DNA of 64,000 nucleotides, taken from the NCBI GenBank assembly GCA_963825165.1, contig CAWGRY010000003.1:129605-193604 (forward strand), in the 5' to 3' direction. The position numbers and the translations under genes were made by a program. The number at the start of each line of letters is the position of its first letter. Position 1 is the stretch's first letter. Positions 1 to 64,000 of this stretch are shown here, piece after piece. This DNA is from an uncultured Bacteroidales bacterium (lineage in GTDB: Bacteria > Bacteroidota > Bacteroidia > Bacteroidales > VadinHA17). Under the pieces are notes generated by a model, which had not been told where the DNA came from, did no database searches, and worked only from the letters and a program-made list of their open reading frames with translations.

Positions 1-347
1 GATGATCCTGCACTGCGCGGGTTGCTGAGGGAAGCCCTGGAAAAAAGGAAATATGTCGTAATAACAGCCAGCGACGGAAGAGAAGCACTTGCAAAATTCC
101 GCCCTTCGGTTATCGATCTTGTAATTACTGACCTCCTGATGCCTGAAGAGGATGGACTGATGGTTATAATGAAGATCAGGGAGATTAAGCCTTCGACAAA
201 GATGATTGCTATCAGCGGGGGGGAAAGGCAGGCCCGGGAAGCTACCTTCTCATGGCCAGCAAGCTTGGAGCAGACCTTGTATTTTCAAAACCGTTCCTTC
301 CTTCCGAACTGGTGCAGAAGGTGAAAGAGATGCTGGATAAACATTAA
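1..347 (+). pseudogene. CheY-like response regulator receiver domain, 5'-truncated by the window edge and frameshifted in a G7 run
   Basis: Frame 1 reads DDPALRGLLREALEKRKYVVITASDGREALAKF...VITDLLMPEEDGLMVIMKIREIKPSTKMIAISGG and then turns to nonsense (stop 322-324). The adjacent frame from ~225 reads KAGPGSYLLMASKLGADLVFSKPFLPSELVQKVKEMLDKH* (stop 345-347), a normal receiver C-terminus. The switch point is the run of 7 G at 217-223. Confidence 0.75.
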
Positions 348-396
348 TATGAATTCCTTGTTATAACCTCAGGAAACAACCATTAAAAACAAATAT

Positions 397-912
397 ATGT
401 TAACAAAGAAAGTAGAAGAATTCTGCAACAGGCAGATTGAAAGAGAAGGATACTCCTCAAGCCTTTATCTTGCGATGGCATCATGGGCAGAGAACAAAGG
501 CCTGGCCGGCGTGGCATCATGGCTCTATGTGCAGTCCGACGAAGAACGGTTGCATATGCTTAAATTCATAAAATACGTCAATGAACGTGGCGGAACAGCT
601 GTTTTGCCGGCATTCAAGCAGCCACCCGTGAAATTCAAAAGTGTTCCGGACATGTTTAAAGACGTGTTGAAACACGAACAATTCATTTCAGCCAGCATCA
701 ATGAAGTTCTTGCCGTCGCCAACGATGAAAAGGATTTCGCCACTGCCAATTGGATACAGTGGTTTGTAAACGAGCAGATACAGGAGGAGAGCAGTGCAAA
801 GATCATCCTTGATAAACTTGCCCTCGCGGGTGAGTCCGGTCTCTATTTCCTGGACAGAGATATAATGGCCCTGAGAGCGGCTGCTGAACCGGCAGCCCCG
901 CCAGTAGCTTAA
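397..912 (+). CDS. ftnA: non-haem ferritin (Ftn family)
   Basis: 171-aa ORF with ferritin-like motifs EREGYSSSLYLAMASW, SDEERLHMLKFIKYVNERGG, VLKHEQFISASIN and WFVNEQIQEE. Confidence 0.9.
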   Translation: MLTKKVEEFCNRQIEREGYSSSLYLAMASWAENKGLAGVASWLYVQSDEERLHMLKFIKYVNERGGTAVLPAFKQPPVKFKSVPDMFKDVLKHEQFISASINEVLAVANDEKDFATANWIQWFVNEQIQEESSAKIILDKLALAGESGLYFLDRDIMALRAAAEPAAPPVA

Positions 913-930
913 AAGATCATTGCCACAGAG

Positions 931-964
931 AAGGCTGTCCTGAATAACCGGACAGCCTTTTATT
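931..964 (+). terminator. Rho-independent terminator after ferritin gene
   Basis: AAGGCTGTCC (931-940) pairs with GGACAGCCTT (950-959) as a 10-bp stem, followed by TTTATT. Confidence 0.7.
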
Positions 965-988
965 CATTCATTGAGCCGGAAAATTGAT

Positions 989-996
989 TACTTTTG
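989..996 (+). promoter_or_regulatory. Bacteroidota-type -7 promoter box (TAnnTTTG) for secA
   Basis: TACTTTTG lies 27 nt upstream of ATG 1023. Confidence 0.5.
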
Positions 997-1022
997 CGGC
1001 ATATTTTTAAAAATATCGTTAA

Positions 1023-4000
1023 ATGAGCTTTGTAAGCAAAGTACTTACTGTTTTCCTGGGCGATAAAGAGGCACGCGATCTTAAGGAGATAAATCCTTTC
1101 GTTGGAAGGATCAAGAGCGAAACGGCTCTCATTACTTCTCTTTCAAATGATGCCCTGCGTGACCGTACTGCTGCCCTTAAAAAGGAAATAAGGGAATCCA
1201 TTGCAGCAGAAGAACAGGAGATCCGTGATCTGAAAGCCGGGGCCGACAAAGAAGAGGACATCAACAGGAAAGAAGAACTCTATAATCAGGTAGATAAGAT
1301 CGACAAACAAATCCTTGAGAAACTTGAGAAAAAGCTTGACGAGGTACTGCCGGTAGCCTTTGCAATAATGAAGGATACTGCGAGGCGCTTCAAGGAAAAC
1401 GAAGTTCTCGAGGTGACGGCAAGGGACTGGGACCGCGATCTGGCTGCAACACGTCCTTCTATAACCGTCGAAGGCGACAAAGCCAACTGGAAGAACAGAT
1501 GGATGGCCGGGGGGAACGAAATCCTCTGGGATATGGTGCACTACGATGTGCAGCTTATCGGCGGCGTGGCACTGCATAAGGGCAATATTTCCGAAATGGC
1601 CACCGGCGAGGGAAAAACACTCGTGGCTACATTGCCGGTATTCCTGAATGCGCTCGCAGGCCGCGGAGTACATATAGTTACCGTCAACGACTACCTGTCA
1701 AAACGTGACTCGGAATGGATGGGCCCGCTGTACGAATTTCACGGACTGTCAGTGGATTGCATCGATAAACATGAGCCTAACTCCCCGGCGCGCCGCAAGG
1801 CATATAACTCCGACATCACTTTCGGAACGAACAATGAGTTTGGATTTGACTACCTGCGTGATAATATGGCGATTAACCCCGAGGACCTTGTCCAGAGGAA
1901 GCACCATTACGCTATTGTTGACGAGGTCGACTCAGTGTTGATCGATGACGCGAGGACCCCTCTCATCATTTCCGGTCCTACGGCCAAAAGCGATACGCTT
2001 CAGTTCGATGAGTACAAGCACAAAGTGGAGGTGCTGGTAGGTGCCCAGAGAAAACTGGTGACACAACTGCTTGCAGATGCAAAGAAAGCGCTCAATGACG
2101 GTAAGAACGATGACGCAGGACTGATGCTTCTGAGAGCTTATAAAGGACTGCCGAAAAACAACGCACTGATAAAATATCTCAGCGAGGAAGGAGTAAGGTC
2201 TCTTCTCCAGAAGACCGAGAACTTATACATGCAGAATAACTCCAAGGATATGCCCAAGGCGACCGAAGAGCTGTTCTTTGTTATCGATGAGAAAGCCAAC
2301 TCCATCGAGCTGACGGAGAAGGGGCATGACCTGATCTCTACCTCCGTGGAAGATGCCAGCTTCTTCGTGCTGCCTGACGTGGGCAGCAAAATAGCCGACA
2401 TTGAAAAGACCGTAAAGGATGAGACTGCAAAAATGAGAGCCAAGGATGAGCTGCTGCAGGACTTTGCAGTCAAATCGGAACGGGTTCATACCATGACACA
2501 GCTTCTCAAGGCTTATACGCTCTTCGAGAATGACGTCGAATATGTGGTGATGGATAACAAGGTGAAGATCGTTGATGAACAGACCGGTCGTATACTTGAA
2601 GGACGCCGGTACTCAGACGGTCTGCATCAGGCCATCGAAGCCAAGGAAAATGTCAAGGTCGAAGCATCCACACAGACTTATGCCACCATCACTCTCCAGA
2701 ACTACTTCAGGATGTACCATAAGCTGGCAGGCATGACCGGTACGGCTGTCACCGAAGCAGGGGAGCTGTGGAATATCTATAAGCTTGATGTGGTGGTCAT
2801 TCCTACCAATGTGCAGGTAATAAGGAATGACCATGAGGACCTGGTCTACAAAACCAAGAGGGAGAAATATAATGCCGTCATTGACGAGATAGCAAACCTG
2901 AACAAGCAGGGCAGACCTGTACTCGTGGGTACAACCTCCGTTGAGATCTCGGAACTGCTCAGCCGCATGCTCAAGATGAAAGGCCTGAAGCATAACGTTC
3001 TGAATGCCAAGCTCCATCAGCGTGAGGCTGATATAGTGGCTGAGGCCGGAAAGACAGGCACCATCACCATCGCAACCAACATGGCAGGAAGGGGAACAGA
3101 CATCAAGCTCACACCCGAGGTGCGCAAAGCCGGAGGCCTGGCTATCATAGGCACTGAACGTCATGAGTCACGCCGCGTCGACAGACAGCTCAGAGGACGT
3201 GCCGGACGACAGGGAGACCCCGGCTCATCTCAGTTCTTCGTTTCACTGGAGGATGACCTGATGCGACTGTTCGGATCAGAGAGGATCTCGGGTATCATGG
3301 ACCGCCTGGGTCTGAAAGACGGGGAGATGATACAGCATTCCATGATCACAAAATCAATTGAGAGAGCCCAGAAAAAAGTCGAGGAAAATAACTTCGGAAT
3401 AAGAAAGAGGCTGCTTGAATATGACGATGTGATGAATTCGCAGAGGGAGGTCATCTACAGTAAGAGACGCCATGCACTCCTCGGCGAGAGACTGAGCGTC
3501 GATATTGCAAATATGATGTACGACGTCACCGAGAACACAGTGAACGTCAATAAAGATTCAGGTGATTTCGAGGAGTTTCAGTTCGGACTGATGAGAATAC
3601 TCTCCGTAGATTCACCGGTGGCCAGGCAGGAATTCATGAAAGGCAACAACCAGGATATCATTGATGCCGTCTACGATAAAGTGCTTGATGCCTACAGACG
3701 CAAGGGAGATGTGATATCAACTACAGCACTCCCTGTATTGAAAAATGTATATGAAAGGATGTCAGCTACTTACGAAAATGTGGTTGTGCCTATCACTGAC
3801 GGCGCCCGTACTTTCAATGTGATCACAAACCTGAAAGCTGCCGTCGATTCTGAAGGGAAGGAGCTGCTCCGCTCTTTTGAAAAGACCGCCGTGCTGGCAA
3901 CAATTGACGACGCCTGGAGGGAGCATCTTCGTGAAATGGATGACCTTAAGCAATCAGTACAGAATGCTTCATACGAACAGAAAGATCCTCTTCTCATATA

Positions 4001-4340
4001 TAAGTTCGAGTCCTTCGAGCTCTTCAGGACAATGGTGAACAAGGTTAACCAGGATGTGGTCAGCCTGCTGATGAAGGGCTCTATTCCGGTCACCTCACCT
4101 GATAATGTAAGGGAGGCTCAGCGGCGCAAACAGGTTGACATGAGCAGGCTCAGGACACAGAAAAGCGACTTCGAGAGCTCCTTCAGCGGAGACGGATCAC
4201 CGGAGAAAAAACAGCAGCAGACCGCACCCGTCAGGGTCGACAAGAAAGTCGGAAGGAATGATCCGTGCCCTTGCGGCAGTGGTAAGAAATACAAGCAATG
4301 TCACGGAAAGAACATCAGCGACGCTCCTGCGGCTGTTTAG
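1023..4340 (+). CDS. secA: preprotein translocase ATPase SecA
   Basis: 1105-aa ORF. Walker [19 protein letters not shown]-like [33 protein letters not shown], and a C-terminal zinc finger [14 protein letters not shown]. Confidence 0.97.
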
Positions 4341-4358
4341 TGGGAAAGGCTATATACG

Positions 4359-5240
4359 CTATTTAAGAGCTTCCATGGCCCTGGAAATCCGGGTTTGCAT
4401 TGACCTGCTCACCGGAACGAGAGGCAACCTGAGGTTGTTCTGACAGAGATTCATGCTGCTCATTATTGCCTTGATCCCGCCTGGATTACCCTCAGCAAAG
4501 AGAAGATCAGTCATCTCCAGGAACTTGAATTGTATTTCCCTGGCTATCTTAAAATTATTTTTTAAAGCCTGCTGAACCATCTCTGAACACTCAGCCGGGT
4601 ATGCATTTGCCAGAACAGATATCAGTCCTGCGCCCCCTATTGCCATCACCGTCAGCGCATCCACATCGTTGCCGGAAATGACCATGAAATTATCAGGTTT
4701 GTCCTTTATGATCTTCATCATATTCTCATGATTGCCTGAGCTCTCCTTAATACCGATTATATTATCACATGACCTGGCAAGCTCGAGACAGGTCTCTGGC
4801 ATGATGCTGCTGGCCGTACGTGATGGTACGTTATAAAGAATGACTGGTACCGGACTGGCCAGGGCTATCTGCCTGAAATGCTGAAACAGGCCTTTCTGAC
4901 AGGGTTTGTTATAATAGGGGGCAACTGAAAGAATGGCGTCAACCCCATCCATATCTGACTGGCGGATATAACTCACAATATCGGAAGTGTTATTTCCGCC
5001 GATACCGATGACCAGGGGCACTCTTTTTGCAATGGCTTCAACGGCAAAGGAGGTCAGGGCGCTCTTCTCTTCCCTGTTAAGTGTTGATGCCTCTCCTGTG
5101 GTACCAAGCAATACAATATAATTCACACCGCCGGCAATGACATGTTCAATAATCCTTCCCATGGCGGTAAAGTCAATGCTAAGATCATTCTTGAATGGTG
5201 TGACGACTGCCACGCCTGTTCCCTTGAATTTCTTCATCAT
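4359..5240 (-). CDS. dapA: 4-hydroxy-tetrahydrodipicolinate synthase
   Basis: 293 aa with GTGVAVVTPF, LLGTTGEASTL, YNVPSRT and the Schiff-base lysine context IIGIKESSG. Confidence 0.93.
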   Translation of the reverse strand: MMKKFKGTGVAVVTPFKNDLSIDFTAMGRIIEHVIAGGVNYIVLLGTTGEASTLNREEKSALTSFAVEAIAKRVPLVIGIGGNNTSDIVSYIRQSDMDGVDAILSVAPYYNKPCQKGLFQHFRQIALASPVPVILYNVPSRTASSIMPETCLELARSCDNIIGIKESSGNHENMMKIIKDKPDNFMVISGNDVDALTVMAIGGAGLISVLANAYPAECSEMVQQALKNNFKIAREIQFKFLEMTDLLFAEGNPGGIKAIMSSMNLCQNNLRLPLVPVSRSMQTRISRAMEALK

Positions 5241-5268
5241 GCTGAAATCCTTATTTGGTTAATATTTG

Positions 5269-5844
5269 TCAGGCTCTTGAGCCGGGGCCGCTGATCATTG
5301 TAAGATAATGCATGGCTTGCTCCAGGAAGAATGCAATGCTGAATGGACGGGGTGTCTTGATCATCAGGTCATACGGTATTTTCTCAGGCTCATCTGAGAT
5401 GTCCGGACCCACCTTCATCGGTGCAGCCGACATCGAAGTAATATACATAAGCTGGAAGAGTGATGAAGGGTTGATATCAATTATCAGGTCAAATTTTGAA
5501 TTGATGAATTCCTTTGCATCACCTGAGGTAGGGATAAACACCCAGTTAAGGTCTTTCTTCTTCAGAAACTTCATGTAGGAAAGGCCTGTTAGCCTGTCAG
5601 GTACACTCTTGCCAGGCACCCAGGTCAGTACCTCTACGCTCTTGTCCATCTCCATAAGCTGTCTGTTCAGGGCTGCGAGGTGCTGAAAGTCCTTTTCAAA
5701 AGTAGCGTCCCAGAGGATACCAACCTTTTTTACTTTTTCAATATCGAATCCGGGCTTCAGCCTTCTTGCCGATGAGAGGCGGTTCCGGAGTATCATCCGT
5801 CCGGCTTTTTGTCTGAGGCTTCCGAAAAGTTCCATTGAATGCAA
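5269..5844 (-). CDS. hypothetical protein of unknown function, between ligA and dapA
   Basis: 191-aa ORF tightly packed in the minus-strand gene string. I recognise no motif. Confidence 0.5.
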   Translation of the reverse strand: MHSMELFGSLRQKAGRMILRNRLSSARRLKPGFDIEKVKKVGILWDATFEKDFQHLAALNRQLMEMDKSVEVLTWVPGKSVPDRLTGLSYMKFLKKKDLNWVFIPTSGDAKEFINSKFDLIIDINPSSLFQLMYITSMSAAPMKVGPDISDEPEKIPYDLMIKTPRPFSIAFFLEQAMHYLTMISGPGSRA

Positions 5845-5884
5845 ACCTATAATTTTTTTCAGCTTGTCAGGACTTACGATGCAA

Positions 5885-7891
5885 TTATTCTTTTATCATT
5901 CTGACAAACTCTTCTTCGGTTACCAGAGGTATGCCGAGTTCTTCAGCTTTAGCCCTCTTTGCAGGTCCCATGTCGCTGCCGGCCACTATGAAAGAGGTGC
6001 TTCCCGAGACTGATCCGGCGTTCTTTCCACCGGCTGCCTCAACAGCTGCCTTAATCTCCTCACGGGTGAATGCATTGAAGGTCCCGCTCACAACGACAGT
6101 CTTGCCTGCGAGAGGTCCCTTTGCAGCCACTGCCGGCGCTGTCCCTTGAAAAGTCATCCCGGCAGCCCTGAGACGCCTGATAATCTCAATGTTGTCAGGA
6201 TCAGCGAAGTACTCCCTTACACTGGTGCTGATCCGCGGACCAATCTCTGTCAATAAGCACAATTGCTCCTCCGTCGCATTCACGAGAGTGTCAAGATCGG
6301 GAAAGCCTGCTGCGAGGGTCTTGGCGACTGTCTCGCCAACATGCCTTATACCCAGTGCAAAGAGCTTGCGGTGATATGGTGCGGCGAGTGATCGCACCAG
6401 TCCTTCGATAATATTTGCAGCCGACTTGTTACCGAGACGGTCCAGTGAGGCCAGCTGCTCATGCTTCAGATCATACAGGTCAGCCACATTTCGTATAAGT
6501 CCGCGGGAATAAAGAAGCTCAATGGTCTCTTCACCCAGCCCGTCAATGTCCATGGCCTTGCGTGATACGAAGTGTATAATCCTGCGTGTGATCTGAGGCG
6601 GACAGTGGAGATAGTTCGGGCAGTAATGATTAGCCTCTCCCTCGGTTCGTACCAGGGGCGTGCCGCATTCCGGACACTCGCGGGGAAAAGAGACAAGCGC
6701 TGTTCCCTGCACGCGCCGGGTGGTATCAACCTCAACGATTTTCGGGATGATTTCGCCACCCTTCTCAATGACCACAGTGTCACCGTAATGCAGACCCAGC
6801 ATCTCAATCTGATCGCTGTTGTGCAACGTTGCACGTCTGACGGTGGTTCCGGCAAGCAAGACAGGCCGGAGATTGGCGACAGGAGTCACATTACCCGTCC
6901 TCCCGACCTGGAAATCAACTGAGAGAAGCTCCGTCAGCGCCTGATCGGCGGCATATTTGTAAGCCATTGCCCAGCGTGGCGACTTTGCCGTGTTACCAAG
7001 AAGCCTCTGCGCTTCCAGGGAATTGACCTTTACAACTACTCCGTCTGTATCGTACGGGAGTTTCTTTCTCTCTGTCTCCCAGACGGAAACGAACCTGATG
7101 ACTTCGTCCATACTGCTGCACCGCTCGATAACATCCGAGATGCGAAAGCCCCATGAACGTGCGGCCATGAGATTGTCATAGTGGTTATCGGCAGGTAGCT
7201 CATCACCCAGAAGATAGTATAGAAAACAGTCGAGCGGACGTGAGGCGACGATACGCGGATCAAGCATCTTGATCGTGCCGGCTGCAGCATTTCGCGGATT
7301 GGCAAAGAGAGCCTCACCTTTTGATGAGCGGTCAGCATTCATCTCCTCAAAACCCCTGCGCGGCAGGTAGATTTCCCCCCTAATTGTAAATAAGGCGGGA
7401 GCCTCTGATGCAGTGATAATTACCGGGATGCTTCTGATCGTTCTGACATTGACGGTGACATCATCTCCCACATTGCCGTCACCCCTGGTGACAGCCCTGA
7501 CCAGCCTGCGATCTTCATAAGTGAGGCTGATGGAAACACCGTCGAACTTCAGTTCGCATACATACTCAGGCTCATACCCAAGCGCCTTGCGAACCCTTTC
7601 TCCGAAATCGTTCACTTCCTCCGTGCTGTAAGTGTTGCCGAGTGAAAGCATGGGACTGACGTGCTCAGCCTGAAAGAATTCTTCAGTAAGGTCACTGCCT
7701 ACCCTCATGGTTGGAGAGTCAGGCGTGATCAGTTCCGGGAAATTCTTTTCAATAGTGTGAAGCTCATTGAGCAGTATATCGAATTCGAAATCGGTTATAA
7801 CAGGTTTATTCAGAACATAATACCTATGGTTATGTTCACTGATGATTTTCCTAAGCTCATCTGCTCTTTTTTTAGCCTCAGCAAGCTTCAT
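5885..7891 (-). CDS. ligA: NAD-dependent DNA ligase
   Basis: 668 aa. Adenylation motif CELKFDGVSISL, Zn finger CPECGTPLVRTEGEANHYCPNYLHC, HhH region, and a C-terminal BRCT (GKTVVVSGTF...). Confidence 0.96.
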   Translation of the reverse strand: MKLAEAKKRADELRKIISEHNHRYYVLNKPVITDFEFDILLNELHTIEKNFPELITPDSPTMRVGSDLTEEFFQAEHVSPMLSLGNTYSTEEVNDFGERVRKALGYEPEYVCELKFDGVSISLTYEDRRLVRAVTRGDGNVGDDVTVNVRTIRSIPVIITASEAPALFTIRGEIYLPRRGFEEMNADRSSKGEALFANPRNAAAGTIKMLDPRIVASRPLDCFLYYLLGDELPADNHYDNLMAARSWGFRISDVIERCSSMDEVIRFVSVWETERKKLPYDTDGVVVKVNSLEAQRLLGNTAKSPRWAMAYKYAADQALTELLSVDFQVGRTGNVTPVANLRPVLLAGTTVRRATLHNSDQIEMLGLHYGDTVVIEKGGEIIPKIVEVDTTRRVQGTALVSFPRECPECGTPLVRTEGEANHYCPNYLHCPPQITRRIIHFVSRKAMDIDGLGEETIELLYSRGLIRNVADLYDLKHEQLASLDRLGNKSAANIIEGLVRSLAAPYHRKLFALGIRHVGETVAKTLAAGFPDLDTLVNATEEQLCLLTEIGPRISTSVREYFADPDNIEIIRRLRAAGMTFQGTAPAVAAKGPLAGKTVVVSGTFNAFTREEIKAAVEAAGGKNAGSVSGSTSFIVAGSDMGPAKRAKAEELGIPLVTEEEFVRMIKE

Positions 7892-7922
7892 TGCGGGAAT
7901 GTTTCGGTTAAAACAGGTGACA

Positions 7923-9047
7923 TCAGCTCCAGATTCCGGGTATCACAGTTCCGCAACTGCATTTTCCGTTTTTCAGTCTGTCAGCTACGATCCGGAAGCC
8001 GCTTCTTTCGATCACCTTCTGTTTGCATGACGGGCAGATTGTATCATCAATACTTGTTCCTGGCACATTACCTATATAAATGTATTTAAGGCCTTCTTCG
8101 CGTGCGATCGCTGCAGCAATGTCAAGGATGCTGGCAGGGGTGGGAGGCAGATGCTCGAGCTTGTATTGTGGCTGAAAACGACTGAAGTGTATTGGTACAT
8201 CGGTGAACCCGTTGTCAGCAAGCCACCGGCACATGAGCCTGATCTCTTCCGGCTTGTCAGTCCAGCCCGGGACAATGAGGTTGGTGATCTCAAGCCACAC
8301 GCCTTCATCCCTGTATATCTTCAGCGCATCAAGAACAGGTTGAAGCTTGCCACCGCTAAGCTTAAGATATGTACTTTCATTGAACGATTTGAGATCGATA
8401 TTGGCGCCGTCGATATAGCGGCAGAGCTCTTTAAGCGGCTCCCTGTTGATGTAGCCGTTTGAATGCATAATATTCTTTATTCCTTCGGCGCGCGCTGCCT
8501 TTGATGTCTCATATACATATTCATAGAAAGTAACGGGCTCCGAATAGGTGTACGCTATAGACTTGCAGTTGCCTGATATGGCATTTGCCACCACATCTTC
8601 CGGAGGCATATCATAGTTCCTTGTCTTGTCGGGCGAGGTCTGTGAGATAGTCCAGTTCTGACAGTTGAGACAGGCAAAATTGCATCCGGCAGTTGCAATG
8701 GAGAATGCTGTTGACCCCGGAAGAAAATGATAGAGTGGTTTTTTCTCAACAGGATCAATATTCACCGCACACGGATTGCCAAAGGCCATGGTATATAGCT
8801 TTGACTTCCTGACGACCCTGTTGTGGCAGTCACTTAACTCACCTTCTTTCGGTGTACACTCATTGGGGCAGATCTTGCACACTACCCCGCGGGCGCTCTC
8901 CTCCTGGAACATTGCCAGCCTTTCCTTTGGCGCCGGTTTCATGCCCTGCAGGCTCAAAGGAGCAATGACACCGGCTGCCACCGCCAGCGAACCCTGCCTG
9001 GCGAATGTCCTTCGTGTGATCTTTCTGCCTCTGACCCCCAATGTCAT
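7923..9047 (-). CDS. amrS: AmmeMemoRadiSam-system radical SAM enzyme (AmrS-like) with an N-terminal twin-arginine signal-like extension
   Basis: 374 aa. CX3CX2C motif GCNFACLNCQNW, IDPVEKKPLYHFLPGS, and an N-terminal Cys cluster CKICPNEC...C. It shares an operon with a Memo/AMMECR1 fusion. The N-terminus is MTLGVRGRKITRRTFARQGSLAVAAGVIAPLSLQG. Confidence 0.85.
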   Translation of the reverse strand: MTLGVRGRKITRRTFARQGSLAVAAGVIAPLSLQGMKPAPKERLAMFQEESARGVVCKICPNECTPKEGELSDCHNRVVRKSKLYTMAFGNPCAVNIDPVEKKPLYHFLPGSTAFSIATAGCNFACLNCQNWTISQTSPDKTRNYDMPPEDVVANAISGNCKSIAYTYSEPVTFYEYVYETSKAARAEGIKNIMHSNGYINREPLKELCRYIDGANIDLKSFNESTYLKLSGGKLQPVLDALKIYRDEGVWLEITNLIVPGWTDKPEEIRLMCRWLADNGFTDVPIHFSRFQPQYKLEHLPPTPASILDIAAAIAREEGLKYIYIGNVPGTSIDDTICPSCKQKVIERSGFRIVADRLKNGKCSCGTVIPGIWS

Positions 9048-9073
9048 GCGTGTCTGGATTGGTGACCATAAAG

Positions 9074-11494
9074 CTAATGCTTAAAGGGCACTGAAACAAT
9101 AATTCCGGCGATTAAAATTACGGCTGCAAGAATAAAAGATGCATTGCTTATTCCTGCCAGTGGTACAAGTACAGTTGAAACTGTCAGGTATCCCAATGCT
9201 GATCCGGCCAGGTCGGAGGCATACACTCTCCCGGTAATCCCCTGTATGCCTGATAATGTCAGCATCCGGTACACTGACCCGGTGAGGAACCCGGCTGCAA
9301 GCAGGAAGATGAAAATGACAGGTAACACAATGCCGGGAGCTGTTGTGACAAACGAGGGTGCAAGAAATCCTGTGACACCATATATGACTGCCAGTAGCGC
9401 AGTACGGATCATAATCGGCCCGGCTGCGCTGATGCGGCCCCAGCCTGCTCCGGCAGCCAGTCCCGCCATTAGCAGCGTCAGCACGAAAGCGGAGAGTAAA
9501 TAAATGTTACCAACCGTCAACTGCACTATAAAGATCATAATCATGCCAAAGCCGGCCAGTCCTGCGGAAGAGGCAAACATCATCAGGCTGTCCCTGCGTA
9601 TAAAAACAAAGGGGATGATAACCATCAGAACCATCACTGCAACAACGCCGCCCGCTATTCCTTTGCTCTCAAGCGACAGCATATTTGTGAACCACGATGA
9701 TACGGGCCTGGTTGCAGTATTGAAACCGGCCGTGGTGTCAGCCTGCATAATGATCTGCCCGCTCTTGCGCCTCGATTCTTCATCGTTAAGATAATCACCG
9801 TTCACGTAACTGTTCTGAATTCCGCTTCTTGCCGCCAGAACGGAGATTGAATCAGACAGGGGACTGTCTGATGCAATGACATAAAGCAATGATCCGGGTA
9901 TCAGAACTACATGGTCAAAGACCTCGCTGAGGGCGTTGTATACCGGAGAAAATCCCTTAATGTAGCTTTCAGGAGAATAGTTAAAATAAGGCATCGGGGT
10001 ACACAGGAAGATCCCTCCGGGGGAGAGATGTTCCTTTACCAACCTGAAATATTCAATGGTGAAGTACCTGTCGACTGATAACGTGGCAGGCGGGGGTATG
10101 AGCTGCAGGACAGCATCGTAAATATCACTGTTTCTCCTCATAAAGGAGAGAGGGTCACTCTTTCTGACGCTTATTGTCATTCTGACGGCCAGTGTGTCGT
10201 GCGCACCTTCGGCAGCGATAATACCAGGGTCGTGTTCAAGGTATAACACCTCACCTATGTCATGTTTTTCAAGCTGTTCGATATGCTTCATCAGGCCGCC
10301 GGAAATCACCATTACCTTTTCATACTTATCTCTCTGGAGAAGTGCATAATGAATATTCTCCTCAGCCCTGATGATATCGCCGGAAAAGAAGAGAGGCCTG
10401 TGATCGTAAAAAATGACAGACTCGTCCCCGTAGGTGCCGGTGGTGATATTTCCGTAAGGGGTATCTGTGCTCTTCTCTGCCTTCACACCCCGCAGAAGCA
10501 CACTTCTTATGGCGGGGTCAGGGCTGAAGATCAACACAATCACCGCCATCAGAAATGCGCCTGTCATCGCTGTCCGGCGAACCCTGACGCGGTAGCCGGT
10601 GAGCATGACCACCAGGCTCACAGATAAAAGCAGAATAATAATGTACAGCTGATAGTTGGAAATGTAAAGGGTAACGTTGATGGTTGTGAGTATCCCGGCA
10701 GCAACCGAACCTGCCGTCTCGGTACTGAAACTGCTGCCCGGCACTATTGCACTGTCAAGTTGTCTTATCGCAGACAGCCTGATGAAGATGAATGATGAGA
10801 TGAAGGTAACGGGAGCCACGCTCACCGAAATTATGGCCAGGGTTTTTAGTACAGAGGGTGACTCGCCGGGCGCAATAAGAAACCTGTTCATAAACAGAAA
10901 AAAGAGCGGTGCAAGAGTCATGCCTGCAATCAGTGTCCACATCATCTTCCTCAGGTCATTTATGCCGGACCTTCCTCCGGTGATGGCACCGGCAGCGGCG
11001 ATGATCAGCCAGAGCCACAGGAAGAAGCCTGCAGAAGCCTCTGTTCCGCCCCCGAGAATGACCGCTTCGCGCATGAGAATAAACTGAACCGCTGAGCTCG
11101 CAAACCCTGTCAGCATAAGCAGCTTCGCGATTGCGTTACCGTTCAGTTCCCTATGTGCATAAGCTTCCCTTGCCCTTTCCGCGTCACTGTTTTTGTTTTT
11201 TCCGAAATAATATTGCAGATGCCAGGTCAGGTGAATTATTGCGGCGAACGCCATTGCGATGCCCGTCTCCACATGCCAGTGAAGCAGCTGCCCTGAAAAA
11301 GGTATATTCCACTTGTAGGTGATTTTCAGGGCCATGAACAGGCCGAATAAGCCAGCTGTCAGAAATGTACCAAACAGCGCCCAGTTCCAGAAGCGCCGGT
11401 GAGATTGCTTATCAAGGAAACCGGTTGAAGAAAGGGAAAGAGTAAACAGATAAATTACGAGTATGGTCAGTCCTATCGGAAGAACATGATACAT
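9074..11494 (-). CDS. polytopic membrane protein with a central spermidine-synthase-like (class I MTase fold) domain
   Basis: 806 aa. Many hydrophobic segments occur in residues 1-330 and 620-806. The central soluble region has VMVISGGLMKHIEQLEKHDIGEVLYLEHDPGIIAAE ... YDAVLQLIPPP, resembling the SpeE GGGDG / D-x-D layout. An N-terminal His-rich TM pair reads LHWHVETGIAMAFAAIIHLTWHLQYY. Confidence 0.7.
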   Translation of the reverse strand: MYHVLPIGLTILVIYLFTLSLSSTGFLDKQSHRRFWNWALFGTFLTAGLFGLFMALKITYKWNIPFSGQLLHWHVETGIAMAFAAIIHLTWHLQYYFGKNKNSDAERAREAYAHRELNGNAIAKLLMLTGFASSAVQFILMREAVILGGGTEASAGFFLWLWLIIAAAGAITGGRSGINDLRKMMWTLIAGMTLAPLFFLFMNRFLIAPGESPSVLKTLAIISVSVAPVTFISSFIFIRLSAIRQLDSAIVPGSSFSTETAGSVAAGILTTINVTLYISNYQLYIIILLLSVSLVVMLTGYRVRVRRTAMTGAFLMAVIVLIFSPDPAIRSVLLRGVKAEKSTDTPYGNITTGTYGDESVIFYDHRPLFFSGDIIRAEENIHYALLQRDKYEKVMVISGGLMKHIEQLEKHDIGEVLYLEHDPGIIAAEGAHDTLAVRMTISVRKSDPLSFMRRNSDIYDAVLQLIPPPATLSVDRYFTIEYFRLVKEHLSPGGIFLCTPMPYFNYSPESYIKGFSPVYNALSEVFDHVVLIPGSLLYVIASDSPLSDSISVLAARSGIQNSYVNGDYLNDEESRRKSGQIIMQADTTAGFNTATRPVSSWFTNMLSLESKGIAGGVVAVMVLMVIIPFVFIRRDSLMMFASSAGLAGFGMIMIFIVQLTVGNIYLLSAFVLTLLMAGLAAGAGWGRISAAGPIMIRTALLAVIYGVTGFLAPSFVTTAPGIVLPVIFIFLLAAGFLTGSVYRMLTLSGIQGITGRVYASDLAGSALGYLTVSTVLVPLAGISNASFILAAVILIAGIIVSVPFKH

Positions 11495-11505
11495 CAGGTT
11501 ATATC

Positions 11506-13011
11506 TTATTCACCGAAGACATAGGCTTCATAGGTAAAAATCTCAGTATCCTTATCTTTCCATCCGTCCCAGCCAATACCTGCCTTATCACGGGCGCAGC
11601 AGCCGAGGAACTCGGTTACGCTCCAACCCCTTTCAGTAGCCACCTGGGGCAGCAGGGTGCCGGACCTGACACCTTTTTTGAGGTAGATGCCGTGCTTTCC
11701 GATCTTGATCTGATTGATGTCAGTAATCTTGGTCATCGGTCCCAGGACTGATATCTCAAGGTGTATATCAGGATATTCGGCGGTTGTAAGGGGAGAGAAC
11801 CTCGGGTCATCGAATGCTGCCTCCAGGGCCATTGTACCGATGACTTCCCAGAGGGGATCAGGAGAGGTGAACCGTCCGATGCAACCCCGCAGGTTACCAT
11901 CAATTGTAATTGTGACAAATGCTCCCAGCGGCTCTTTCAGGCGGGGTGTCAGCTTCGCAGCATCGACGGTGCGTGGCTTTGTTCCCCTGAGTTTTGCAGA
12001 GATAGATTCGCGTGCAATGCCCAGCAGGGTCTTCTTCTCCTCAGCTGTAAGCGAGAACTCATCCATAGGAGCGAGCTTATGTGCTTCAGGTGCCTTCTCA
12101 TCGACAACAATGGCATTGTACCCTACCACCTCATCCCTGTTCCCGTGAGGAGAATCTCCTGAATTTCTGTATTCGACATTACGTAGTCTCAGGCTGCTCT
12201 CATCTTCAGTGAGGTACAGGAGAATCAGCGCTGCTGTCCATCCGCACATGGCTGTGGAGAGGTTGTCGATTCCGGAAGCTTCCACATCCCTGATGGTCTT
12301 GAGGAAGACATCAGGATCACCGGTCAGAATAGCATCACTGGTGAGCTTGTCTGCCCTGACTGCTTCAGTATAGGATGGGTAATGCGAGAAATCGCTGCTT
12401 ATAATAAACAGGTTCCGTTCATTGAACCAGGGACTGAGCTCTGAGGCTATCAGGTCAAGCATGGTGATATTGCGCGTGCCCAGCAGTATAGGCACGACCA
12501 TAGGGGTTTTGCTGAAGTGAAACTGGATGAAGGGAAGCTGAACCTCCAGCGAGTGCTCCGACTTGTGTGCGTCATCCATATTAATGAACCATTTGCTTTT
12601 GCTTACCAGTTCGTCTCCCAGGGTCCTGTTCACCTGTACTGTGCCAAGCGGTGTCACCATATTGCCTGAAGTGAACACAGCGGCACCGTCGAATGAATAC
12701 CTGTGACTCACCCCTATAAGAAATATGTTGTCATACTCTGCGTCCTCAGGCACGGCTGCATAACCGGCCGCAGCAGTGTGTCCCGAATAGACATAACCGG
12801 CATGCGGCAAGATCAGTGCTCTCACCCTCTTACCGGAAGAAACACTTTTCAATGAGTTGAAATATCCTGCGAGCTCGCTATTCAGTTTGTCGCTGCCGGC
12901 AGGATAAAAGCTGCCTGCCACCGCAGGCTGCCTGTCATGCCCGGCTTCCTGTCCGTTGATGTTCATAAGCGGGATTATTAAAGTCATTAAGATAATACTA
13001 ACCGTTTTCAT
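11506..13011 (-). CDS. fused AmmeMemoRadiSam protein B (Memo-like) / protein A (AMMECR1-like) with a Sec-type signal peptide
   Basis: 501 aa. N-terminus MKTVSIILMTLIIPLMNINGQ, then the Memo start PAVAGSFYPAG and ILPHAGYVYSGHTAA. The C-terminal half has AMMECR1 motifs GAFVTITIDGNLRGCIGRF and GIYLKKGVRSGTLLPQV. Confidence 0.88.
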   Translation of the reverse strand: MKTVSIILMTLIIPLMNINGQEAGHDRQPAVAGSFYPAGSDKLNSELAGYFNSLKSVSSGKRVRALILPHAGYVYSGHTAAAGYAAVPEDAEYDNIFLIGVSHRYSFDGAAVFTSGNMVTPLGTVQVNRTLGDELVSKSKWFINMDDAHKSEHSLEVQLPFIQFHFSKTPMVVPILLGTRNITMLDLIASELSPWFNERNLFIISSDFSHYPSYTEAVRADKLTSDAILTGDPDVFLKTIRDVEASGIDNLSTAMCGWTAALILLYLTEDESSLRLRNVEYRNSGDSPHGNRDEVVGYNAIVVDEKAPEAHKLAPMDEFSLTAEEKKTLLGIARESISAKLRGTKPRTVDAAKLTPRLKEPLGAFVTITIDGNLRGCIGRFTSPDPLWEVIGTMALEAAFDDPRFSPLTTAEYPDIHLEISVLGPMTKITDINQIKIGKHGIYLKKGVRSGTLLPQVATERGWSVTEFLGCCARDKAGIGWDGWKDKDTEIFTYEAYVFGE

Positions 13012-13074
13012 AAAACAGCTGTTATCACCCGTAAAGATAAACTAAAAAAACGGTAAAAAAGCGGAAAAAAACAG

Positions 13075-13533
13075 TTAGATAAGTACGATATTTTCCTTAA
13101 TGGTGTTTCCGTCTTCATCAATGCCGTATAGCCTTATACCTACACTGCATGTGGCATCAGCCGTAACATCGAGGAACGGAGACAGAGATTCCCTTACATC
13201 TTCCTCACCCATGGAATCATACTCCTCAATATCAAAGTAAAGATGTACAAAAAGTATATGATCGCTTTTTTTGATCTTGGTCAGTGTCTTCAGAATCTTC
13301 CCCATCCAGATAACCGAGGATGTGTTAAAATAGTCGACGTTGAATTTCAGGTTTGTACTCTCGGCCGGGTTCTTGGCATATTCGCCCGCCCATTTATAAA
13401 GAGGCTCGAAAAATGATGATGCATTCTCCGGTAATGATTTGCCCGTAAAGGCCAATATACCTGTTTCTGCCACAAAACTCACCATCGGTGTCTTGGACGT
13501 GGCCTCAATCCTTATATCCTGTAGTTTAACCAT
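13075..13533 (-). CDS. DUF1987 / SiaC-family protein
   Basis: 152 aa. TSKTPMVSF...GILAFTGKSLPENASSFFEPLYKW...VDYFNTSSVIWMGKIL matches the SiaC/DUF1987 pattern (TP-V-F, G-S-PEN, YFNTSS). Confidence 0.75.
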   Translation of the reverse strand: MVKLQDIRIEATSKTPMVSFVAETGILAFTGKSLPENASSFFEPLYKWAGEYAKNPAESTNLKFNVDYFNTSSVIWMGKILKTLTKIKKSDHILFVHLYFDIEEYDSMGEEDVRESLSPFLDVTADATCSVGIRLYGIDEDGNTIKENIVLI

Positions 13534-13710
13534 ACTGATCAGTACCTTCCCTTGTCCTGCTTTATTGCCCTAGTAACATGATAAAGGTAGTTCGTTTTTT
13601 ATGTCAGTGGAATTCCTTCGTCAAAAAAATATGACTAGTTATCAACTTTTTTCAACAATTCACCCTTCCAAAGTGAGATAACCCGAGGTCTTTGGTAACG
13701 AAGGAAATAC

Positions 13711-13718
13711 TATATTTG
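13711..13718 (+). promoter_or_regulatory. -7 promoter box TAnnTTTG for argS
   Basis: TATATTTG lies 14 nt upstream of ATG 13732. Confidence 0.45.
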
Positions 13719-13731
13719 CAGGCGATAATAA

Positions 13732-15525
13732 ATGAGGATGGAAGAACTGCTCAGGAAGGGTGTCAGAGAGGCGATCAGAAGCCTGTACAGTGCGGATGTG
13801 AATGATGATCTCCTTCAGATACAGAAGACGAGGAAAGAGTTTACCGGCGATCTGACCCTGGTAGCTTTTCCCATCACTAAGATATCACATAAATCCCCGG
13901 AACAGACAGGAAAGGATTTAGGTGATTACCTGGCGCAACACGTTGACGCTGTGAGCGGGTTCAATGTAATCAAAGGATTTCTTAACATCGTCATCTCGCC
14001 GGCAGTATGGGCCAGACAACTGGAAATAATTTCTGAAAAGAAGGAGTATGGCTTCATTCAGCCGGACAGTGATGCGGCAATGGTGGTCATTGAATACTCT
14101 TCGCCTAACACCAACAAACCACTGCACCTGGGACACATACGGAATAACCTCCTCGGGTACTCCCTCTCGCGGATATGCAGTGCTGCCGGGAACAGGGTGA
14201 TAAGAACAAATATCGTCAATGACCGGGGAATACATATCTGCAAGTCTATGGTTGCCTGGCAGCTTTTTGCCGGCGGAGCAACACCGGCATCGGCAGGAAT
14301 GAAGGGCGACCATTTCGTAGGCGAATACTATGTCCTCTTTGAAAACAAGTACAAGGAACAGATTGATTCGCTCGTTGCTGCAGGATCAACGCCCGAAGAG
14401 GCACGTGACACTGCCCCGCTGATGATCGCTGCACGACAGATGCTGCTTAAATGGGAGGCCGGTGATGAGGAGACTTTGACACTGTGGAACATGATGAACT
14501 CATGGGTATACGAAGGGTTTGAAGTGACTTACAAAGCCCTCGGCGTGGAGTTCGATAAAATATATTACGAGTCAGAAACCTACAAAACCGGGAAAGAACT
14601 GGTCCTCAGGTCACTTGATGAAGGCAGCCTCATAAGAAAAGATGACGGCTCAGTGTGGATCGACCTCACGGCTGATAAACTTGATGAGAAGCTGCTGCTC
14701 AGATCTGACGGCACAGCGGTTTATATCACCCAGGACCTGGGCACAGCGGTGATAAGGTATAACGACTACCACTTCGACAGGCACATTTATGTCGTTGGAA
14801 ATGAGCAGAACTACCACTTCCAGGTGCTGGCCCTTACCCTTCTGAGGATGGGATACCAATGGGCCCGCGGACTGCTGCATTTCTCCTACGGTATGGTGGA
14901 GCTTCCGGAAGGAAAGATGAAATCAAGGGAGGGAAAGGTTGTCGATGCTGACGACCTGATAGAGGAGATGACTGCCACAGCAAGGACAATGTCGCAGGAT
15001 CTCGGCAAACTTGGCGGTTACAGCGAGACTGAGAAGGAAAATATTTGCAGACAGATAGGCCTCGGGGCTCTGAAATACTTTATCCTCAAGGTCGACCCGA
15101 AGAAAAACATGACCTTTAACCCTGCAGAATCAATTGACTTCAACGGTAATACGGGTCCCTTCATACAATATACTTATACCCGCATCAGATCAGTGATGAA
15201 GAAGGCGGAAGAGACCGCCGTGACTTATGGTGCGGAGAGCTATGACAACTTCATCCCAAATCCAAAAGAAATAAGTGTCATAAAATTGCTGAACGATTTT
15301 CCATCCGTTGTGAAGGAAGCTGCCGGAGAACTGAGTCCTGCCCTGTTGGCAAATTACTGTTACGACCTGGCCAGGGAATTCAACCAGTTCTACCACGACT
15401 ATTCCATCCTCGGTGAGGATGACAAAACAGTGCGCGACTTCAGACTCAAACTCTCAGCCCTCACAGGTACCGTGCTTGAAAGAGGACTCTGGCTGCTGGG
15501 AATTGAAGCGCCTGAGAGAATGTAA
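13732..15525 (+). CDS. argS: arginine--tRNA ligase
   Basis: 597 aa with class I signatures SSPNTNKPLHLGHIRN and GKMKSREG, and the anticodon-binding C-terminus. Confidence 0.96.
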   Translation: MRMEELLRKGVREAIRSLYSADVNDDLLQIQKTRKEFTGDLTLVAFPITKISHKSPEQTGKDLGDYLAQHVDAVSGFNVIKGFLNIVISPAVWARQLEIISEKKEYGFIQPDSDAAMVVIEYSSPNTNKPLHLGHIRNNLLGYSLSRICSAAGNRVIRTNIVNDRGIHICKSMVAWQLFAGGATPASAGMKGDHFVGEYYVLFENKYKEQIDSLVAAGSTPEEARDTAPLMIAARQMLLKWEAGDEETLTLWNMMNSWVYEGFEVTYKALGVEFDKIYYESETYKTGKELVLRSLDEGSLIRKDDGSVWIDLTADKLDEKLLLRSDGTAVYITQDLGTAVIRYNDYHFDRHIYVVGNEQNYHFQVLALTLLRMGYQWARGLLHFSYGMVELPEGKMKSREGKVVDADDLIEEMTATARTMSQDLGKLGGYSETEKENICRQIGLGALKYFILKVDPKKNMTFNPAESIDFNGNTGPFIQYTYTRIRSVMKKAEETAVTYGAESYDNFIPNPKEISVIKLLNDFPSVVKEAAGELSPALLANYCYDLAREFNQFYHDYSILGEDDKTVRDFRLKLSALTGTVLERGLWLLGIEAPERM

Positions 15526-15546
15526 TACCAAAATATACGATTAGTT

Positions 15547-16867
15547 ATGTTTGAAAACCTGAGCGAAAGACTTGAACGATCCTTTAAAATATTAAAAGGC
15601 GAAGGGACCATCTCCGAGATAAATGTTTCCGAGACTTCTCAAAGATGTTCGCCGGGCACTGCTCGATGCCGACGTGAACTTCAAAATAGCAAAGCAGTTT
15701 ACCGATACTGTCAAGCAGCAGGCCCTGGGCCAGAATGTGCTCAAGTCTGTCAAACCATCACAGATGATGATCAAGATTGTGCATGACGAGCTTGTTCACC
15801 TGATGGGAGGAGAGAAGACTGATATTAACATAAAGACCAATCCTTCGATAATACTGATTGCAGGACTTCAGGGAAGCGGCAAGACGACCTTCAGCGCCAA
15901 GCTTGCCAGATATCTTAAGACCAAACGCGGGAAAAACCCTCTCCTGGTAGCCGGCGACGTTTACAGACCTGCGGCAATAGAACAGCTCAAGGTGCTCGGC
16001 TCACAGATAGAGGTGCCTGTCTATACCGAGGAGGGAAGCCTTAATCCCGTGGAGATAGCGCGCAACGCTGTCAGGGAAGCCAAAAAGAACGGCAATGACC
16101 TGGTCATAATAGACACGGCAGGACGACTGGCAGTTGATGAGGAGATGATGAAAGAGATCGCTGCCGTGAAGAGCGCAACCAATCCGCATGAAACACTCTT
16201 TGTGGTTGACTCGATGACAGGTCAGGATGCGGTGAATACCGCATTTGAGTTCAATGAGAGAATAGACTACGACGGCGTTGTACTGACAAAGCTCGACGGC
16301 GATACACGGGGAGGAGCAGCCCTCTCGATAAGGGCAGTGGTCAACAAACCCGTCAAGTTCATCAGCGCCGGTGAGAAGATGGACGCCATTGATATCTTCT
16401 ACCCTGAGAGAATGGCTGACAGAATTCTCGGCATGGGCGACATAGTCTCCCTGGTGGAAAAAGCTCAGGAGCAGTATGATGAGACTGAAGCACGTAAGCT
16501 TCAGAAGAAGATAGCCAAGGACCAGTTCGACTTCAACGACTTTGTCTCGCAGATACATCAGATAAAGAAGATGGGTAACATGAAGGATCTGATGGGGATG
16601 ATACCCGGCGTCGGCAAAGCCATTAAAGATCTTGATATTGACGACAATGCCTTTAAAAGCATTGAGGCTATAATTGCAAGCATGACACCGGCAGAAAGGT
16701 CAAATCCGATGCTTCTTAACGGCACCCGCAGAAAAAGGATAGCCGGGGGCAGCGGCACCACGGTGATGGAAGTAAACAGGCTCCTGAAACAATTCGACCA
16801 GACACGGAAAATAATGAAGACAGTAGCCAAGGGAGGCGATCTGTCAAAACTGGCGCCGAAGAGATAA
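15547..16867 (+). CDS. ffh: signal recognition particle protein Ffh, with an apparent 1-nt insertion frameshift near 15636-15638
   Basis: ORF 15547..15786 starts MFENLSERLERSFKILKGEGTISEINVSET. ORF 15623..16867 continues LLKDVRRALLDADVNFKIAK...GLQGSGKTT...DTAGR...TKLDGDTRGG plus the Met-rich M domain. Joined, they give a normal Ffh. The sequence GAGACTTCTCAAAGAT would be in frame as GAGACTCTCAAAGAT. Confidence 0.9.
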
Positions 16868-16869
16868 TT

Positions 16870-16903
16870 GGTTGAAAGGTTGAGAATGTTTAAGGGTTGA
16901 GAA
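16870..16903 (+). repeat. GGTTGA-containing octamer repeat (3 copies, one displaced)
   Basis: The sequence is GGTTGAAAGGTTGAGAA....GGGTTGAGAA. The same motif family occurs at 39817, 60336 and 61688. Confidence 0.8.
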
Positions 16904-16936
16904 AATCGCAAATCGCAAATCGCAAATCGCAAATCA
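16904..16936 (+). repeat. tandem heptamer array (AATCGCA) x4.7
   Basis: AATCGCA occupies 16904-10, 16911-17, 16918-24 and 16925-31, followed by AATCA. It ends 5 nt before the folD ATG. Confidence 0.95.
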
Positions 16937-16941
16937 CTGAT

Positions 16942-17808
16942 ATGTACCAGCTCATTGACGGCAGGATAACCGCAGCCGGGATAAAATTTGAAATAGCTGC
17001 AAAGGTCAACAGCATGAAAGATAGGGGTATACGTGTTCCTCATCTTGCTGCTGTACTCGTCGGTCACGACGGCGGCAGCGAGACCTATGTGGCTCATAAA
17101 GTGAAAGATTGCGAAGAAGTCGGCTTCAGGTCAACCTTGGTTCGCTTCCCTGCCTCTGTAAGCGAAAGCGAGCTTCTTGCAAAAGTTGAGGAACTGAATA
17201 ACGACCCTGAGATTGACGGACTGATAGTTCAGCTTCCTCTGCCTGATCATATTTCTGAAGATAAGGTAATCGAAAACATCTCTCCGCTGAAGGATGTTGA
17301 CGGGTTTCATCCCGTCAATGTAGGAAGGATGACTGCAGGACTGCCTTCCCTGGTATCAGCCACCCCGGCAGGCATCATGGAATTGCTGAAAAGGTATAAT
17401 ATCCCGCTGAAAGGGGCTGAGTGTGTCGTAGCAGGCCGCAGTAACATCGTCGGCAGACCCGTAAGCATCCTCCTGTCTCAGAAAGGTACCGATGCCACTG
17501 TCACACTGGTTCACAGCCGTACCCGCGACATCGCCTCCGTACTGAGGAGAGCAGACATAATAATCGCAGCGCTGGGGATTCCCGGGTTTATCAAAGCCGA
17601 TATGGTGAAGGAGGGAGCAGTGATCATAGATGTGGGAACAACACGCGTTGAAGCCCCCGGCACGAAATCAGGGTGGAGACTGAAAGGCGATGTCGACTTT
17701 GAGAATGTGGCACCCAGATGCTCATTTATCACACCCGTGCCAGGTGGAGTGGGACCGATGACCAGAGTGTCACTGCTGCTGAACACCCTGCAGGCCTGCA
17801 GGAGATGA
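16942..17808 (+). CDS. folD: bifunctional methylenetetrahydrofolate dehydrogenase/cyclohydrolase
   Basis: [15 protein letters not shown]..., [32 protein letters not shown] and [10 protein letters not shown]. The start is set at ATG 16942 because the upstream part of ORF 16897 is just the translated heptamer repeat. Confidence 0.93.
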
Positions 17809-17833
17809 CAGATCAGTCTGCCAGCAAAAAAAA

Positions 17834-17852
17834 ACCGGGCTAGAGGCCCGGT
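17834..17852. terminator. possible hairpin terminator after folD
   Basis: ACCGGGC-TAGAG-GCCCGGT is preceded by an A run, with no clear T tail on the + strand. Confidence 0.35.
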
Positions 17853-18054
17853 CAGAAGGTAGAATTTAGGTTAATTCTAGGGTAATATTGGGTTTGAGGG
17901 TAAACTTTTGATTTCAATTATAAGATGCAAAGCAGTCCCCGAAGGTTGCGTCAGCCGAAATTTATTTTTCCAAAGCACTGGTTATCATGTTTAAAAAAAG
18001 TTAAGGCTGTTGATAATTGACAATGATTTAAAGAACGGGGACGAGATTATATTA

Positions 18055-18062
18055 TACATTTG
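18055..18062 (+). promoter_or_regulatory. -7 promoter box TAnnTTTG for the TPR gene
   Basis: TACATTTG lies 20 nt upstream of ATG 18082. Confidence 0.5.
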
Positions 18063-18081
18063 CAGGATATTTTTGGGGAGA

Positions 18082-19488
18082 ATGGAAGAAGAGAAATATG
18101 GTTTCGTGCACGACAGTGAGGTAGAAGAGGTTATTCTCCGGTTTGAGAAGATGCGGAAGAATAAGGAGGCATGTTACTTCGATGTGATTGAATTTGAAGC
18201 GATTATAGATTATTACCTGGATGGTAACAAACCTGTGAATGCTTTTGAAGCCACATCATTCGCGTGTGAGCTTCATCCTAATTCAGTTCCGATACAGATT
18301 CGCAAGGCCAGGGTGCTGCTTGAGAAAGGAAGAGCCACGGAAGCCCTTGCCATCGCCAATCTTATAGAAAATATTGAGCCCGGCAATTATGACATCTATG
18401 TGTGCAAGGGAACAGCACTGGCAATGCTGGGAGATGTTGCCGGAGCCAGGAAAGTCTTCAATATGGCATTGGAATCAAACTCTGAGGACCAGGAAACAAT
18501 CCTGTACAGCATAACATCCGTGCTGCAGAACCTCAATTATTATGAAGAGATGATACCTTACCTTCTTATGCTGGAGAAACTCGAACCTGATTTTGCCGCT
18601 CATACCTATGACCTGGCATATGCCTACGACAAAAAAGGCGATTACAGGCAAAGCATTAAATACTATACCGCCTATCTCGATGAGGAGCCATATTCTGACA
18701 GTGCCTGGTATAACCTGGGTATAATATATAATAAAACAGGCGATTACGGTAAGGCACTTGAAGCTTACGATTATGCCCTGGCAATAAACCCGGAAAACAC
18801 CTTTGCCCTCTTTAACAAGGCCAACATACTCAGTAACCTTGAGAAATACATGGAGGCAATGGATGTCTACCGCGAGTTCGTTGAAGAGGAACCCGAAAGC
18901 CTTGAAGGACTTACCTACCTGGCAGAATGCTATGACAAAACCGGCAACGAGGAGATGGCCAGGAAATACTACCATGAGGCTATTGAACTTACCCCGGATT
19001 TTCCTGACCCGTGGTATGGCCTGGGATTGCTCTCCATATCGCGCGACAAGGCAGAAGAAGGTATATCCCCGCTTAAGAAGGCCATCCAGCTCGATCCGAA
19101 TAATCCCGATTACTGGTTCACACTGGGTAAAGCATATATTATGCTCGGGAACGTCAAACTGGCACTTAAGTGCTTCAGGGAGACGCTGAGAATCGACGGT
19201 TACTACGATGAAGCCTGGATAGAATCGGGACTGATAATAATGATGACAGGCGCTTTCGCAGGAGCGATACGGCTGCTCAGGAAGATTAAACAGGTAAGTG
19301 GTGATCTGCCTGGTATATATTTCCTCCTGGCATCTGCCTATCTCCACACCGGTAAAAAAACTGAAGCAAGGAAGGCCCTGACTGTGGCTGCCATGCTTGA
19401 TGACGAGCTGCTGGCGGACTATGCCATCATCCTGCCGGAGGAAATGCTCACACCGGCAATGAAAAGGCTCTTCAGTAAAACAAAGTGA
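18082..19488 (+). CDS. tetratricopeptide (TPR) repeat protein
   Basis: About 468 aa from MEEEKYGF. It has multiple TPR units (AWYNLGIIYNKTGDYGKALEAYDYALAINPEN, PWYGLGLL..., YWFTLGKAYIMLGNVKLALKCF). The start is chosen at the ATG after the -7 box rather than TTG 18010. Confidence 0.85.
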   Translation: MEEEKYGFVHDSEVEEVILRFEKMRKNKEACYFDVIEFEAIIDYYLDGNKPVNAFEATSFACELHPNSVPIQIRKARVLLEKGRATEALAIANLIENIEPGNYDIYVCKGTALAMLGDVAGARKVFNMALESNSEDQETILYSITSVLQNLNYYEEMIPYLLMLEKLEPDFAAHTYDLAYAYDKKGDYRQSIKYYTAYLDEEPYSDSAWYNLGIIYNKTGDYGKALEAYDYALAINPENTFALFNKANILSNLEKYMEAMDVYREFVEEEPESLEGLTYLAECYDKTGNEEMARKYYHEAIELTPDFPDPWYGLGLLSISRDKAEEGISPLKKAIQLDPNNPDYWFTLGKAYIMLGNVKLALKCFRETLRIDGYYDEAWIESGLIIMMTGAFAGAIRLLRKIKQVSGDLPGIYFLLASAYLHTGKKTEARKALTVAAMLDDELLADYAIILPEEMLTPAMKRLFSKTK

Positions 19489-19494
19489 TCCAAT

Positions 19495-20274
19495 ATGAAA
19501 AATGTAAGACAACTGCTTACAAACATTCCTGAACGACCATCCAAACCCAGGACTGAAGGCCTAACCATGATAATGGATAAAGGACTGAGCCTCAGGGAGG
19601 CTGAAGACTTAGCCGGAGTTGGAAGCGAATATGTCGATTTCGTGAAGCTTGGCTTCGGAACATCCGTTATCACACCTGATGTCGATAAAAAAATCAAAAC
19701 CTATCATAAGGCCGGGATGACGGTTTACCTTGGCGGAACACTCTTCGAAGCCTTCATTATCAGGGGAATGTTTAAGGAATATGTTAAGCTGCTGAAGGAA
19801 TCGGGGATCACAATGGTTGAGATATCTGACGGCTCCTATGAGTTTGAACACGGCGTGAAGCTTGACTATATCAGGAAACTGTCAAAGGAATTCACCGTCA
19901 TCTCCGAAGTGGGATCAAAGAAAAAAAACATCGTATATACACCTGCGCAGTGGGTTGAGATGATGAAGTCAGAACTTGAGGCAGGCTCAGTGAAAGTGAT
20001 AGCTGAAGCACGGGAATCTGGCACGATAGGAATATATAATGATGACGGCTCGGTAAACCTTGACCTGATAAATGCAATATCGAAGCAGATTGGCTTTCAT
20101 AATGTTCTCTGGGAAGCGCCGATGAAACCGCAGCAGGCCTGGTTTATCCTCAACTTCGGCGCCAACGTCAACCTTGGCAACATAGCTCCGACCGAGATAA
20201 TAGCCCTCGAATCACTGAGGCTTGGACTGAGGAGCGACACCTTCTTCAGGTTTCTCCCGGATGATATGAAATGA
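19495..20274 (+). CDS. comA: phosphosulfolactate synthase family protein (ComA/YitD-like)
   Basis: 259 aa with RPSKPRTEGLTMIMDKG, YVDFVKLGFGTS, LGGTLFE, ISEVGSKK, VIAEARESGT and ALESLRLGLRSDTF, all characteristic of the ComA family. Confidence 0.85.
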   Translation: MKNVRQLLTNIPERPSKPRTEGLTMIMDKGLSLREAEDLAGVGSEYVDFVKLGFGTSVITPDVDKKIKTYHKAGMTVYLGGTLFEAFIIRGMFKEYVKLLKESGITMVEISDGSYEFEHGVKLDYIRKLSKEFTVISEVGSKKKNIVYTPAQWVEMMKSELEAGSVKVIAEARESGTIGIYNDDGSVNLDLINAISKQIGFHNVLWEAPMKPQQAWFILNFGANVNLGNIAPTEIIALESLRLGLRSDTFFRFLPDDMK

Positions 20275-21026
20275 GACTGTTCGGCATTATAGGATATCCC
20301 CTCGGACATTCATTCTCTCAAAAGTATTTTACCGAAAAATTCAACAGGGAAAACCTTTCTGATCACAGCTACCGGAAATTCGAGCTGAATTCAATTGATC
20401 TCCTTCCTGCTCTGCTTGAAAAAGAACATGACCTCTGCGGTTTCAATGTTACCATCCCTTATAAGATCAAGGTGATGGATTACCTCGATGAAATTGACGG
20501 AATGGCTGCAGAAATAGGGGCGGTAAATACTGTCAGGGTGACACGCAGACACGAAAGCAAGCCATACCTGACCGGATTCAATACTGATGCTCCTGCTTTC
20601 AGGGAATCACTGCTGGAAAACCTGGTAATGCTGCCTGAAACAGCCATTGTCCTGGGCACAGGAGGAGCTTCAAGAAGTGTCATGCATACTCTTATTGATA
20701 TGAATATAAGGGCTATACCTGTCTCAAGAAGACCTGTGAAGGAGGGTTATTCGTATGACGACCTTCCGGGAGAGGTGATCAGCGAAGCCGGGTTGATAGT
20801 CAATACAACACCTCTTGGCACAGCACCGGCAACAGATGCCTCACCGCCGATCGATTACAGCTTCCTGAGGGAGGGACAGTTGCTTTTTGACCTGGTATAT
20901 AATCCTCCGGTGACACAGTTTCTTATGATGGGAGAGGAGCATGGATGCCATACTGTGAACGGTGAGGAGATGTTCCTGAAACAGGCTGAGCTGGCCTGGA
21001 AGGTCTGGAACCAGATGGTCAGATAA
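20271..21026 (+). CDS. aroE: shikimate dehydrogenase
   Basis: 251 aa with GIIGYPLGHSFSQKYF, GFNVTIPYK, GAVNTV, GFNTD and LGTGGASR. Its start overlaps the comA stop (ATGA). Confidence 0.9.
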   Translation: MRLFGIIGYPLGHSFSQKYFTEKFNRENLSDHSYRKFELNSIDLLPALLEKEHDLCGFNVTIPYKIKVMDYLDEIDGMAAEIGAVNTVRVTRRHESKPYLTGFNTDAPAFRESLLENLVMLPETAIVLGTGGASRSVMHTLIDMNIRAIPVSRRPVKEGYSYDDLPGEVISEAGLIVNTTPLGTAPATDASPPIDYSFLREGQLLFDLVYNPPVTQFLMMGEEHGCHTVNGEEMFLKQAELAWKVWNQMVR

Positions 21027-21771
21027 ATACAGTTTCGGGATATTCAATTCCCGTCAGCGACAAGCCATGGGCAGCTGCTGACTGTCCTGCCAGTCCGCGG
21101 TCACGGCCCTCAAGAATCCCTTCGAATTCCTTTAAAGACAACTTGCCCCTGCCTGCAGGGATCAGCGTTCCTACGACAGCCCTTACCATATTCCTGAGAA
21201 AACGGTCGGCCGTGATTGTAAAGACAAGCCTGCCCGGTTCTTCATCCCAATGGGCATAACTGACCCTGCAGATGTTTGTCTTGTTTCCACCGTGCAGGCG
21301 GCTGAAGCTTGTGAAGTCATTGTGATTCAGCAGTATGGCTGATGCCGCATTAAGCAGGTCGATATCAAGCTTCCAGTAGAGCAGCCAGGCGGTGTCAGTG
21401 ACGAACGGATCCTTGACGGTGGAAACAGTGTACTTGTAAGTCCTTGAAATGGCATCAAAACGGGCATTTGCATCAGGTTTTACCCTGACTGTTTTCCTTA
21501 CAGCAATATCCGGCGGAAGAATGCTGTTCAGGTTATATAAGAACTGTTCGTCAGAATCAAGGTCATTCCTTACTGAATCAAAATGTGCACAGAAAAATGA
21601 AGCATGCACTCCGGTGTCCGTTCTGCCTGCCCCCGTTATTGCAACCTGCTCACCAAGTAAAGTGCCAAGTGCCTTTGTAATAACACCTTGCACTGTGTGT
21701 TTCCCGGGCTGTACCTGCCATCCGTTATAGGCCGTTCCCCTGAAGGATAAGAACATGAAATACCTCGTCAT
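21019..21771 (-). CDS. truA: tRNA pseudouridine(38-40) synthase
   Basis: MTRYFMFLSFRGTAYNGWQVQPG..., catalytic GAGRTDTGVHA, and FLRNMVR. The start is taken at the Met preceding RYF. Confidence 0.92.
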   Translation of the reverse strand: MTRYFMFLSFRGTAYNGWQVQPGKHTVQGVITKALGTLLGEQVAITGAGRTDTGVHASFFCAHFDSVRNDLDSDEQFLYNLNSILPPDIAVRKTVRVKPDANARFDAISRTYKYTVSTVKDPFVTDTAWLLYWKLDIDLLNAASAILLNHNDFTSFSRLHGGNKTNICRVSYAHWDEEPGRLVFTITADRFLRNMVRAVVGTLIPAGRGKLSLKEFEGILEGRDRGLAGQSAAAHGLSLTGIEYPETVFI

Positions 21772-21858
21772 TGGACCCGTTTGGTGCAAAGATAGCCAAA
21801 GAACATTGGTGCTGCTGCAGCTTTTAAGTAAATTGCACTGTTAATTAAAACTCCGGTT

Positions 21859-22908
21859 ATGAATGAAATAATCCTTAAACGAGGGTTCGCAAGCGATAAC
21901 AATTCAGGGGTTCACCCTGCCGTCTTTGCAGAACTGGTACGTGTCAACCATGGACATGTGGTTGGTTATGGCGGAGATCCTTTCACAGAAAAAGCATATA
22001 CTTTGCTCAGAAAAGAGCTTGGCAGTGAGGCGGAGATCTTTTTTGTCTTTACAGGAACGGCTGCCAATGTGCTGGGCCTGGCCGGAGCTACCAGATCATG
22101 GAATTCTGTACTGACTGCCAGTACTGCCCACATTGAGGGTGATGAATGCGGAGCGCCTGAAAAATTCGCCGGATGCAAGGTGCTGACTGTCGATACACCC
22201 GACGGCAAGATCAGGCCTGAGCTGCTAAAAAGACATATGCACGGGTTTGATTTTGAACACCACAGTCAGCCAGCAGTAATTTCGATTTCACAGGTTACGG
22301 AGATGGGTACAGTTTACACCGTTGACGAGATAAAGGCACTGGCCGGTTATGCTCACAGCTATAATATGCTTCTGCATATGGACGGCGCCCGGCTGGCAAA
22401 TGCAGCAGTATCGCTGGGACTCCCGTTCCGGGATTTCACTACTGACGCCGGCGTCGATATCCTGTCGTTTGGCGGCACAAAGAACGGGATGATGTACGGC
22501 GAGGCAGTCTGCTTTCTCAGGCCGGGAATAACAAGCGGATTTAAGTTCCTGCGCAAACAGGGGATGCAGCTTGCTTCAAAAATGCGCTTTATTGCAGCAC
22601 AGTACATTGCTTACCTGACGGGAGACCTGTGGCAGGAGTGCGCCGGGCATTCGAATACGATGGCAAAGGAACTGGAAAAAAGACTGCGTGAGATCAGGGG
22701 CGTGACAATTACCCAGAAGGTTGAATCAAATGGTGTTTTCATTATTATGCCACGTGATGTGGCGGAGCGGATCAGACAGGAATATTTCTTCTATCCATGG
22801 AATGAACAACTGAATGAATACCGCCTTATGACCAGCTGGGATACAACTTCAGATGATGTCAATCAATTTGCAGACCGATTGACAGTTATGATGTCTGAGA
22901 GAAAGTAG
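21859..22908 (+). CDS. ltaE: low-specificity threonine aldolase / beta-eliminating lyase family (PLP)
   Basis: 349 aa with FASDNNSGVHP, FTGTAANVL, HMDGARLANA and the PLP lysine context SFGGTKNG. Confidence 0.85.
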   Translation: MNEIILKRGFASDNNSGVHPAVFAELVRVNHGHVVGYGGDPFTEKAYTLLRKELGSEAEIFFVFTGTAANVLGLAGATRSWNSVLTASTAHIEGDECGAPEKFAGCKVLTVDTPDGKIRPELLKRHMHGFDFEHHSQPAVISISQVTEMGTVYTVDEIKALAGYAHSYNMLLHMDGARLANAAVSLGLPFRDFTTDAGVDILSFGGTKNGMMYGEAVCFLRPGITSGFKFLRKQGMQLASKMRFIAAQYIAYLTGDLWQECAGHSNTMAKELEKRLREIRGVTITQKVESNGVFIIMPRDVAERIRQEYFFYPWNEQLNEYRLMTSWDTTSDDVNQFADRLTVMMSERK

Positions 22909-22912
22909 GAGG

Positions 22913-23269
22913 TTACTCGTACAAATCGGGAATTGCTGTTTTGCCGTAGTTCCAGTACAGCACTGACGTATCACCCTCCGCCTGCCTGTAATAAGCAGGT
23001 GTAACTGCATTACCGTCCGGAGTTAACAGAGCCTTTTCGTAAACAGCATAGACAGGATTAAAAATAATATCGGTAACCCCTATGGTGTAAAGCGTCTCAG
23101 TTGAACCTTCGGCAGGGGCATCTTCTTTAACCTTTACCTCCAGCTTATTATATGTCAGCAGGTCCCTGAGAAACTCCATCCTCTTTCCGGTTATCCCGCT
23201 TTCAACTATTGTACAGCGGATACCGTCTATTTCTCCGATCTGATGTTTGGCACTGGTCAGTGATGTCAT
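22913..23269 (-). CDS. hypothetical protein, last gene after nuoN
   Basis: 118-aa ORF starting 11 nt after the nuoN stop on the same strand. I recognise no motif. Confidence 0.45.
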   Translation of the reverse strand: MTSLTSAKHQIGEIDGIRCTIVESGITGKRMEFLRDLLTYNKLEVKVKEDAPAEGSTETLYTIGVTDIIFNPVYAVYEKALLTPDGNAVTPAYYRQAEGDTSVLYWNYGKTAIPDLYE

Positions 23270-23280
23270 ATTGCTTAAAA

Positions 23281-24702
23281 TTAGATGCCGTAACTCAGGT
23301 TCCTGATCATTTCATAGATACCGCTTGCGAAACCTGTGATCACAATACCGGCAATACAGATTGCAAGTCCCAGCTTCGACATGAAATCACTTTTAAATTC
23401 CGGTATGGGATTTTCGCTTTTATTGATGAACATGGCCTTGACCACAAGCAGATAATAGTACAATGCAACAATTGTATTAAGAACTGCAATAGCTACAAGT
23501 ACAAAGAATCCTTTTTCTGCAGCTGCGGCAAAAAGAAAGAACTTGCCGAAGAATCCTGCCACAGGCGGTATTCCCGCAAGTGAAAACATGGCAAGCATCA
23601 TTGTTAAGCTGAGTTTCGGATTGGTTCTGTACAATCCGTCATAATCATCCATGCTCTCCTTTCCGGTCTTTTCGGCAATGATAGCGACAATGCCGAATGC
23701 AGCAAGGTTGGTGAAGATATATATAAGCGCGTAGTAAATCACCGTGGTCATTCCAAACCTGGTACCGCTGATGAAGCCGAGAAGGAAGAAGCCTGCCTGG
23801 GCTATTGATGAAAAAGCCAGGAATCGTTTCATGTTTTTCTGCCTCAGAGCAAACAGGTTACCTATTGTTATGGTGAGCACGGCAATCACCCATATCACCT
23901 TTTCCCATGTGTCAATAATAACCGGGAAGACATTGTAGAGAATTATAATGAAGATGAATGCAGCTGCTCCCTTGCTTATCACAGAAAGGTATGATGCCAC
24001 GTTCACCGGAGCGCCTTCGTAGACGTCAGCGGTCCAGAGATGGAACGGTACCAGCGACATTTTAAAGCTCATACCCGAGAAGAAGAAAATGAACCCGAGA
24101 ATTGTGAGAGGCACTGATGAAGCCCTGGCAGCAACATCTGCAAAATACAGTGATCCGACGGTTCCATAGATCATTGACAGGCCATAGAGAAGGATCCCCG
24201 ATGACAATGCTGATGAGAGGATCAGCTTTATACCTGCTTCAGCCGATCTGTTCTGATATCTTTCGTATGCGGCCAGGGCGGCAAGAGGAATTGTTGCCAG
24301 CTCAATCCCGATATAGAACATCAGGAAATGGCCTGCAGAGATCATGAAATTCATTCCTATAAGCGTGGAGATCAGAAGCATGAAGTATTCATGGAGCCTG
24401 TCCCTGTTTTCAGGTCTGCCAAGCCATGTATATGACTGTATGAGAACAATGAGGGTCCCTATATTCAGGATATTCTTCATCAGCGTGGTGGTGCGCCCTG
24501 CCAGGTACATTCCCCCGAAAAGGGTTCCCTCAGGAGATGGGAGCATGCCGATTGCGGTAACGACTGCGAAAAGAATCACCCCAAAGCCCCTGAACCTTTC
24601 TTTCCTGGTTTCACCGGTGAAAACTTCCGCCACCAGAATTATCAGAAAGGCCAAAGTCAGAACCAGCTCGTGGCGCATCATCAAAAAATTATCAAGACTC
24701 AT
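23281..24702 (-). CDS. nuoN: NADH-quinone oxidoreductase subunit N
   Basis: 473-aa polytopic antiporter-like subunit, last of the nuo string. Confidence 0.9.
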   Translation of the reverse strand: MSLDNFLMMRHELVLTLAFLIILVAEVFTGETRKERFRGFGVILFAVVTAIGMLPSPEGTLFGGMYLAGRTTTLMKNILNIGTLIVLIQSYTWLGRPENRDRLHEYFMLLISTLIGMNFMISAGHFLMFYIGIELATIPLAALAAYERYQNRSAEAGIKLILSSALSSGILLYGLSMIYGTVGSLYFADVAARASSVPLTILGFIFFFSGMSFKMSLVPFHLWTADVYEGAPVNVASYLSVISKGAAAFIFIIILYNVFPVIIDTWEKVIWVIAVLTITIGNLFALRQKNMKRFLAFSSIAQAGFFLLGFISGTRFGMTTVIYYALIYIFTNLAAFGIVAIIAEKTGKESMDDYDGLYRTNPKLSLTMMLAMFSLAGIPPVAGFFGKFFLFAAAAEKGFFVLVAIAVLNTIVALYYYLLVVKAMFINKSENPIPEFKSDFMSKLGLAICIAGIVITGFASGIYEMIRNLSYGI

Positions 24703-24741
24703 TTTGCTGCTGGATTAATTATTCTCCTGTTATACAATATA

Positions 24742-26232
24742 TTACATAAGTTTTTGCACAATTGGCATAATGCTGTCCCTGATGATACCTGACAGTCCCG
24801 AAGGCAACATGCCTATATATACGATACCTGTCAAAAGTGCGAGGATAGACAGCTTCTCGTACCATCTGGCATCATTGAAATCGTTGTAATGAGTGTCCCT
24901 TAATGGTCCGAGAAGGAGTATTGCAATAACCCTCAGGATGTATACAGCTGTTATAACTATTGATGTTATCGCAATGATTGTGGCTACCCTGTGGAACGTA
25001 TCAGGATGCTCGAAAGCTCCGAAGAACACGTTCATCTCTGCCACGAATCCGCTCAGACCGGGTAATCCCAGCGATGCGAGACCTGCAATGACGTATGCAA
25101 CGCCAAGGAAGGGAATAACTTTCATCAGTCCGCCCATTTCACTTATTATCCTTGTGTGCGTCCTGCCGTAGATCATGCCTATCAATGCAAAGAAGAGGGC
25201 TGTCATAAGACCGTGTGAGACCATCTGGATAATCGCTCCGGTCATGGCTGTCTGGTTCATCATCAGTATCGCAAAGAGCACCAGTCCGCAATGGCTGACC
25301 GAAGAGTATGCGTTGATATACTTCAGATCCTTTTGCACAATGGCACCAAAAGCGCCATAGACAACACTTATTGTTGTCAGGATAATAAATATCCATGCCA
25401 TTTCATTTGCTGCTTCAGGCATGAGAAACATGGCTACCCTGAAACAACCGTAACCTCCGAGCTTCATCAGTACGCCGGCATGGAGCATTGATACGGCAGT
25501 AGGAGCAGAGGAGTGACCGTCAGGAGACCAGGTATGCAGGGGGAACAAAGCCCCGAGAACGCCAAAACCAACGAAGGTCAGCGGAAAGAACCACCTCTGG
25601 GCCTCAATCGGAATTGTGACCTTTGAAATCTCGATTATGTTGAATGTAAACTCACCGCCGTCAGGAGCCGAGTTAAAATATATACCGAATAACCCGATCA
25701 TAAGGAGGGCAGAACCTCCCATAAGCATCAGGGTCAGCTTCATGGCAGCGTACTCCTTTGGCCCGCTGCCCCAGATCCCGATCAGTATGTACATTGGAAT
25801 AACTGCAAGCTCATAAAAGAGAAACATTGTGAACAGATCCAGTGATATGAAGAACCCAAAGACGCCCGTTGCCAGAAGGATAAGAGAAACGAAAAACTCC
25901 TTCCTCAGATCATCCATCTCCCATGATGCATATATCCCGGCAAAAACAACAATCGATGTGAGAGCTATCATGGCAACCGAGATCCCGTCGACACCTACGG
26001 TATAGTATATATTCAGGCTTTTAAACCACTCGTAGCTGCTCACCAGGAGCATCTGATCCGTGTTGCCTGCCTTTCGCTCCGCGAGATACAGGAATACTAT
26101 TATGAAAGCAACAATAAGCTGAATGCCCATGCCAATAGCAGATACGACTTTCGCCTGTCGTGCATCCTTTACAAGCATAATGCCTGTGATTGTCAGGAGC
26201 GGAATTATAACCAGGCAGGATAATATATTCAT
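24742..26232 (-). CDS. nuoM: NADH-quinone oxidoreductase subunit M
   Basis: 496-aa antiporter-like subunit with HTWSPDGHSSAPTAVSMLHAGVLMKLGGYG. Confidence 0.92.
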   Translation of the reverse strand: MNILSCLVIIPLLTITGIMLVKDARQAKVVSAIGMGIQLIVAFIIVFLYLAERKAGNTDQMLLVSSYEWFKSLNIYYTVGVDGISVAMIALTSIVVFAGIYASWEMDDLRKEFFVSLILLATGVFGFFISLDLFTMFLFYELAVIPMYILIGIWGSGPKEYAAMKLTLMLMGGSALLMIGLFGIYFNSAPDGGEFTFNIIEISKVTIPIEAQRWFFPLTFVGFGVLGALFPLHTWSPDGHSSAPTAVSMLHAGVLMKLGGYGCFRVAMFLMPEAANEMAWIFIILTTISVVYGAFGAIVQKDLKYINAYSSVSHCGLVLFAILMMNQTAMTGAIIQMVSHGLMTALFFALIGMIYGRTHTRIISEMGGLMKVIPFLGVAYVIAGLASLGLPGLSGFVAEMNVFFGAFEHPDTFHRVATIIAITSIVITAVYILRVIAILLLGPLRDTHYNDFNDARWYEKLSILALLTGIVYIGMLPSGLSGIIRDSIMPIVQKLM

Positions 26233-26259
26233 ATTCAGATATTTTTCGACTTATGACGC

Positions 26260-28179
26260 TTATTTTACCAGGTAAATAAAGATCAGGACAAGGGCAACGG
26301 CCCCTGATACAAAGACAAATCCGTACTGCTGCAGCTGACCTGACTGCAGGCCTTTGATACGGTTTGAGACAGCCTGTGTCACCCATGCAATTCCGTTCAT
26401 TGTCCCGTCGACAATATGCCGGTCAAACCATGCTACCGGTTGTGAGACACGCCTGAATATTATCTTCTTCGTGATAAAAAGGTACAGCTCGTCAATATAG
26501 AACTTGTTGTATGCCCATTTATAGCTGTGTTTGAATGTTGCTGCAAGCCTGCCAGGAAGTGTGTTTTCTTTCCTGTACATCACCCAGGCAATTGCAATAC
26601 CAGTAAGGGCGATGATGAGCGAGGGTACCGCAACGATCCATTCAATATGTGACTCAAACGGCGCGCCGTCCGAAGTCACCAGCCTGTTGAAAGGAAGCAA
26701 ACCTGAGAACACCGAACCGAAGGCAAGGATGATCAGAGGAATGGTCATAGTTGCAGGAGATTCATGCGGAGTGTGCTCGTACTTCCTGTCATGCCCGTGG
26801 AATATTGAAAAATAGAGCCTGAACATGTAGAACGCTGTCAGACCTGCCACAAGATACTCGATGGCAAACAGCACCTTATCATGGTGGAAGGCCGCTGTGA
26901 GTATCTCATCCTTGCTGAAGAAGCCTGAAAGCGGAAAAAGACCTGAAATGGTGAGGCATGCAATAAGGAAAGTGATGTTGGTTATCGGCAGGTGTTTCCT
27001 GAGCCCTCCCATCTCCGTCATGTAATTGCTGTGCACGGCATGAATAACCGAGCCGGCACCGAGGAACAAAAGGGCTTTGAACATTGCATGGTTAAACAGA
27101 TGCCAGTTCGACGCCATGAAACCGAGACCCTCATGTCCTCCGTAACCGGAGACACCAAGGCTGAAAATCATATAACCTATCTGGGAGATCGTGGAATAGG
27201 CGAGGACCCTCTTGATATCTGTTTGTGTCATGGCTATCACGGCAGCAAAGAGGGAGGAGAAAGCTCCCACCCATGCGATGATTTGCAGTGCCTCGGGAGC
27301 TGCGAAATAATAAACCGGGAACATCCTGGCGACAAGATAAACACCTGCGACAACCATGGTAGCAGCATGTATGAGAGCAGAGACCGGTGTGGGGCCTTCC
27401 ATGGCATCAGGAAGCCATATGTGCAGCGGGAACATTGCTGACTTGCCGGCACCTCCCACGAATATAAGTATCATTGACCATGTCATGACAGACATCCCGA
27501 GAAAGACAGCACCGCCTGTACTTGTGATTGCAGGTCCGTTAAGGTCGGTAAGGGTCACAAAATCAAATGTTTTTGTAGTAAATGACAGTATCAGGATACC
27601 GATCAGAAAACCCATATCGGCAAACCGGGTTACGATGAATGCTTTTTTCGAGGCAGCGACAGCGCTTGGCCTGGAATAATAAAATCCGATCAGCAGATAA
27701 GAGGAAATACCAACCAGCTCCCAGAATATGTACATCTGGAAGATATTGGTGGCGACAACAAGACCCATCATTGAGAAGGTGAACAGTGAAAGGAAAGCGT
27801 AATACCTCTCAAAGCCTTTCTCGCCTTTCATATAACCCAGGCTGTAGATGTGAACCATGAATGAGACTGTGCTGATCACCACAAGCATCATCACCGAGAT
27901 CGGATCCAGAAGAATACCCATATCAATATGGAGGCGATCTGTAAGTGTAAGCCATGTGCTGTTACATGCTATTATCTTCTGAAAGATTCCATCGGTAAGG
28001 CCGGCCCCCCAGAAATACTTCACAGCAGTTGCATATGAGAGAGCCGTAACTATTGCCAGGCCTGTTGTGCCAGTAAGCCCTGAAATACGGGCTTTAAGCT
28101 TCATCCCGAAGAGACCCAGCACAAGAAAGGTGACGAATGGGACGATTAGAATCCAAACTGTATATCCGAAATCTGCCAT
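26260..28179 (-). CDS. nuoL: NADH-quinone oxidoreductase subunit L
   Basis: 639 aa with WLPDAMEGPTPVSALIHAATMVVAGVYL and the long C-terminal extension typical of NuoL. Confidence 0.93.
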   Translation of the reverse strand: MADFGYTVWILIVPFVTFLVLGLFGMKLKARISGLTGTTGLAIVTALSYATAVKYFWGAGLTDGIFQKIIACNSTWLTLTDRLHIDMGILLDPISVMMLVVISTVSFMVHIYSLGYMKGEKGFERYYAFLSLFTFSMMGLVVATNIFQMYIFWELVGISSYLLIGFYYSRPSAVAASKKAFIVTRFADMGFLIGILILSFTTKTFDFVTLTDLNGPAITSTGGAVFLGMSVMTWSMILIFVGGAGKSAMFPLHIWLPDAMEGPTPVSALIHAATMVVAGVYLVARMFPVYYFAAPEALQIIAWVGAFSSLFAAVIAMTQTDIKRVLAYSTISQIGYMIFSLGVSGYGGHEGLGFMASNWHLFNHAMFKALLFLGAGSVIHAVHSNYMTEMGGLRKHLPITNITFLIACLTISGLFPLSGFFSKDEILTAAFHHDKVLFAIEYLVAGLTAFYMFRLYFSIFHGHDRKYEHTPHESPATMTIPLIILAFGSVFSGLLPFNRLVTSDGAPFESHIEWIVAVPSLIIALTGIAIAWVMYRKENTLPGRLAATFKHSYKWAYNKFYIDELYLFITKKIIFRRVSQPVAWFDRHIVDGTMNGIAWVTQAVSNRIKGLQSGQLQQYGFVFVSGAVALVLIFIYLVK

Positions 28180-28194
28180 CTCTGCTCTGCTTTA

Positions 28195-28512
28195 TCAGTA
28201 TTTTAATTCGTTTACGTTTTCAACGTTGATGTTCGAGAACCTCCTGTAAATGCTGATGATAATTGCGATGGCGACGGCAGCTTCCGAAGCGGCAACGGCA
28301 ATTACAAAGAGGCTGAAAAAATGCCCGTCAAGCTTGCCGGGAAACAGATATCTGTTGAAAGCCAGAAAGTTAATGTTAACGGAGTTCAGAATGAGTTCAG
28401 ATGACATCAGTATGGTTATGAGGTTTCTCCTGGTTAGAAAACCATAGATGCCTGTAAAGAACATTATCGTCGCCACGATGATGTAAAGCTCCAATGGAAT
28501 GCCTGGGTTCAT
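28195..28512 (-). CDS. nuoK: NADH-quinone oxidoreductase subunit K
   Basis: 105 aa with three TM segments, ELILNSVNINFLAF and AVAASEAAVAIAII. Confidence 0.9.
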   Translation of the reverse strand: MNPGIPLELYIIVATIMFFTGIYGFLTRRNLITILMSSELILNSVNINFLAFNRYLFPGKLDGHFFSLFVIAVAASEAAVAIAIIISIYRRFSNINVENVNELKY

Positions 28513-28524
28513 ATAGTCTTCAGT

Positions 28525-29061
28525 TTACTTGTTTTTTTCTTCATCTCTTACAGGGCTGCCCTTTTTGGCGATTACTATCGCACCAATCATTGCGGCCACC
28601 AGCAGCACGGAGATAACTTCAAACGGCAGCACATAACCGTCGTTGCCTGTTCCAAGCAGGCTCTTTCCTATCACATTCATGTTTACCTCGAGGGCAGCAG
28701 CAGTATCAGCGGCAAAAGTATGCTTCAGGATTGTGGTAATGACCACGATGGCCCCTCCAATGACTGCCAGGGCTGTAAAGAGTCCCTTCTTCCACTCAAT
28801 AGGCTCAAACTTATGGCTTATCTGGCTGGTGAGCAGAATTGAAAATATGATCAGCACAACTATACCGCCTGCATACAATGTAAGCTGTACGGCTGCCAGA
28901 AACTGGTAATTAAGCAGGAAGTAAAGGCCGGCAGTGGCTATCAGGACAAAGAGGAGAGAGACCGCTGCACGGAGGATCTTCCGGGTGGTAACCGTCAGCA
29001 CCGAGAAAACGATGATTACAATTGCAAAGACTGCGAACATTATCTGATTGCCTTCCATCAC
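28525..29061 (-). CDS. nuoJ: NADH-quinone oxidoreductase subunit J
   Basis: 178 aa. Assigned from its position between nuoI and nuoK and the motif AAVQLTLYAGGIVVLIIF. Confidence 0.88.
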   Translation of the reverse strand: MMEGNQIMFAVFAIVIIVFSVLTVTTRKILRAAVSLLFVLIATAGLYFLLNYQFLAAVQLTLYAGGIVVLIIFSILLTSQISHKFEPIEWKKGLFTALAVIGGAIVVITTILKHTFAADTAAALEVNMNVIGKSLLGTGNDGYVLPFEVISVLLVAAMIGAIVIAKKGSPVRDEEKNK

Positions 29062-29537
29062 GCGACTCCTTTCTTAAGTTTTGACCCGGGCTGGTTAAGG
29101 ATCTTTGTGAGCTTTTTACGGTCAAATACTGCATGCTCAAACTCCTGTCCGAAAGCAAGTGCCTGCGACGGACATGTCTTGACACACAGCCCGCAGAAGG
29201 TACACATCCCGAGATGATAGATATGTTTGTCAATGATTCTCTGTTTCTTCCCTTCCTCATTTATTACCGAGGCAGAGATGATCTCAATGGAACCGTTGGG
29301 ACAGTTAATCTCACATATACCGCATCCGGTACATTTATGCTCGTTATTTTCATCGTGAGGCATTATGACCTCGCCTTTAAACATGTCAAACATCTTCAGT
29401 TCCCGTCTGTTGTTCGGGTACTGCTGGGTCCATGTTGTTCCCGGCTTGAAGAAATATTTGCCAGTGACGCCTAAACCCTTCAGTAGGGTGATCAGCCCGT
29501 CAAAGATGCTCTTTATATATCTGATAAAACTTTTCAT
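29058..29537 (-). CDS. nuoI: NADH-quinone oxidoreductase subunit I (2x[4Fe-4S])
   Basis: Two ferredoxin motifs, CTGCGICEINCP and CTFCGLCVKTCP. Confidence 0.92.
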   Translation of the reverse strand: MKSFIRYIKSIFDGLITLLKGLGVTGKYFFKPGTTWTQQYPNNRRELKMFDMFKGEVIMPHDENNEHKCTGCGICEINCPNGSIEIISASVINEEGKKQRIIDKHIYHLGMCTFCGLCVKTCPSQALAFGQEFEHAVFDRKKLTKILNQPGSKLKKGVA

Positions 29538-29566
29538 TAGCTTTCTATCAGTATTGGTTCATGTTC

Positions 29567-30655
29567 TTACCAGTGCCATCCGACAAGGACCAGAAATGCC
29601 ATTAACAGGAGATTGAAGATATTAATGGGAAGCAGGAATTTCCACTCCAGTGTGAGCAGCTGGTCTATCCTGAGTCTTGGAAAAGTCCATTTCAGCCACA
29701 TCATGAGAAAGACCACACTGAATGATTTTCCGAGGAACCAGAAGAAAGGAGGGATAAAATCCATCACTCTGTTAAAGGCGTCCCAGCCATACACATGCAA
29801 CGGCATCCAGCCTCCAAGGAACACCGTAGTGGCAATGGCGGCGACAATGAACATATTAATATATTCAGCAAGAAAGAAAAGTGCGAATTTGATTCCTGAA
29901 TATTCTGTATGGTAACCTGCTGTCAGCTCCGACTCGGCTTCGGCGAGGTCAAACGGGCCCCTGTTTGTCTCTGCAGTGCCGGCAACGATATAGATCACGA
30001 AGGCAATCACGGCAGGGATATGCCCCGTGAAGATGAACCATCCCCATCTCTGGGCTTCAATCATCTCCGAGAGCTGCATTGTTCCTGCCAGTACAACCAT
30101 AGTTACAAGCGCCAGTCCTACTGATAGTTCATAACTCACAATCTGTGCACCGCTTCTCATTGCACCAATCAGCGAATACTTGTTGTTGCTTGACCAGCCG
30201 GCCAGCAGGACACCGATGACTCCCATTGAAGATACTGCCATCAGGTAGAAAACACCAATATTAAGGTCTATGGCCTGAAGGCCCTTCGCGAAGGGCAGGG
30301 CTCCGATAGCCATGATCGAAGCAATTATGACAATGAAGGGAGCAAGATTGAATAAGATTTTATCCGCATTCTTGATGGGAACAAGCTCAACAAACAGAAG
30401 CTTTACCAGGTCAGCGACAGTCTGGAACATACCCCCGGGTCCAACCCTGTTCGGGCCAAGGCGGTTCTGCATGAGAGCACATACCTTTCTCTCGGCGATT
30501 ACCAGGAACAAACCCACCAGTGCGAAGAAAATAAGAATCGCTAATCCGATAATTATCATCTCTATTGCTACAGCCCATCCCGGCGACATTGACGCGCGGA
30601 GGCTGCTGTCTATCCACTGGGTGAATGATGTAAAATCGTATATACTAAATTCCAT
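29567..30655 (-). CDS. nuoH: NADH-quinone oxidoreductase subunit H
   Basis: 362 aa with [20 protein letters not shown] and [25 protein letters not shown]. Confidence 0.94.
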
Positions 30656-30677
30656 ATCCGGATTCTGTTACTTTTTT

Positions 30678-31799
30678 CTATCTGTCAAGATCTGGAATGA
30701 CAAGGTCAAGGGAGCCGTTGATGGCTACCAGATCCGCAATCTTGAAACCTTTTGCCAATATGTTAAGCGGGGCAAGATTTACGAAGTTGGGCGATCTGAA
30801 TTTGAGCCTGTACGGATTTTTATTTCCGTCACTCACTATGAACACTCCAAGTTCTCCCCGGGCGGTCTCCACACTCTGCCAGTACTCTCCTTCAGGTAAT
30901 TTTATCACAGGCTTCATCTTCTCGGCATATGGACCCTCAGGTATGTTGTCAATGAGCTGTTCAATGATGTTCATTGACTCCCACATTTCATCCATCCTTA
31001 CCTTGTACCTGTGAAAGGAATCTCCTTCATCATAAAGTATCTCTTTGAATGTCACTTTATTATAGGCGCTGTAAGGATTATGCTTACGTATGTCGCATGA
31101 AAAACCTGCAGCACGGCCGACTGGTCCCGTCAGTCCCCAGGCAATGGCATCCTCCCGGTTTATTTTACCCAGGCCTTTAACACGCTCCTGGAAGATGACA
31201 TTTCCGGTAAGAAGACGGTCATACTCAGGCAAAGTCTTCCGGAAGTATTTTATGAAGTCTTTGGTTCTTTTCTGAAAGTTGGGATGTATGTCATTCATTA
31301 GTCCGCCGGGACAGTTGTAGCTGACAATCAATCTACCGCCGCATGTCTCTTCGAAGATATCCATGACCAGCTCGCGGTCCCTGAGTCCGTAAAAGAAACA
31401 GGTCAGGCCGCCCAGGTCCATCCCGTATGTTGCCCAGAAGAGCTGGTGTGACTGGATCCTTGTCAGCTCGCTGAGTATTGTTCTGATATATTTCACCCTG
31501 TCAGATACCTCAATACCAAGGGCTTTCTCAACTGCGAGGCAGACTGCTTCGTTATTGATGTGTGCCGACAGGTAATCCATCCGGTCCGTAAGGTGGATTA
31601 TCTGGGGGTAGGTGAGGCTTTCGCACATTTTCTCAATACCGCGGTGCACATAACCTATGTGGGGTTCGACATTCAGCACCATCTCGCCCCTGAGCGATAC
31701 CACAAGCCTCAACACACCGTGCGTTGACGGGTGCTGGGGCCCCATGTTTATAATATATTCCTCCTCTTCCAGGGGGATGTTATTTACAGCTTCCTCCAT
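30678..31799 (-). CDS. nuoD: NADH-quinone oxidoreductase subunit D
   Basis: 373 aa with NMGPQHPSTHGVLRL, HIGYVHRGIEK and the C-terminus INGSLDLVIPDLDR. Confidence 0.94.
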   Translation of the reverse strand: MEEAVNNIPLEEEEYIINMGPQHPSTHGVLRLVVSLRGEMVLNVEPHIGYVHRGIEKMCESLTYPQIIHLTDRMDYLSAHINNEAVCLAVEKALGIEVSDRVKYIRTILSELTRIQSHQLFWATYGMDLGGLTCFFYGLRDRELVMDIFEETCGGRLIVSYNCPGGLMNDIHPNFQKRTKDFIKYFRKTLPEYDRLLTGNVIFQERVKGLGKINREDAIAWGLTGPVGRAAGFSCDIRKHNPYSAYNKVTFKEILYDEGDSFHRYKVRMDEMWESMNIIEQLIDNIPEGPYAEKMKPVIKLPEGEYWQSVETARGELGVFIVSDGNKNPYRLKFRSPNFVNLAPLNILAKGFKIADLVAINGSLDLVIPDLDR

Positions 31800-31802
31800 A
31801 AC

Positions 31803-32258
31803 TTATTTGGCAAGAATATTAATGTCGTCCTTATAATCCTTCCTGAGCGGGTAACCCCACGTACTGTCAAGAAAGAGCCGGCGCAGGTCGGGATGTCCCC
31901 TGAACTTTATACCGAGCAGATCAAAGACCTCCCTCTCATGAAAATCAGCTGCCGGCCACAGAGAACAGAGAGAATCAATTTCAGGATTCTCCCTGTCTGA
32001 TACCTTTGTTTTCAGTACGATCATGTGATTGAAAAAAGTCGACCTGAGGTGATAGACCGTTCCCAGCTCTTTGCCCCAGTCCACACCGGTGACGCACACA
32101 AGCATGTCGAACCGGGACTCGTCGTTCTGTTTGAGTGCTGTGGCAGTTGAAACAAGAAGTTCAGGTGGCACGGTAACCTCGACAAATTGCTTCCCCTGGA
32201 CTATTTCAGACCCGGGAGCAAGCAGGGCTGCAGAGGCAGCAAGGTGTACATTATCCAT
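31803..32258 (-). CDS. nuoC: NADH-quinone oxidoreductase subunit C
   Basis: 151 aa with WPAADFHEREVFDLLGIKFRGHPDLRRLFL. Confidence 0.9.
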   Translation of the reverse strand: MDNVHLAASAALLAPGSEIVQGKQFVEVTVPPELLVSTATALKQNDESRFDMLVCVTGVDWGKELGTVYHLRSTFFNHMIVLKTKVSDRENPEIDSLCSLWPAADFHEREVFDLLGIKFRGHPDLRRLFLDSTWGYPLRKDYKDDINILAK

Positions 32259-32265
32259 AGGTGTG

Positions 32266-32847
32266 TTACTTTATGTCGTGTGACTTATTGCGTCGCTTTC
32301 TTGACTTCATGGTCTCTGTATTGATCTTCCTCTGCAGCTGAAGCATTCCGTAAAGAAGAGCCTCCGGACGGGGAGGGCAGCCCGGGACATAAACATCTAC
32401 CGGGATGATATTATCTGCACCCTTAACAACACAGTATGAGTTAAGGAAGAACGGTCCGCCTGATACTGCACAGGCTCCCATTGCCAGCACATACTTGGGC
32501 TCTGACATCTGTTCGTAGAGCAGTTTCAGTACGGGTGCCATCTTGTTGTTTATTGTGCCGGCAATGACAATCAGATCAGCCTGCCGCGGGCTGGCACGGT
32601 ACACTTCCATACCAAAGCGCGCGAAGTCATGCCGCGGGGCACCTGTAGCCATCATCTCGATACCGCAACAGCTGGTGGCAAAGGTCAGCGGCCAGAGTGA
32701 ATTCCTGCGGCCCCAGTTTATTACATCATCTATCGTTGACAGGAATACGTTACCGTCTAATTCCTTCAGTTTGTCAAGGGTTTCGTTATCCCTGAACTCA
32801 TCGTCCCTTATTCCTTTTATTCCCATGTGAGTGCGTGTTTTTTCCAT
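32266..32847 (-). CDS. nuoB: NADH-quinone oxidoreductase subunit B
   Basis: 193 aa with [28 protein letters not shown] and [11 protein letters not shown]. The true start may be the internal Met at 32826, and either start overlaps the nuoA 3' end. Confidence 0.92.
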
Positions 32848-33167
32848 GCATAGGCAAGGCCGAGACCAAGGATGATCATGAAGATCACGATCTCGGCGAA
32901 TGCCACCATTCCAACCTCTTTCATTACCACGGCCCAGGGGAACAGGAAGACGACTTCCGCGTCAAAGACCAGGAAGAGGATGGCGAACAGGTAGTATCCT
33001 ACATTGAACTGCAGCCAGGTAGTCCCTTTCGTCGGGATACCGCATTCATAAGGGTCAAATTTGTTGGGGGCAAAGGATCTCGGAGCCACAATGCCTGAAA
33101 AGATCAGAACAACTCCGACGAAGATGGCCCCAACAAGAAAACAAGTTAACAGGGCTTGATTATCCAT
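32817..33167 (-). CDS. nuoA: NADH-quinone oxidoreductase subunit A
   Basis: 116 aa with YECGIP and [15 protein letters not shown]. Confidence 0.9.
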
Positions 33168-33200
33168 TAATCCAGAATTTTATAATTATTGAAGATCAGT

Positions 33201-33208
33201 CAAAGGTA
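33201..33208 (-). promoter_or_regulatory. -7 promoter box (TAnnTTTG on the minus strand) for the nuo operon
   Basis: The plus strand reads CAAAGGTA, which is TACCTTTG on the minus strand, 34-41 nt upstream of the nuoA start at 33167. Confidence 0.45.
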
Positions 33209-33344
33209 TCCTTATGGGATTTCAGCTGGCTAAAATATAATATTTATCATAACTGTGAAATGAAAAACAGAACAAGGATGAAAATTTACTTCCTTGCCAG
33301 AATCTTTTCGGAAGGGAATGGCCGGCTTTAATGATTCATGCCGG

Positions 33345-34559
33345 TTAAGGCATCAGCAGCATGCAGTCACCGTAGCTCAGGAACCTGTATCCTGCAGTCA
33401 GGGCATGACTATAGATTTCTTTCCATACTTCGCCTGTAAAAGCTGCAACAAGGAGGAGCAGGGTGCTGCCAGGCTGGTGGTAATTGGTCACCATCCCGCT
33501 TATGGCACGGAACCTGTACCCGGGAACAATGATCAACCCGGTTGTGGCTTCCAGAACATCAGTTTTTTTCTGTTCCATCATTCTCATAAGATGATCAATG
33601 GAAGACTCCATGCTAATCCGGGAATCATTATCGTAAGGTTCCCATTGTGCAACGTGCGGGATACCTTCCGCAGGCCATCGTCCTTCCGCGCACTTGATTC
33701 CCAGCCAGTAGAGGCTTTCAAGGGTCCTGACGGTAGTGGTGCCCACAGCGGTGATGTTTCGTCCTCTCAGCGCATGTAAAGTATCCCTGGTGACAAAGAA
33801 ATGCTCCGTATGCATAGGGTGATCATAAATCATCTCAGATTTGACCGGTCTGAATGTTCCGGCGCTGACATGCAGCGTTATTTCAGCAATCCCGATACCT
33901 TTATCTGTCAGAGCCTGCAGGACAGAGGGAGTAAAATGAAGCCCTGCTGTCGGAGCGGCGACAGATCCGTTTATGCGGGCATAGACGGTTTGATAGGTCA
34001 CAGCATCGCATTCCTCATCATTTCTTCCAAGGTAGGGAGGGATGGGAACATGCCCCAACGTTTCAAGCACTTCACCGAAAGATACCTGGTCATCTTCCCA
34101 TGAAAACCTGACCGTGAATGTGTCGCCGTCAGCTTCCAGTTTTTCCGCAAATAGGATTTTGGCTGACTCTTCATGAATGAACGGTGCCCGGAGGATGCCC
34201 GCCTTCCATCTTTTCAGATTGCCGATGAGACACTTCCATACGACAGGGCCGGCACTGGCAAGATTTTGTGAAAAGTCGCGCGGTTCATGCGGCTCAAGAC
34301 AAAAGATCTCAATTGCCGCACCGCTCTCCTTCGTGAAAAGAAGCCGTGCCCTGATGACCCTTGTATTATTGAAAACGAGAAGGTTATCGCTGTCAAGCAA
34401 GGCGGGCAGCTCTTTGAATACCCTGTCTGAAATACTTTTTCCGTCCCATACCAGAAGCTTTGATGCGTCCCTCTCAGGCAAAGGATATCTGGCTATTCTC
34501 TCCTGGGGCAGATCATACCTGTACTCGTCTATCCTTATATCTCCCGGATGGTTCTTCAC
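33345..34559 (-). CDS. queA: S-adenosylmethionine:tRNA ribosyltransferase-isomerase
   Basis: 404 aa with YDLPQERIARYPL, RDASKLLV, VAAPTAGLHFT, VTLHVSAGTFRPV, VGTTTVRTLES and NYHQPGSTLLLLV. Confidence 0.94.
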   Translation of the reverse strand: MKNHPGDIRIDEYRYDLPQERIARYPLPERDASKLLVWDGKSISDRVFKELPALLDSDNLLVFNNTRVIRARLLFTKESGAAIEIFCLEPHEPRDFSQNLASAGPVVWKCLIGNLKRWKAGILRAPFIHEESAKILFAEKLEADGDTFTVRFSWEDDQVSFGEVLETLGHVPIPPYLGRNDEECDAVTYQTVYARINGSVAAPTAGLHFTPSVLQALTDKGIGIAEITLHVSAGTFRPVKSEMIYDHPMHTEHFFVTRDTLHALRGRNITAVGTTTVRTLESLYWLGIKCAEGRWPAEGIPHVAQWEPYDNDSRISMESSIDHLMRMMEQKKTDVLEATTGLIIVPGYRFRAISGMVTNYHQPGSTLLLLVAAFTGEVWKEIYSHALTAGYRFLSYGDCMLLMP

Positions 34560-34586
34560 TGGTTACTGATTGCGGCCAAAATTAGC

Positions 34587-34594
34587 TATTTTTG
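34587..34594 (+). promoter_or_regulatory. -7 promoter box TAnnTTTG for the smr-domain gene
   Basis: TATTTTTG lies 21 nt upstream of ATG 34615 and inside the TTG-started extension of the ORF, which argues for the ATG start. Confidence 0.45.
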
Positions 34595-34614
34595 ATAATT
34601 ATCTGAGACATGTG

Positions 34615-34914
34615 ATGCCTGATAAACCTTCGACAAGAAAACAACCCAGGATTGTTGACCTGCACCTGAAACCCGGGTACAACCAGGGCGATGCTATTGA
34701 CAGGCAGCTTGCCCGGTTCAGGGGAGAGCTGGACAGCGCCATAGGAGCAGGAGCCGCTGAGATTGTTTTTATACATGGTGTCGGCATCGGCCGGCTTAAG
34801 GATGAGATAAGGCGGATCATTGCAGAGGATTACCCTTCCTGCAGCAGCCAGGATGCCCCGTTCAGCCGTTTCGGTGTCGGCGGTGCGACGTTAATTGTCA
34901 TTAAACAACGATAG
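34615..34914 (+). CDS. Smr (MutS2-related small) domain protein
   Basis: IVDLHLKPG...AIDRQLARFRGELDSAIGAGAAEIVFIHGVGIGRLKDEIRRII is the Smr-domain pattern (DLHG-like start, hGxG core). Confidence 0.75.
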   Translation: MPDKPSTRKQPRIVDLHLKPGYNQGDAIDRQLARFRGELDSAIGAGAAEIVFIHGVGIGRLKDEIRRIIAEDYPSCSSQDAPFSRFGVGGATLIVIKQR

Positions 34915-34926
34915 AAACAGGTCGCA

Positions 34927-34949
34927 GGGACAGGTCTCAGACCTGTCTC
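34927..34949. repeat. palindromic hairpin element (copy 1), upstream of rnpB
   Basis: GGGACAGGTC-TCA-GACCTGTCTCC forms a 10-11 bp stem. The 19-nt core CAGGTCTCAGACCTGTCTC is identical to 35462-35480. Confidence 0.85.
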
Positions 34950-35002
34950 CCCTTCAGACCGCAAATGATTTGCCGCATGGCCGGAATTCCCGTGAAATAT
35001 AG

Positions 35003-35010
35003 TATTTTTG
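35003..35010 (+). promoter_or_regulatory. -7 promoter box TAnnTTTG for rnpB
   Basis: TATTTTTG ends 6 nt before the proposed P1 5' strand (35017). Confidence 0.5.
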
Positions 35011-35014
35011 CATC

Positions 35015-35391
35015 CTGGCAGGCCGTTTCGTCGCCCCTGGCCGCAAGGCCGGGAGAGGAAAGTCCGGGCAACAGAGAGCACCATCCTTCCTAACGGGAAG
35101 ATATCCGAAAGGGTATAGCAGTGTAACAGAGAATGACAGCCGCGCTCCAGGGCGGGGAATTGGTGAAAAGGTGAGGTAAAGGCTCACCGGTCCCGGTGGT
35201 GACACCGGGAGCCGTACACCTGATGGGTTGAAAGACCATGTATACCGGCGTTTAAGGGCTGCTCGCCCGAGCCGGGGGGTGGGTCGTATGAGCCCGCAAG
35301 CAATTGCGGGACAAGATAAATGACGAGACAGATGCCCAATCCTCTTGCAGGATGCCGCATCAAGACAGAATCCGGCTTACAGGCCTGCCTA
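35015..35391 (+). ncRNA. rnpB: RNase P RNA, bacterial type A
   Basis: Universally conserved GAGGAAAGTCCGGGC lies at 35054-35068. GGTGAAAAGGTGAGGTAAAGGCTCACCGG matches the P10-12 region, and ACAGAATCCGGCTTAC lies at 35365-35380. P1 pairs GGCAGGCC (35017-24) with GGCCTGCC (35382-89). Ends are approximate (+/-5 nt). Confidence 0.93.
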
Positions 35392-35400
35392 TGAAATAAA

Positions 35401-35430
35401 AATGCCACCCGATCAGGATGGCATTTTTAT
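35401..35430 (+). terminator. Rho-independent terminator after rnpB
   Basis: ATGCCACCC-GATCA-GGATGGCAT forms a stem with one mismatch, followed by TTTTTAT. Confidence 0.7.
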
Positions 35431-35457
35431 ATATACCAATTGGTTTTGTGTAACACT

Positions 35458-35480
35458 GAGGCAGGTCTCAGACCTGTCTC
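35458..35480. repeat. palindromic hairpin element (copy 2), downstream of rnpB and of the convergent gene 35497..36201
   Basis: GAGGCAGGTC-TCA-GACCTGTCTC has the same 19-nt core as copy 1. Confidence 0.85.
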
Positions 35481-35496
35481 TGCATAATACGAAAGA

Positions 35497-36201
35497 TTAA
35501 TTGATTTTGAATACAGAATTGTCCATGGGTTTGTCAATCTCGACCTTTGTGAAGGTCATGCCTCCAAGCTCCATCCCGTTGACCATCTGCTTAATGACCT
35601 TTGCAAACTTGACACCGTTGATGTCCATATATTCCGTAATAAATGACTCAACCTCCATCTCCTGACCCATCTGGTTCACCTTGGCGGTGGTTTTCACAGT
35701 CAGGAAGCTCTCCTTGTCTATGAAAGATCCTGTGACTGTTCCGGCTTCGTCAGTGACGGAAAGCTTGTAGGCTGGTTTACCGTTGACATCTTCCACACCA
35801 TCCAGCTTCACCCTGCCTGCTTTGAAATTATCAAGCATATGGTCGCGGAACATGTTGTAATCCTGTACACTTGCAAGCTGCTCGGCTGGTATCTCGACAG
35901 GATCAGTGTTGCCGCTGAGAGGATTAATCATATAACCCTTCTCCCCGTCATAGGCTGTGACTATGTCCATTCCGCTGAAGGAAATTACTACCTTCACCAA
36001 GTTTGGTTTCTTAACACTGATGATGATCGGCATATCAGTGCCCATCTGGCTTACATTACCCTCAATATACAGGGTTGAAGCTTTCTCCAGTATCTCTGTT
36101 CCGTTGGCTGCATAGTACTTGTTAATGATCTCGTCCAGCGTCTGGGCACTGCAGACCGATGCCACTAATAAAGCCGGTAAGAGAATGAATAATTTTTTCA
36201 T
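35497..36201 (-). CDS. secreted protein, possibly LolA-like outer-membrane lipoprotein-sorting fold
   Basis: 234 aa with signal peptide MKKLFILLPALLVASVCSAQ. The beta-rich sequence resembles proteins annotated as outer membrane lipoprotein-sorting protein, so the functional call is weak. Confidence 0.5.
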   Translation of the reverse strand: MKKLFILLPALLVASVCSAQTLDEIINKYYAANGTEILEKASTLYIEGNVSQMGTDMPIIISVKKPNLVKVVISFSGMDIVTAYDGEKGYMINPLSGNTDPVEIPAEQLASVQDYNMFRDHMLDNFKAGRVKLDGVEDVNGKPAYKLSVTDEAGTVTGSFIDKESFLTVKTTAKVNQMGQEMEVESFITEYMDINGVKFAKVIKQMVNGMELGGMTFTKVEIDKPMDNSVFKIN

Positions 36202-36329
36202 AATGTTTTGTTTATTAATTAATTAATATATCTTATTTGTAGTTTTTATTAATGTGAATTAAAAAGCAGCTCCTAAGCCAAAACAATGCCAGACCTTCTG
36301 ACTTTCATGCTCTAAATTTAGTAATAAAA

Positions 36330-37661
36330 CTATTTGCCTCCAAGCTTATATTTATAAATTTCATGCCACCGGGCGGCAAGCTGCTTTCGTATCTCATGCT
36401 CGCGAGGGTTAGATCCCGGCTCGTAAAAAACCGTCCCTGAAATTTCTTCAGGAAGGTAATTGTCAACGATAAAATTTCCATCAAATTCATGGGCATATTT
36501 GTAGCCCTTATGATAGCCAAGATCCTTCATCAGCCTTGTGGGAGCATTTCGGAGATGCAGCGGCACAGGCAGATCACCGTGCTCATGAACTGCGCCAATA
36601 GCATTCTCGATGGCCATGTATGAAGCGTTGCTCTTTGGTGAGGTCGCCAGGTAAACAGCCGTTTCGGAGAGGATTATTCTGGATTCCGGCCAGCCTACCA
36701 GATTGACGGCATTGAAGCAAGCCTGTGCCAGCAACAATGCATTTGGATTGGCTATGCCGATATCCTCCGCAGCCAGGATTACCATCCTGCGGGCAATAAA
36801 CTTCACATCCTCACCGCCTTCAACCATGCGTGCCAGCCAGTAGACAGCAGCGTTGGGATCTGAGCCTCTGAGTGATTTAATGAAGGCTGATATGATATCA
36901 TAATGCTGCTCCCCGTTCTTGTCATACAATGCAAGGTTCTGCTGCACATGGCTGAGAACCATCTCATCCGTGATGACAATCTCATCACTGCCTTTCTCCG
37001 CCTCAAGTGAAACAGTAAGCTCAAGAGCATTGTAAAGCTTGCGGGCATCACCGCCACTGATGCGCATCAGCGCCTCGTACTCTTCTACCCGTACCGGGTA
37101 TTGCTTAAGGTAGAAATCGTTTGTAAGCGACTTGTCAACCAGGCCTTTAAGTTCTTCATCACCGAGTGGCTTAAGCACATAAACCTGGCATCTCGAAAGG
37201 AGGGGAGAGATAACTTCGAAGGACGGGTTCTCCGTAGTGGCGCCGATCAGCGTAAGTATCCCCTGTTCAACAGCTCCCAGCAGCGAGTCCTGCTGCGACT
37301 TGTTGAAACGATGTATCTCGTCAATGAAGAGTATCGGATTTGGTTTGCCGAAGAACTGCTGACTCCTTGCCTTCTCGATGGTCTCACGTACCTCCTTCAC
37401 TCCGCTGCTCACGGCGCTGAGCTGGAAGAACGATCTCTCAAGCTTCACCGCCACTATCCGGGCAAGGGTCGTTTTGCCAACTCCTGGAGGGCCCCACAGG
37501 ATAAATGAAGGAACATTGCCTGATTCAATCACCTTCCTCAGAACACCGTCAGGACCAACAAGATGATCCTGACCAACAAATTCATCAAGTGACTTTGGTC
37601 TTAACCTGTCTGCAAGTGGCTGATTTGAAAACATATGGCTCTTCGGCAATTTCTGTTGCAA
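36330..37661 (-). CDS. rarA: replication-associated recombination protein A (AAA+ ATPase)
   Basis: 443 aa with LRPKSLDEFVGQDHL, Walker A LWGPPGVGKTTLA, FIDEIHRFNK and the MgsA C-terminal domain (DIISAFIKSLRGSDPNAAVYWLARM). Confidence 0.94.
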   Translation of the reverse strand: MQQKLPKSHMFSNQPLADRLRPKSLDEFVGQDHLVGPDGVLRKVIESGNVPSFILWGPPGVGKTTLARIVAVKLERSFFQLSAVSSGVKEVRETIEKARSQQFFGKPNPILFIDEIHRFNKSQQDSLLGAVEQGILTLIGATTENPSFEVISPLLSRCQVYVLKPLGDEELKGLVDKSLTNDFYLKQYPVRVEEYEALMRISGGDARKLYNALELTVSLEAEKGSDEIVITDEMVLSHVQQNLALYDKNGEQHYDIISAFIKSLRGSDPNAAVYWLARMVEGGEDVKFIARRMVILAAEDIGIANPNALLLAQACFNAVNLVGWPESRIILSETAVYLATSPKSNASYMAIENAIGAVHEHGDLPVPLHLRNAPTRLMKDLGYHKGYKYAHEFDGNFIVDNYLPEEISGTVFYEPGSNPREHEIRKQLAARWHEIYKYKLGGK

Positions 37662-37818
37662 ATTATCACAAATTCACAAGCAGAGGCATGTCTTATGCCA
37701 TTTTTCAGGAAAATTATTTTCTTTAAATGAAATTAATTAATACTTTTAGCAATTAAATTCCCATAAATTGGTTCTTATTGGAGAAGAAACTAATTTGTGA
37801 CAGGAACTTAGCAAATTT

Positions 37819-38988
37819 TTGAAAACCATGAAAAAACCTCTCCTGATTACCATTATCGTTCTGGTAGCATTGCTGTTATTACCGGCGGTCAGCTTCCTCA
37901 GATGGGCCTTCCAGGAAAAGAAACCTATGAATGTCGTCATTCTTGACAAGACAGTTCCCACTCTTAAAAGGCTGGGACACCGGTCCTTCGTCTATGTTAT
38001 GACCAATGACCGTTTTGTCAGGAAAGGCAAGGGAGGCAGTATGTCGGCATCGAAAGACTATTTTGGTTTTGTCCCGGTCAGACCGGTCAGGGAGAAACAA
38101 TTCAGAAAAAAGGATTTCCGTCTGACAGAGCTGATTGACCTGGCAGATAATAACGATGCTCTCTATTATACAGATACTTACGGTGTATTCTTCAACGACT
38201 GGTACCAGGGTATAAAGAAAGCGCGCCGGTCACGGAAACTTTACGGAGGCCTCAACAATAATGACTACCTCCTGATGTCCGAGATGAAAAAACGGGAAAA
38301 GCTGGTCCTGGTCGAATACAACACATTTGATTATCCTACCGCAGACCTTGAGAGATTCAAAACCGAAGAGCTGCTGGGCATCACCTCTACAAAATGGATG
38401 GGGCAGTATTACCTAACCCTCGATACCATATCAGACCAGGGTGCACCCGGCTGGATGCCGGCATTGTACAGGAAGCAGTACCAGAAACCATGGAACTTTA
38501 CTAAACCCGGCGTAGTGCTGCTGAGAGAAAACAGCATAATTGTACTGGAGGAAGGTGAACATCTGACCTCCCCGATGCCTGTTATAACGACATCAAGCCC
38601 TTTCACGGAAAAGTATAACCTCCCGCAGCTGGTCACTTTTGCCAAAAGCTTTGATATTATTGACCCCGGGAAGAACACTATCGTGTCATCTTTCAAACTC
38701 AATACCACCCCTGTAGGTGACACCCTTCTGGCTGACAATGAGCTGACGTCCGTCTTTCCCGCAGTAGTACAGGATCCTGTATCAGGACGTACATTCTATT
38801 TTTCAGGTGATTTTGCCAACAATGATATTCCTTTCTGGACTTCCAGGTTCAAAAACATTGACAAGAGGGCAAAAACATTCTTCTACTCAGAGAATGAAAA
38901 TGACGGCAAGAGATTCTTCTGGCTCTACTACAAGCCCCTGATCACGGGAATATTCACTGAATATCAATCGGCAACAACAGGGAAATGA
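37819..38988 (+). CDS. hypothetical N-terminally membrane-anchored protein
   Basis: 389 aa with a single N-terminal TM (LLITIIVLVALLLLPAVSFL). The rest is hydrophilic with no motif I recognise. Confidence 0.5.
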   Translation: MKTMKKPLLITIIVLVALLLLPAVSFLRWAFQEKKPMNVVILDKTVPTLKRLGHRSFVYVMTNDRFVRKGKGGSMSASKDYFGFVPVRPVREKQFRKKDFRLTELIDLADNNDALYYTDTYGVFFNDWYQGIKKARRSRKLYGGLNNNDYLLMSEMKKREKLVLVEYNTFDYPTADLERFKTEELLGITSTKWMGQYYLTLDTISDQGAPGWMPALYRKQYQKPWNFTKPGVVLLRENSIIVLEEGEHLTSPMPVITTSSPFTEKYNLPQLVTFAKSFDIIDPGKNTIVSSFKLNTTPVGDTLLADNELTSVFPAVVQDPVSGRTFYFSGDFANNDIPFWTSRFKNIDKRAKTFFYSENENDGKRFFWLYYKPLITGIFTEYQSATTGK

Positions 38989-39007
38989 ATTAATTAATAA
39001 TTAAGGA

Positions 39008-39031
39008 ACAGGCCTCAGGCCTGTTTTTTAT
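39008..39031 (+). terminator. Rho-independent terminator
   Basis: AACAGGCC-TCA-GGCCTGTT is followed by TTTTATTT. The hairpin is a sequence variant of the 34927/35458 element. Confidence 0.75.
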
Positions 39032-39035
39032 TTGT

Positions 39036-39803
39036 ATGAAAGCGACCATCATACAGACTGATCTCGGATGGGAAGACAAAAATGCCAACCTGGCGCACAT
39101 TTCCTCCCTTCTCAGTCTTGCTGACAGTGATACGGAACTGGTGGTTCTTCCAGAGATGTTTACCACTGCTTTCTCTATGGATCCCGCACGACTCGCTGAG
39201 ACAATGGAAGGGCCATCGGTCCTCTGGATGAAAGAGAAAGCCTTATCAGGAGGTTACGCATTATGCGGATCGATTATTATAAGGGAAGACGATAAATTCT
39301 TTAACCGGATGCTCTTCATCACACCGCAGGGAGAAGTGACTGTTTATGACAAGCGACACCTTCATTCGATGAGCGGAGAGCATACTGTTTACAGTCGTGG
39401 CAACCAGAGAATTATACATAGTTACCGGGAGTTTAACTTTAATCTGCAGGTATGTTATGACCTGCGCTTCCCGGTATGGTCGCGCAACAGGGGTGACAGT
39501 GATGTTATTATCTATTCTGCCAACTGGCCCGTCGTCCGTAGCCATGTCTGGAAAACCCTCCTTGTCGCCAGGGCAATTGAGAACCAGTGTTATGTTATTG
39601 GTGTGAACAGGGTGGGGACTAACCCGGACGGTACTTCCTATTCGGGCGACTCTGTAATAATAAGTCCGAAAGGTGAAACACTTGCCTCTCTTGAGCCTGA
39701 TGCTGAGGGTGTGGTATCTGCCGAGATGTCAGGGGAGGCTCTTGACCGGTACAGGTCTGACATGCCTGTCTGGCGCGATGCCGATCCCTTCACCCTCCTG
39801 TAG
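39036..39803 (+). CDS. carbon-nitrogen hydrolase family amidohydrolase (YafV-like omega-amidase)
   Basis: 255 aa with LVVLPEMFTTAF (catalytic Glu), DKRHLH (Lys) and FNLQVCYDLRFP (Cys). The overall layout resembles E. coli YafV. Confidence 0.8.
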   Translation: MKATIIQTDLGWEDKNANLAHISSLLSLADSDTELVVLPEMFTTAFSMDPARLAETMEGPSVLWMKEKALSGGYALCGSIIIREDDKFFNRMLFITPQGEVTVYDKRHLHSMSGEHTVYSRGNQRIIHSYREFNFNLQVCYDLRFPVWSRNRGDSDVIIYSANWPVVRSHVWKTLLVARAIENQCYVIGVNRVGTNPDGTSYSGDSVIISPKGETLASLEPDAEGVVSAEMSGEALDRYRSDMPVWRDADPFTLL

Positions 39804-39816
39804 CTCACTGGCCAAA

Positions 39817-39852
39817 AACCTTCAACCCTTCAACCTCTCAACCCTTCAACAC
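39817..39852 (-). repeat. GGTTGA-containing octamer repeat x4, read as TCAACCYY on the + strand
   Basis: TCAACC occurs at 39822, 39830, 39838 and 39846, exactly 8 nt apart. The array supplies the last codons and the stop of the minus-strand gene ending at 39838. Confidence 0.9.
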
Positions 39853-42777
39853 ATTAAAAAGTACCTCGGCCGGATGCAATGCAACCCGTCCGGTCCCATC
39901 CTTGATATGGTGCCTGCAGCTTGTTCCGGGAGCAACCACGACAGTCTGCTCCGACGCACTCCTGACATCCGGAAAGAGTACGAGCTCACCTACTTTCTGC
40001 GAGAGATCAAAGTGCTCTTTTTCATAGCCGAAGGCACCGGCCATCCCGCAGCATCCCGAGGGTATCTCCCTGACAGTGAAGCCTGAAGGTATGCTCAGTG
40101 CCGCAATTACCGGCGCAGATGTGACTATCGCTTTTTGCTGACAGTGCACATGGACAAGCACTTCAGCACTGTCATTTCGGAACATATCACCTGTGATCTT
40201 TCCTTTTGCGAACTCCCTGACAAGGAATTCCTCCAGCAGCAAGGTGTTCTCTGCTACTTTCAGCGCCTTGCTGCGGTAGATTTCACCTGCAAGATCAGGG
40301 AACTCATCCCTGAAACCAAGTACAGCAGACGGCTCAAGTCCCACCAGCGGCCTGTCTGCGCTGAGAATGGGTTCAAAGACCTCAATGTTATTGATTATCA
40401 TCCCCTTCGCTTTGCGGAGGAATCCTTTTGATATATATGTTCTGGCGCTGGGTGAGTGCCTGACAGTCAGCACCCTGTATCCCAGACCTGTAAGTAGCTT
40501 CACAGCACTGATGCCCACCTGTGTGTCATTATGGTTGGTGAACTCGTCGACGAAGATGTAAAGCTCGCCGACCGGCTTTACAGGATTAAGCATCGCAAGG
40601 TTTTTCCTCAGCCATCTCCGGAATGTCACGGGAGCGAGCAACGGTATACTCCTGGCAGTGGCAAAGCCGGTCATCCTTTTGATTAATGATGAAGTAATCC
40701 CGTTTGATGCAAAGAGGTTGAAGATACCAGGAATGAACGAAAAGAGCCTGTAGATCATCGGGAGTGAGGCTATCAGCCTTGATCGCAGGGGAGGCTGGTG
40801 GCTGTCGTTATAGTGCTGAAGGAACTCTGACTTCAGCTTGGCCATGTCCACCCCTGAAGGGCACTCGCTCTTGCATCCCTTGCAGGCCAGGCAGAGATCA
40901 AGAATGTCATGCATCTCGCTGCTGTCCCATGGATCATGCCTGTCGGCATACAGCATCTCCCTCACAATGTTGGCCCTTGCCCGCGTGGTAAGACGTTCAT
41001 CCCCTGTGGCCATGTAGCTCGGACACATGGTACCGCCAATGACGCTGCTCTTGCGGCAATCACCTGACCCGTTGCACTTCTCCGCAGCCCTTACCACACC
41101 GCCTTCAGCCGAGAAATCATACCACGTCTTCAGCTCCGGCGTAGGTTTTCCGGGGACATATCTCAGTGATGTGTCCATAGGAGGGGTGTGTACTATCTTA
41201 CCGGGATTCAGGATGCCATGCGGGTCGAAGAATTGCTTTAACCTTTTGTTAAGCTGATAGTTATGCTCTCCGATGATAAGTGGAATGAACTCGCCCCTCA
41301 GACGGCCGTCGCCATGCTCTCCGCTCATTGATCCACGGTACTTTTTAACTATGGCGGCAGTCTTCTCTCCGATGATCCGCAGCAGCTTTACATCATGAGG
41401 GTCTTTCAGATCCATCAGGGGCCTTATGTGCAGCTCGCCCGTTCCTATATGGGCATGATAGACAGATTCTTTTCCGAATGAAGCAAGCATTCCTTCAATA
41501 TCTGTTACGAAGTCACCCAGCTTATCCACTGACACAGCACAGTCTTCGATGAGCGAGATCGGTTTGGCGTCGCCGGGCATGTTGGACAGGATTCCGAGGC
41601 CGGCTTTACGCAGATCCCATACCCTTTTAACATCACTGCCCCATACAGCCGGGAAGGCATATCCCAGTCCTTCAGCCCTCATCTCAGCCTCCATGACTGA
41701 GGCGACAGCCGTTATCTCTTCCTTGTTCTGGGCGCAGAGCTCGACGAGCAGCAGGGCACCCGGCTCGCCCTCGATAAAGAACCTGTTTCGCTTCTGGCCC
41801 TCGACTTTCTCTGCCAGGGATAAAATCCTCTGGTCCATCAGTTCCACGGCCCATGGTTTGTACTTCAATGCAATGAGATTAGCCCGGAAAGCATCATTGC
41901 GCTTGCACAGATGAACGCAGACAAGGGCTTTCACCGGTGGTGGCATGGGCACAAGACTCAGCTTCGCCTCGGTGACTATGGCCAGTGTGCCCTCAGATCC
42001 GCATAAGAGCCTCGCAAGGTTAAAAGGCCTGCCGCTGCCAGGTGTGAACGGCTCGCTGTAAAGAAGATCATCTAGGGCATAGCCTGTGTTGCGCCTGGGG
42101 ATATCTTTTCCGGGATAGTCGCGCATGATGGAGTCTCTGTTGACCTTATCGCCCATCATGGATATTATTTCCCTGTATAATTCACCTTCAGCTCCTTCCA
42201 GGGCACATTTCTGAGTTAGTTCTTCAGCAGGGACAGGTCCGAAGACAGCCTCGGAACCATCATGGAGCAGGACTTTGACTTCAATGATATGATCCCTGAC
42301 GGAGCCATATACCACGGAATGCAGTCCGCAGCCGTTGTTGCCGATCATGCCTCCAATATTGCATCTGTTGGAGGTGGATGTCTCGGGCCCGAAGAGAAGT
42401 CCGTCATTTTTAAGGATGGCGTTCAGCTCGTCAGGGACAACGCCCGGTTCGAGTCTTACCCACTTTTCTGTCTTGTTTATCTCCAGGATGCGTCCGAAAT
42501 GCCGCGACATGTCGGCCACTATCCCCGAACCAACTACCTGGCCTGCAAGCGAAGTGCCGGCGGCTCTTGGAATGATGCCCACCCCGTGCTTCGATGCAAA
42601 TGAAAGAAGCTTTTTCAGATCTGCAGTGTGGGCCGGATAAAAAACTGCTGCCGGCTCCTCACGGTATATGGAAGCATCCGTGGCATACATGAGCAAGGAG
42701 GCTTTGTCTATCCGCATTTCACCTTCACATGAGGCTGCAAACTCCTCAAGTTCCTTAACGGTAAAACTTATCTGCAT
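39838..42777 (-). CDS. FAD-linked oxidase fused to an Fe-S/CCG domain (GlcD-GlcF / D-lactate dehydrogenase-like)
   Basis: 979 aa. The N-terminal FAD_binding_4 pattern is IIPRAAGTSLAGQVVG and the middle has SGEHGDGRLRG. The C-terminus has the cluster motif CLACKGCKSECPSGVD plus Cys-rich CCG-like repeats (PSGCCGMAG). Confidence 0.85.
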   Translation of the reverse strand: MQISFTVKELEEFAASCEGEMRIDKASLLMYATDASIYREEPAAVFYPAHTADLKKLLSFASKHGVGIIPRAAGTSLAGQVVGSGIVADMSRHFGRILEINKTEKWVRLEPGVVPDELNAILKNDGLLFGPETSTSNRCNIGGMIGNNGCGLHSVVYGSVRDHIIEVKVLLHDGSEAVFGPVPAEELTQKCALEGAEGELYREIISMMGDKVNRDSIMRDYPGKDIPRRNTGYALDDLLYSEPFTPGSGRPFNLARLLCGSEGTLAIVTEAKLSLVPMPPPVKALVCVHLCKRNDAFRANLIALKYKPWAVELMDQRILSLAEKVEGQKRNRFFIEGEPGALLLVELCAQNKEEITAVASVMEAEMRAEGLGYAFPAVWGSDVKRVWDLRKAGLGILSNMPGDAKPISLIEDCAVSVDKLGDFVTDIEGMLASFGKESVYHAHIGTGELHIRPLMDLKDPHDVKLLRIIGEKTAAIVKKYRGSMSGEHGDGRLRGEFIPLIIGEHNYQLNKRLKQFFDPHGILNPGKIVHTPPMDTSLRYVPGKPTPELKTWYDFSAEGGVVRAAEKCNGSGDCRKSSVIGGTMCPSYMATGDERLTTRARANIVREMLYADRHDPWDSSEMHDILDLCLACKGCKSECPSGVDMAKLKSEFLQHYNDSHQPPLRSRLIASLPMIYRLFSFIPGIFNLFASNGITSSLIKRMTGFATARSIPLLAPVTFRRWLRKNLAMLNPVKPVGELYIFVDEFTNHNDTQVGISAVKLLTGLGYRVLTVRHSPSARTYISKGFLRKAKGMIINNIEVFEPILSADRPLVGLEPSAVLGFRDEFPDLAGEIYRSKALKVAENTLLLEEFLVREFAKGKITGDMFRNDSAEVLVHVHCQQKAIVTSAPVIAALSIPSGFTVREIPSGCCGMAGAFGYEKEHFDLSQKVGELVLFPDVRSASEQTVVVAPGTSCRHHIKDGTGRVALHPAEVLFNVLKG

Positions 42778-42966
42778 CTTCCGGGAATTATCATGTCAAA
42801 AATATAGAATTGATCCTATAGATTGCCGCCAAAAACACCATTTTGAGAAAAAAGTAACTAAAATTTCAAAATCTGATTTTAATCATGGATTTGATCATGG
42901 TGCAGTTACACTTTTTTTTTCTACTTTTAACCCATGACTAATACTTAACTAAATTATTGATTGACA

Positions 42967-43974
42967 ATGGAATTGCTCGAGCAGATCAGATTGAATGCCA
43001 AAAGGCACAACAAAAGAATAGTTTTACCCGAGGGCACTGAAGAGAGAACCCTGAAAGCGGCAGATGCTGTAATAGCTGAAGGTATTGCGCGTATTACGCT
43101 TCTCGGAGACCCAAAGGAGATTATGATGCTGGCAGAAAGGCTGGAACTGAAGAATATCGGGAAGGCAACCATCATTGATCCGGCCAGTCACCCCATGAAG
43201 GACAAGTACATTGATCTGATGGTCGAGCTGAGAAAAAGCAAGGGACTGACGAGGGAAGAGGCTTCCAGGCTCATTGAGGATCCTCTCTACCTGGGAGTGA
43301 TGATGATAAAGAACGGTGACGTCGATGGCGAGGTGGCCGGAGCACGTAACACGACAGGCGATGTTCTCAGGCCTGCTCTTCAGATTGTAAAGACGGCCCC
43401 GGGCATCTCAGTAGTTTCCGGTGCATTTATCATGATATTGAAAGACAAAGAGTTTGGTGCCGATGGAGTGATTGTTTTTGCAGACGGAGCCGTTTATCCT
43501 GATCCGACGGACAAAGAGCTTGCAGAAATAGCAGTATGCACTGCCCGCACTACAAAAACGCTTTTAGGTGTTGAACCCAAGGTTGCCCTTCTCAGCTTTT
43601 CAACAATGGGAAGTGCCAGACACGAGATGGTGGATAAAGTCGTGAACGCTACCAGGATGGCAAAAGAGATGGCTCCTGAATTCATGTTCGAGGGTGAACT
43701 TCAGGCTGATGCAGCACTGATTGAAGCGATAGGCCAGAAGAAAGCTCCCGGAAGCAAGATCGCCGGCAAGGCTAACGTACTTATATTCCCTAACCTGGAA
43801 TGTGGTAACATAGCATACAAGCTCGTTGAACGTCTTGCCCATGCTCAGGCCATCGGACCGGTTCTCCAGGGCATGGCGGCGCCGATAAACGATCTGTCAA
43901 GGGGCTGCTCAGTGAGTGATATTATTAACGTTATTGCCATAGCTGCAAACCAGGCAGCAGGCCTGAATAAGTAA
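42967..43974 (+). CDS. pta: phosphate acetyltransferase (short form)
   Basis: About 335 aa with RIVLPEGTEERTLKAA, FADGAVYPDP, LLSFSTMGSA, ANVLIFPNLECGNIAYK and GPVLQGMAAPINDLSRG. Confidence 0.92.
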   Translation: MELLEQIRLNAKRHNKRIVLPEGTEERTLKAADAVIAEGIARITLLGDPKEIMMLAERLELKNIGKATIIDPASHPMKDKYIDLMVELRKSKGLTREEASRLIEDPLYLGVMMIKNGDVDGEVAGARNTTGDVLRPALQIVKTAPGISVVSGAFIMILKDKEFGADGVIVFADGAVYPDPTDKELAEIAVCTARTTKTLLGVEPKVALLSFSTMGSARHEMVDKVVNATRMAKEMAPEFMFEGELQADAALIEAIGQKKAPGSKIAGKANVLIFPNLECGNIAYKLVERLAHAQAIGPVLQGMAAPINDLSRGCSVSDIINVIAIAANQAAGLNK

Positions 43975-43986
43975 CAGTGCACTATC

Positions 43987-45198
43987 ATGATGATCCTTGT
44001 TCTTAACTGCGGCAGCTCCTCGATCAAGTACCAGCTGTTCAATATGACTGACGGTTCGGAGGTCCTTGCCAAAGGCCTCATTGAACGTATCGGCATCATC
44101 GACGGAATACTTACACACAAGCCTGCCGGAAAGGACCCGTATAAGGTTGTGCTTGACATCCCTGACCATACTGTCGGTATCAATATGGTCATGGAAGCTC
44201 TCGTTCACCCCGTACACGGGGTTATTAAAAATATCAACGAAATAACTGCGGTAGGGCACCGTGTTGCTCACGGAGGCGAAAACTTCAAGGAATCCGTTCT
44301 GATAAACGCAGATGTAAAACGCGATATCGAAAAGTGTGGTGAACTCGCTCCGTTACACAACCCTGCGCACCTTAAAGGCATCCTCTCATGCGAGAAACTG
44401 CTTCCGGGCATACCCCAGGTAGCTGTCTTTGATACCTCGTTCCACCAGACCATGCCTGACTATGCGTACATGTACGCCATCCCGTACGAATACTACGAGA
44501 AGTACAGGATCCGCAAATACGGGTTCCATGGGACAAGCCACAAGTATGTGGCTGAAAAAGCCTGCAGGCTCCTAAACCTGGACTTTCACAATGCCAGGAT
44601 CATTACCTGCCATCTCGGCAACGGAGCCTCAATTACTGCCATAGAAAACGGCAAGTCTATTGACACTTCAATGGGATTCACTCCTGTCGACGGACTGATA
44701 ATGGGTACCCGTACCGGAGAGATAGATCCCGGCGTGCTTCTGTATCTTGCTGAAAAAGAGGGACTGAGCGTCAGCGGTGTGAATAACATGATCAATAAGA
44801 AAAGCGGTGTGGCAGGTATCTCTCAGCTGTCATCAGATATGAGGGACCTGGAGGCTGCCGCCGGCGAAGGCAACCCCAAAGCTATCCTGGCCCTTAATAT
44901 GTATTCCTATAAGATCAAGAAGTTCATCGGCGCCTATATCGCTGCGCTGAACGGCCTTGACCTGCTCGTTTTCACTGCCGGTGTGGGCGAAAATGACATC
45001 AACTCGCGGAAGATGATCTGCACCGGTATGGAGTACCTTGGAATTGAGATCGATGATGACCAGAATAAGCGCGCCAGGGCAAAAGACCTTTTGATATCAA
45101 GTGCTTCCTCGAAAGTCAAAGTTATGGTGATCACCACGGATGAAGAATTTGTAATCGCTGCAGATACTCAGGAAATAGTTGAGAAGATAACTCGTTAA
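43987..45198 (+). CDS. ackA: acetate kinase
   Basis: 403 aa with ILVLNCGSSSIKYQLF, VGHRVAHGG, FDTSFHQTMP, YGFHGTSH, CHLGNGASI and FTAGVGEN. Confidence 0.96.
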   Translation: MMILVLNCGSSSIKYQLFNMTDGSEVLAKGLIERIGIIDGILTHKPAGKDPYKVVLDIPDHTVGINMVMEALVHPVHGVIKNINEITAVGHRVAHGGENFKESVLINADVKRDIEKCGELAPLHNPAHLKGILSCEKLLPGIPQVAVFDTSFHQTMPDYAYMYAIPYEYYEKYRIRKYGFHGTSHKYVAEKACRLLNLDFHNARIITCHLGNGASITAIENGKSIDTSMGFTPVDGLIMGTRTGEIDPGVLLYLAEKEGLSVSGVNNMINKKSGVAGISQLSSDMRDLEAAAGEGNPKAILALNMYSYKIKKFIGAYIAALNGLDLLVFTAGVGENDINSRKMICTGMEYLGIEIDDDQNKRARAKDLLISSASSKVKVMVITTDEEFVIAADTQEIVEKITR

Positions 45199-45210
45199 AC
45201 CCTCTATATC

Positions 45211-46119
45211 ATGGTATTAAAACACCTCTCAGAACTCAAGGAACTGCTTGTTGACAAACCGACCCGGAGACTGGTCCTTGCGGCGGCTCAGGATCATAAC
45301 TCACTCACTTCAGCTTTGCAGGCAGCACAGGACGGTTTTATAGAACCGATCCTTGTGGGCGACAAGGAAGCCGTGCAGAATCTTGCTGTTCAGTATAATC
45401 TTGACCTGTCAGGTGTGAGGATGATCCATGAGCCGGATACCGAGATGGCAGTGGAGATATCCGTCAAGATGGTTCGAAGCAACCAGGCCGATATACTTAT
45501 GAAGGGACAGGTGGGGACATCATCACTGCTCAAGGCAGTGCTTAATAAGGAATGGGGGCTCAGATCAGGCGCTCTCCTCTCACACTTTGCCCTGTTTGAG
45601 GTGGAAGCCTATCATAAGCTGATTGCCGTGACTGACGTTGCGATGAACATTGCACCGAACCTGGCGGACAAGATCTCAATTGTGAACAATTCGGTAGAGT
45701 GTCTCAACAAGCTGGGTATTGATATGCCCAAGGTTGCAGTTCTTGGTGCCGTTGAGATGGTCAGTGAGAACATGCAGGCGACGCTTGATGCCGCACTGCT
45801 GTCGAAGATGAACCAGCGTGACCAGATCAAGCATTGCCTGATCGACGGTCCCCTGGCATTTGACAATGCCATCAGCCTCGAGAGCGCCACCCACAAAGGT
45901 ATCCGCAGCGAAGTGGCAGGCGACACCGACCTGCTGCTGATGCCTGATATTGAAGTGGGTAATGTACTTTATAAATCACTCGTATTCTTTGCCCATGCCG
46001 GGGTGGCTGCTGTGATTCTCGGGGCCACCGCTCCGATTGTACTGACATCCAGGAGCGACTCTGACCAGGCAAAGTATTTTAGCATCCTTCTTGCAGCTGC
46101 CATATCAAAAACAGAATAG
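45211..46119 (+). CDS. ptb: phosphate butyryltransferase (paralogue 1)
   Basis: 302 aa in the PTA_PTB family with ILMKGQVGTSSLLKAVL, TDVAMNIAPNL and LLMPDIEVGNVLYKSL. Confidence 0.85.
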   Translation: MVLKHLSELKELLVDKPTRRLVLAAAQDHNSLTSALQAAQDGFIEPILVGDKEAVQNLAVQYNLDLSGVRMIHEPDTEMAVEISVKMVRSNQADILMKGQVGTSSLLKAVLNKEWGLRSGALLSHFALFEVEAYHKLIAVTDVAMNIAPNLADKISIVNNSVECLNKLGIDMPKVAVLGAVEMVSENMQATLDAALLSKMNQRDQIKHCLIDGPLAFDNAISLESATHKGIRSEVAGDTDLLLMPDIEVGNVLYKSLVFFAHAGVAAVILGATAPIVLTSRSDSDQAKYFSILLAAAISKTE

Positions 46120-46120
46120 G

Positions 46121-47041
46121 ATGATCACCAGCCTCAGGCAGATGGCTGACACTGTCAGATCAGCGGGACGAAGCCATAAGATTGCAGTAGCCTGGGCACA
46201 GGATCCGAACACGGTCGGATCTCTCCACAGGGCTGTCAGTGAGGGCTTTGCTGAGGCTATAATGATAGGCAGGAGGGAACAGATAATCAGAACATGCCTT
46301 GAAACAGGCGCGGATCCGGAACGCTTTACGATCATTGAAGCAGCCAGCGAAAAGAATGCTGCCGAGCTTGCGGTCAGTATGACTGCTTCAGGGGAGGCTG
46401 ATATTGTTATGAAAGGACTCGTCGGCACGGACAAATTCCTTAGGGCAGTAATGGATAAGGACCACGGTCTTCTGCCACCAAAGGCGGTGATGAGCTATGT
46501 CTGCGCCATAGAGATACCCGCCTATCACAAGCTCCTTTTTGTTACTGATACTGCTGTGATACCATTCCCCGGTCTTGATCAGAAAGTAGCCATGGCAGGG
46601 TATGCCATTACAATGGCAGGAAAGTTCGGCATACCCAAACCGTCAGTGGCACTTATCGGAGCATCGGAGAAGGTGAGCAGACACTTTCCCAGTACTCTTG
46701 ACTATTCGGTCATGTGCAAGATGGCAGAAAGGGGTCAGATCCCCTCATGTGTGATGGACGGGCCTGTCGATCTCTTCCTGGCATGCGATCCCGCCAGCGT
46801 CAGGATAAAGGGCGTGGATACACCCCTCGCCGGTGATGCCGATATACTGCTTTTCCCGTCTCTTGAGGCCTGTAATCCTTTTTACAAGGCACTGATGCTT
46901 TTCGGCGGGGGCGAACTTGCAGGTATGATCTGCGGTACCTCAAAACCGGTGGTGCTCATGTCAAGAAGCGAAAGCGAACTGTCAAAATATTACTGTGTGG
47001 CACTTGCATGCCTGATGGCACCTACTAAAGATAATAACTGA
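46121..47041 (+). CDS. phosphate butyryltransferase-like acyltransferase (paralogue 2)
   Basis: About 306 aa from ATG 46121, one nt after the ptb stop. Motifs are IVMKGLVGTDKFLRAVM, TDTAVIPFPGL and ILLFPSLEACNPFYKAL. It is clearly diverged from paralogue 1. Confidence 0.8.
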   Translation: MITSLRQMADTVRSAGRSHKIAVAWAQDPNTVGSLHRAVSEGFAEAIMIGRREQIIRTCLETGADPERFTIIEAASEKNAAELAVSMTASGEADIVMKGLVGTDKFLRAVMDKDHGLLPPKAVMSYVCAIEIPAYHKLLFVTDTAVIPFPGLDQKVAMAGYAITMAGKFGIPKPSVALIGASEKVSRHFPSTLDYSVMCKMAERGQIPSCVMDGPVDLFLACDPASVRIKGVDTPLAGDADILLFPSLEACNPFYKALMLFGGGELAGMICGTSKPVVLMSRSESELSKYYCVALACLMAPTKDNN

Positions 47042-48120
47042 TGGAAAAGAGACTGATACTGGCTGTAAACCCGGGATCAACCAGTACGAAGCTTGCATTG
47101 TATGACGGTGATAAACAGCTCTTTGAGAAGACCCTGAGGCATACTGCCGAAGAACTTGCAGGTTTCAGGAGAATAGTTGATCAGCTGACCTTCAGGCATG
47201 ACATTATAATGAAGGCTCTTGAAACTGAAAAGACGGATCTGAAGAATATTATAGCCATAGTGGGCAGGGGTGGATTGGTAAATCCAATTGAATCGGGTAT
47301 TTATGAAGTCAATGACCTGATGAAGAAACACCTCTCGGAGGCAGTGAACGGAGAACATGCCAGCAATCTGGGAGCGCTCATCGCAGGCGAGATCAAAAAG
47401 GACCTCCCTGAGGCTAAAGCCTATATTGTTGACCCTGTGGTTGTTGATGAACTGGAGCCGGTAGCCCGCCTCTCAGGTCATCCGGCTATATACAGAAAAT
47501 CGATCTTTCATGCGCTTAACCAGAAGGCTGTTGCACGGGTATATGCTGCCTCGGTCGGCAAGGAGTATGAGGACCTGAATCTGGTCATCGCTCACATGGG
47601 AGGGGGAATAAGCGTCGGGGCTCACCGGAGAGGGAGGGTGATAGATGTCAATAACGCGCTGAACGGTGACGGACCGTACTCACCTGAACGCAGCGGCGGG
47701 TTACCCGCGCTACAGCTTGCTGACATATGCTTCAGCGGCAGATATACCAATGATGAGGTGGGATCGATGATTGCCGGTAAGGGAGGGATGGTCGCTTATC
47801 TCGGCACCAACAGCTTCATGGAAGCATGTAAAAGAGCAGAAGCGGGCGATGATTACGCTGCCCTTATTGTGGAAGGCTGCAGCTATCAGACAGCCAAGGA
47901 GATAGGAGCAATGGCGGCTGTCCTTGGCGGAAATGTGGATGCTATCATCATGACAGGTGGACTGGCATATGATGCAAAGCATGTGGAGCGGGTAAGCGCC
48001 ATGGTGAAAAAGATTGCACCAGTCTTTGTTTATCCGGGTGAGGATGAGCTGAAGGCCCTGGCATTCAATGGCTTACTTGCCGTTACAGGGCGGATATCCG
48101 TAAAAGAATACAAGGGATAG
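47041..48120 (+). CDS. buk: butyrate kinase
   Basis: 359 aa with ILAVNPGSTSTKLALY, HASNLGA, IAHMGGGISVGAH and MTGGLAY. Its ATG overlaps the preceding stop (TGATG). Confidence 0.93.
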   Translation: MEKRLILAVNPGSTSTKLALYDGDKQLFEKTLRHTAEELAGFRRIVDQLTFRHDIIMKALETEKTDLKNIIAIVGRGGLVNPIESGIYEVNDLMKKHLSEAVNGEHASNLGALIAGEIKKDLPEAKAYIVDPVVVDELEPVARLSGHPAIYRKSIFHALNQKAVARVYAASVGKEYEDLNLVIAHMGGGISVGAHRRGRVIDVNNALNGDGPYSPERSGGLPALQLADICFSGRYTNDEVGSMIAGKGGMVAYLGTNSFMEACKRAEAGDDYAALIVEGCSYQTAKEIGAMAAVLGGNVDAIIMTGGLAYDAKHVERVSAMVKKIAPVFVYPGEDELKALAFNGLLAVTGRISVKEYKG

Positions 48121-48139
48121 ACCTGTCTCCAGTCTTCAG

Positions 48140-48174
48140 TCGCAAATCGCAAATCGCAAATCGCAAATCGCAAA
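48140..48174 (+). repeat. tandem heptamer array (TCGCAAA, the same unit as AATCGCA) x5
   Basis: Five exact units run from 48140 to 48174. The array is preceded by AGACCTGTCTCC...CTTCAG, which also occurs at 34939-34957. Confidence 0.95.
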
Positions 48175-48209
48175 TACACAGTCTTTTTCGCTGACTTTGG
48201 CCTGCCATA

Positions 48210-48905
48210 TTATGGCACAGAAAGTGCCACCGGCAGAATTTTCCCGTTAAAGAATTTATTCCCGTTGACTGCAAAATCCGCAATAAATGCTGCCATCTCT
48301 GCGGGTGAGACGGGTGCAGCGGCACCAGGGAAAGCCTGGCTGAACATCTCTGTCTGCACCGCACCCGGGCAGAGACAGTTGAATGAGATACCCCTGTCAG
48401 CATATTCAGCCGCAAGGCACTCGGTAAGGATCGCCAGTGCTCCCTTGGTAGCGCTGTAGTAGGAGAGACCTGCAAACTTCAGGCTGCCCTGAAAGCCTCC
48501 CATACTGCCGATATTCACAACATGAGAACCTTTAGAGAAAAGAGGCATAAGCTCTGCAATCAGGGCTGCTGCCGCTGTGAAGTTGACAGAAACCATTGAT
48601 GCAATCTCATTTTCACTCTGTTCTGTGAATGGCTTATTCACGAGATGGCCGGCATTATTAATAAGAATGTCTATTCTGCCCGGATCAATGCTGAGGCTCT
48701 TTTTAAGCTCTCTGAGCGATGATCCCGGCCCGGCAATGTCCATGGGTATTCCGGTAATGTTTTTGTAAGGGCAGCCTTCGGCAAGGCTCCTGAGAGCTTC
48801 TTTGTTGCGGGAGATGGCAATCAGGCGGTTCCGGGAGTCCGCGGCCAGTTTCAAAACGACCTCCCTGCCAATGCCTGACGATGCTCCGGTGACAATGATA
48901 TTCAT
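48210..48905 (-). CDS. SDR family oxidoreductase
   Basis: 231 aa with TGASSGIG, NNAG and the YSATK catalytic motif. Confidence 0.88.
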   Translation of the reverse strand: MNIIVTGASSGIGREVVLKLAADSRNRLIAISRNKEALRSLAEGCPYKNITGIPMDIAGPGSSLRELKKSLSIDPGRIDILINNAGHLVNKPFTEQSENEIASMVSVNFTAAAALIAELMPLFSKGSHVVNIGSMGGFQGSLKFAGLSYYSATKGALAILTECLAAEYADRGISFNCLCPGAVQTEMFSQAFPGAAAPVSPAEMAAFIADFAVNGNKFFNGKILPVALSVP

Positions 48906-49012
48906 TTTATTTTCAGTGTGTTGGATTGTATTTGTATTTTTTAGTCAAAGACACTTAGTGTAAATATACTAATTTTGCTTTTATTTGTACCCTCTTTCCA
49001 GGATTGGGCCCG

Positions 49013-49639
49013 ATGAAGAACATTATAATTTTAATTGCAGGTATATTACTGAATACAAGCTTGTTCGGACAGACAGTAACTGAGCAGCAAAAGGCTGTAT
49101 ATGATCCGCAGAAGACCGTGACGGGACAGACCCAGTCGAAACCTGATCAGCGACCGCCACTCAGGGAGAGGTTGTTTTTCGGCGGCTACTTCGGGCTGCA
49201 GTTTGGAGATTATACGAACATAGAAGTTTCTCCCACGATCGGGGTATGGGTGCTGCCGCGTGTTGCCATAGCTGCCGGACCGTCATTCCAGTATTATGCT
49301 ACGCCATATATTGAAACAACCATCTACGGCGGCACCTCTTATGTTCAACTGATGATCCTGCGTGATCTGAATAACATCCTGCCTGTCGGCATTCACCTCG
49401 GTATCTATGGTCAGGCTGAATATGAAGGACAAAGTCTGGATAACTCATATGTATCATATATCAGTGGCTTGCCCGATTCTGGGGGCAGGATGTACTCGGA
49501 TGCATTCCTTCTCGGTGCAGGCATATCCCAGCCTCTTGGCGGCAGGGCATCCATAAACCTGAGTTTTCTCTGGGCTCTGAACCAGCCGGAGTACTATGTC
49601 TATGATTTACCGGAGATAAGGGTAAGCTTTCAGTTTTAA
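49013..49639 (+). CDS. hypothetical secreted / outer-membrane protein
   Basis: About 208 aa from ATG 49013 with signal-like MKNIIILIAGILLNTSLFGQ. The sequence is Gly/aromatic-rich and ends in ...RVSFQF, suggesting a beta-barrel. Confidence 0.5.
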   Translation: MKNIIILIAGILLNTSLFGQTVTEQQKAVYDPQKTVTGQTQSKPDQRPPLRERLFFGGYFGLQFGDYTNIEVSPTIGVWVLPRVAIAAGPSFQYYATPYIETTIYGGTSYVQLMILRDLNNILPVGIHLGIYGQAEYEGQSLDNSYVSYISGLPDSGGRMYSDAFLLGAGISQPLGGRASINLSFLWALNQPEYYVYDLPEIRVSFQF

Positions 49640-49679
49640 TTTATATAAATGTATATATTTAATTATAAAACAAATATTT

Positions 49680-50213
49680 ATGAAACTTGATTATAGCAAA
49701 TTTGTTTCACTTATCTATACCCTCCACGAGGGTGACATCAAGGGTAAGTTACTCGAGACGGTGGAGGAGGCTGCTCCCCTGAATTTTGTCTTCGGAACTG
49801 GCAGGTTACTTCCGGCATTTGAAGAAAATCTGGCTGGACTGGAGGAAGGATCAGTCTTTGATTTCCACCTCGATGCCGTTAATGCCTACGGGGAAAAGCG
49901 CGAGGAGATGCTGATCAGCCTGCCGAGAAATATCTTCGAAGATGAAGGAGTTCTGAGGAGCGAAATATGTTTTGTGGGCAATACCGTACCCATGATGGAT
50001 TCGCACGGTGAACGGATGAACGGTATTGTGACAGAGATCGGCGATGATTTTGTGAAAATGGATTTCAACCATCCGCTTGCCGGCACTGACCTGCATTTCT
50101 CAGGCAAGGTCATTGGTGTGCGTGAAGCCACCCCGGAAGAGTTAATGGGTCCGTCAACAGGTTGCTCTTCATGCGGCAGCAGGGACAGCGGTTGCGGCGG
50201 CAGCTGCGGTTGA
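49680..50213 (+). CDS. slyD: FKBP-type peptidyl-prolyl isomerase, SlyD-like, with a Cys-rich tail
   Basis: 177 aa with FVFGTGRLLPAFEENLAGLEEG, AYGEKREE and DFNHPLAGTDLHFSGKV. The C-terminus is GCSSCGSRDSGCGGSCG. Confidence 0.85.
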   Translation: MKLDYSKFVSLIYTLHEGDIKGKLLETVEEAAPLNFVFGTGRLLPAFEENLAGLEEGSVFDFHLDAVNAYGEKREEMLISLPRNIFEDEGVLRSEICFVGNTVPMMDSHGERMNGIVTEIGDDFVKMDFNHPLAGTDLHFSGKVIGVREATPEELMGPSTGCSSCGSRDSGCGGSCG

Positions 50214-50285
50214 GGCCGGAAGCATGAACCACAGGGCATGGGGAAGAGAATCAAACGGTTTTGACTTCCCCGCAGCCCATGCACT

Positions 50286-50450
50286 ATTCTCCCTCTCCCA
50301 GGCTCCAAACTCCCTGCTTTCTGCGCTCTGAACCAGGCTTATAGCTCCCTGACCCAGGTTGCCTGCTTCTGCGCTCTGCCCCAGCCTCATAGCTCCATGC
50401 CCCGTACTCCCTCAATTCTCCCTGCCCCAGGCTCATAGCTCCATGCGATG
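50286..50450. repeat. degenerate ~47-bp tandem repeat block (about 3.5 units)
   Basis: CCAGSCTYATAGCTCC occurs at 50333, 50381 and 50427. CTGCTT(T)CTGCGCTCTG occurs at 50315 and 50363. AATTCTCCCT..CCCAGGCTC occurs at 50285 and 50414. Confidence 0.8.
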
Positions 50451-50674
50451 TCCTGAGCATCTCCCCCTCTGACATTACGTTTATCTGCGTCGCAAACGCA
50501 TCACCATACACCTGGTAGCCATATGGTTTCTATTTGCATGGTCAGAATTGAAAATTCCGGGAGGGTGGAGATAAAGTCTGCAAAAAATTGATTCCTGACG
50601 ACTTGAGGTTTTTTGGTGTTCCCATTATAAAATCTCGTATATACTTCTGGCGATAGCGTATAAAAACAAGTCGA

Positions 50675-50688
50675 TTTACAAATGTAAA
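50675..50688. promoter_or_regulatory. perfect palindrome TTTACA-AA-TGTAAA (site a)
   Basis: Seen directly. It is a member of a 5-copy motif family in this intergenic region. Confidence 0.6.
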
Positions 50689-50743
50689 CTAATCAATTTG
50701 ATTGAAATCAAGTAAATATCGTTACTGATGTTATCAACATTCA

Positions 50744-50757
50744 TTTACGTTTGTAAA
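50744..50757. promoter_or_regulatory. palindrome TTTACG-TT-TGTAAA (site b)
   Basis: It differs from the consensus by one mismatch. Confidence 0.55.
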
Positions 50758-51027
50758 TTAAATCTGCCATCGATATTTCAAAAACATATATAACATATTA
50801 TCAATCATTTATATTAAATTATATACAATAATAGTTTATTACATGTGACACTGAAAGACCAGCATTGTTTAGAATTGATTATATTTCTTAGCATAAAATA
50901 CATATAATCAGTCAGTAGTAAGTTCTAAAGTCAATAATTAAATCAGATAATTAATGTAGTAAATGGCAGCAATTCTGGTTCACATGATGAAATACCGGCG
51001 ATATGCATAGAGTTATATTTAAGCTAC

Positions 51028-51087
51028 ATTACAAATGTAAATCAAATTATGTTACACATGTAAACTTTACTTTATTTACATTTGTAA
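51028..51087. promoter_or_regulatory. three clustered TTTACA-N2-TGTAAA-like palindromes (sites c, d, e) immediately upstream of the HTH gene, with site e overlapping a -7 box
   Basis: ATTACAAATGTAAAT lies at 51028-42, GTTACACATGTAAAC at 51051-65 and TTTACATTTGTAAC at 51074-87, with centres ~22-23 bp apart. TACATTTG (51076-83) fits TAnnTTTG and lies 20 nt before ATG 51103. Confidence 0.6.
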
Positions 51088-51102
51088 CAAACACTTTATG
51101 AT

Positions 51103-51543
51103 ATGAAAGAGAGAATCCTTGCCTTTTTACAGAGTGAAAACAAGAGCGCTGCTCAATTTGCTGAGGAAATTGGGGTTCAGCCTTCAGGAATATCTCATAT
51201 AATCTCAGGAAGAAACAATCCCAGTCTCGATTTTGTGATGAAAATGCTGTATAAATATTCCTCTTTGTCAGCAGAATGGTTACTGTTTGGTCGAGGTGCA
51301 ATGTATAAATACACGTCCCAGCCAACCTTATTTGATATTCCGCTCTCAGAGGGCGTTTCCGGAGAGGCCGTGGATGAAGTCACCGGGCTGCCACCTGAGT
51401 CTGTTCTCTCTGCAGAAAGCCATGAAACATTGTCAGGATCCGGTAGTCTGAGGAAGGATGAACCGGGAACAAACGATAAGGTCCTGACAAAGGTCTTGTT
51501 ATTCTATTCTGACAAAACCTGCTCTGAATACAATCCAGCCTGA
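51103..51543 (+). CDS. XRE-family helix-turn-helix transcriptional regulator
   Basis: 146 aa. The N-terminal HTH is KSAAQFAEEIGVQPSGISHIISGRNNPSLDFVMKML...WLLFG, and the C-terminal half is low-complexity. Confidence 0.8.
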   Translation: MKERILAFLQSENKSAAQFAEEIGVQPSGISHIISGRNNPSLDFVMKMLYKYSSLSAEWLLFGRGAMYKYTSQPTLFDIPLSEGVSGEAVDEVTGLPPESVLSAESHETLSGSGSLRKDEPGTNDKVLTKVLLFYSDKTCSEYNPA

Positions 51544-51563
51544 AAAGATCTGCTCAAATTTTC

Positions 51564-51571
51564 TACCTTTG
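51564..51571 (+). promoter_or_regulatory. -7 promoter box TAnnTTTG for pyrK-pyrD
   Basis: TACCTTTG lies 21 nt upstream of ATG 51592. Confidence 0.5.
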
Positions 51572-51591
51572 CAGGTGGGTAAATAGCTCTG

Positions 51592-52377
51592 ATGAAAAAG
51601 AGGATAGAAGATTTTACTGTAACTGAAAACCAACGGCTGAAAGACGGTTTTTATGTCATAAAGCTTTCTTCTCCAACACCTTTACCTGAAATACTGCCCG
51701 GACAGTTCGCACAGGTCCTCGTTACTGACAGCCCTGCAACATTTCTTCGCCGTCCGCTCTCTGTGCATGATGTGGATTTTTCTGAAAACACGATCTCGCT
51801 CCTGGTACAGGTTTCGGGCAAAGGAACTGAGCATTTATCAAGGTTGCAGCCTGGTGAAAAACTTAACCTGATCTATCCCCTGGGTAACTCATTCACTCTT
51901 CCGCAAAAGGGGGAGAGCGTGCTTCTGACAGGCGGCGGTTGCGGAATGGCTCCGCTGTTCTATCTCGGACGCAAGGTAATTGAATCAGGTGCTTATCCTC
52001 ATTTTGCACTTGGTTTCCGCAACAGGTCCAGAATAATCGGGCAGGACGAGTTCAGGAAGCTCGGGGAAGTGCATCTTGCCACCGAAGATGGGTCGGAGGG
52101 ATACCGGGGTTTTGTCACAGGCATACCGGCTTTCAGAGAGGAGAAATGGGACAGGGTATACAGCTGCGGTCCTGAGCCGATGATGAAAGCAGTTGCTGCC
52201 GAATGCCTTGCCAGGGACATTTTCTGTGAAGTGTCTCTCGAGAACCTGATGGCGTGCGGCATAGGTGCATGCCTGTGCTGCGTGGTATCTACCACCTCCG
52301 GTAACCTGTGCACATGCACTGACGGACCGGTGTTTAACGTACGCAACCTGAAATGGCAGATCTCCGGACAAAAATAG
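51592..52377 (+). CDS. pyrK: dihydroorotate dehydrogenase B electron-transfer subunit
   Basis: 261 aa with the FAD/NAD-binding fold ([15 protein letters not shown]) and a C-terminal 2Fe-2S motif [10 protein letters not shown]...C. Confidence 0.9.
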
Positions 52378-53267
52378 GATCACTTCTTCTTAAAAACCCG
52401 GTGCTGATGGCATCAGGCACCTGCGGATACGGTTCCGAGTTCGACGATTTCATTGATATCGCACAACTGGGCGGTATCATTGTCAAGGGAACCACCCTCG
52501 AGCCCAGGGAAGGTAATCCCTACCCGAGAATGGCAGAGACCGCCTCCGGGATGCTGAACGCAGTGGGACTTCAGAACAAAGGCATAGATTATTTTGAAAA
52601 GAACATATATCCACATCTTTCACAGTATGATACCAATGTCATAGTCAATGTTAACGGCAACACCGTGGAGGAATATACCGGGCTCTCCCGTCGTATTGAC
52701 AACCTGGCTGCCATACGTGCCATCGAGCTGAATATATCATGCCCCAACGTGAAAAAGGGAGGCATGATCTTCGGAACAAATCCTGACTCAGCCAGGGAAG
52801 TCATTGCGGCTGTCCGTAAAGTATATCACAAAACACTGATAGTCAAGCTATCACCAAATGTCACAGATATAACTGAGTTTGCCCGTATCTCCGAAGGCGA
52901 GGGAGCTGATGCCATCTCACTGATCAATACCCTGGTCGGGATGGCTGTAGATGCCGGCACCATGAAGCCAAAGCTTTCCACCGTAACGGGAGGTCTCTCA
53001 GGCCCGGCAATCAAGCCCGTGGCTCTCAGGATGGTATGGCAGGCTGCAAAAGCCGTCACAATCCCAGTGATCGGTATCGGCGGTATCATGAATGCCGAAG
53101 ACGCCATAGAATTTATATTGGCCGGTGCTACTGCCGTGCAGGTCGGTACGGCTTCATTTATTGACCCGCGGACAGCCGTTAACGTAATCGCAGGAATAAC
53201 TTCGTTCCTTGACGGCAAGGGATTTGCCACTGTCAGCCAGATCACAGGAATTATTAATAGGAATTAA
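52353..53267 (+). CDS. pyrD: dihydroorotate dehydrogenase B catalytic subunit
   Basis: 304 aa with [39 protein letters not shown] and IGIGGI. Confidence 0.94.
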
Positions 53268-53280
53268 AGTCCTTTCACTT

Positions 53281-53288
53281 TAAATTTG
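53281..53288 (+). promoter_or_regulatory. possible -7 promoter box for the lrp-like gene
   Basis: TAAATTTG lies 51 nt upstream of ATG 53339. Confidence 0.35.
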
Positions 53289-53338
53289 TAACTTTATGGC
53301 CGGAATAGGTTTTATAATCTTTAATATGATAACTAATT

Positions 53339-53809
53339 ATGGCAGAAAACTTGCAAATTGACAATTTAGACAGAAAAATCCTGGATATTATCACCAAGAA
53401 TGCCAGGATACCCTATCTGGAGGTAGCGCGCGACTGCAATGTGTCGGGTGCAGCGATACATCAGAGGGTCCAGAGGCTGATAAGGATTGGCGTAATAAAA
53501 GGGTCAGAGTTCAAGGTCGATCCGGTGATGGTCGGATTCAGAACCTGTGCATACATAGGAATGTTTCTTGATAACCCCGGCAAATACAAGGAAGTCATCA
53601 AGAAGCTCAAGGATATACCTGAAGTAATTGAATGTCACTACACAACAGGCAACTATTCACTCTTCATCAAGGTATATGCACGTGATAATGAGCATCTTCG
53701 TGAAGTACTTACGGATAAGCTCCAGGTAATTCCCGGCGTTGTGAGGACTGAGACTCTTATCTCGCTCGAGGAATCGATCAGCAGGCAGATACCTGTGCTG
53801 TCAAAATAA
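53339..53809 (+). CDS. Lrp/AsnC family transcriptional regulator
   Basis: 156 aa with LDRKILDIITKNARIPYLEVARDCNVSGAAIHQRVQRL followed by a RAM/ASNC-type domain. Confidence 0.92.
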   Translation: MAENLQIDNLDRKILDIITKNARIPYLEVARDCNVSGAAIHQRVQRLIRIGVIKGSEFKVDPVMVGFRTCAYIGMFLDNPGKYKEVIKKLKDIPEVIECHYTTGNYSLFIKVYARDNEHLREVLTDKLQVIPGVVRTETLISLEESISRQIPVLSK

Positions 53810-53831
53810 ACTGGTTTTGCTTTTCTTGCAT

Positions 53832-53864
53832 GAGAGACGCCTGAAGAGAGCGTCTCTTTTTTTA
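53832..53864 (+). terminator. Rho-independent terminator after lrp
   Basis: AGAGACGC (53833-40) pairs with GCGTCTCT (53850-57), followed by a T run. Confidence 0.8.
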
Positions 53865-53868
53865 TGCT

Positions 53869-53933
53869 GGGATTATGCCGCCTGTCGGCGGCATGATGAT
53901 CAGACGGGATTATGCCGCTTGCGACGGCATGAT
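53869..53933. repeat. two tandem copies of a ~29-nt palindrome-containing unit
   Basis: GGGATTATGCCGCCTGTCGGCGGCATGAT (53869-97) and GGGATTATGCCGCTTGCGACGGCATGAT (53906-33). Each contains an ATGCCG...CGGCAT hairpin. Confidence 0.9.
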
Positions 53934-54043
53934 CCCTCAAGGGGGACTTCTACAAAGCAAACGATGCCGTCCTGACTGCATCAGGACTTATCATTTGTTG
54001 TTTTCTTCGAGGAACTTAAGACCTGACGGCTTGTTCCTCTCTT

Positions 54044-54080
54044 AAAACAACAAATGCTCCTCCCGGAGCATCGTTTGTTT
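54044..54080 (-). terminator. hairpin plus T-run terminator downstream of tRNA-Lys
   Basis: The minus strand reads CAAACGATGCTCC-GGGA-GGAGCATTTGTTG followed by TTTTAAG. Confidence 0.55.
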
Positions 54081-54082
54081 TG

Positions 54083-54155
54083 TGATCCAGCTGGGATTCG
54101 AACCCAGGACCCCATCCTTAAAAGGGATGTGCTCTACCAGCTGAGCTACTGAATC
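54083..54155 (-). tRNA. tRNA-Lys (anticodon UUU)
   Basis: The minus strand folds by hand into a 73-nt cloverleaf: GATTCAG TA GCTC AGCTGGTA GAGC A CATCC CTTTTAA GGATG GGGTC CTGGG TTCGAAT CCCAG CTGGATC A. The acceptor stem is 7 bp with one G-U pair. CCA is not encoded. Confidence 0.95.
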
Positions 54156-54175
54156 AGTCCCATTTTTTGCGTGTG

Positions 54176-54183
54176 CAAATGTA
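54176..54183 (-). promoter_or_regulatory. -7 promoter box for tRNA-Lys
   Basis: The plus strand reads CAAATGTA, which is TACATTTG on the minus strand, 21-28 nt upstream of the tRNA 5' end. Confidence 0.5.
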
Positions 54184-54274
54184 GGGCAAATAATTTTCCG
54201 ATCAAAAAAATAATTGACTTTTATGGAAAATTGTAAAAAAAAATCCCCAGGGACTGATGACCCTTATTTGTAAC

Positions 54275-54282
54275 TATCTTTG
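54275..54282 (+). promoter_or_regulatory. -7 promoter box TAnnTTTG for the SDR gene
   Basis: TATCTTTG lies 19 nt upstream of ATG 54301. Confidence 0.45.
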
Positions 54283-54300
54283 TCCGCCATCATTTATAGC

Positions 54301-55122
54301 ATGAGACGCTATAACTTCAAAGATAAGGTAGTGATTGTGACCGGTGCTTCATCAGGCATTGGCAGGGCCACAGCGCTGGAATTTGCCCGCAACGGCAGCA
54401 AGGTCGTGATTGCAGCACGGTCGGCCGATAAGCTCCATTCACTGGAGGAGGAGATAACCAGCATTGGTGCCGTATCACTTGCCGTCGTTACCGATGTCTC
54501 AAAAGAGGAAGACTGCCGGAGAATGGTGGAGGCGACCATCGAAAAATTCGGTACAATACACATCCTTATCAATAATGCCGGCATTTCCATGAGAGCTTTA
54601 TTTGAGGAGGTGGAAATCTCAGTGTTAAAGCGACTTATGGATGTGAATTTCTGGGGCACTGTCTACTGCACGAGGTATGCCCTTCCCTATGTGGTCGCCA
54701 ACAAAGGTTCGATAGTAGGGGTATCATCTACCGCTGGCTATCACGGCCTGCCGGGACGAACGGGATATTCTGCCTCAAAGTTCGCCATCCACGGTTTCCT
54801 GGAGACACTAAGGATTGAGTACATGACGCAGAGGCTTCATGTTATGATCATCATGCCCGGATTTACCTCCTCCGATATACGCAGACACGCACTGCTGGCA
54901 GACGGATCTGAACAGGATGTCTCACCCAGGGAGGAGAAAAAAATGATGTCACCGGAATATGTGGCAACATGGGTCCTGAAAGGCATCAGAAAAAGGAAAA
55001 GAAACAAGATAATGACCGTGTCGGGCAGATTAATAGCCTTGCTGCAAAGGATTTTCCCCAAATCGATTGACTACCTCTTTTTCCTTACGATGAAAAACGA
55101 GCCTGACTCACCAATAAAGTAA
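54301..55122 (+). CDS. SDR family oxidoreductase
   Basis: About 273 aa from ATG 54301 with TGASSGIGRA, NNAGIS and YSASKFA. Confidence 0.88.
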   Translation: MRRYNFKDKVVIVTGASSGIGRATALEFARNGSKVVIAARSADKLHSLEEEITSIGAVSLAVVTDVSKEEDCRRMVEATIEKFGTIHILINNAGISMRALFEEVEISVLKRLMDVNFWGTVYCTRYALPYVVANKGSIVGVSSTAGYHGLPGRTGYSASKFAIHGFLETLRIEYMTQRLHVMIIMPGFTSSDIRRHALLADGSEQDVSPREEKKMMSPEYVATWVLKGIRKRKRNKIMTVSGRLIALLQRIFPKSIDYLFFLTMKNEPDSPIK

Positions 55123-55126
55123 AACC

Positions 55127-57298
55127 ATGCCAGACATAGCACTAATGGTACGCAATAAAAAGCGTCAGGTGCTCAAGTGCCTTCCGGGGCCTGTCACCTT
55201 CGCTGAGAAAAAAGCTTTCGGCCTTGCTGCCGAAATTGCCATCGACAGCTATGCTCCCGGCAAACTTTACCTGGGCGAACCGCTGGTAATCTATTACATG
55301 GAGCTTGCACGTATAACTGCCTGTGAGGTAGGATTGGGATTACCGGCAGTTATCAGTGCACTGCTGTCTGGCATAAGTGATGGCAGTGAAGGATGGAAGA
55401 AGATTGATGATCTTAAAGATCCTGCGATAAAAAGCGTTATCACCGGATTATCGCGCGTAACAGCCCTTAAGGGGAGAGACTTCACGGGCCAGGCAGAGAA
55501 TTTCCGCAAGCTGCTGCTGACACTGGCCGATGATGGCAGGGTCATACTCATTGCACTGGCTGAGAGGCTCCTGATGATGCGCAGGCTGAAAAAGCTTCCT
55601 GAAAAAGAAAGACTTCCGGTGGCGTCGGAAACATATTTTCTTTTTGCCCCACTGGCGCACAGGCTGGGATATTACAACATCAAATCAGAGATGGAAGACC
55701 TGGCGATGCAGCTGATGGAACCTGGTGAATACAACGAGATTGATTCAAAGCTGAAGCAGACTACCACCTCCAGGAACAAGCTTATCAGGGAATTCTCAAA
55801 GCCACTGAAAGCCAGACTGGATGCCATAGGCCTGAGTTATGAGCTTAAGAGCCGTACAAAATCAGTACACTCCATATGGCAGAAGATGAAGAGACAGGGA
55901 GTGAACTTTGAAGAGGTTTTTGACATCTTCGCCTTACGCATTATCATCGATACTGACCCCGCCCACGAGAAGTCATCATGCTGGCAGACATATTCAGTTG
56001 TTACTGACCTGTACCAACCAGACCCCAGCAGGTTGCGCGACTGGATCTCCGTACCGAAGACCAACGGTTATGAATTGTTGCACACAACAGTGGCGACCAA
56101 AGAAGGTAAGTGGGTTGAAGTGCAGATTCGCACAAAACGTATGGATGAGATTGCAGAAAAGGGCCTCGCTGCACACTTTCGCTATAAGGGTATGAAAGGC
56201 GAGGGCGGTCTCGATGCATGGATGACACAGATGCGCGAGGTCCTTGGCACAGTGGAAAAGGAGGGAAGCGACTTCCTGGGAGAGATAAGGCCGGGACTAT
56301 ACTCAGACGAGGTATTTGTCTTCACACCCAAGGGTGAGGTGAGACAGCTGCCGGCAGGGGCGACGCTGCTCGACTTCGCCTTTGACATCCATACCGGGGT
56401 AGGATCAAAATGCGTGGGAGGAAAGGTCAACGGACGCAATGTACAGCTCAAACAAAAGCTGCAGAACGGTGACCATGTCTCTGTCATCACCTCCGTTAAA
56501 CAATCGCCCAAACGCGACTGGCTGTCGTTTGTCATCACCAATAAAGCCCGTACGAAGATAAGGCAGGCTCTCAATGAGGAGAAGGTAAAGCTGGCAGCCG
56601 AAGGCAAGGAGATTCTGACAAGACGACTGAAGAACTGGAAGATACCATATGGTGATGCTACAGTGGTCAGGCTTCTCGGGGAGTACGGTCTCAAGAATGC
56701 CCAGGATCTTTATTTCAGCATAGCCATAGGGGAGATCGAACTCCTGCAGGTGAAGAAAGTTCTTTTGCGCACAGACGAAGATGCAGAACCGGCTGCCGCA
56801 AAAGTGCCTGAGATGCATGTACATGATGAGACAACCAGGGGAGGAGCTGACTACCTTGTAATAGACGAGAAAGTTGAGGGTCTCGACTACAAGCTTTCAA
56901 AATGCTGCAACCCGGTGTTCGGCGACCGTATCTTCGGATTTGTCACTATCCTGGAAGGGATCAAGATACACAGGGCTTCCTGTCCCAATGCCGAATACAT
57001 GACATCAAACTTTCCCTACCGGGTTCTGCGGGCAAGATGGACCAGGCTTGATGCTGCCCGTGGATTTCTGACATCGGTAAAGGTAACGGGCATTGAGAAC
57101 CTGGGTATTGTTGCACGCATTTCCGATATTCTGACAGAGTACAAAGTATCGGTAAAGAGCTTCACCTACAAGATGGATAACGGCCTCTTTGAAGGCAAGA
57201 TCGATCTGCTGGTACCTAACATAAACCTGCTATACGGCCTGATAAAAAAGATACAGTCTGTCAAGGGTATAACCAAAGCATCCAGGCTTGACAATTAA
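55127..57298 (+). CDS. relA: RelA/SpoT-homologue (p)ppGpp synthetase with a degenerate hydrolase (HD) motif
   Basis: 723 aa. The synthetase core is SRTKSVHSIWQKMKRQGVNFEEVFDIFALRIII and GYELLHTTV, with TGS (VFTPKGEV) and a C-terminal ACT-like domain. The HD positions read GEPLVIYYMELA and ALLSGISDGS rather than the ...HP... and LLHD..ED motifs I recall. Confidence 0.88.
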   Translation: MPDIALMVRNKKRQVLKCLPGPVTFAEKKAFGLAAEIAIDSYAPGKLYLGEPLVIYYMELARITACEVGLGLPAVISALLSGISDGSEGWKKIDDLKDPAIKSVITGLSRVTALKGRDFTGQAENFRKLLLTLADDGRVILIALAERLLMMRRLKKLPEKERLPVASETYFLFAPLAHRLGYYNIKSEMEDLAMQLMEPGEYNEIDSKLKQTTTSRNKLIREFSKPLKARLDAIGLSYELKSRTKSVHSIWQKMKRQGVNFEEVFDIFALRIIIDTDPAHEKSSCWQTYSVVTDLYQPDPSRLRDWISVPKTNGYELLHTTVATKEGKWVEVQIRTKRMDEIAEKGLAAHFRYKGMKGEGGLDAWMTQMREVLGTVEKEGSDFLGEIRPGLYSDEVFVFTPKGEVRQLPAGATLLDFAFDIHTGVGSKCVGGKVNGRNVQLKQKLQNGDHVSVITSVKQSPKRDWLSFVITNKARTKIRQALNEEKVKLAAEGKEILTRRLKNWKIPYGDATVVRLLGEYGLKNAQDLYFSIAIGEIELLQVKKVLLRTDEDAEPAAAKVPEMHVHDETTRGGADYLVIDEKVEGLDYKLSKCCNPVFGDRIFGFVTILEGIKIHRASCPNAEYMTSNFPYRVLRARWTRLDAARGFLTSVKVTGIENLGIVARISDILTEYKVSVKSFTYKMDNGLFEGKIDLLVPNINLLYGLIKKIQSVKGITKASRLDN

Positions 57299-60200
57299 TA
57301 TCTCGGATCGGGAAGCACCGGTAGTTTAGCCATCTTTTCCACTTCAACAGAGGTTGAGCCAAACTCCTCAACCACCTTACCCTTAATGAGATACGTTCCG
57401 CTGCCGCGGAACGGCCAGCTGACCAGCGACTGAGAGAAATGGGTTGTGTCGAAGAACTCGCCGCTGTTGTCAATGAAGCATCCGAAGTTCATCCATTCCC
57501 CCTTCACCGTCTTGATATATTTCACCGTCACCAGGTGTCCCACCATTTTCACTTTGCGACCTGTTTTTTCGTGCATTTCCGGCGCCATCACCTCACCTCT
57601 GAACTTTGTCTGCAGCATGTCGAACCATGATAGTGTCACCGGAAAGCCCAGCAGCTCGATCTCGTCGTAGGCATCCTCGAGCTTTGACTGTTCAAAGGGA
57701 GGCATCACAAACTTTTTCGGTTCAGGATTAAAGAGCGTACGAGCCGTCTCACTCTTTCCCTTGTTGATAAGCATGTGTGCCTCCCACAGCAACAGCGCCT
57801 TGCTCTTACCGGTGAACCTGAAGACTCCGGTACGTATCAGTATAACGGTCTGTTCAAGACCTGGACCAATACGTGAGATAAAGTCACCAATATCCTTATA
57901 ATCACCATTGTTATCGCGTTCTTTTATGATCTCATGTGCCAGGCTGTTTTCAAGTCCGACGATATGGATCAGTCCCAGGAAAATACTCTTTCCGCAGATG
58001 GTGGTTTTGTACGTGCTTCTGTTTATGCATGGTGCTTCTATGACTGCCCCCTCGCGTTTTGCCTCGTGCACATAGACCCATGTTCGGTAGAAACCGCCGA
58101 AGTTATTTATGACCGCCACCATGAACTCGAGCGGGTAGTGCGCCTTCAGCCAGAGGCTCTGAAAGCTCTCCACGGCGTATGAGGCCGAGTGTGCCTTGGA
58201 GAATGAGTATCCGGCGAAGGATTCGATCTGGCGCCACACCTCCTTTGTTATCTCTTCGGGGTAGCCCTTTTCACGGCAGTTGGCGAAGAATCTCTCTGTG
58301 ATCTTCATCATCTCCTGCCGCGAGCGGTGCTTTCCGCTCATGGCGCGGCGGAGCGTGTCGGCGTCTGACAGATCGAGGCCCGCGAAGTGATGGCACACCT
58401 TCAGCACATCCTCCTGGTAGACCATCACCCCGAAGGTCTCGCTGAGGAGCTCTTTCATCACGGGGTGTATATACTCAAATTTGTCAGGGTTATGGAAGCG
58501 GTATATGAACTGACGCATCATGCCTGAGCGGGCCACACCGGGCCTGATGACCGAGCTGGCAGCCACAAGTGTCAGATAATCATCGCATCTCAGCTTCTGC
58601 AGCAGTCCGCGCATGGAAGGACTCTCAATATAAAAGCACCCTTTGGCGTCGCCGCGCCTGAGATGATCTTTTACCAGCGGGTCGTTCTTGAACTGCTGTA
58701 CGGCATGCACATCGACGTCCACGCCGCGGTTGGCGCGTATGATCTCCGCACTCTCCCTTATATGTCCTATTCCTCTCTGGCTCAGTATGTCAAGCTTCTC
58801 GTAGCCCAGCTCCTCGGCAGTGTACATGTCCCACTGCGTTGTCGGAAATCCTTTGGGAGGCATGTCGAGTGCCGTGTAGCAGCAGACAGGGTCTTCCGAG
58901 ATAAGGACCCCGCCGGCGTGTATGCTGCGCAGGTTGGGAAAGTCGGCAATTTTATTGCCGGTCTCAAAGATCATATCCTGTATCTCGCCGCGGTTACTGA
59001 CGGCAGACGGATTGTCAATCAGGGCGTCTATTTCGTCAACGGGCAGTCCGTGCACCTTGCCCAGCTCGCGCACTATTGACTTTCCGCGGAAGGTGTTCAC
59101 GGTGCCGAGGAGGGCGGTATGACGGTGACCGTATCGTTTGAAGATATACTCGGTGACGGTGTCGCGCTCCTTCCATGAATAGTCTATGTCGAAGTCGGGC
59201 GGCGAGGTGCGTTTGGGGTTGATGAAGCGCTCGAAGTAAAGGTTGAGGTCAATGGGGTCAACATTGGTGATCTTCAGGCAGTAAGCAACGACGGAGTTGG
59301 CGCCGCTGCCGCGCCCGACATGATAGAATCCGCATGACATGGAGTAGCGTATTATGTCCCATGTTATGAGGAAGTATGCAGAGAAGCCGAGGCGGTCGAT
59401 GATCTCCAGCTCATGCCGCACCCTCTCTTCAGCCACCTTGTTATTTGTTCCGTAGCGGTACTTCATCCCGTCCCATGCCAGCTTCTCGAGCAGCAGCTTG
59501 TCGTCGTACCTGCTGGCCGAGTAGATCTTTTTGTTCTTGTGGGTGGTGAAGTCGATATTCAGCGAGCAGTCGTTGAGCAGCCTGCGCGTGTTGTCAGTCA
59601 CCTGCGGCCACATCTCAAAGGGACGGATGAGCTTATTCTCAGGTATGATGATCTCGTCGGGTGAGGCTGTCATATGAGGCCCGAGGCGGCTGAGGAGGAT
59701 GTTATTGTCGACGGCGCGCAGGCTGCGGTGCACGGGATAGTCGTCGGGCGATTCTATTGTAACAGGCTGCATGACAACGCATTTAGAGATTTGTTTCTTT
59801 GTCATTGACATCAGCCTGTTGGCGGCAGAGGGACGTATGCCGAGGTACTCATTGTCGCGCAGGACGGCAGGGACGGCGGCGTCGGAAGCGCCTTTTTTGC
59901 CGGGTTTGACTGCATCGGAAGCGCCCGTATCGCCGGTCCTGTCTGCGCCGCCGGAAACTCCCGTGCCGCCGGCGGGGTAGACGATATACGCGTTCGGAAA
60001 GGAGGGAGGCTGAGAGGGGAGAGGCTCGCCGGTGATATTATGGTGGGTGAGGAACTCGTTCAGCTCACGGAAGCCTTCGTTGTTGCGTGCGATGCCAGCG
60101 TAAAGAAGTTTGTTGTCGCTGCGGAATTCTATCCCGGCCGCCGGGGTGATGTCGCGGCTGCGGCACTCACGCACGAAGTCGGGCACGCCTGTGGTGTTGT

Positions 60201-60315
60201 TGATATCAGTCAGCACCAGGCGCTGCACGCCGGCAGCCGCGGCGAGCTCAGAAAGGCGTTCGACGGTGATCGTGCCGTAACGAAGACTGTAATATGAATG
60301 ACAATTAAGGTACAT
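57295..60315 (-). CDS. dnaE2: error-prone DNA polymerase III alpha-family protein (DnaE2-like)
   Basis: 1006 aa with an N-terminal PHP domain (MYLNCHSYYSLRYGT...LVLTDINNTTG), the pol III alpha core (FPDFDIDYS, AGYSFSKAHSASYA) and an OB-fold C-terminus. It lies directly downstream of a Y-family polymerase and next to a LexA-like repressor. Confidence 0.88.
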   Translation of the reverse strand: MYLNCHSYYSLRYGTITVERLSELAAAAGVQRLVLTDINNTTGVPDFVRECRSRDITPAAGIEFRSDNKLLYAGIARNNEGFRELNEFLTHHNITGEPLPSQPPSFPNAYIVYPAGGTGVSGGADRTGDTGASDAVKPGKKGASDAAVPAVLRDNEYLGIRPSAANRLMSMTKKQISKCVVMQPVTIESPDDYPVHRSLRAVDNNILLSRLGPHMTASPDEIIIPENKLIRPFEMWPQVTDNTRRLLNDCSLNIDFTTHKNKKIYSASRYDDKLLLEKLAWDGMKYRYGTNNKVAEERVRHELEIIDRLGFSAYFLITWDIIRYSMSCGFYHVGRGSGANSVVAYCLKITNVDPIDLNLYFERFINPKRTSPPDFDIDYSWKERDTVTEYIFKRYGHRHTALLGTVNTFRGKSIVRELGKVHGLPVDEIDALIDNPSAVSNRGEIQDMIFETGNKIADFPNLRSIHAGGVLISEDPVCCYTALDMPPKGFPTTQWDMYTAEELGYEKLDILSQRGIGHIRESAEIIRANRGVDVDVHAVQQFKNDPLVKDHLRRGDAKGCFYIESPSMRGLLQKLRCDDYLTLVAASSVIRPGVARSGMMRQFIYRFHNPDKFEYIHPVMKELLSETFGVMVYQEDVLKVCHHFAGLDLSDADTLRRAMSGKHRSRQEMMKITERFFANCREKGYPEEITKEVWRQIESFAGYSFSKAHSASYAVESFQSLWLKAHYPLEFMVAVINNFGGFYRTWVYVHEAKREGAVIEAPCINRSTYKTTICGKSIFLGLIHIVGLENSLAHEIIKERDNNGDYKDIGDFISRIGPGLEQTVILIRTGVFRFTGKSKALLLWEAHMLINKGKSETARTLFNPEPKKFVMPPFEQSKLEDAYDEIELLGFPVTLSWFDMLQTKFRGEVMAPEMHEKTGRKVKMVGHLVTVKYIKTVKGEWMNFGCFIDNSGEFFDTTHFSQSLVSWPFRGSGTYLIKGKVVEEFGSTSVEVEKMAKLPVLPDPRY

Positions 60316-60335
60316 TGTCTTGCGGTCTGAATATC

Positions 60336-60368
60336 AGTTGAAAGGTTGAGAGGTTGAAGGGTTGAAGA
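60336..60368 (+). repeat. GGTTGA-containing octamer repeat x4 between dinB and dnaE2
   Basis: The sequence is AGTTGAAAGGTTGAGAGGTTGAAGGGTTGAAGA, with GGTTGA at 60344, 60352 and 60360 (8-nt period). Confidence 0.9.
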
Positions 60369-60423
60369 GATTGTCCATAAAGTCTTTAAAATCAAACTAT
60401 TGCCTATTGCATACTGCCGACTC

Positions 60424-61668
60424 CTAATGATATTGCCATCCTCTGAGTCTTTCTTCCATTCTGGATTTTTCTGCCAGTAGTTCGGTGTTCTTTCTGAGCT
60501 CGCGCTCGCTGCGTTCCGCAGCGGTCATCACCCCGGCGGCCCTGCGTATGGCATGACGCCCGAAACGACCCCTGAGCGTGTCCATGGTCATGTACAGGCT
60601 CACCATCTCGGGTGTGTCCTCGAACATGTCAAGCTGCTGTACCCCGCGTACCAGTCCGCTCACCCTTACGCCTATCAGCCTGATGAGCATGCGCCGCTGC
60701 CATAGGCGGCGGAAGAGGTTCTGCGCTTCGTTGATGAGCACATGATCGAATGCGGTATAGGGTATGCGCTGCTGCAGCGTGTGCGTGTCGAAATCGGAAT
60801 AGCGTATGCGTACCGTGATGCATGAGGCGAGCTTCTCCTGGCGGCGCAGCTCATAGGCCAGCTTCTCGGTCATGCTGATGATCAGCTGGCTGAGCATCAC
60901 CGTGTCGGTGGTGTCGCGCTCGAAGGTGTGCTCGGTGCTGACCGACTTCTGCTCGGAGTAGCTGATGACGGGCGTGGTGTCAATGCCGTTGGCTTTCTTC
61001 CATATCTCCGTGCCATTCTGGCCCATGAGCGACTCAAGCATCTCGGCAGGTATGCTGCGCAGGGTCTGTATGGTTGAGATACCCATCGAACGCAGCGTGT
61101 GGTAGGTCTTTTGTCCTATCATGGGTATCTTCCTGACGGACAGGGGGTCAAGGAAGGGCAGGACATACTGCTGCGCCACCTCCTTCTCTCCATTGGGCTT
61201 GGCCTCGCCGGCAGCGATCTTCGAGACGGTCTTGTTGACCGAGAGGCCCATGGAGATGGGCAGTCCCGTCTCTTTTATTATCGTGCCGCGCAGCTCATGC
61301 GCCCAGCGTGCACAGCCGTAGAAGCGCTCCATGCCCGTGAGATCGATATAGTGCTCGTCCACCGAAGCCTTCTCGTACAGAGGGGATTTTTCGGCGATGA
61401 TGTCAGTGACCATGCGCGAATATTTTGTGTACATCTCCATGTCGCCGCGTACAAAGACCGCCTCGGGGCACATCGCCCTCGCCATCTTCATGGGCATGGC
61501 CGAGCTGACACCGAAGCTGCGGGCTTCGTAGCTGCAACTCGAGACCACGCCGCGGTCAGAGCCACCGCCGACGATCACCGGACGTCCGTTGAGCCGGCTG
61601 TCACGCACCCTCTCCACAGAGACGAAGAAGGTGTCGAGATCAAGATGAAGGATGCTTCGGGAATCCAT
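60424..61668 (-). CDS. dinB: Y-family DNA polymerase (DinB / Pol IV-like)
   Basis: 414 aa with ILHLDLDTFFVSVE, GRPVIVGG, SYEARSFGV, ASVDEHYIDLTG and PVRKIPMIGQKT. Confidence 0.9.
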   Translation of the reverse strand: MDSRSILHLDLDTFFVSVERVRDSRLNGRPVIVGGGSDRGVVSSCSYEARSFGVSSAMPMKMARAMCPEAVFVRGDMEMYTKYSRMVTDIIAEKSPLYEKASVDEHYIDLTGMERFYGCARWAHELRGTIIKETGLPISMGLSVNKTVSKIAAGEAKPNGEKEVAQQYVLPFLDPLSVRKIPMIGQKTYHTLRSMGISTIQTLRSIPAEMLESLMGQNGTEIWKKANGIDTTPVISYSEQKSVSTEHTFERDTTDTVMLSQLIISMTEKLAYELRRQEKLASCITVRIRYSDFDTHTLQQRIPYTAFDHVLINEAQNLFRRLWQRRMLIRLIGVRVSGLVRGVQQLDMFEDTPEMVSLYMTMDTLRGRFGRHAIRRAAGVMTAAERSERELRKNTELLAEKSRMEERLRGWQYH

Positions 61669-61687
61669 GGCAAAACATTTTAAGGCT

Positions 61688-61726
61688 TGTTGAAAGGTTG
61701 AAGGGCTTAAAGGTTGAAGGCGAAAG
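61688..61726 (+). repeat. GGTTGA-containing octamer repeat x5 (degenerate) upstream of dinB
   Basis: The sequence is TGTTGAAAGGTTGAAGGGCTTAAAGGTTGAAGGCGAAAG with an 8-nt period. Confidence 0.85.
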
Positions 61727-61765
61727 TTTTTTTATTTTTTTCATTGCCGTTTGAAAAATCTGTTT

Positions 61766-61811
61766 TATCTTTGATTAGAAATTAATCAAACTTATGATTA
61801 CAATATAATCA
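61766..61811. promoter_or_regulatory. divergent promoter/operator region with two TGATTA-N5-TAATCA palindromes flanked by or overlapping -7 boxes on both strands
   Basis: TGATTAGAAATTAATCA lies at 61772-61788 and TGATTACAATATAATCA at 61795-61811. The + strand -7 box TATCTTTG is at 61766-73. The minus-strand -7 box is seen as CAAACTTA at 61787-94. Confidence 0.6.
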
Positions 61812-61822
61812 ATTATTATAAT

Positions 61823-62647
61823 ATGTATTTCGCAACGAACATAAAATTTTTAAGAAAACGCCGCGGACGCACGCAGGACGACGTTGCATCGGCACTGCAG
61901 ATGAAACGGCCGACGCTGAGCGGCTATGAGAATGGCGTGGCACAGCCTGGCATTGAGGCACTTGTGGCTTTCTCGGGGTATTATAACATCTCTCTTGACA
62001 CTATGCTCAAGATCGATCTGACGCAGCTATCCGAGAGCCAGCTGGGTGAGCTCGAGAGGGGTTATGACGCCTATATAAAGGGGAGTAACCTCAGGGTGCT
62101 GACAACAACGGTGACACCCGACAACCGTGAGAACATTGAGCTCGTGAATGAGAAAGCCAGGGCAGGATACACCACTGGTTATGCCGATCCTGAGTTCATA
62201 GGCGACCTTCCGCTGTTCAACCTGCCGTTCCTGTCGCGAAACCGCAAATACCGCACGTTCCAGCTCAAGGGTGACTCGATGCTGCCCATACCGGATAAGT
62301 CGTGGGTGACGGGTGAATTTCTGCAGGACTGGCATGATATAAAGAGCGGTAAGGCTTATATCATCCTGACCACCGGCGACGGAATTGTCTTCAAGGTGGT
62401 GGAGAACAGTATCGAAAGAAACGGCATGCTGGTGCTATACTCGCTCAATCCCCTCTATGAGCCCTATGAAGTCCATATAAATGATGTCAGGGAGATCTGG
62501 CGGTTTGTACATTATATAAGTGACGAACTGCCCGAACCGGTCCTTCCGGAGAAGCAGCTGCTGCGTACCGTAGCCACCATGAAGCAGGATCTGTACCAGC
62601 TCAAGAAGAGCATCGGACGCGATATCCAGGATGCGACCGAACTCTAG
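61823..62647 (+). CDS. LexA-like repressor (XRE-family HTH fused to an S24 peptidase domain)
   Basis: 274 aa. The N-terminal HTH is IKFLRKRRGRTQDDVASALQMKRPTLSGYENG. The C-terminal S24 domain has the nucleophile motif LKGDSMLP and a later VFK lysine. It is divergent from dinB-dnaE2. Confidence 0.85.
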   Translation: MYFATNIKFLRKRRGRTQDDVASALQMKRPTLSGYENGVAQPGIEALVAFSGYYNISLDTMLKIDLTQLSESQLGELERGYDAYIKGSNLRVLTTTVTPDNRENIELVNEKARAGYTTGYADPEFIGDLPLFNLPFLSRNRKYRTFQLKGDSMLPIPDKSWVTGEFLQDWHDIKSGKAYIILTTGDGIVFKVVENSIERNGMLVLYSLNPLYEPYEVHINDVREIWRFVHYISDELPEPVLPEKQLLRTVATMKQDLYQLKKSIGRDIQDATEL

Positions 62648-62705
62648 CTGTATATTCTTTGCATGCTTTTTGTGGCTTTGTTACAGGTCAATAAACCTTC
62701 CCGTG

Positions 62706-64000
62706 ATGAAAACAAAAATTTTGCTGACTTTGATGATGATATCAGTTGCTTACGTCGCTGAAGCACAGATAATGCTAAATGTTGACGCACATCAGAAAAA
62801 GCCGGACAGGGATATAACTTTCAAATTTATCTCGAGGAGCGTACAATTAGGATTCGTTCTGACAGCAGTTGAAAAGAGCACCGGGGAAACAATAGAATTC
62901 AGTTCACGCGATCTGAAAAACGTTGAGTTCGTTCCAAAAGATCTCAGTCAGGTATGGCAAAGTGAATTACTGAAAGCAAAGACATATGAGAAACTTCTAC
63001 GCGGTTTCCAATACGACCTGCGCAATTCCATGGCGGAAGAGATGGGTGACTATCTTGCCAGATTAGAGCAGGGTGGCAGTTTTTATATCGACAGTTACCT
63101 TGAGACCAGACTCTACGGCATTCTCCGAAGGATCTATCCTGTGCGTCCGGATGACGGACGTCCTGGAATAATGAGTCTTCGTATTATCACCGACATTTCC
63201 CCTGATGCATGGGTCGGCCCCGATGGCACGATGATCATCACAACCGGTATGATCACGGCAGTGAACAGTGAGGATGAACTGATGGCGCTGATGGCACAGG
63301 AGATTGCCCATTTCGCACTTGATCATTTCATGAACAATTGCGACAGCCTGGTTGCGAACCTTACTGAACCGGACCTGTCACTTGTTATAAAATACAATCC
63401 TGCCCAGGAGAAACAGGCTGACGGATGTGCAGTGTCAGTATTGAAGATACTTGGTAAGAACCCTGCTGCTCTGGGATCGGTGTTAAGGAAGGTTAGACGC
63501 TATGGTGAAATGACCGGAGACTATTATCTAACCACCGCTAACGGCGCATTTCCTTCGGCAGTAAGCAGAGCAGTCACATTCAGTAATACTGATACCTTTT
63601 TCTCAGCGGACTATGAGAAAATGATCTCGTCCATAATCTCATACAATGCCTTTAACGCATATAGCCAGTCGCAGTACCCTCTTTGCAGATGGCTTCTGGA
63701 CCGCAATATGGAATCAGGCGAGGCTACGGCCGAAGATTATATACTCATGTCGCAGACCCTTCTCCTCCTTTCGGACACAGAGGAGAAAGACAGGGAAGCC
63801 CTGTCGATGGTACGCCGGTTGATCGTTCCGGGCACGGCAGTGCCAGCTGAAGCATATAAACAGGAGGCTCTGGTGCTGATGAGAATGGATCGTAATGATG
63901 AAGCGGCTGCGTCGCTTGACCACTATGCCGCATCGCTGGAGGAGAATTATAAGAAGTACTCGTCAATGAGCGGTGACTGGTCGCAAATGCTTTCTTATAT
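62706..64000 (+). CDS. M48-like peptidase-fold protein with a C-terminal TPR-like region and a variant QExxH motif; 3'-truncated by the window edge
   Basis: Hand translation from ATG 62706 is open to the window end. It has signal-like MKTKILLTLMMISVAYVAEAQ, then ELMALMAQEIAHFALDH and about 30 aa later PAQEKQADGCAVSVLKILGKNPAAL, matching the M48 HExxH...E..AD layout. This ORF is absent from the ORF track because it has no stop within the window. Confidence 0.7.
   Translation, partial: MKTKILLTLMMISVAYVAEAQIMLNVDAHQKKPDRDITFKFISRSVQLGFVLTAVEKSTGETIEFSSRDLKNVEFVPKDLSQVWQSELLKAKTYEKLLRGFQYDLRNSMAEEMGDYLARLEQGGSFYIDSYLETRLYGILRRIYPVRPDDGRPGIMSLRIITDISPDAWVGPDGTMIITTGMITAVNSEDELMALMAQEIAHFALDHFMNNCDSLVANLTEPDLSLVIKYNPAQEKQADGCAVSVLKILGKNPAALGSVLRKVRRYGEMTGDYYLTTANGAFPSAVSRAVTFSNTDTFFSADYEKMISSIISYNAFNAYSQSQYPLCRWLLDRNMESGEATAEDYILMSQTLLLLSDTEEKDREALSMVRRLIVPGTAVPAEAYKQEALVLMRMDRNDEAAASLDHYAASLEENYKKYSSMSGDWSQMLSY

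Follow-up and report, generated by a model that had tools for sequence, protein, structure and literature searches.

The locus described here is best read as a three-gene AmmeMemoRadiSam system that works outside the cytoplasm, in which a membrane subunit would make the relocation workable. We put the probability of this reading at roughly 55%. The window is a 64,000-nucleotide stretch of DNA from an uncultured Bacteroidales bacterium, and its minus strand carries genes for a 501-aa Memo-AMMECR1 fusion (AmmeMemoRadiSam proteins B and A; 11506..13011), an 806-aa membrane partner with 17 predicted TM segments (9074..11494) and a 374-aa AmrS-type radical SAM enzyme (7923..9047). On the best reading the membrane subunit supplies electrons, and possibly it supplies the adenosyl cofactor as well; the molecule acted upon is presumably part of the envelope, either periplasmic or embedded in the membrane. 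If true, radical-SAM chemistry would take place in the periplasm, where it is not known to occur; we know of no periplasmic radical SAM enzyme.

The four minus-strand open reading frames and short gaps of the preliminary description were found exactly where it had placed them. A DUF1987 (SiaC) gene of 152 aa (13533-13075, minus strand) precedes the fusion gene and ligA (7891-5885, minus strand) follows AmrS, and the gaps from DUF1987 through the fusion, membrane and AmrS genes to ligA are 63, 11, 26 and 31 nt. Similarly short gaps run on through ligA and DUF6913 as far as dapA, and none of the gaps from DUF1987 onwards holds a terminator-like site; thus the boundary of a four-gene unit is unreadable from spacing. 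The HMM searches that had been proposed matched the radical SAM, Memo, AMMECR1 and spermidine-synthase families above cut-off. The fusion scores 226.7 bits with TIGR04336 (cut-off 26) and 164 bits with TIGR04335 (cut-off 99), and 184 and 173 bits with Pfam Memo and AMMECR1. Its Memo domain (aa 27-303; 12103..12933) contains the motifs PHAGY, GVSH, SSDFSHY and MCGW, and its AMMECR1 domain (aa 328-499; 11515..12030) has the LRGCIG motif and the PDB relatives 1vaj and 1zq7. The radical SAM enzyme, with the cluster motif CNFACLNC, scores 340.1 bits with TIGR04337 (cut-off 220); JGI labels it 'PFL activating enzyme'. The membrane protein matches Spermine_synth (28.5 bits, cut-off 22.9).

Judged from gene neighbourhoods, the conserved unit consists of these three genes. 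The order fusion, membrane gene, AmrS is kept in all 80 GTDB species loci and in the Bacteroidales-type metagenome loci, but the whole argS-to-dapA block is syntenic in Bacteroidales and adjacency there therefore carries no information. A divergent third clade (26-29% identity) has the three module genes in 17/17, 15/17 and 14/17 loci; the best-kept other neighbour occurs in only 4 of the 17, the flanks are all different, and argS, SiaC, ligA and dapA are absent from the 17 loci examined. The membrane gene is a true partner of the trio, conserved in related genomes, and no chance insertion. DUF1987/SiaC, in turn, occurs neither in locus L080 nor in any third-clade locus; with argS, ligA, DUF6913 and dapA it belongs to a Bacteroidales-specific block of lineage-specific synteny. 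A permease gene on the opposite strand lies between the membrane gene and AmrS in two loci (L076 and L127). Of the earlier interpretation, then, the membrane partner, the export signals and the periplasm-facing prediction stand, while four-part membership and strict operon status are not supported.

An alternative view takes the membrane protein for a common polyamine aminopropyltransferase bound to the membrane, or for a transporter, which happens to sit in a conserved syntenic block and is functionally unrelated to the trio. The synteny of the block throughout Bacteroidales would fit this, as would the label 'spermidine synthase' given by public pipelines and the existence of relatives without the trio; still, we regard it as very improbable, since the third clade retains only the three module genes with every flank changed, and distant relatives adjoin, overlap or fuse into AmrS contexts elsewhere, including in a different phylum. 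The protein also reaches no NCBIfam SpeE equivalog cut-off, scoring far below every one of them (34.5 vs 472), it lacks the catalytic aspartates, and its SpeE-like domain is predicted to be periplasmic, where decarboxylated SAM is not expected.

The export-type N-termini reported earlier for both soluble proteins are hydrophobic and conserved in every related locus. The fusion begins with a putative Sec-type signal peptide (aa 1-20, MKTVSIILMTLIIPLMNING, then Q; 12952..13011, minus strand). In all Bacteroidales loci it has a hydrophobic N-terminus followed by Q (G-Q, S-Q or A-Q), which we take to be the Bacteroidetes SPase I 'Q-rule' site; third-clade orthologues have the same hydrophobic-Q N-terminus or a lipobox-like SGC/PGC. 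AmrS carries a Tat-like signal (aa 1-35, KITRRTFARQGSLAVAAGVIAPLSLQG; 8943..9047, minus strand) composed of an RR/KR motif and an h-region. An RR (55) or KR (23) motif in frame with an h-region was found in 78/78 Bacteroidales AmrS loci, and the signal is kept even where only TTG/GTG starts exist. The N-terminus in the window, KITRRTFARQGSLAVAAG, gives no match to the curated Tat model TIGR01409; a near-clade variant reaches 15.1 against a cut-off of 16.7 and KR variants do not match, and homologues in three loci (L084, L085 and L088) pass. Among the 30 closest AmrS cluster representatives at 50% identity, 24 begin with a Tat-like signal, with a hydrophobic stretch or with a long hydrophobic fusion, and one further representative carries a long fusion that lacks any hydrophobic segment. 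Exported AmrS thus appears from its N-termini to be a broad subfamily, a point that the preliminary description had missed.

SAM and reductants are cytoplasmic, and the hydrophobic N-termini could instead be membrane tethers or mis-called starts, with the enzymes working on the inner face near the cytoplasmic loops of the membrane protein. The failure of the window signal in TIGR01409, the many relatives with KR and not RR, and the fact that gene callers often begin AmrS downstream of the signal (yielding 339-348 aa) are in line with such a cytoplasmic system. We consider it unlikely: 78/78 loci keep the peptide 5' of the alternative ATG in frame, an N-in/C-out orientation is predicted from the positive n-region and the weakly hydrophobic h-region behind it, AmrS homologues pass the Tat model, the fusion bears classical cleavable or lipoprotein signals, and predictions place the membrane protein's sole large soluble domain outside.

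Homologues of the membrane protein are about 806 aa long, and its AF2 model has pLDDT 77 and pTM 0.75. The protein, encoded on the minus strand, has three parts: an N-terminal domain, a transporter-like core of two TM bundles and a spermidine-synthase-fold domain. The N-terminal 3-TM domain (aa 1-97; 11204..11494) is a candidate haem-b electron-transfer module that the preliminary description did not recognise. Over 26 sequences from three clades W36 N37, W73 H74 V75, H88 and Y95 are invariant; H74 and H88 lie 14 residues apart on one helix, and a second histidine pair (H32, H92) is not invariant. Sub-threshold matches to DUF4405 (12/26), Ferric_reduct (12/26), Ni_hydr_CYTB (9/26) and Cytochrom_B561 (8/26) converge on di-haem cytochrome b families, none of them reaching the Pfam threshold. 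These low scores, the presence of only 3 TMs and the variable second histidine pair speak against a haem-b role. The first 7-TM bundle (aa 119-325; 10520..11140) is supported by AF2 helices, K+R alternation and co-linearity with distant relatives; MFS_1 is matched by 5/28 superfamily members, the window protein itself having no MFS match. The second bundle, of about 7 TM in the AF2 model and K+R topology (aa 615-806; 9077..9652), carries an invariant Y-A-S-D-L-A-G motif and shows weak internal similarity to the first (hhalign E=0.0036, probability 9%). Between them lies a spermidine-synthase-fold domain (aa 337-609; 9668..10486), identified by the family profile against solved thermospermine and spermidine synthases in the PDB (E=1e-15) and by Foldseek against 1uir (E=1.4e-9, TM-score (target) 0.65-0.69). 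In it SGGL replaces GGGEG and QLIPPP replaces D..DP, and the catalytic aspartates are lost, a point likewise overlooked before. K+R counts per loop alternate without exception over the 17 TMs in 59 sequences, which places this domain outside.

More remote membrane relatives of the SpeE-like type, 20-25% identical and co-linear over aa 122-605 (E=8e-14), adjoin AmrS in a Thermodesulfobacteriota MAG and two metagenome contigs, among other contexts. In L086 the SpeE-like gene overlaps a DsbD_2-AmrS fusion, and in L088 (Thermodesulfobacteriota) it is convergent to Tat-AmrS and Memo-AMMECR1. The P0306 contig encodes ApbE, a radical SAM protein and Memo-AMMECR1, then a SpeE-membrane protein fused to FMN_bind and Fer4_5. 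There, the SpeE-like domain lies 8 predicted TMs away from the flavinylatable FMN_bind domain (TGAT motif), which puts both on the same, periplasmic, side; together with the K+R topology this supports the membrane/periplasm-facing arrangement suggested earlier. Among close AmrS relatives are fusions with DsbD_2 or with FMN_bind plus Fer4_5, and the 6-TM DsbD_2 fusion would set AmrS outside. Such electron-supplier modules imply that electrons must reach the exported system from the cytoplasmic side. The partnership of trio and membrane protein is frequent and not obligatory, as L085 has Tat-AmrS and the exported fusion with no SpeE-like gene within 13 kb, and L089 and L090 encode SpeE-like membrane proteins but lack the trio.

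With the same architecture and location, the membrane protein could also serve the substrate and not the cofactor. In that case a lipid-linked or isoprenoid envelope precursor would be flipped or presented by its transporter-like core and bound or alkylated by the SpeE-like domain, after which Memo, AMMECR1 and AmrS would modify it on the outer side of the inner membrane. The conserved, predicted periplasmic module agrees with this. L085 is what a lineage-specific substrate adaptor would lead one to expect, some AmrS relatives that adjoin PMT-type glycosyltransferases or carry fused CBM or beta-propeller domains point to envelope polymers, and Memo contexts have reportedly been linked to aliphatic isoprenoid modification. 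We hold this to be a possible but doubtful alternative, as the aminopropyltransferase Asp pair is lost, no lipid-carrier or glycosyltransferase genes are conserved beside the module, and the recurrent pairing with electron conduits and the cytochrome-b-like N-domain are left unexplained.

In the favoured electron-supply model, the Memo-AMMECR1 fusion would be exported by Sec and released at the periplasmic face, or lipid-anchored in some relatives. AmrS would fold and receive its Fe-S clusters in the cytoplasm, and would then be exported or anchored through its Tat-type signal. The 3-TM His-bearing module could act as a b-type-cytochrome-like conduit carrying electrons across the membrane, a job that in other lineages may be done by DsbD_2 or NosR-like FMN_bind/Fer4_5 in fusion with AmrS or the SpeE-like protein. 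It is not obvious that haem b or thiol-disulfide carriers have the reducing power that a radical SAM cluster demands. The two bundles would make up a transporter-like core, and the predicted periplasmic SpeE-fold domain, which keeps nucleoside-binding residues and has lost the aspartates of aminopropyl transfer, may bind the adenosyl cofactor and pass it on, with SAM entering and 5'-deoxyadenosine or methionine leaving, and/or dock both soluble enzymes in a complex. To our knowledge no SAM exporter has been described. The preliminary description knew of no characterised function for this architecture, and none was found in the searchable literature for an exported trio with a membrane protein.

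Several known systems resemble parts of the locus. The DUF1987 neighbour matches the Pfam SiaC/DUF1987 domain (83 bits) of the SiaABCD partner-switch system, but it is under the NCBIfam equivalog cut-off (59.8 vs 150), no SiaA, SiaB or SiaD adjoins it, and outside the Bacteroidales block it is not kept alongside the module. AmrS shares a radical SAM core with its nearest solved relative, pyruvate formate-lyase activating enzyme 3c8f (E=1.6e-10 over aa 118-281), yet it falls far under the cut-offs of that family (61 vs 232), carries an export signal and additional Cys motifs towards both termini, and has no glycyl-radical enzyme nearby. With the uncharacterised 'Fused MFS/spermidine synthase' proteins (the NCBI name of relative P0294) the membrane protein shares a polytopic region and a spermidine-synthase fold in co-linear arrangement; the window family differs in its added 3-TM His-bearing N-terminal domain, in SGGL in place of GGGxG and in its strict linkage to Memo-AMMECR1 and AmrS. 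Transmembrane modules that supply periplasmic enzymes with electrons, of the NosR/NapH type (FMN_bind and Fer4_5, with ApbE) and the DsbD/CcdA type (DsbD_2), are fused to close AmrS relatives or to the SpeE-like partner. The window has neither, and instead has the 3-TM domain with its sub-threshold cytochrome-b-like matches, which stands at the N-terminus of the membrane protein, whereas FMN_bind/Fer4_5 stands at the C-terminal end of the P0306 partner. There is also a close likeness to AmmeMemoRadiSam itself (TIGR04335 A, TIGR04336 B, TIGR04337 radical SAM), all three models being passed by clustered genes that keep the Memo metal-site motifs, the AMMECR1 LRGCIG and the CX3CX2C cluster motif. 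The canonical description is of three soluble proteins without a membrane partner, whereas in the family described here proteins A and B are fused and begin with a signal of the Sec or lipoprotein kind, a Tat-like signal precedes the radical SAM enzyme, and a 17-TM protein is added as a conserved fourth component.

The preliminary description had placed four minus-strand ORFs ahead of ligA, and it was found that they lie exactly there; from the first ORF to ligA the successive gaps measure 63, 11, 26 and 31 nt. HMM searches confirmed its placement of the soluble proteins in the AmmeMemoRadiSam families, as TIGR04335, TIGR04336 and TIGR04337 all exceed their curated cut-offs. The 374-aa AmrS scores 340.1 bits against TIGR04337 (cut-off 220) and its cluster motif CX3CX2C is seen as CNFACLNC. 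In the 501-aa fusion, residues 27-303 match the Memo-like model TIGR04336 with 226.7 bits (cut-off 26) and residues 328-499 match the AMMECR1-like model TIGR04335 with 164 bits (cut-off 99). The soluble components are bona fide members of these families. The search returned a weak Spermine_synth match for the 806-aa membrane protein and a SiaC/DUF1987 Pfam match of 83 bits for the remaining ORF. The latter reaches 59.8 bits against the SiaC equivalog model NF038265, where 150 are required, and its gene, unlike those of the SiaABCD partner switch, is flanked by argS and Memo-AMMECR1 rather than by SiaA, SiaB or SiaD. Public annotation already gives the trio its names, but lists the membrane protein as 'hypothetical' or 'spermidine synthase'.

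The window belongs to a 962-kb contig from a MAG of an uncultured Bacteroidales bacterium. Its G+C content is near 0.50 at 8-13 kb and ranges from 0.42 to 0.55 within the first 20 kb, without a step at either edge of the module. A scan for sigma-70 promoters and terminators gave counts no different from those of shuffled sequence and no site in the intergenic gaps; Bacteroidetes promoters fall outside the coverage of such a scan. Ordinary chromosomal content includes a class A RNase P RNA (35015-35395, plus strand, 234 bits), one tRNA (54083-54155, minus strand) and several genes of the NADH:quinone oxidoreductase (nuo) operon (23281-31799, minus strand). Elsewhere in the window a ComA-type (2R)-phospho-3-sulfolactate synthase (19495-20274, plus strand, 294 bits) points to sulfonate or sulfonolipid-type metabolism. 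Two successive pairs of phosphate acyltransferase and acetate/butyrate-kinase-family genes (42961-48120, plus strand) are present, the second pair being far more divergent. At 57295-61668 on the minus strand a Y-family (impB/mucB/samB) polymerase gene is followed by a 1006-aa DNA polymerase III alpha-like gene, a layout that resembles the ImuB-DnaE2 mutagenesis cassette.

It was important to decide whether the membrane gene belongs with the trio. Relatives of the membrane protein are encoded in 273 GTDB species, and 80 loci were retrieved from these. All 80 carry the block argS, SiaC, fusion, membrane gene, AmrS, ligA, DUF6913 and dapA. As every one of them shares this single long syntenic block, the Bacteroidales loci are uninformative on partnership, and pure synteny with no functional tie would account for their gene order too. 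A metagenome scan revealed a third clade of the membrane protein, 26–29% identical and with the full-length architecture unchanged. All-against-all comparison of the ORFs in 17 such loci recovered the membrane gene in 17/17, Memo-AMMECR1 in 15 and AmrS in 14, every other neighbour occurring in at most four; argS, SiaC, ligA, DUF6913 and dapA were found in none. The order of the three conserved genes is invariant both in the third clade and in the 80 GTDB loci. Retention of the membrane gene beside the trio in relatives, on which the earlier proposal depended, was upheld in both sets, and pure synteny is poorly supported. The question is settled in favour of membership by the third clade together with the contexts of distant relatives.

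The conserved unit is three genes, Memo-AMMECR1, the membrane gene and AmrS. The DUF1987/SiaC gene is absent from L080, a homologous locus, and from all third-clade loci, and for this reason it was rejected as a component of the system. Of the envelope-associated four-part operon suggested earlier, the envelope-facing machine with a dedicated membrane partner is supported and the four-part operon with DUF1987 is not. The SiaC-like gene (13075-13533, minus strand) is itself unusually constrained, as it shows 99–100% identity in near-clade loci against 92–95% for ArgS. A DUF6913 gene (5269-5844, minus strand, Pfam 91 bits) always lies between ligA and dapA across the Bacteroidales block. Two homologous loci carry an opposite-strand gene of 798 aa between the membrane gene and AmrS (L076:10524-12920 and L127:6488-8884), which by eye is like an FtsX/MacB-type ABC permease, and in L122 this junction is a gap of 1.9 kb. 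The insert indicates that co-transcription is not obligatory and that AmrS must have its own promoter in those genomes.

More distant SpeE-like membrane relatives lack the first ~120 residues and are co-linear over residues 122-605 (E=8e-14). Their genes adjoin AmrS in several unrelated contexts. In L086 such a gene overlaps a gene for a DsbD_2-AmrS fusion. In L088, from a Thermodesulfobacteriota MAG, it is convergent to a pair encoding Tat-AmrS and Memo-AMMECR1. P0306 is a SpeE-like protein fused to FMN_bind and Fer4_5, and on its contig it is encoded in a cluster with ApbE, the radical SAM enzyme and Memo-AMMECR1. On the other hand, the SpeE-like membrane relatives of L089 and L090 have no linkage to the trio, and in L085 an exported trio is present with no SpeE-like membrane gene found nearby. 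The partnership is thus recurrent and not universal, and at least one lineage can do without the SpeE-like partner. In L085 an 81-aa ORF (3996-4241, plus strand) lies directly upstream of the pair of Tat-AmrS and exported Memo-AMMECR1 that has no large membrane partner; it shows a weak, sub-threshold zinc-ribbon-like Pfam match and, by eye, a hydrophobic C-terminus. L086 contains, upstream of its AmrS/SpeE-like pair, four tandem paralogous ORFs of ~270 aa (347-3742, minus strand). Among the three that were scanned, Pfam gave one weak hit (E=0.006) and nothing significant. The 10-kb contig showed neither a Memo nor an AMMECR1 gene.

Both soluble proteins carry features of export. Every Memo-AMMECR1 orthologue starts with a short hydrophobic segment ending just ahead of the Memo domain. 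The residue that follows is Q in the Bacteroidales loci, and either Q or a lipobox-like SGC/PGC in the third clade; a signal peptide was likewise seen on the homologue in L085. The N-terminus of the window AmrS, ITRRTFARQGSLAVAAGVIAPLSL, has RR, a hydrophobic +2 residue and a weakly hydrophobic h-region, and its passenger is an Fe-S enzyme. In all 78 Bacteroidales AmrS loci with an intact 5' end, an in-frame RR (55) or KR (23) precedes an A/G/S-rich h-region, and this signal is encoded even in loci offering only TTG or GTG starts. The window AmrS N-terminus matches neither TIGR01409 nor Pfam TAT_signal, and KR variants likewise give no TIGR01409 match. A near-clade variant misses TIGR01409 narrowly (15.1 vs 16.7 bits), and the AmrS of L084, L085 and L088 pass it with 17.0–21.4 bits. 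Lacking a TIGR01409 match, the window AmrS falls outside the formal Tat family, but its likeness to a Tat signal is strong.

In a Pfam scan of a minority of the ORFs in the window, itself 64 kb of the 962-kb contig, none matched a Tat component; each of the scanned ORFs has 220 aa or more and is longer than TatA. A wholly cytoplasmic system would agree with the missing profile matches but is poorly supported, given the signals on both soluble proteins. Relatives of AmrS were ranked in a search of 1.84 billion cluster representatives. The 30 nearest comprise 10 Tat-like sequences, 5 with a hydrophobic N-terminus and 9 with long hydrophobic fusions; cytoplasmic-type sequences prevail from rank 60 onward. 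Because export features dominate the nearest relatives, AmrS with such features makes up a substantial subfamily and is not peculiar to this genome. In two AmrS cluster representatives, P0125 and P0130, the fusion partner is a CBM11 domain or a set of Reg_prop/PorZ-like beta-propeller repeats, and in L084 a 324-aa protein adjoining AmrS (9115-10089) resembles a secreted beta-propeller by eye. These contexts suggest further extracytoplasmic AmrS variants with other partners.

The AF2 model of the 806-aa membrane protein is usable (pLDDT 77, pTM 0.75). Read from the N-terminus, it consists of 3 TM helices, a linker without order, 7 TM helices, a mixed alpha/beta domain at residues 337-609 and ~7 further TM helices. 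Mean K+R counts per loop over 59 sequences are 0.0, 2.9, 1.5, 4.0, 0.0, 2.7, 0.1, 2.6, 0.2, 2.3, the domain, RR, 0, 1.7, 0.15, 2.2, 0 and 1.2. They alternate with no exception, from which the protein is predicted to be N-out and C-in with a periplasmic SpeE-like domain. P0306 provides an independent anchor. Here the SpeE-like domain and an FMN_bind domain with a TGAT flavinylation motif are 8 predicted TMs apart, with ApbE encoded beside them, and hence both domains should lie on one side. ApbE-dependent flavinylation marks the FMN_bind side as the periplasm, so that the SpeE-like domain is again predicted to be periplasmic. In the DsbD_2-AmrS fusion there are six TMs, and the charge pattern puts AmrS outside. 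The larger NosR-like fusions P0134 and P0129 were left aside, their topology by crude hydropathy being too uncertain.

A profile search (E=1e-15 to 6bq2) and Foldseek (1uir, E=1.4e-9, TMt 0.65–0.69) both assign a spermidine-synthase fold to the SpeE-like domain, and with the full model all 50 Foldseek matches listed are spermidine or thermospermine synthases, with nothing on the TM parts. The cut-offs of the SpeE equivalog models (NF002956, TIGR00417 and others) are far from reached, with 34.5 against 472 and 23.3 against 249.6. The catalytic D-x-x-D-P aligns to Q-L-I-P-P-P and the GGG(D/E)G loop (GGGEG) to SGGL, while the ribose-binding E420 and the adenine-binding D447 are kept. An active aminopropyltransferase was rejected on account of these low scores and the replaced catalytic acidic residues. 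The window protein itself has no Pfam MFS match, and MFS_1 matches the TM core of 5 of 28 superfamily members, at best with 6e-6. The two TM bundles show weak similarity in an internal-duplication test (E=0.0036, probability 9%).

In the N-terminal 3-TM domain W36-N37, W73-H74-V75, H88 and Y95 are invariant across three clades. The invariant H74 and H88 are 14 residues apart on one helix; H32 and H92 are at least 90% conserved and are replaced in some third-clade members, in a domain of three TMs only. When 26 such domains were scanned singly, the top four families by members matched were all of transmembrane cytochrome-b type, namely DUF4405 (12), Ferric_reduct (12), prokaryotic cytochrome b561 (9) and eukaryotic cytochrome b561 (8), all sub-threshold. 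No match to the di-haem cytochrome b clan reaches the Pfam gathering score (best E=1e-4, DUF4405), and the window domain gives 16.6 bits against 28 for Ferric_reduct, the only clan match shown with score and cut-off. Comparison with PDB sequences returned noise only. The SpeE-like membrane partner thus bears the N-terminal module in the window, as it bears the NosR-like module in P0306, there at its C-terminus. The N-terminal module is lacking just where AmrS carries DsbD_2 instead, in the relative from L086.

Our data favour an extracytoplasmic three-protein machine. Its membrane subunit would supply electrons through the cytochrome-b-like N-domain, a proposed transmembrane carrier that may bind haem, would dock the soluble enzymes into a complex, and could possibly supply the adenosyl cofactor. 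The parts list, its conservation, the signals, the folds and the predicted topology are what the analysis shows, whereas export, binding of haem, delivery of electrons and SAM, and assembly of a complex are inferred. It should be noted that neither haem b nor dithiol carriers have a redox potential that would obviously suffice for a radical SAM cluster. A fuller and tentative version, to which we give roughly three chances in ten, is periplasmic radical SAM chemistry, with Tat-exported AmrS and Sec-exported Memo-AMMECR1 acting on an envelope substrate using b-haem electrons. The transporter core and the catalytically dead spermidine-synthase domain would then carry SAM out and bring 5'-deoxyadenosine back. 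The main alternative keeps the same architecture and regards the membrane protein as a flippase or presenter of an envelope lipid or glycan substrate. The extra parts gained on leaving the cytoplasm are electron conduits and a nucleoside-binding transporter protein, and they give a hint of what is consumed by the core enzymes.

Conservation of Memo and AMMECR1 extends from archaea to humans, in whom they have links to disease. An exported, membrane-coupled version would constrain the biochemistry of both and of their radical SAM partner, and says that the substrate may lie outside the cytoplasm. Should export prove real, the working view of radical SAM enzymes as strictly cytoplasmic would be challenged, and a route for SAM across the inner membrane would be predicted. 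Were the SAM-exporting scheme true, no SAM-delivery device and no periplasmic radical SAM system would have been described before it. The finding is purely computational; its independent lines agree with one another, and it yields sharp predictions, open to test, on a long-standing problem. The module is compact and recurrent. No paper found in the literature searched describes export of AmrS, a radical SAM enzyme of the periplasm or the membrane partner seen here. Terms such as AmmeMemoRadiSam, AmrS/AmrA/AmrB, AMMECR1 with radical, and periplasmic radical SAM with twin-arginine returned incidental mentions only, and membrane-bound spermidine synthase nothing. An earlier account of the membrane partner is possible in Burroughs et al. 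2019 (JBC 294:10211), which is likely to treat Memo/AMMECR1/rSAM contexts.

Among known families, the window membrane protein belongs to the uncharacterised 'fused MFS/spermidine synthase'-like superfamily. In the cytoplasm, where SAM and low-potential electrons are available, an AmmeMemoRadiSam system needs just its three proteins. Versions with export signals, in comparison, repeatedly gain two further kinds of module: transmembrane electron carriers (DsbD_2, or NosR-like FMN_bind/Fer4_5 with ApbE) and a transporter-like protein showing a nucleoside-binding, catalytically dead SpeE fold, predicted to be in the periplasm. The recurrence of both in such versions favours the extracytoplasmic machine.

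Follow-up and report, generated by a model that had tools for sequence, protein, structure and literature searches.

The window analysed here, a stretch of DNA of 64,000 nucleotides, carries on its minus strand an operon headed by a SiaC/DUF1987-like gene (13075..13533), which was recognised by phmmer and has no signal. It is followed on the same strand by a gene for a fusion of Memo (AmrB) and AMMECR1 (AmrA) at 11506..13011, a gene for an 806-aa polytopic membrane protein at 9074..11494, and the gene for the radical SAM enzyme AmrS at 7923..9047. The SiaC/DUF1987-like gene is kept in the closest relatives, and the gene order is identical in loci L002, L003, L086 and L087. The AmrS reading frame starts with an ATG at 9047, ends at 7923 and encodes 374 aa; re-reading it reproduced exactly the coordinates and sequence of the RR N-terminus as given in the first-pass annotation, with Met36 at 8942 and Met46 at 8912.

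The mature radical SAM domain of AmrS (7923..8942, minus strand) is supported by TIGR04337, PF04055, the alignment of cysteines and an AF2 model (pLDDT 94). TIGR04337 matches residues 52-373 with 340.1 bits (E 1.2e-101; cut-off 220 bits), and PF04055 scores 73.5 bits. All 57 aligned sequences keep the three Cys of the radical SAM motif C122-x3-C126-x2-C129, which is flanked by an N-terminal (C57, C60, C64, C74) and a C-terminal (C338, C341, C363, C365) 4-Cys motif. AmrS also has the genomic neighbours expected of the family, a Memo-like protein (B) and an AMMECR1-like protein (A), here encoded by the fused B-A gene two genes upstream. A search of the PDB returned no solved structure for the AmrS family; the closest sequence was PFL-AE (E 1.6e-10), which is also the closest solved fold (3cb8, TM 0.82, rmsd 2.6). 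The identity of the two is however only ~20%, and the NCBIfam PFL-AE models reach 61 bits on AmrS against a cut-off of 232. AmrS is further set apart from PFL-AE and other glycyl-radical activases in that PFL-AE is cytoplasmic and has neither a signal nor the N- and C-terminal 4-Cys motifs.

We know of no function for the AmmeMemoRadiSam system in any organism. A comparative study of Memo-AMMECR1-rSAM contexts by Burroughs et al. 2019 reportedly proposed nucleotide-base or isoprenoid modification. The operon described here resembles the canonical system in that all three models (TIGR04337, TIGR04336 and TIGR04335) score above their cut-offs, the genes are adjacent, and both the radical SAM motif and the accessory Cys motifs are retained. 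It departs from it by the putative Tat signal on the radical SAM enzyme, by the fusion of proteins A and B behind a Sec signal, and by the 806-aa membrane protein, with its predicted outward SpeE-fold domain, that sits in between.

The candidate twin-arginine signal peptide of AmrS comprises residues 1-35 (8943..9047, minus strand), which read MTLGVRGRKITRRTFARQGSLAVAAGVIAPLSLQG from 9047 to 8943; we assign it on the basis of motif, hydrophobicity, conservation and context, with the homologue consensus, the AF2 model and purifying selection as further support. The n-region, MTLGVRGRKI, leads into the Tat motif T-R-R-T-F-A-R at residues 11-17, in line with the S/T-R-R-x-F-L-K consensus; this is followed by an h-region, QGSLAVAAGVIAPLSL, of 15 residues that is Ala/Gly-rich and moderately hydrophobic, and by a candidate signal peptidase I site, L-Q-G before M, with a small residue at -1. 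The length of the h-region falls within the ~13-20 residues usual for Tat signals, and its best 12-mer has a KD value of 2.07, in keeping with their lower hydrophobicity compared with Sec signals; this value lies in the range of the other RRxF candidates of the genome (1.3-2.2), whereas KR/Sec-type N-termini range from 2.2 to 3.5. The TIGR04337 alignment opens only at residue 52, equivalent to profile position 9, and the first ~45 residues are thus an add-on to the family core. C57, which begins the first family-wide Cys motif, lies 45 residues past the RR pair, the distance that the first-pass annotation had estimated to the Cys-rich start. The genome also encodes an AmrS paralogue without a signal, whose alignment begins at residue 48 of the AmrS described here. 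The AF2 model places little confidence in residues 1-40, where a helix at 12-28 stands apart from the rest; in the core, which begins at residue 41, the pLDDT exceeds 96.

The extension is no chance feature but is conserved among AmrS homologues, a comparison that the first-pass annotation had suggested: (S/T)-(R/K)-R-x-F with an h-region at the same spacing occurs in 108/120 close cluster representatives (65-93% identity). Their consensus is (S/T)(R85/K23)RxF(A/I)(R/K)..GSLAxAAG..AP(100/108)LxLx(A/G/S 88/108). R/K-R-x-F is found in all 108, with Phe in 107; Pro at -6 is kept in 100 and A/G/S at -1 in 88, while position -3 is mostly L/S/A/V. The replacement of R-R by K-R in 23 of these 108 sequences counts against a reading as Tat export. 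Down to 50-65% identity, the extension stays in frame. Across the signal region, pN is 0.10-0.27 and pS 0.59-0.90, and between L086 and L087 pN is nearly the same in the signal (0.105) as in the core (0.101); this substitution pattern indicates that the signal region is under purifying selection.

The same data bear on the proposal, also made in the first-pass annotation, that the start was mis-called, with Met36 or Met46 as the true start and the RR stretch left untranslated as a leader. Some homologues in the databases do open at the equivalent later Met. However, for two homologues annotated as short (339 and 329 aa), the DNA ahead of the called start encodes this signal in frame, beginning with TTG; Met36 is not conserved among homologues, and just 26 nt separate the upstream stop from the ATG at 9047. 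Given the conservation of the extension to 50-65% identity, the TTG-started upstream signals and a pN far below pS, we reject the mis-called start, which is now scarcely credible.

The genome also encodes the required machinery, with TatC (231.9 bits) and two TatA/B/E genes (56 and 54 bits), and 41 of its ORFs have an N-terminus with RRxF and an h-region, some of them followed by Cys-rich, Fe-S-type sequence (unannotated here). It is well established that Tat exports folded, cofactor-loaded proteins. Among these are Fe-S proteins (DmsB/NrfC/HybA-type ferredoxin subunits, Rieske) that have signals of the same S/T-R-R-x-F-L-K type and acquire their clusters before export; they differ from AmrS in being electron-transfer subunits, none of which uses SAM.

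Both larger partners in the operon appear to face outwards. The Memo-AMMECR1 fusion scores above the cut-offs of TIGR04336 (226.7 bits) and TIGR04335 (164 bits), and begins with a predicted Sec/SPI signal that would be cut between MKTVSIILMTLIIPLMNING and QEAG. The layout, MK-TVSIILMTLIIPLM-NING followed by Q, has the n/h/c architecture of such signals. Its Gln at +1 agrees with the Q-rule of Bacteroidetes, by which Gln occupies +1 after the Sec/SPI site (PMC5837995), and a small residue followed by Q stands at the predicted site in ~12 of the 13 Bacteroidota/Ignavibacteriota partners that were read by eye.

The 806-aa protein was analysed by Pfam, AF2 (pLDDT 86.5, pTM 0.87), Foldseek and positive-inside counts. 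It consists of a His-bearing three-helix module (residues 1-118), seven TM helices (~119-333), a spermidine-synthase-fold domain (337-609) and another six or seven TM helices (614-806). PF01564 matches it weakly, and in Foldseek SpeE structures match at TM 0.65-0.70. The K/R-rich loops of the model all lie on the side opposite to the SpeE-fold domain (574 vs 149 K/R over 30 homologues), and the positive-inside rule predicts a periplasmic domain for each of the 30 homologues examined. The protein lacks the marks of a spermidine synthase or polyamine aminopropyltransferase and has only the fold in common with these: no NCBIfam model gives it more than 34.5 bits (cut-off 472), and, both in the consensus and by direct reading, the GGGDG loop is SGGLM and the D-S-T-D-P catalytic segment is Q-L-I-P-P-P-A-T, without an Asp. 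It resembles the PRK03612-type membrane-bound spermidine-synthase-like proteins in combining a TM bundle with an aminopropyltransferase fold, and differs from them by a second TM bundle, by the His-rich N-terminal module and by the predicted periplasmic location of the SpeE-fold domain. In the N-terminal module, H74, H88 and H92 are invariant (11 sequences). Against Pfam the module gives a weak match to Ferric_reduct (E 0.01) and none to DUF4405, a homologue encoded as a separate ORF in L012 scores 26.5 bits, just under the cut-off of 26.7, and the module family shows weak matches to DUF4405 and cytochrome b561; these sub-threshold Pfam matches suggest a weak resemblance to haem-b modules.

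In the AmrS family at large (150 representatives at 50% identity), 31 members from many phyla carry RR signals, and 89 have no N-terminal extension. We surveyed loci in 80 species genomes from many phyla. A signal-like N-terminus is present on the Memo(-AMMECR1) partner in 24/24 loci with a Tat-type AmrS and in 7/7 loci where the AmrS N-terminus is hydrophobic and lacks RR, whereas the partner has none in 6/14 loci with a signal-less AmrS. The SpeE-like membrane gene flanks AmrS in 34/50 Tat-type loci vs 3/22 signal-less ones. Within a well-supported clade of Bacteroidota/Ignavibacteriota, signal-less AmrS proteins are nested inside Tat-bearing ones, and most of these nested forms also lack both the partner signal and the membrane gene. 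For AmrS signal and partner signal, the raw Fisher test gives a p of 3e-5, which overstates the association because there are only 2-5 phylogenetically independent contrasts; with 2-5 usable independent pairs, no significance can be claimed for the link of the AmrS signal to either the partner signal or the membrane gene.

Two features of the survey count against the export reading. In twelve loci, from Omnitrophota, Planctomycetota and Chlamydiota, the AmrS N-terminus is strongly hydrophobic and lacks RR; it cannot be a Tat signal, and it hints that the common theme may be membrane tethering, not export. In five loci, a partner with a signal stands beside an AmrS without one. One explanation is that the Tat signal of AmrS is inserted but not cleaved, as in Rieske proteins, so that AmrS stays anchored on the periplasmic side of the inner membrane, next to the 806-aa protein; the catalytic domain would then still be outside. 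The conserved polytopic partner gene makes the function appear membrane-associated, the hydrophobic N-termini in the sister lineages are long and anchor-like, and the residue at -3 is often Leu, not Ala. On the other hand, the h-region has only ~15 residues and contains one Pro, and every 19-residue window stays below the TM threshold (KD 1.6), so that we discard a stable TM anchor; the conserved Pro at -6 and small residue at -1 are also typical of cleaved signals. We thus consider an uncleaved anchor rather unlikely.

The five mismatched loci also show that the compartments of enzyme and partner need not match, and AmrS could remain cytoplasmic, with catalysis there and the signal serving as an inner-face membrane tether or persisting as a decaying relic. 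This would leave the enzyme where SAM and flavodoxin/ferredoxin are available. The positive charges ahead of the hydrophobic segment however lead one to expect an N-in/C-out orientation, the exact Tat consensus with its near-invariant Phe at +2 (107/108) would be needless for a mere tether, the signal region is under purifying selection, and the Tat machinery is encoded and in use in this genome. A cytoplasmic AmrS is, in our view, very unlikely.

We thus favour the genuine Tat-type topology that the first-pass annotation had listed among its options, given the canonical motif, the short h-region, the conserved Pro and -1 residue, the Tat genes and the outward-facing partners. It is fairly likely that residues 1-35 of AmrS are a real, translated twin-arginine signal and that the operon encodes an extracytoplasmic variant of AmmeMemoRadiSam; since AmrS has a conserved Tat signal and its partners face outwards, the system probably acts outside the cytoplasmic membrane. 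What the analysis shows is that the signal is there, that it is conserved and under selection, that the genome has Tat genes, and that the partners have signals or a predicted topology facing outwards; from these features we infer export of AmrS, cleavage of its signal and the site of its catalysis. AmrS would fold in the cytoplasm and receive there its radical SAM [4Fe-4S] cluster as well as the clusters of the two further 4-Cys sites. The Tat translocase would then carry the folded protein through the inner membrane, signal peptidase I would most likely cut it after ...LQG, and in the periplasm AmrS would meet the Sec-exported Memo-AMMECR1 and the outward SpeE-fold domain of the 806-aa protein. 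This sequence of steps is what would make the operon an extracytoplasmic AmmeMemoRadiSam variant, and its substrate is probably in the envelope or the membrane.

Radical SAM enzymes need SAM and an electron donor of very low potential. To our knowledge, neither SAM nor a low-potential reductant is known in the periplasm, and these enzymes are treated as strictly cytoplasmic, with none that we know of shown to work in the periplasm. The literature that we covered on AmmeMemoRadiSam, on radical SAM enzymes with Tat or the periplasm, and on AMMECR1 with signals (a coverage that did not extend to Burroughs et al. 2019) describes no exported AmrS and no radical SAM enzyme working in the periplasm. 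The paradox raised in the first-pass annotation, that a radical SAM enzyme outside the cytoplasm would be short of SAM and reductant, is real, and the operon offers candidates for its solution, not proof. We speculate that bound SAM and a reduced cluster might be carried through Tat, with AmrS acting as a one-shot enzyme of the activase type, which would fit its PFL-activase-like fold. Equally speculatively, the 806-aa protein might provide SAM through its outward nucleoside-binding-fold domain and electrons through its His-rich, haem-b-like module.

On the most far-reaching reading, radical SAM catalysis would itself be periplasmic, the 806-aa protein would be the supply line for SAM and electrons, and AmrS, together with Memo-AMMECR1, would modify an envelope lipid, isoprenoid or protein. 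The transporter-like TM body and the outward SAM-fold domain might supply SAM or keep it bound, or else clear away 5'-deoxyadenosine or methionine, while the accessory Fe-S sites of AmrS might receive electrons from across the membrane through the His-rich, DUF4405-like module. We put this forward tentatively, as possible and not yet probable.

Alternatively, the chemistry might precede export: a radical reaction in the cytoplasm, on AmrS itself, a bound cofactor or a small molecule, after which AmrS would be exported to join a periplasmic complex, in which its part would be that of carrier, redox subunit or scaffold. This would resolve the paradox without new biology, it makes use of the ability of Tat to export proteins already folded and loaded with cofactor, and the two extra conserved 4-Cys sites could act in redox reactions outside. 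There is also a known paradigm, in that the radical SAM maturases QhpD and anSME stay in the cytoplasm and modify signal-bearing periplasmic proteins before export. The same holds for HxsB/C of the HXS defence system, where the radical SAM enzyme is cytoplasmic and the substrate bears the signal (PMC13128918). In all of these, as perhaps here, radical SAM chemistry serves a periplasmic end product, whereas here the signal is on the enzyme itself. Against this, Memo-AMMECR1, if exported unfolded by Sec, can meet AmrS only outside, the outward SAM-fold domain and the AmrS signal tend to occur together, and members with and without a signal do not differ in the conservation of the SAM-cluster Cys or of E170-P171 within the conserved TYxEP segment. 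Chemistry completed before export therefore seems improbable to us, and we retain the extracytoplasmic AmmeMemoRadiSam variant as our reading of the operon.

The data reveal a large, conserved, multi-phylum branch of AmrS with Tat signals, partners predicted to be Sec-exported and a link to a SAM-fold domain predicted to face outwards. If AmrS is indeed exported, either SAM-radical chemistry would be possible outside the cytoplasm, which would imply that SAM and electrons cross the membrane by routes not yet known, or the exported enzymes would be pre-loaded, single-shot reagents. The human homologues of Memo and AMMECR1 are reportedly linked to disease, as described by Burroughs et al. 2019. 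The exported variant would provide a concrete handle on these unexplained proteins, and it points to a substrate in the envelope or the membrane.

The radical SAM enzyme AmrS is encoded on the reverse strand by an ORF of 374 aa (ATG at 9047, end at 7923), and this ATG lies 26 nt behind the stop codon of the gene before it. The family model TIGR04337 matches at 340 bits (cut-off 220), only from residue 52 on, while PF04055 covers residues 118-269 and C57 opens the first family-wide Cys motif; on each criterion tested, the protein belongs to the AmmeMemoRadiSam radical SAM family. The sequence of residues 1-35, MTLGVRGRKITRRTFARQGSLAVAAGVIAPLSLQG, agrees in full with the first-pass annotation, and the positions of two internal methionines (Met36 at 8942 and Met46 at 8912) were also confirmed on re-reading. 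All three regions of a Tat signal are found in this segment: a basic n-region that closes with T-R-R-T-F-A-R, an h-region of 15 residues (Ala/Gly/Val, moderate hydrophobicity), and a c-region P-L-S-L-Q-G, followed by M-K-P. In a hydrophobicity scan of the whole protein no 19-residue window reached the transmembrane threshold, so the segment resembles a signal peptide more than a stable anchor, though a membrane tether is a reading that the sequence also permits. In an AlphaFold2 model from a 57-sequence alignment, the core is confident from residue 41 (pLDDT above 96), while residues 1-40 are of low confidence, with a detached helix at 12-28.

A mis-called start, with translation beginning at Met36 or Met46, had been raised in the first-pass annotation as one explanation for the extension, together with the question of whether the RR motif is conserved. 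A homologue search of 5.8 billion proteins yielded 120 cluster representatives with 65-93% identity to AmrS, and the motif is indeed conserved: in 108 of them (S/T)-(R/K)-R-x-F precedes ..GSLAxAAG..AP.L.L.(A/G/S), and the spacing to the Cys motif is constant at 45-50 residues. Among these 108, 85 have R-R and 23 have K-R at the twin-arginine position, Phe at +2 is kept in 107, Pro is found six residues ahead of the putative cleavage site in 100, and the -1 residue is small in 88. The other twelve entries are shorter and at first seemed to be counter-examples; we inspected the DNA of two, P0080 (339 aa) and P0086 (329 aa), and these short forms are gene-calling artefacts, because the signal is encoded in frame upstream, as LK(Y/D)KGKKISRR(W/S)FARQGSLAVAAGFIAP..., from a TTG start. 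Codon comparison supports translation of the signal region: nonsynonymous change there is low (pN 0.10-0.27), with synonymous sites saturated (pS 0.59-0.90); for the pair L086 and L087, signal and core have pN values of 0.105 and 0.101, respectively. The same genome encodes a signal-less paralogue outside the window (G000:C3:371537-372496; L089:1477-2475; 332 aa, 40% identity), with no Memo or AMMECR1 gene nearby; it aligns from query residue 48, so the extension is specific to the operon copy. Given this conservation, the TTG-started upstream copies, the low pN and the paralogue alignment, we reject the mis-called start.

The genome (3.68 Mb, 96.7% complete) encodes TatC (231.9 bits) and two TatA/B/E proteins. 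A crude scan of its ORFs of at least 200 aa for N-termini that combine RRxF with an h-region gave 41 candidates, several of which, on an unannotated reading, continue into Cys-rich, Fe-S-type or redox-enzyme-like sequence. The hydrophobicity of the AmrS h-region (2.07) lies inside the range of the RRxF candidates, and below the K-R/Sec-type and lipoprotein-type N-termini of the same list.

The operon, all on the reverse strand, is headed by a SiaC/DUF1987-like gene (13533-13075), followed by a Memo-AMMECR1 fusion (13011-11506), an 806-aa membrane protein (11494-9074) and AmrS, with ligA downstream (7891-5885); this order is kept in relatives at 66-78% identity. The flanking SiaC/DUF1987-like gene and ligA hold their positions in the loci L002, L003, L086 and L087. 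The fusion begins with a Sec/SPI signal, MKTVSIILMTLIIPLMNING|QEAG, and its predicted cleavage exposes a Gln, as the Bacteroidetes Q-rule for Sec/SPI cleavage predicts (PMC5837995). Read by eye, a small-residue|Q junction is present in ~12 of 13 Bacteroidota/Ignavibacteriota partners. Against two AmrS genes, the genome holds a single Memo and a single AMMECR1 domain, and the exported fusion carries both; this imbalance does not fit the export picture.

The 806-aa protein, modelled with 30 homologues (pLDDT 86.5, pTM 0.87), consists of three N-terminal helices, seven TM helices, an alpha/beta domain (337-609) and six or seven further TM helices. The alpha/beta domain superposes on spermidine/thermospermine synthases (TM 0.65-0.70, 15-20% identity). 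The K/R-rich loops of the model (24-36, 96-121, 173-184, 238-252, 297-308, 630-636, 683-697 and 742-757) all lie on one side and this SpeE-fold domain on the opposite side, so that by the positive-inside rule the domain is predicted to be periplasmic; over the 30 homologues, "inside" loops hold 574 K/R vs 149 in "outside" loops, each sequence being concordant. A bona fide aminopropyltransferase was rejected: the NCBIfam score is 34.5 bits (cut-off 472), SGGLM stands in place of the GGGDG loop of the SpeE fold, and another sequence takes the place of the catalytic Asp segment. The conserved E420, within a VE.DP-like segment, is by analogy to SpeE a candidate ribose-contacting position. Residues 1-118 (11141-11494, reverse strand) form a three-helix module with invariant H74, H88 and H92. 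In the window's clade this module is part of the SpeE-like membrane protein, whereas two other Bacteroidales (L012, 5462-5794; L013, 4343-4681) encode it as a small ORF of its own. The module's matches to DUF4405, cytochrome b561 and ferric-reductase TM models are weak and none exceeds the cut-off; a haem-b electron module is no more than a hint.

The reading of the N-terminus as a genuine Tat export signal, the unusual topology of the first-pass annotation, is supported. The analysis shows that this Fe-S enzyme has a conserved Tat-type signal under selection, that the genome has tat genes, that the partner has a Sec signal and that the SpeE-fold domain is predicted to face outward.

Across the best 150 representatives of the family at 50% identity, 31 have an RR signal at single-domain spacing, 89 have no N-terminal extension, and 30 are fusions, fragments or variants. 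Long fusions of 590-1150 aa (P0122, P0125, P0129, P0130, P0133, P0134, P0138 and others) join the AmrS domain to N-terminal membrane regions, Memo/AMMECR1-like or other domains. A scan of one genome per species gave 80 AmrS loci from Bacteroidota, Ignavibacteriota, Thermodesulfobacteriota, Omnitrophota, Planctomycetota, Verrucomicrobiota, Nitrospirota, Acidobacteriota, KSB1 and others. With the window and L002 and L003 (the same homologue) added, a census by ORF calling and phmmer (n=83) used an automatic N-terminus classifier and counted partners only where a complete one lay in the flank. Tat-type AmrS (50 loci) had signal-like partners in 24/24 and a SpeE-like membrane gene in the flank in 34/50; hydrophobic non-RR AmrS (11 loci) in 7/7 and 5/11; and AmrS without a signal (22 loci) in 8/14, three of these eight being doubtful calls, and 3/22.

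For the tree and Fisher tests L003 was dropped and some classes were corrected by hand (three Verrucomicrobiota loci called none became Tat, L041, called Tat, became hydrophobic non-RR, and two loci were set to unknown), giving 51 Tat, 12 hydrophobic non-RR and 17 none, and the 2x2 tables therefore differ slightly from the automatic counts. The raw Fisher values are 3e-5 and 0.002, relatedness being ignored; a sign test would need more than the 2-5 independent contrasts available. In the AmrS-core tree the window falls within a clade of eight Tat-bearing sequences (SH-aLRT 99), and about five changes from exported to none are enough to explain the whole tree. Of the 29 members of a well-supported Bacteroidota/Ignavibacteriota clade, 18 bear a Tat signal and 11 have none; ten of these 11 form one nested group in which the partner signal is also gone in most and the membrane gene is nearby in none. 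The pattern has the appearance of a coordinated return to the cytoplasm.

Some loci do not fit export. Twelve, from Omnitrophota, Planctomycetota, Chlamydiota and some unclassified bacteria (L031, L039, L041, L042, L044, L055, L056, L062, L063, L066, L070 and L077), have strongly hydrophobic non-RR AmrS N-termini. These resemble Sec-type signals or TM anchors, and their Memo-AMMECR1 partners are signal-bearing too. Sec would not be the expected route for an Fe-S enzyme, so these N-termini may be anchors of uncertain orientation. In five others (L017, L023, L029, L045 and L047) a signal-less AmrS adjoins a fusion with a signal-like N-terminus, and judged from these N-termini the two proteins would reside in different compartments.

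We suggest that AmrS would fold and gain its clusters in the cytoplasm, be carried by Tat across the inner membrane, probably be cleaved after LQG, and act at the membrane's outer face with Memo-AMMECR1 and the membrane protein. Tat transports folded, ligand-bound proteins, and AmrS could be pre-loaded with SAM and electrons as a one-shot activase of its partner; its nearest fold is PFL-activating enzyme (TM 0.82), which consumes one SAM per activation event. Alternatively, SAM and electrons might be supplied through the 806-aa protein, with its outward nucleoside-binding fold, large TM body and possible haem-b module. It is also possible that the chemistry precedes export and the exported AmrS has another role. 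We consider genuine export with function outside, cleaved or uncleaved, to be the probable outcome; periplasmic SAM-radical catalysis, whether or not it has a supply line of its own, accounts for only a share of that reading, and its fully specified version, catalysis fed by the 806-aa protein, we regard as rather unlikely.

A structure search found no solved structure of the AmrS family. Our literature search found no mention of AmrS export, though the gene-context comparison of Burroughs et al. 2019 may hold one. Compared with the AmmeMemoRadiSam system, the window variant is marked by export signals, the fusion of AmrA and AmrB, and a fourth component, the membrane protein. The known radical SAM maturases that serve periplasmic products stay inside, and their substrate is exported. 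The HXS system is an example (PMC13128918); there the enzyme is kept inside, whereas the AmrS of the window itself bears the signal. An exported AmrS would be surprising for radical SAM enzymology.
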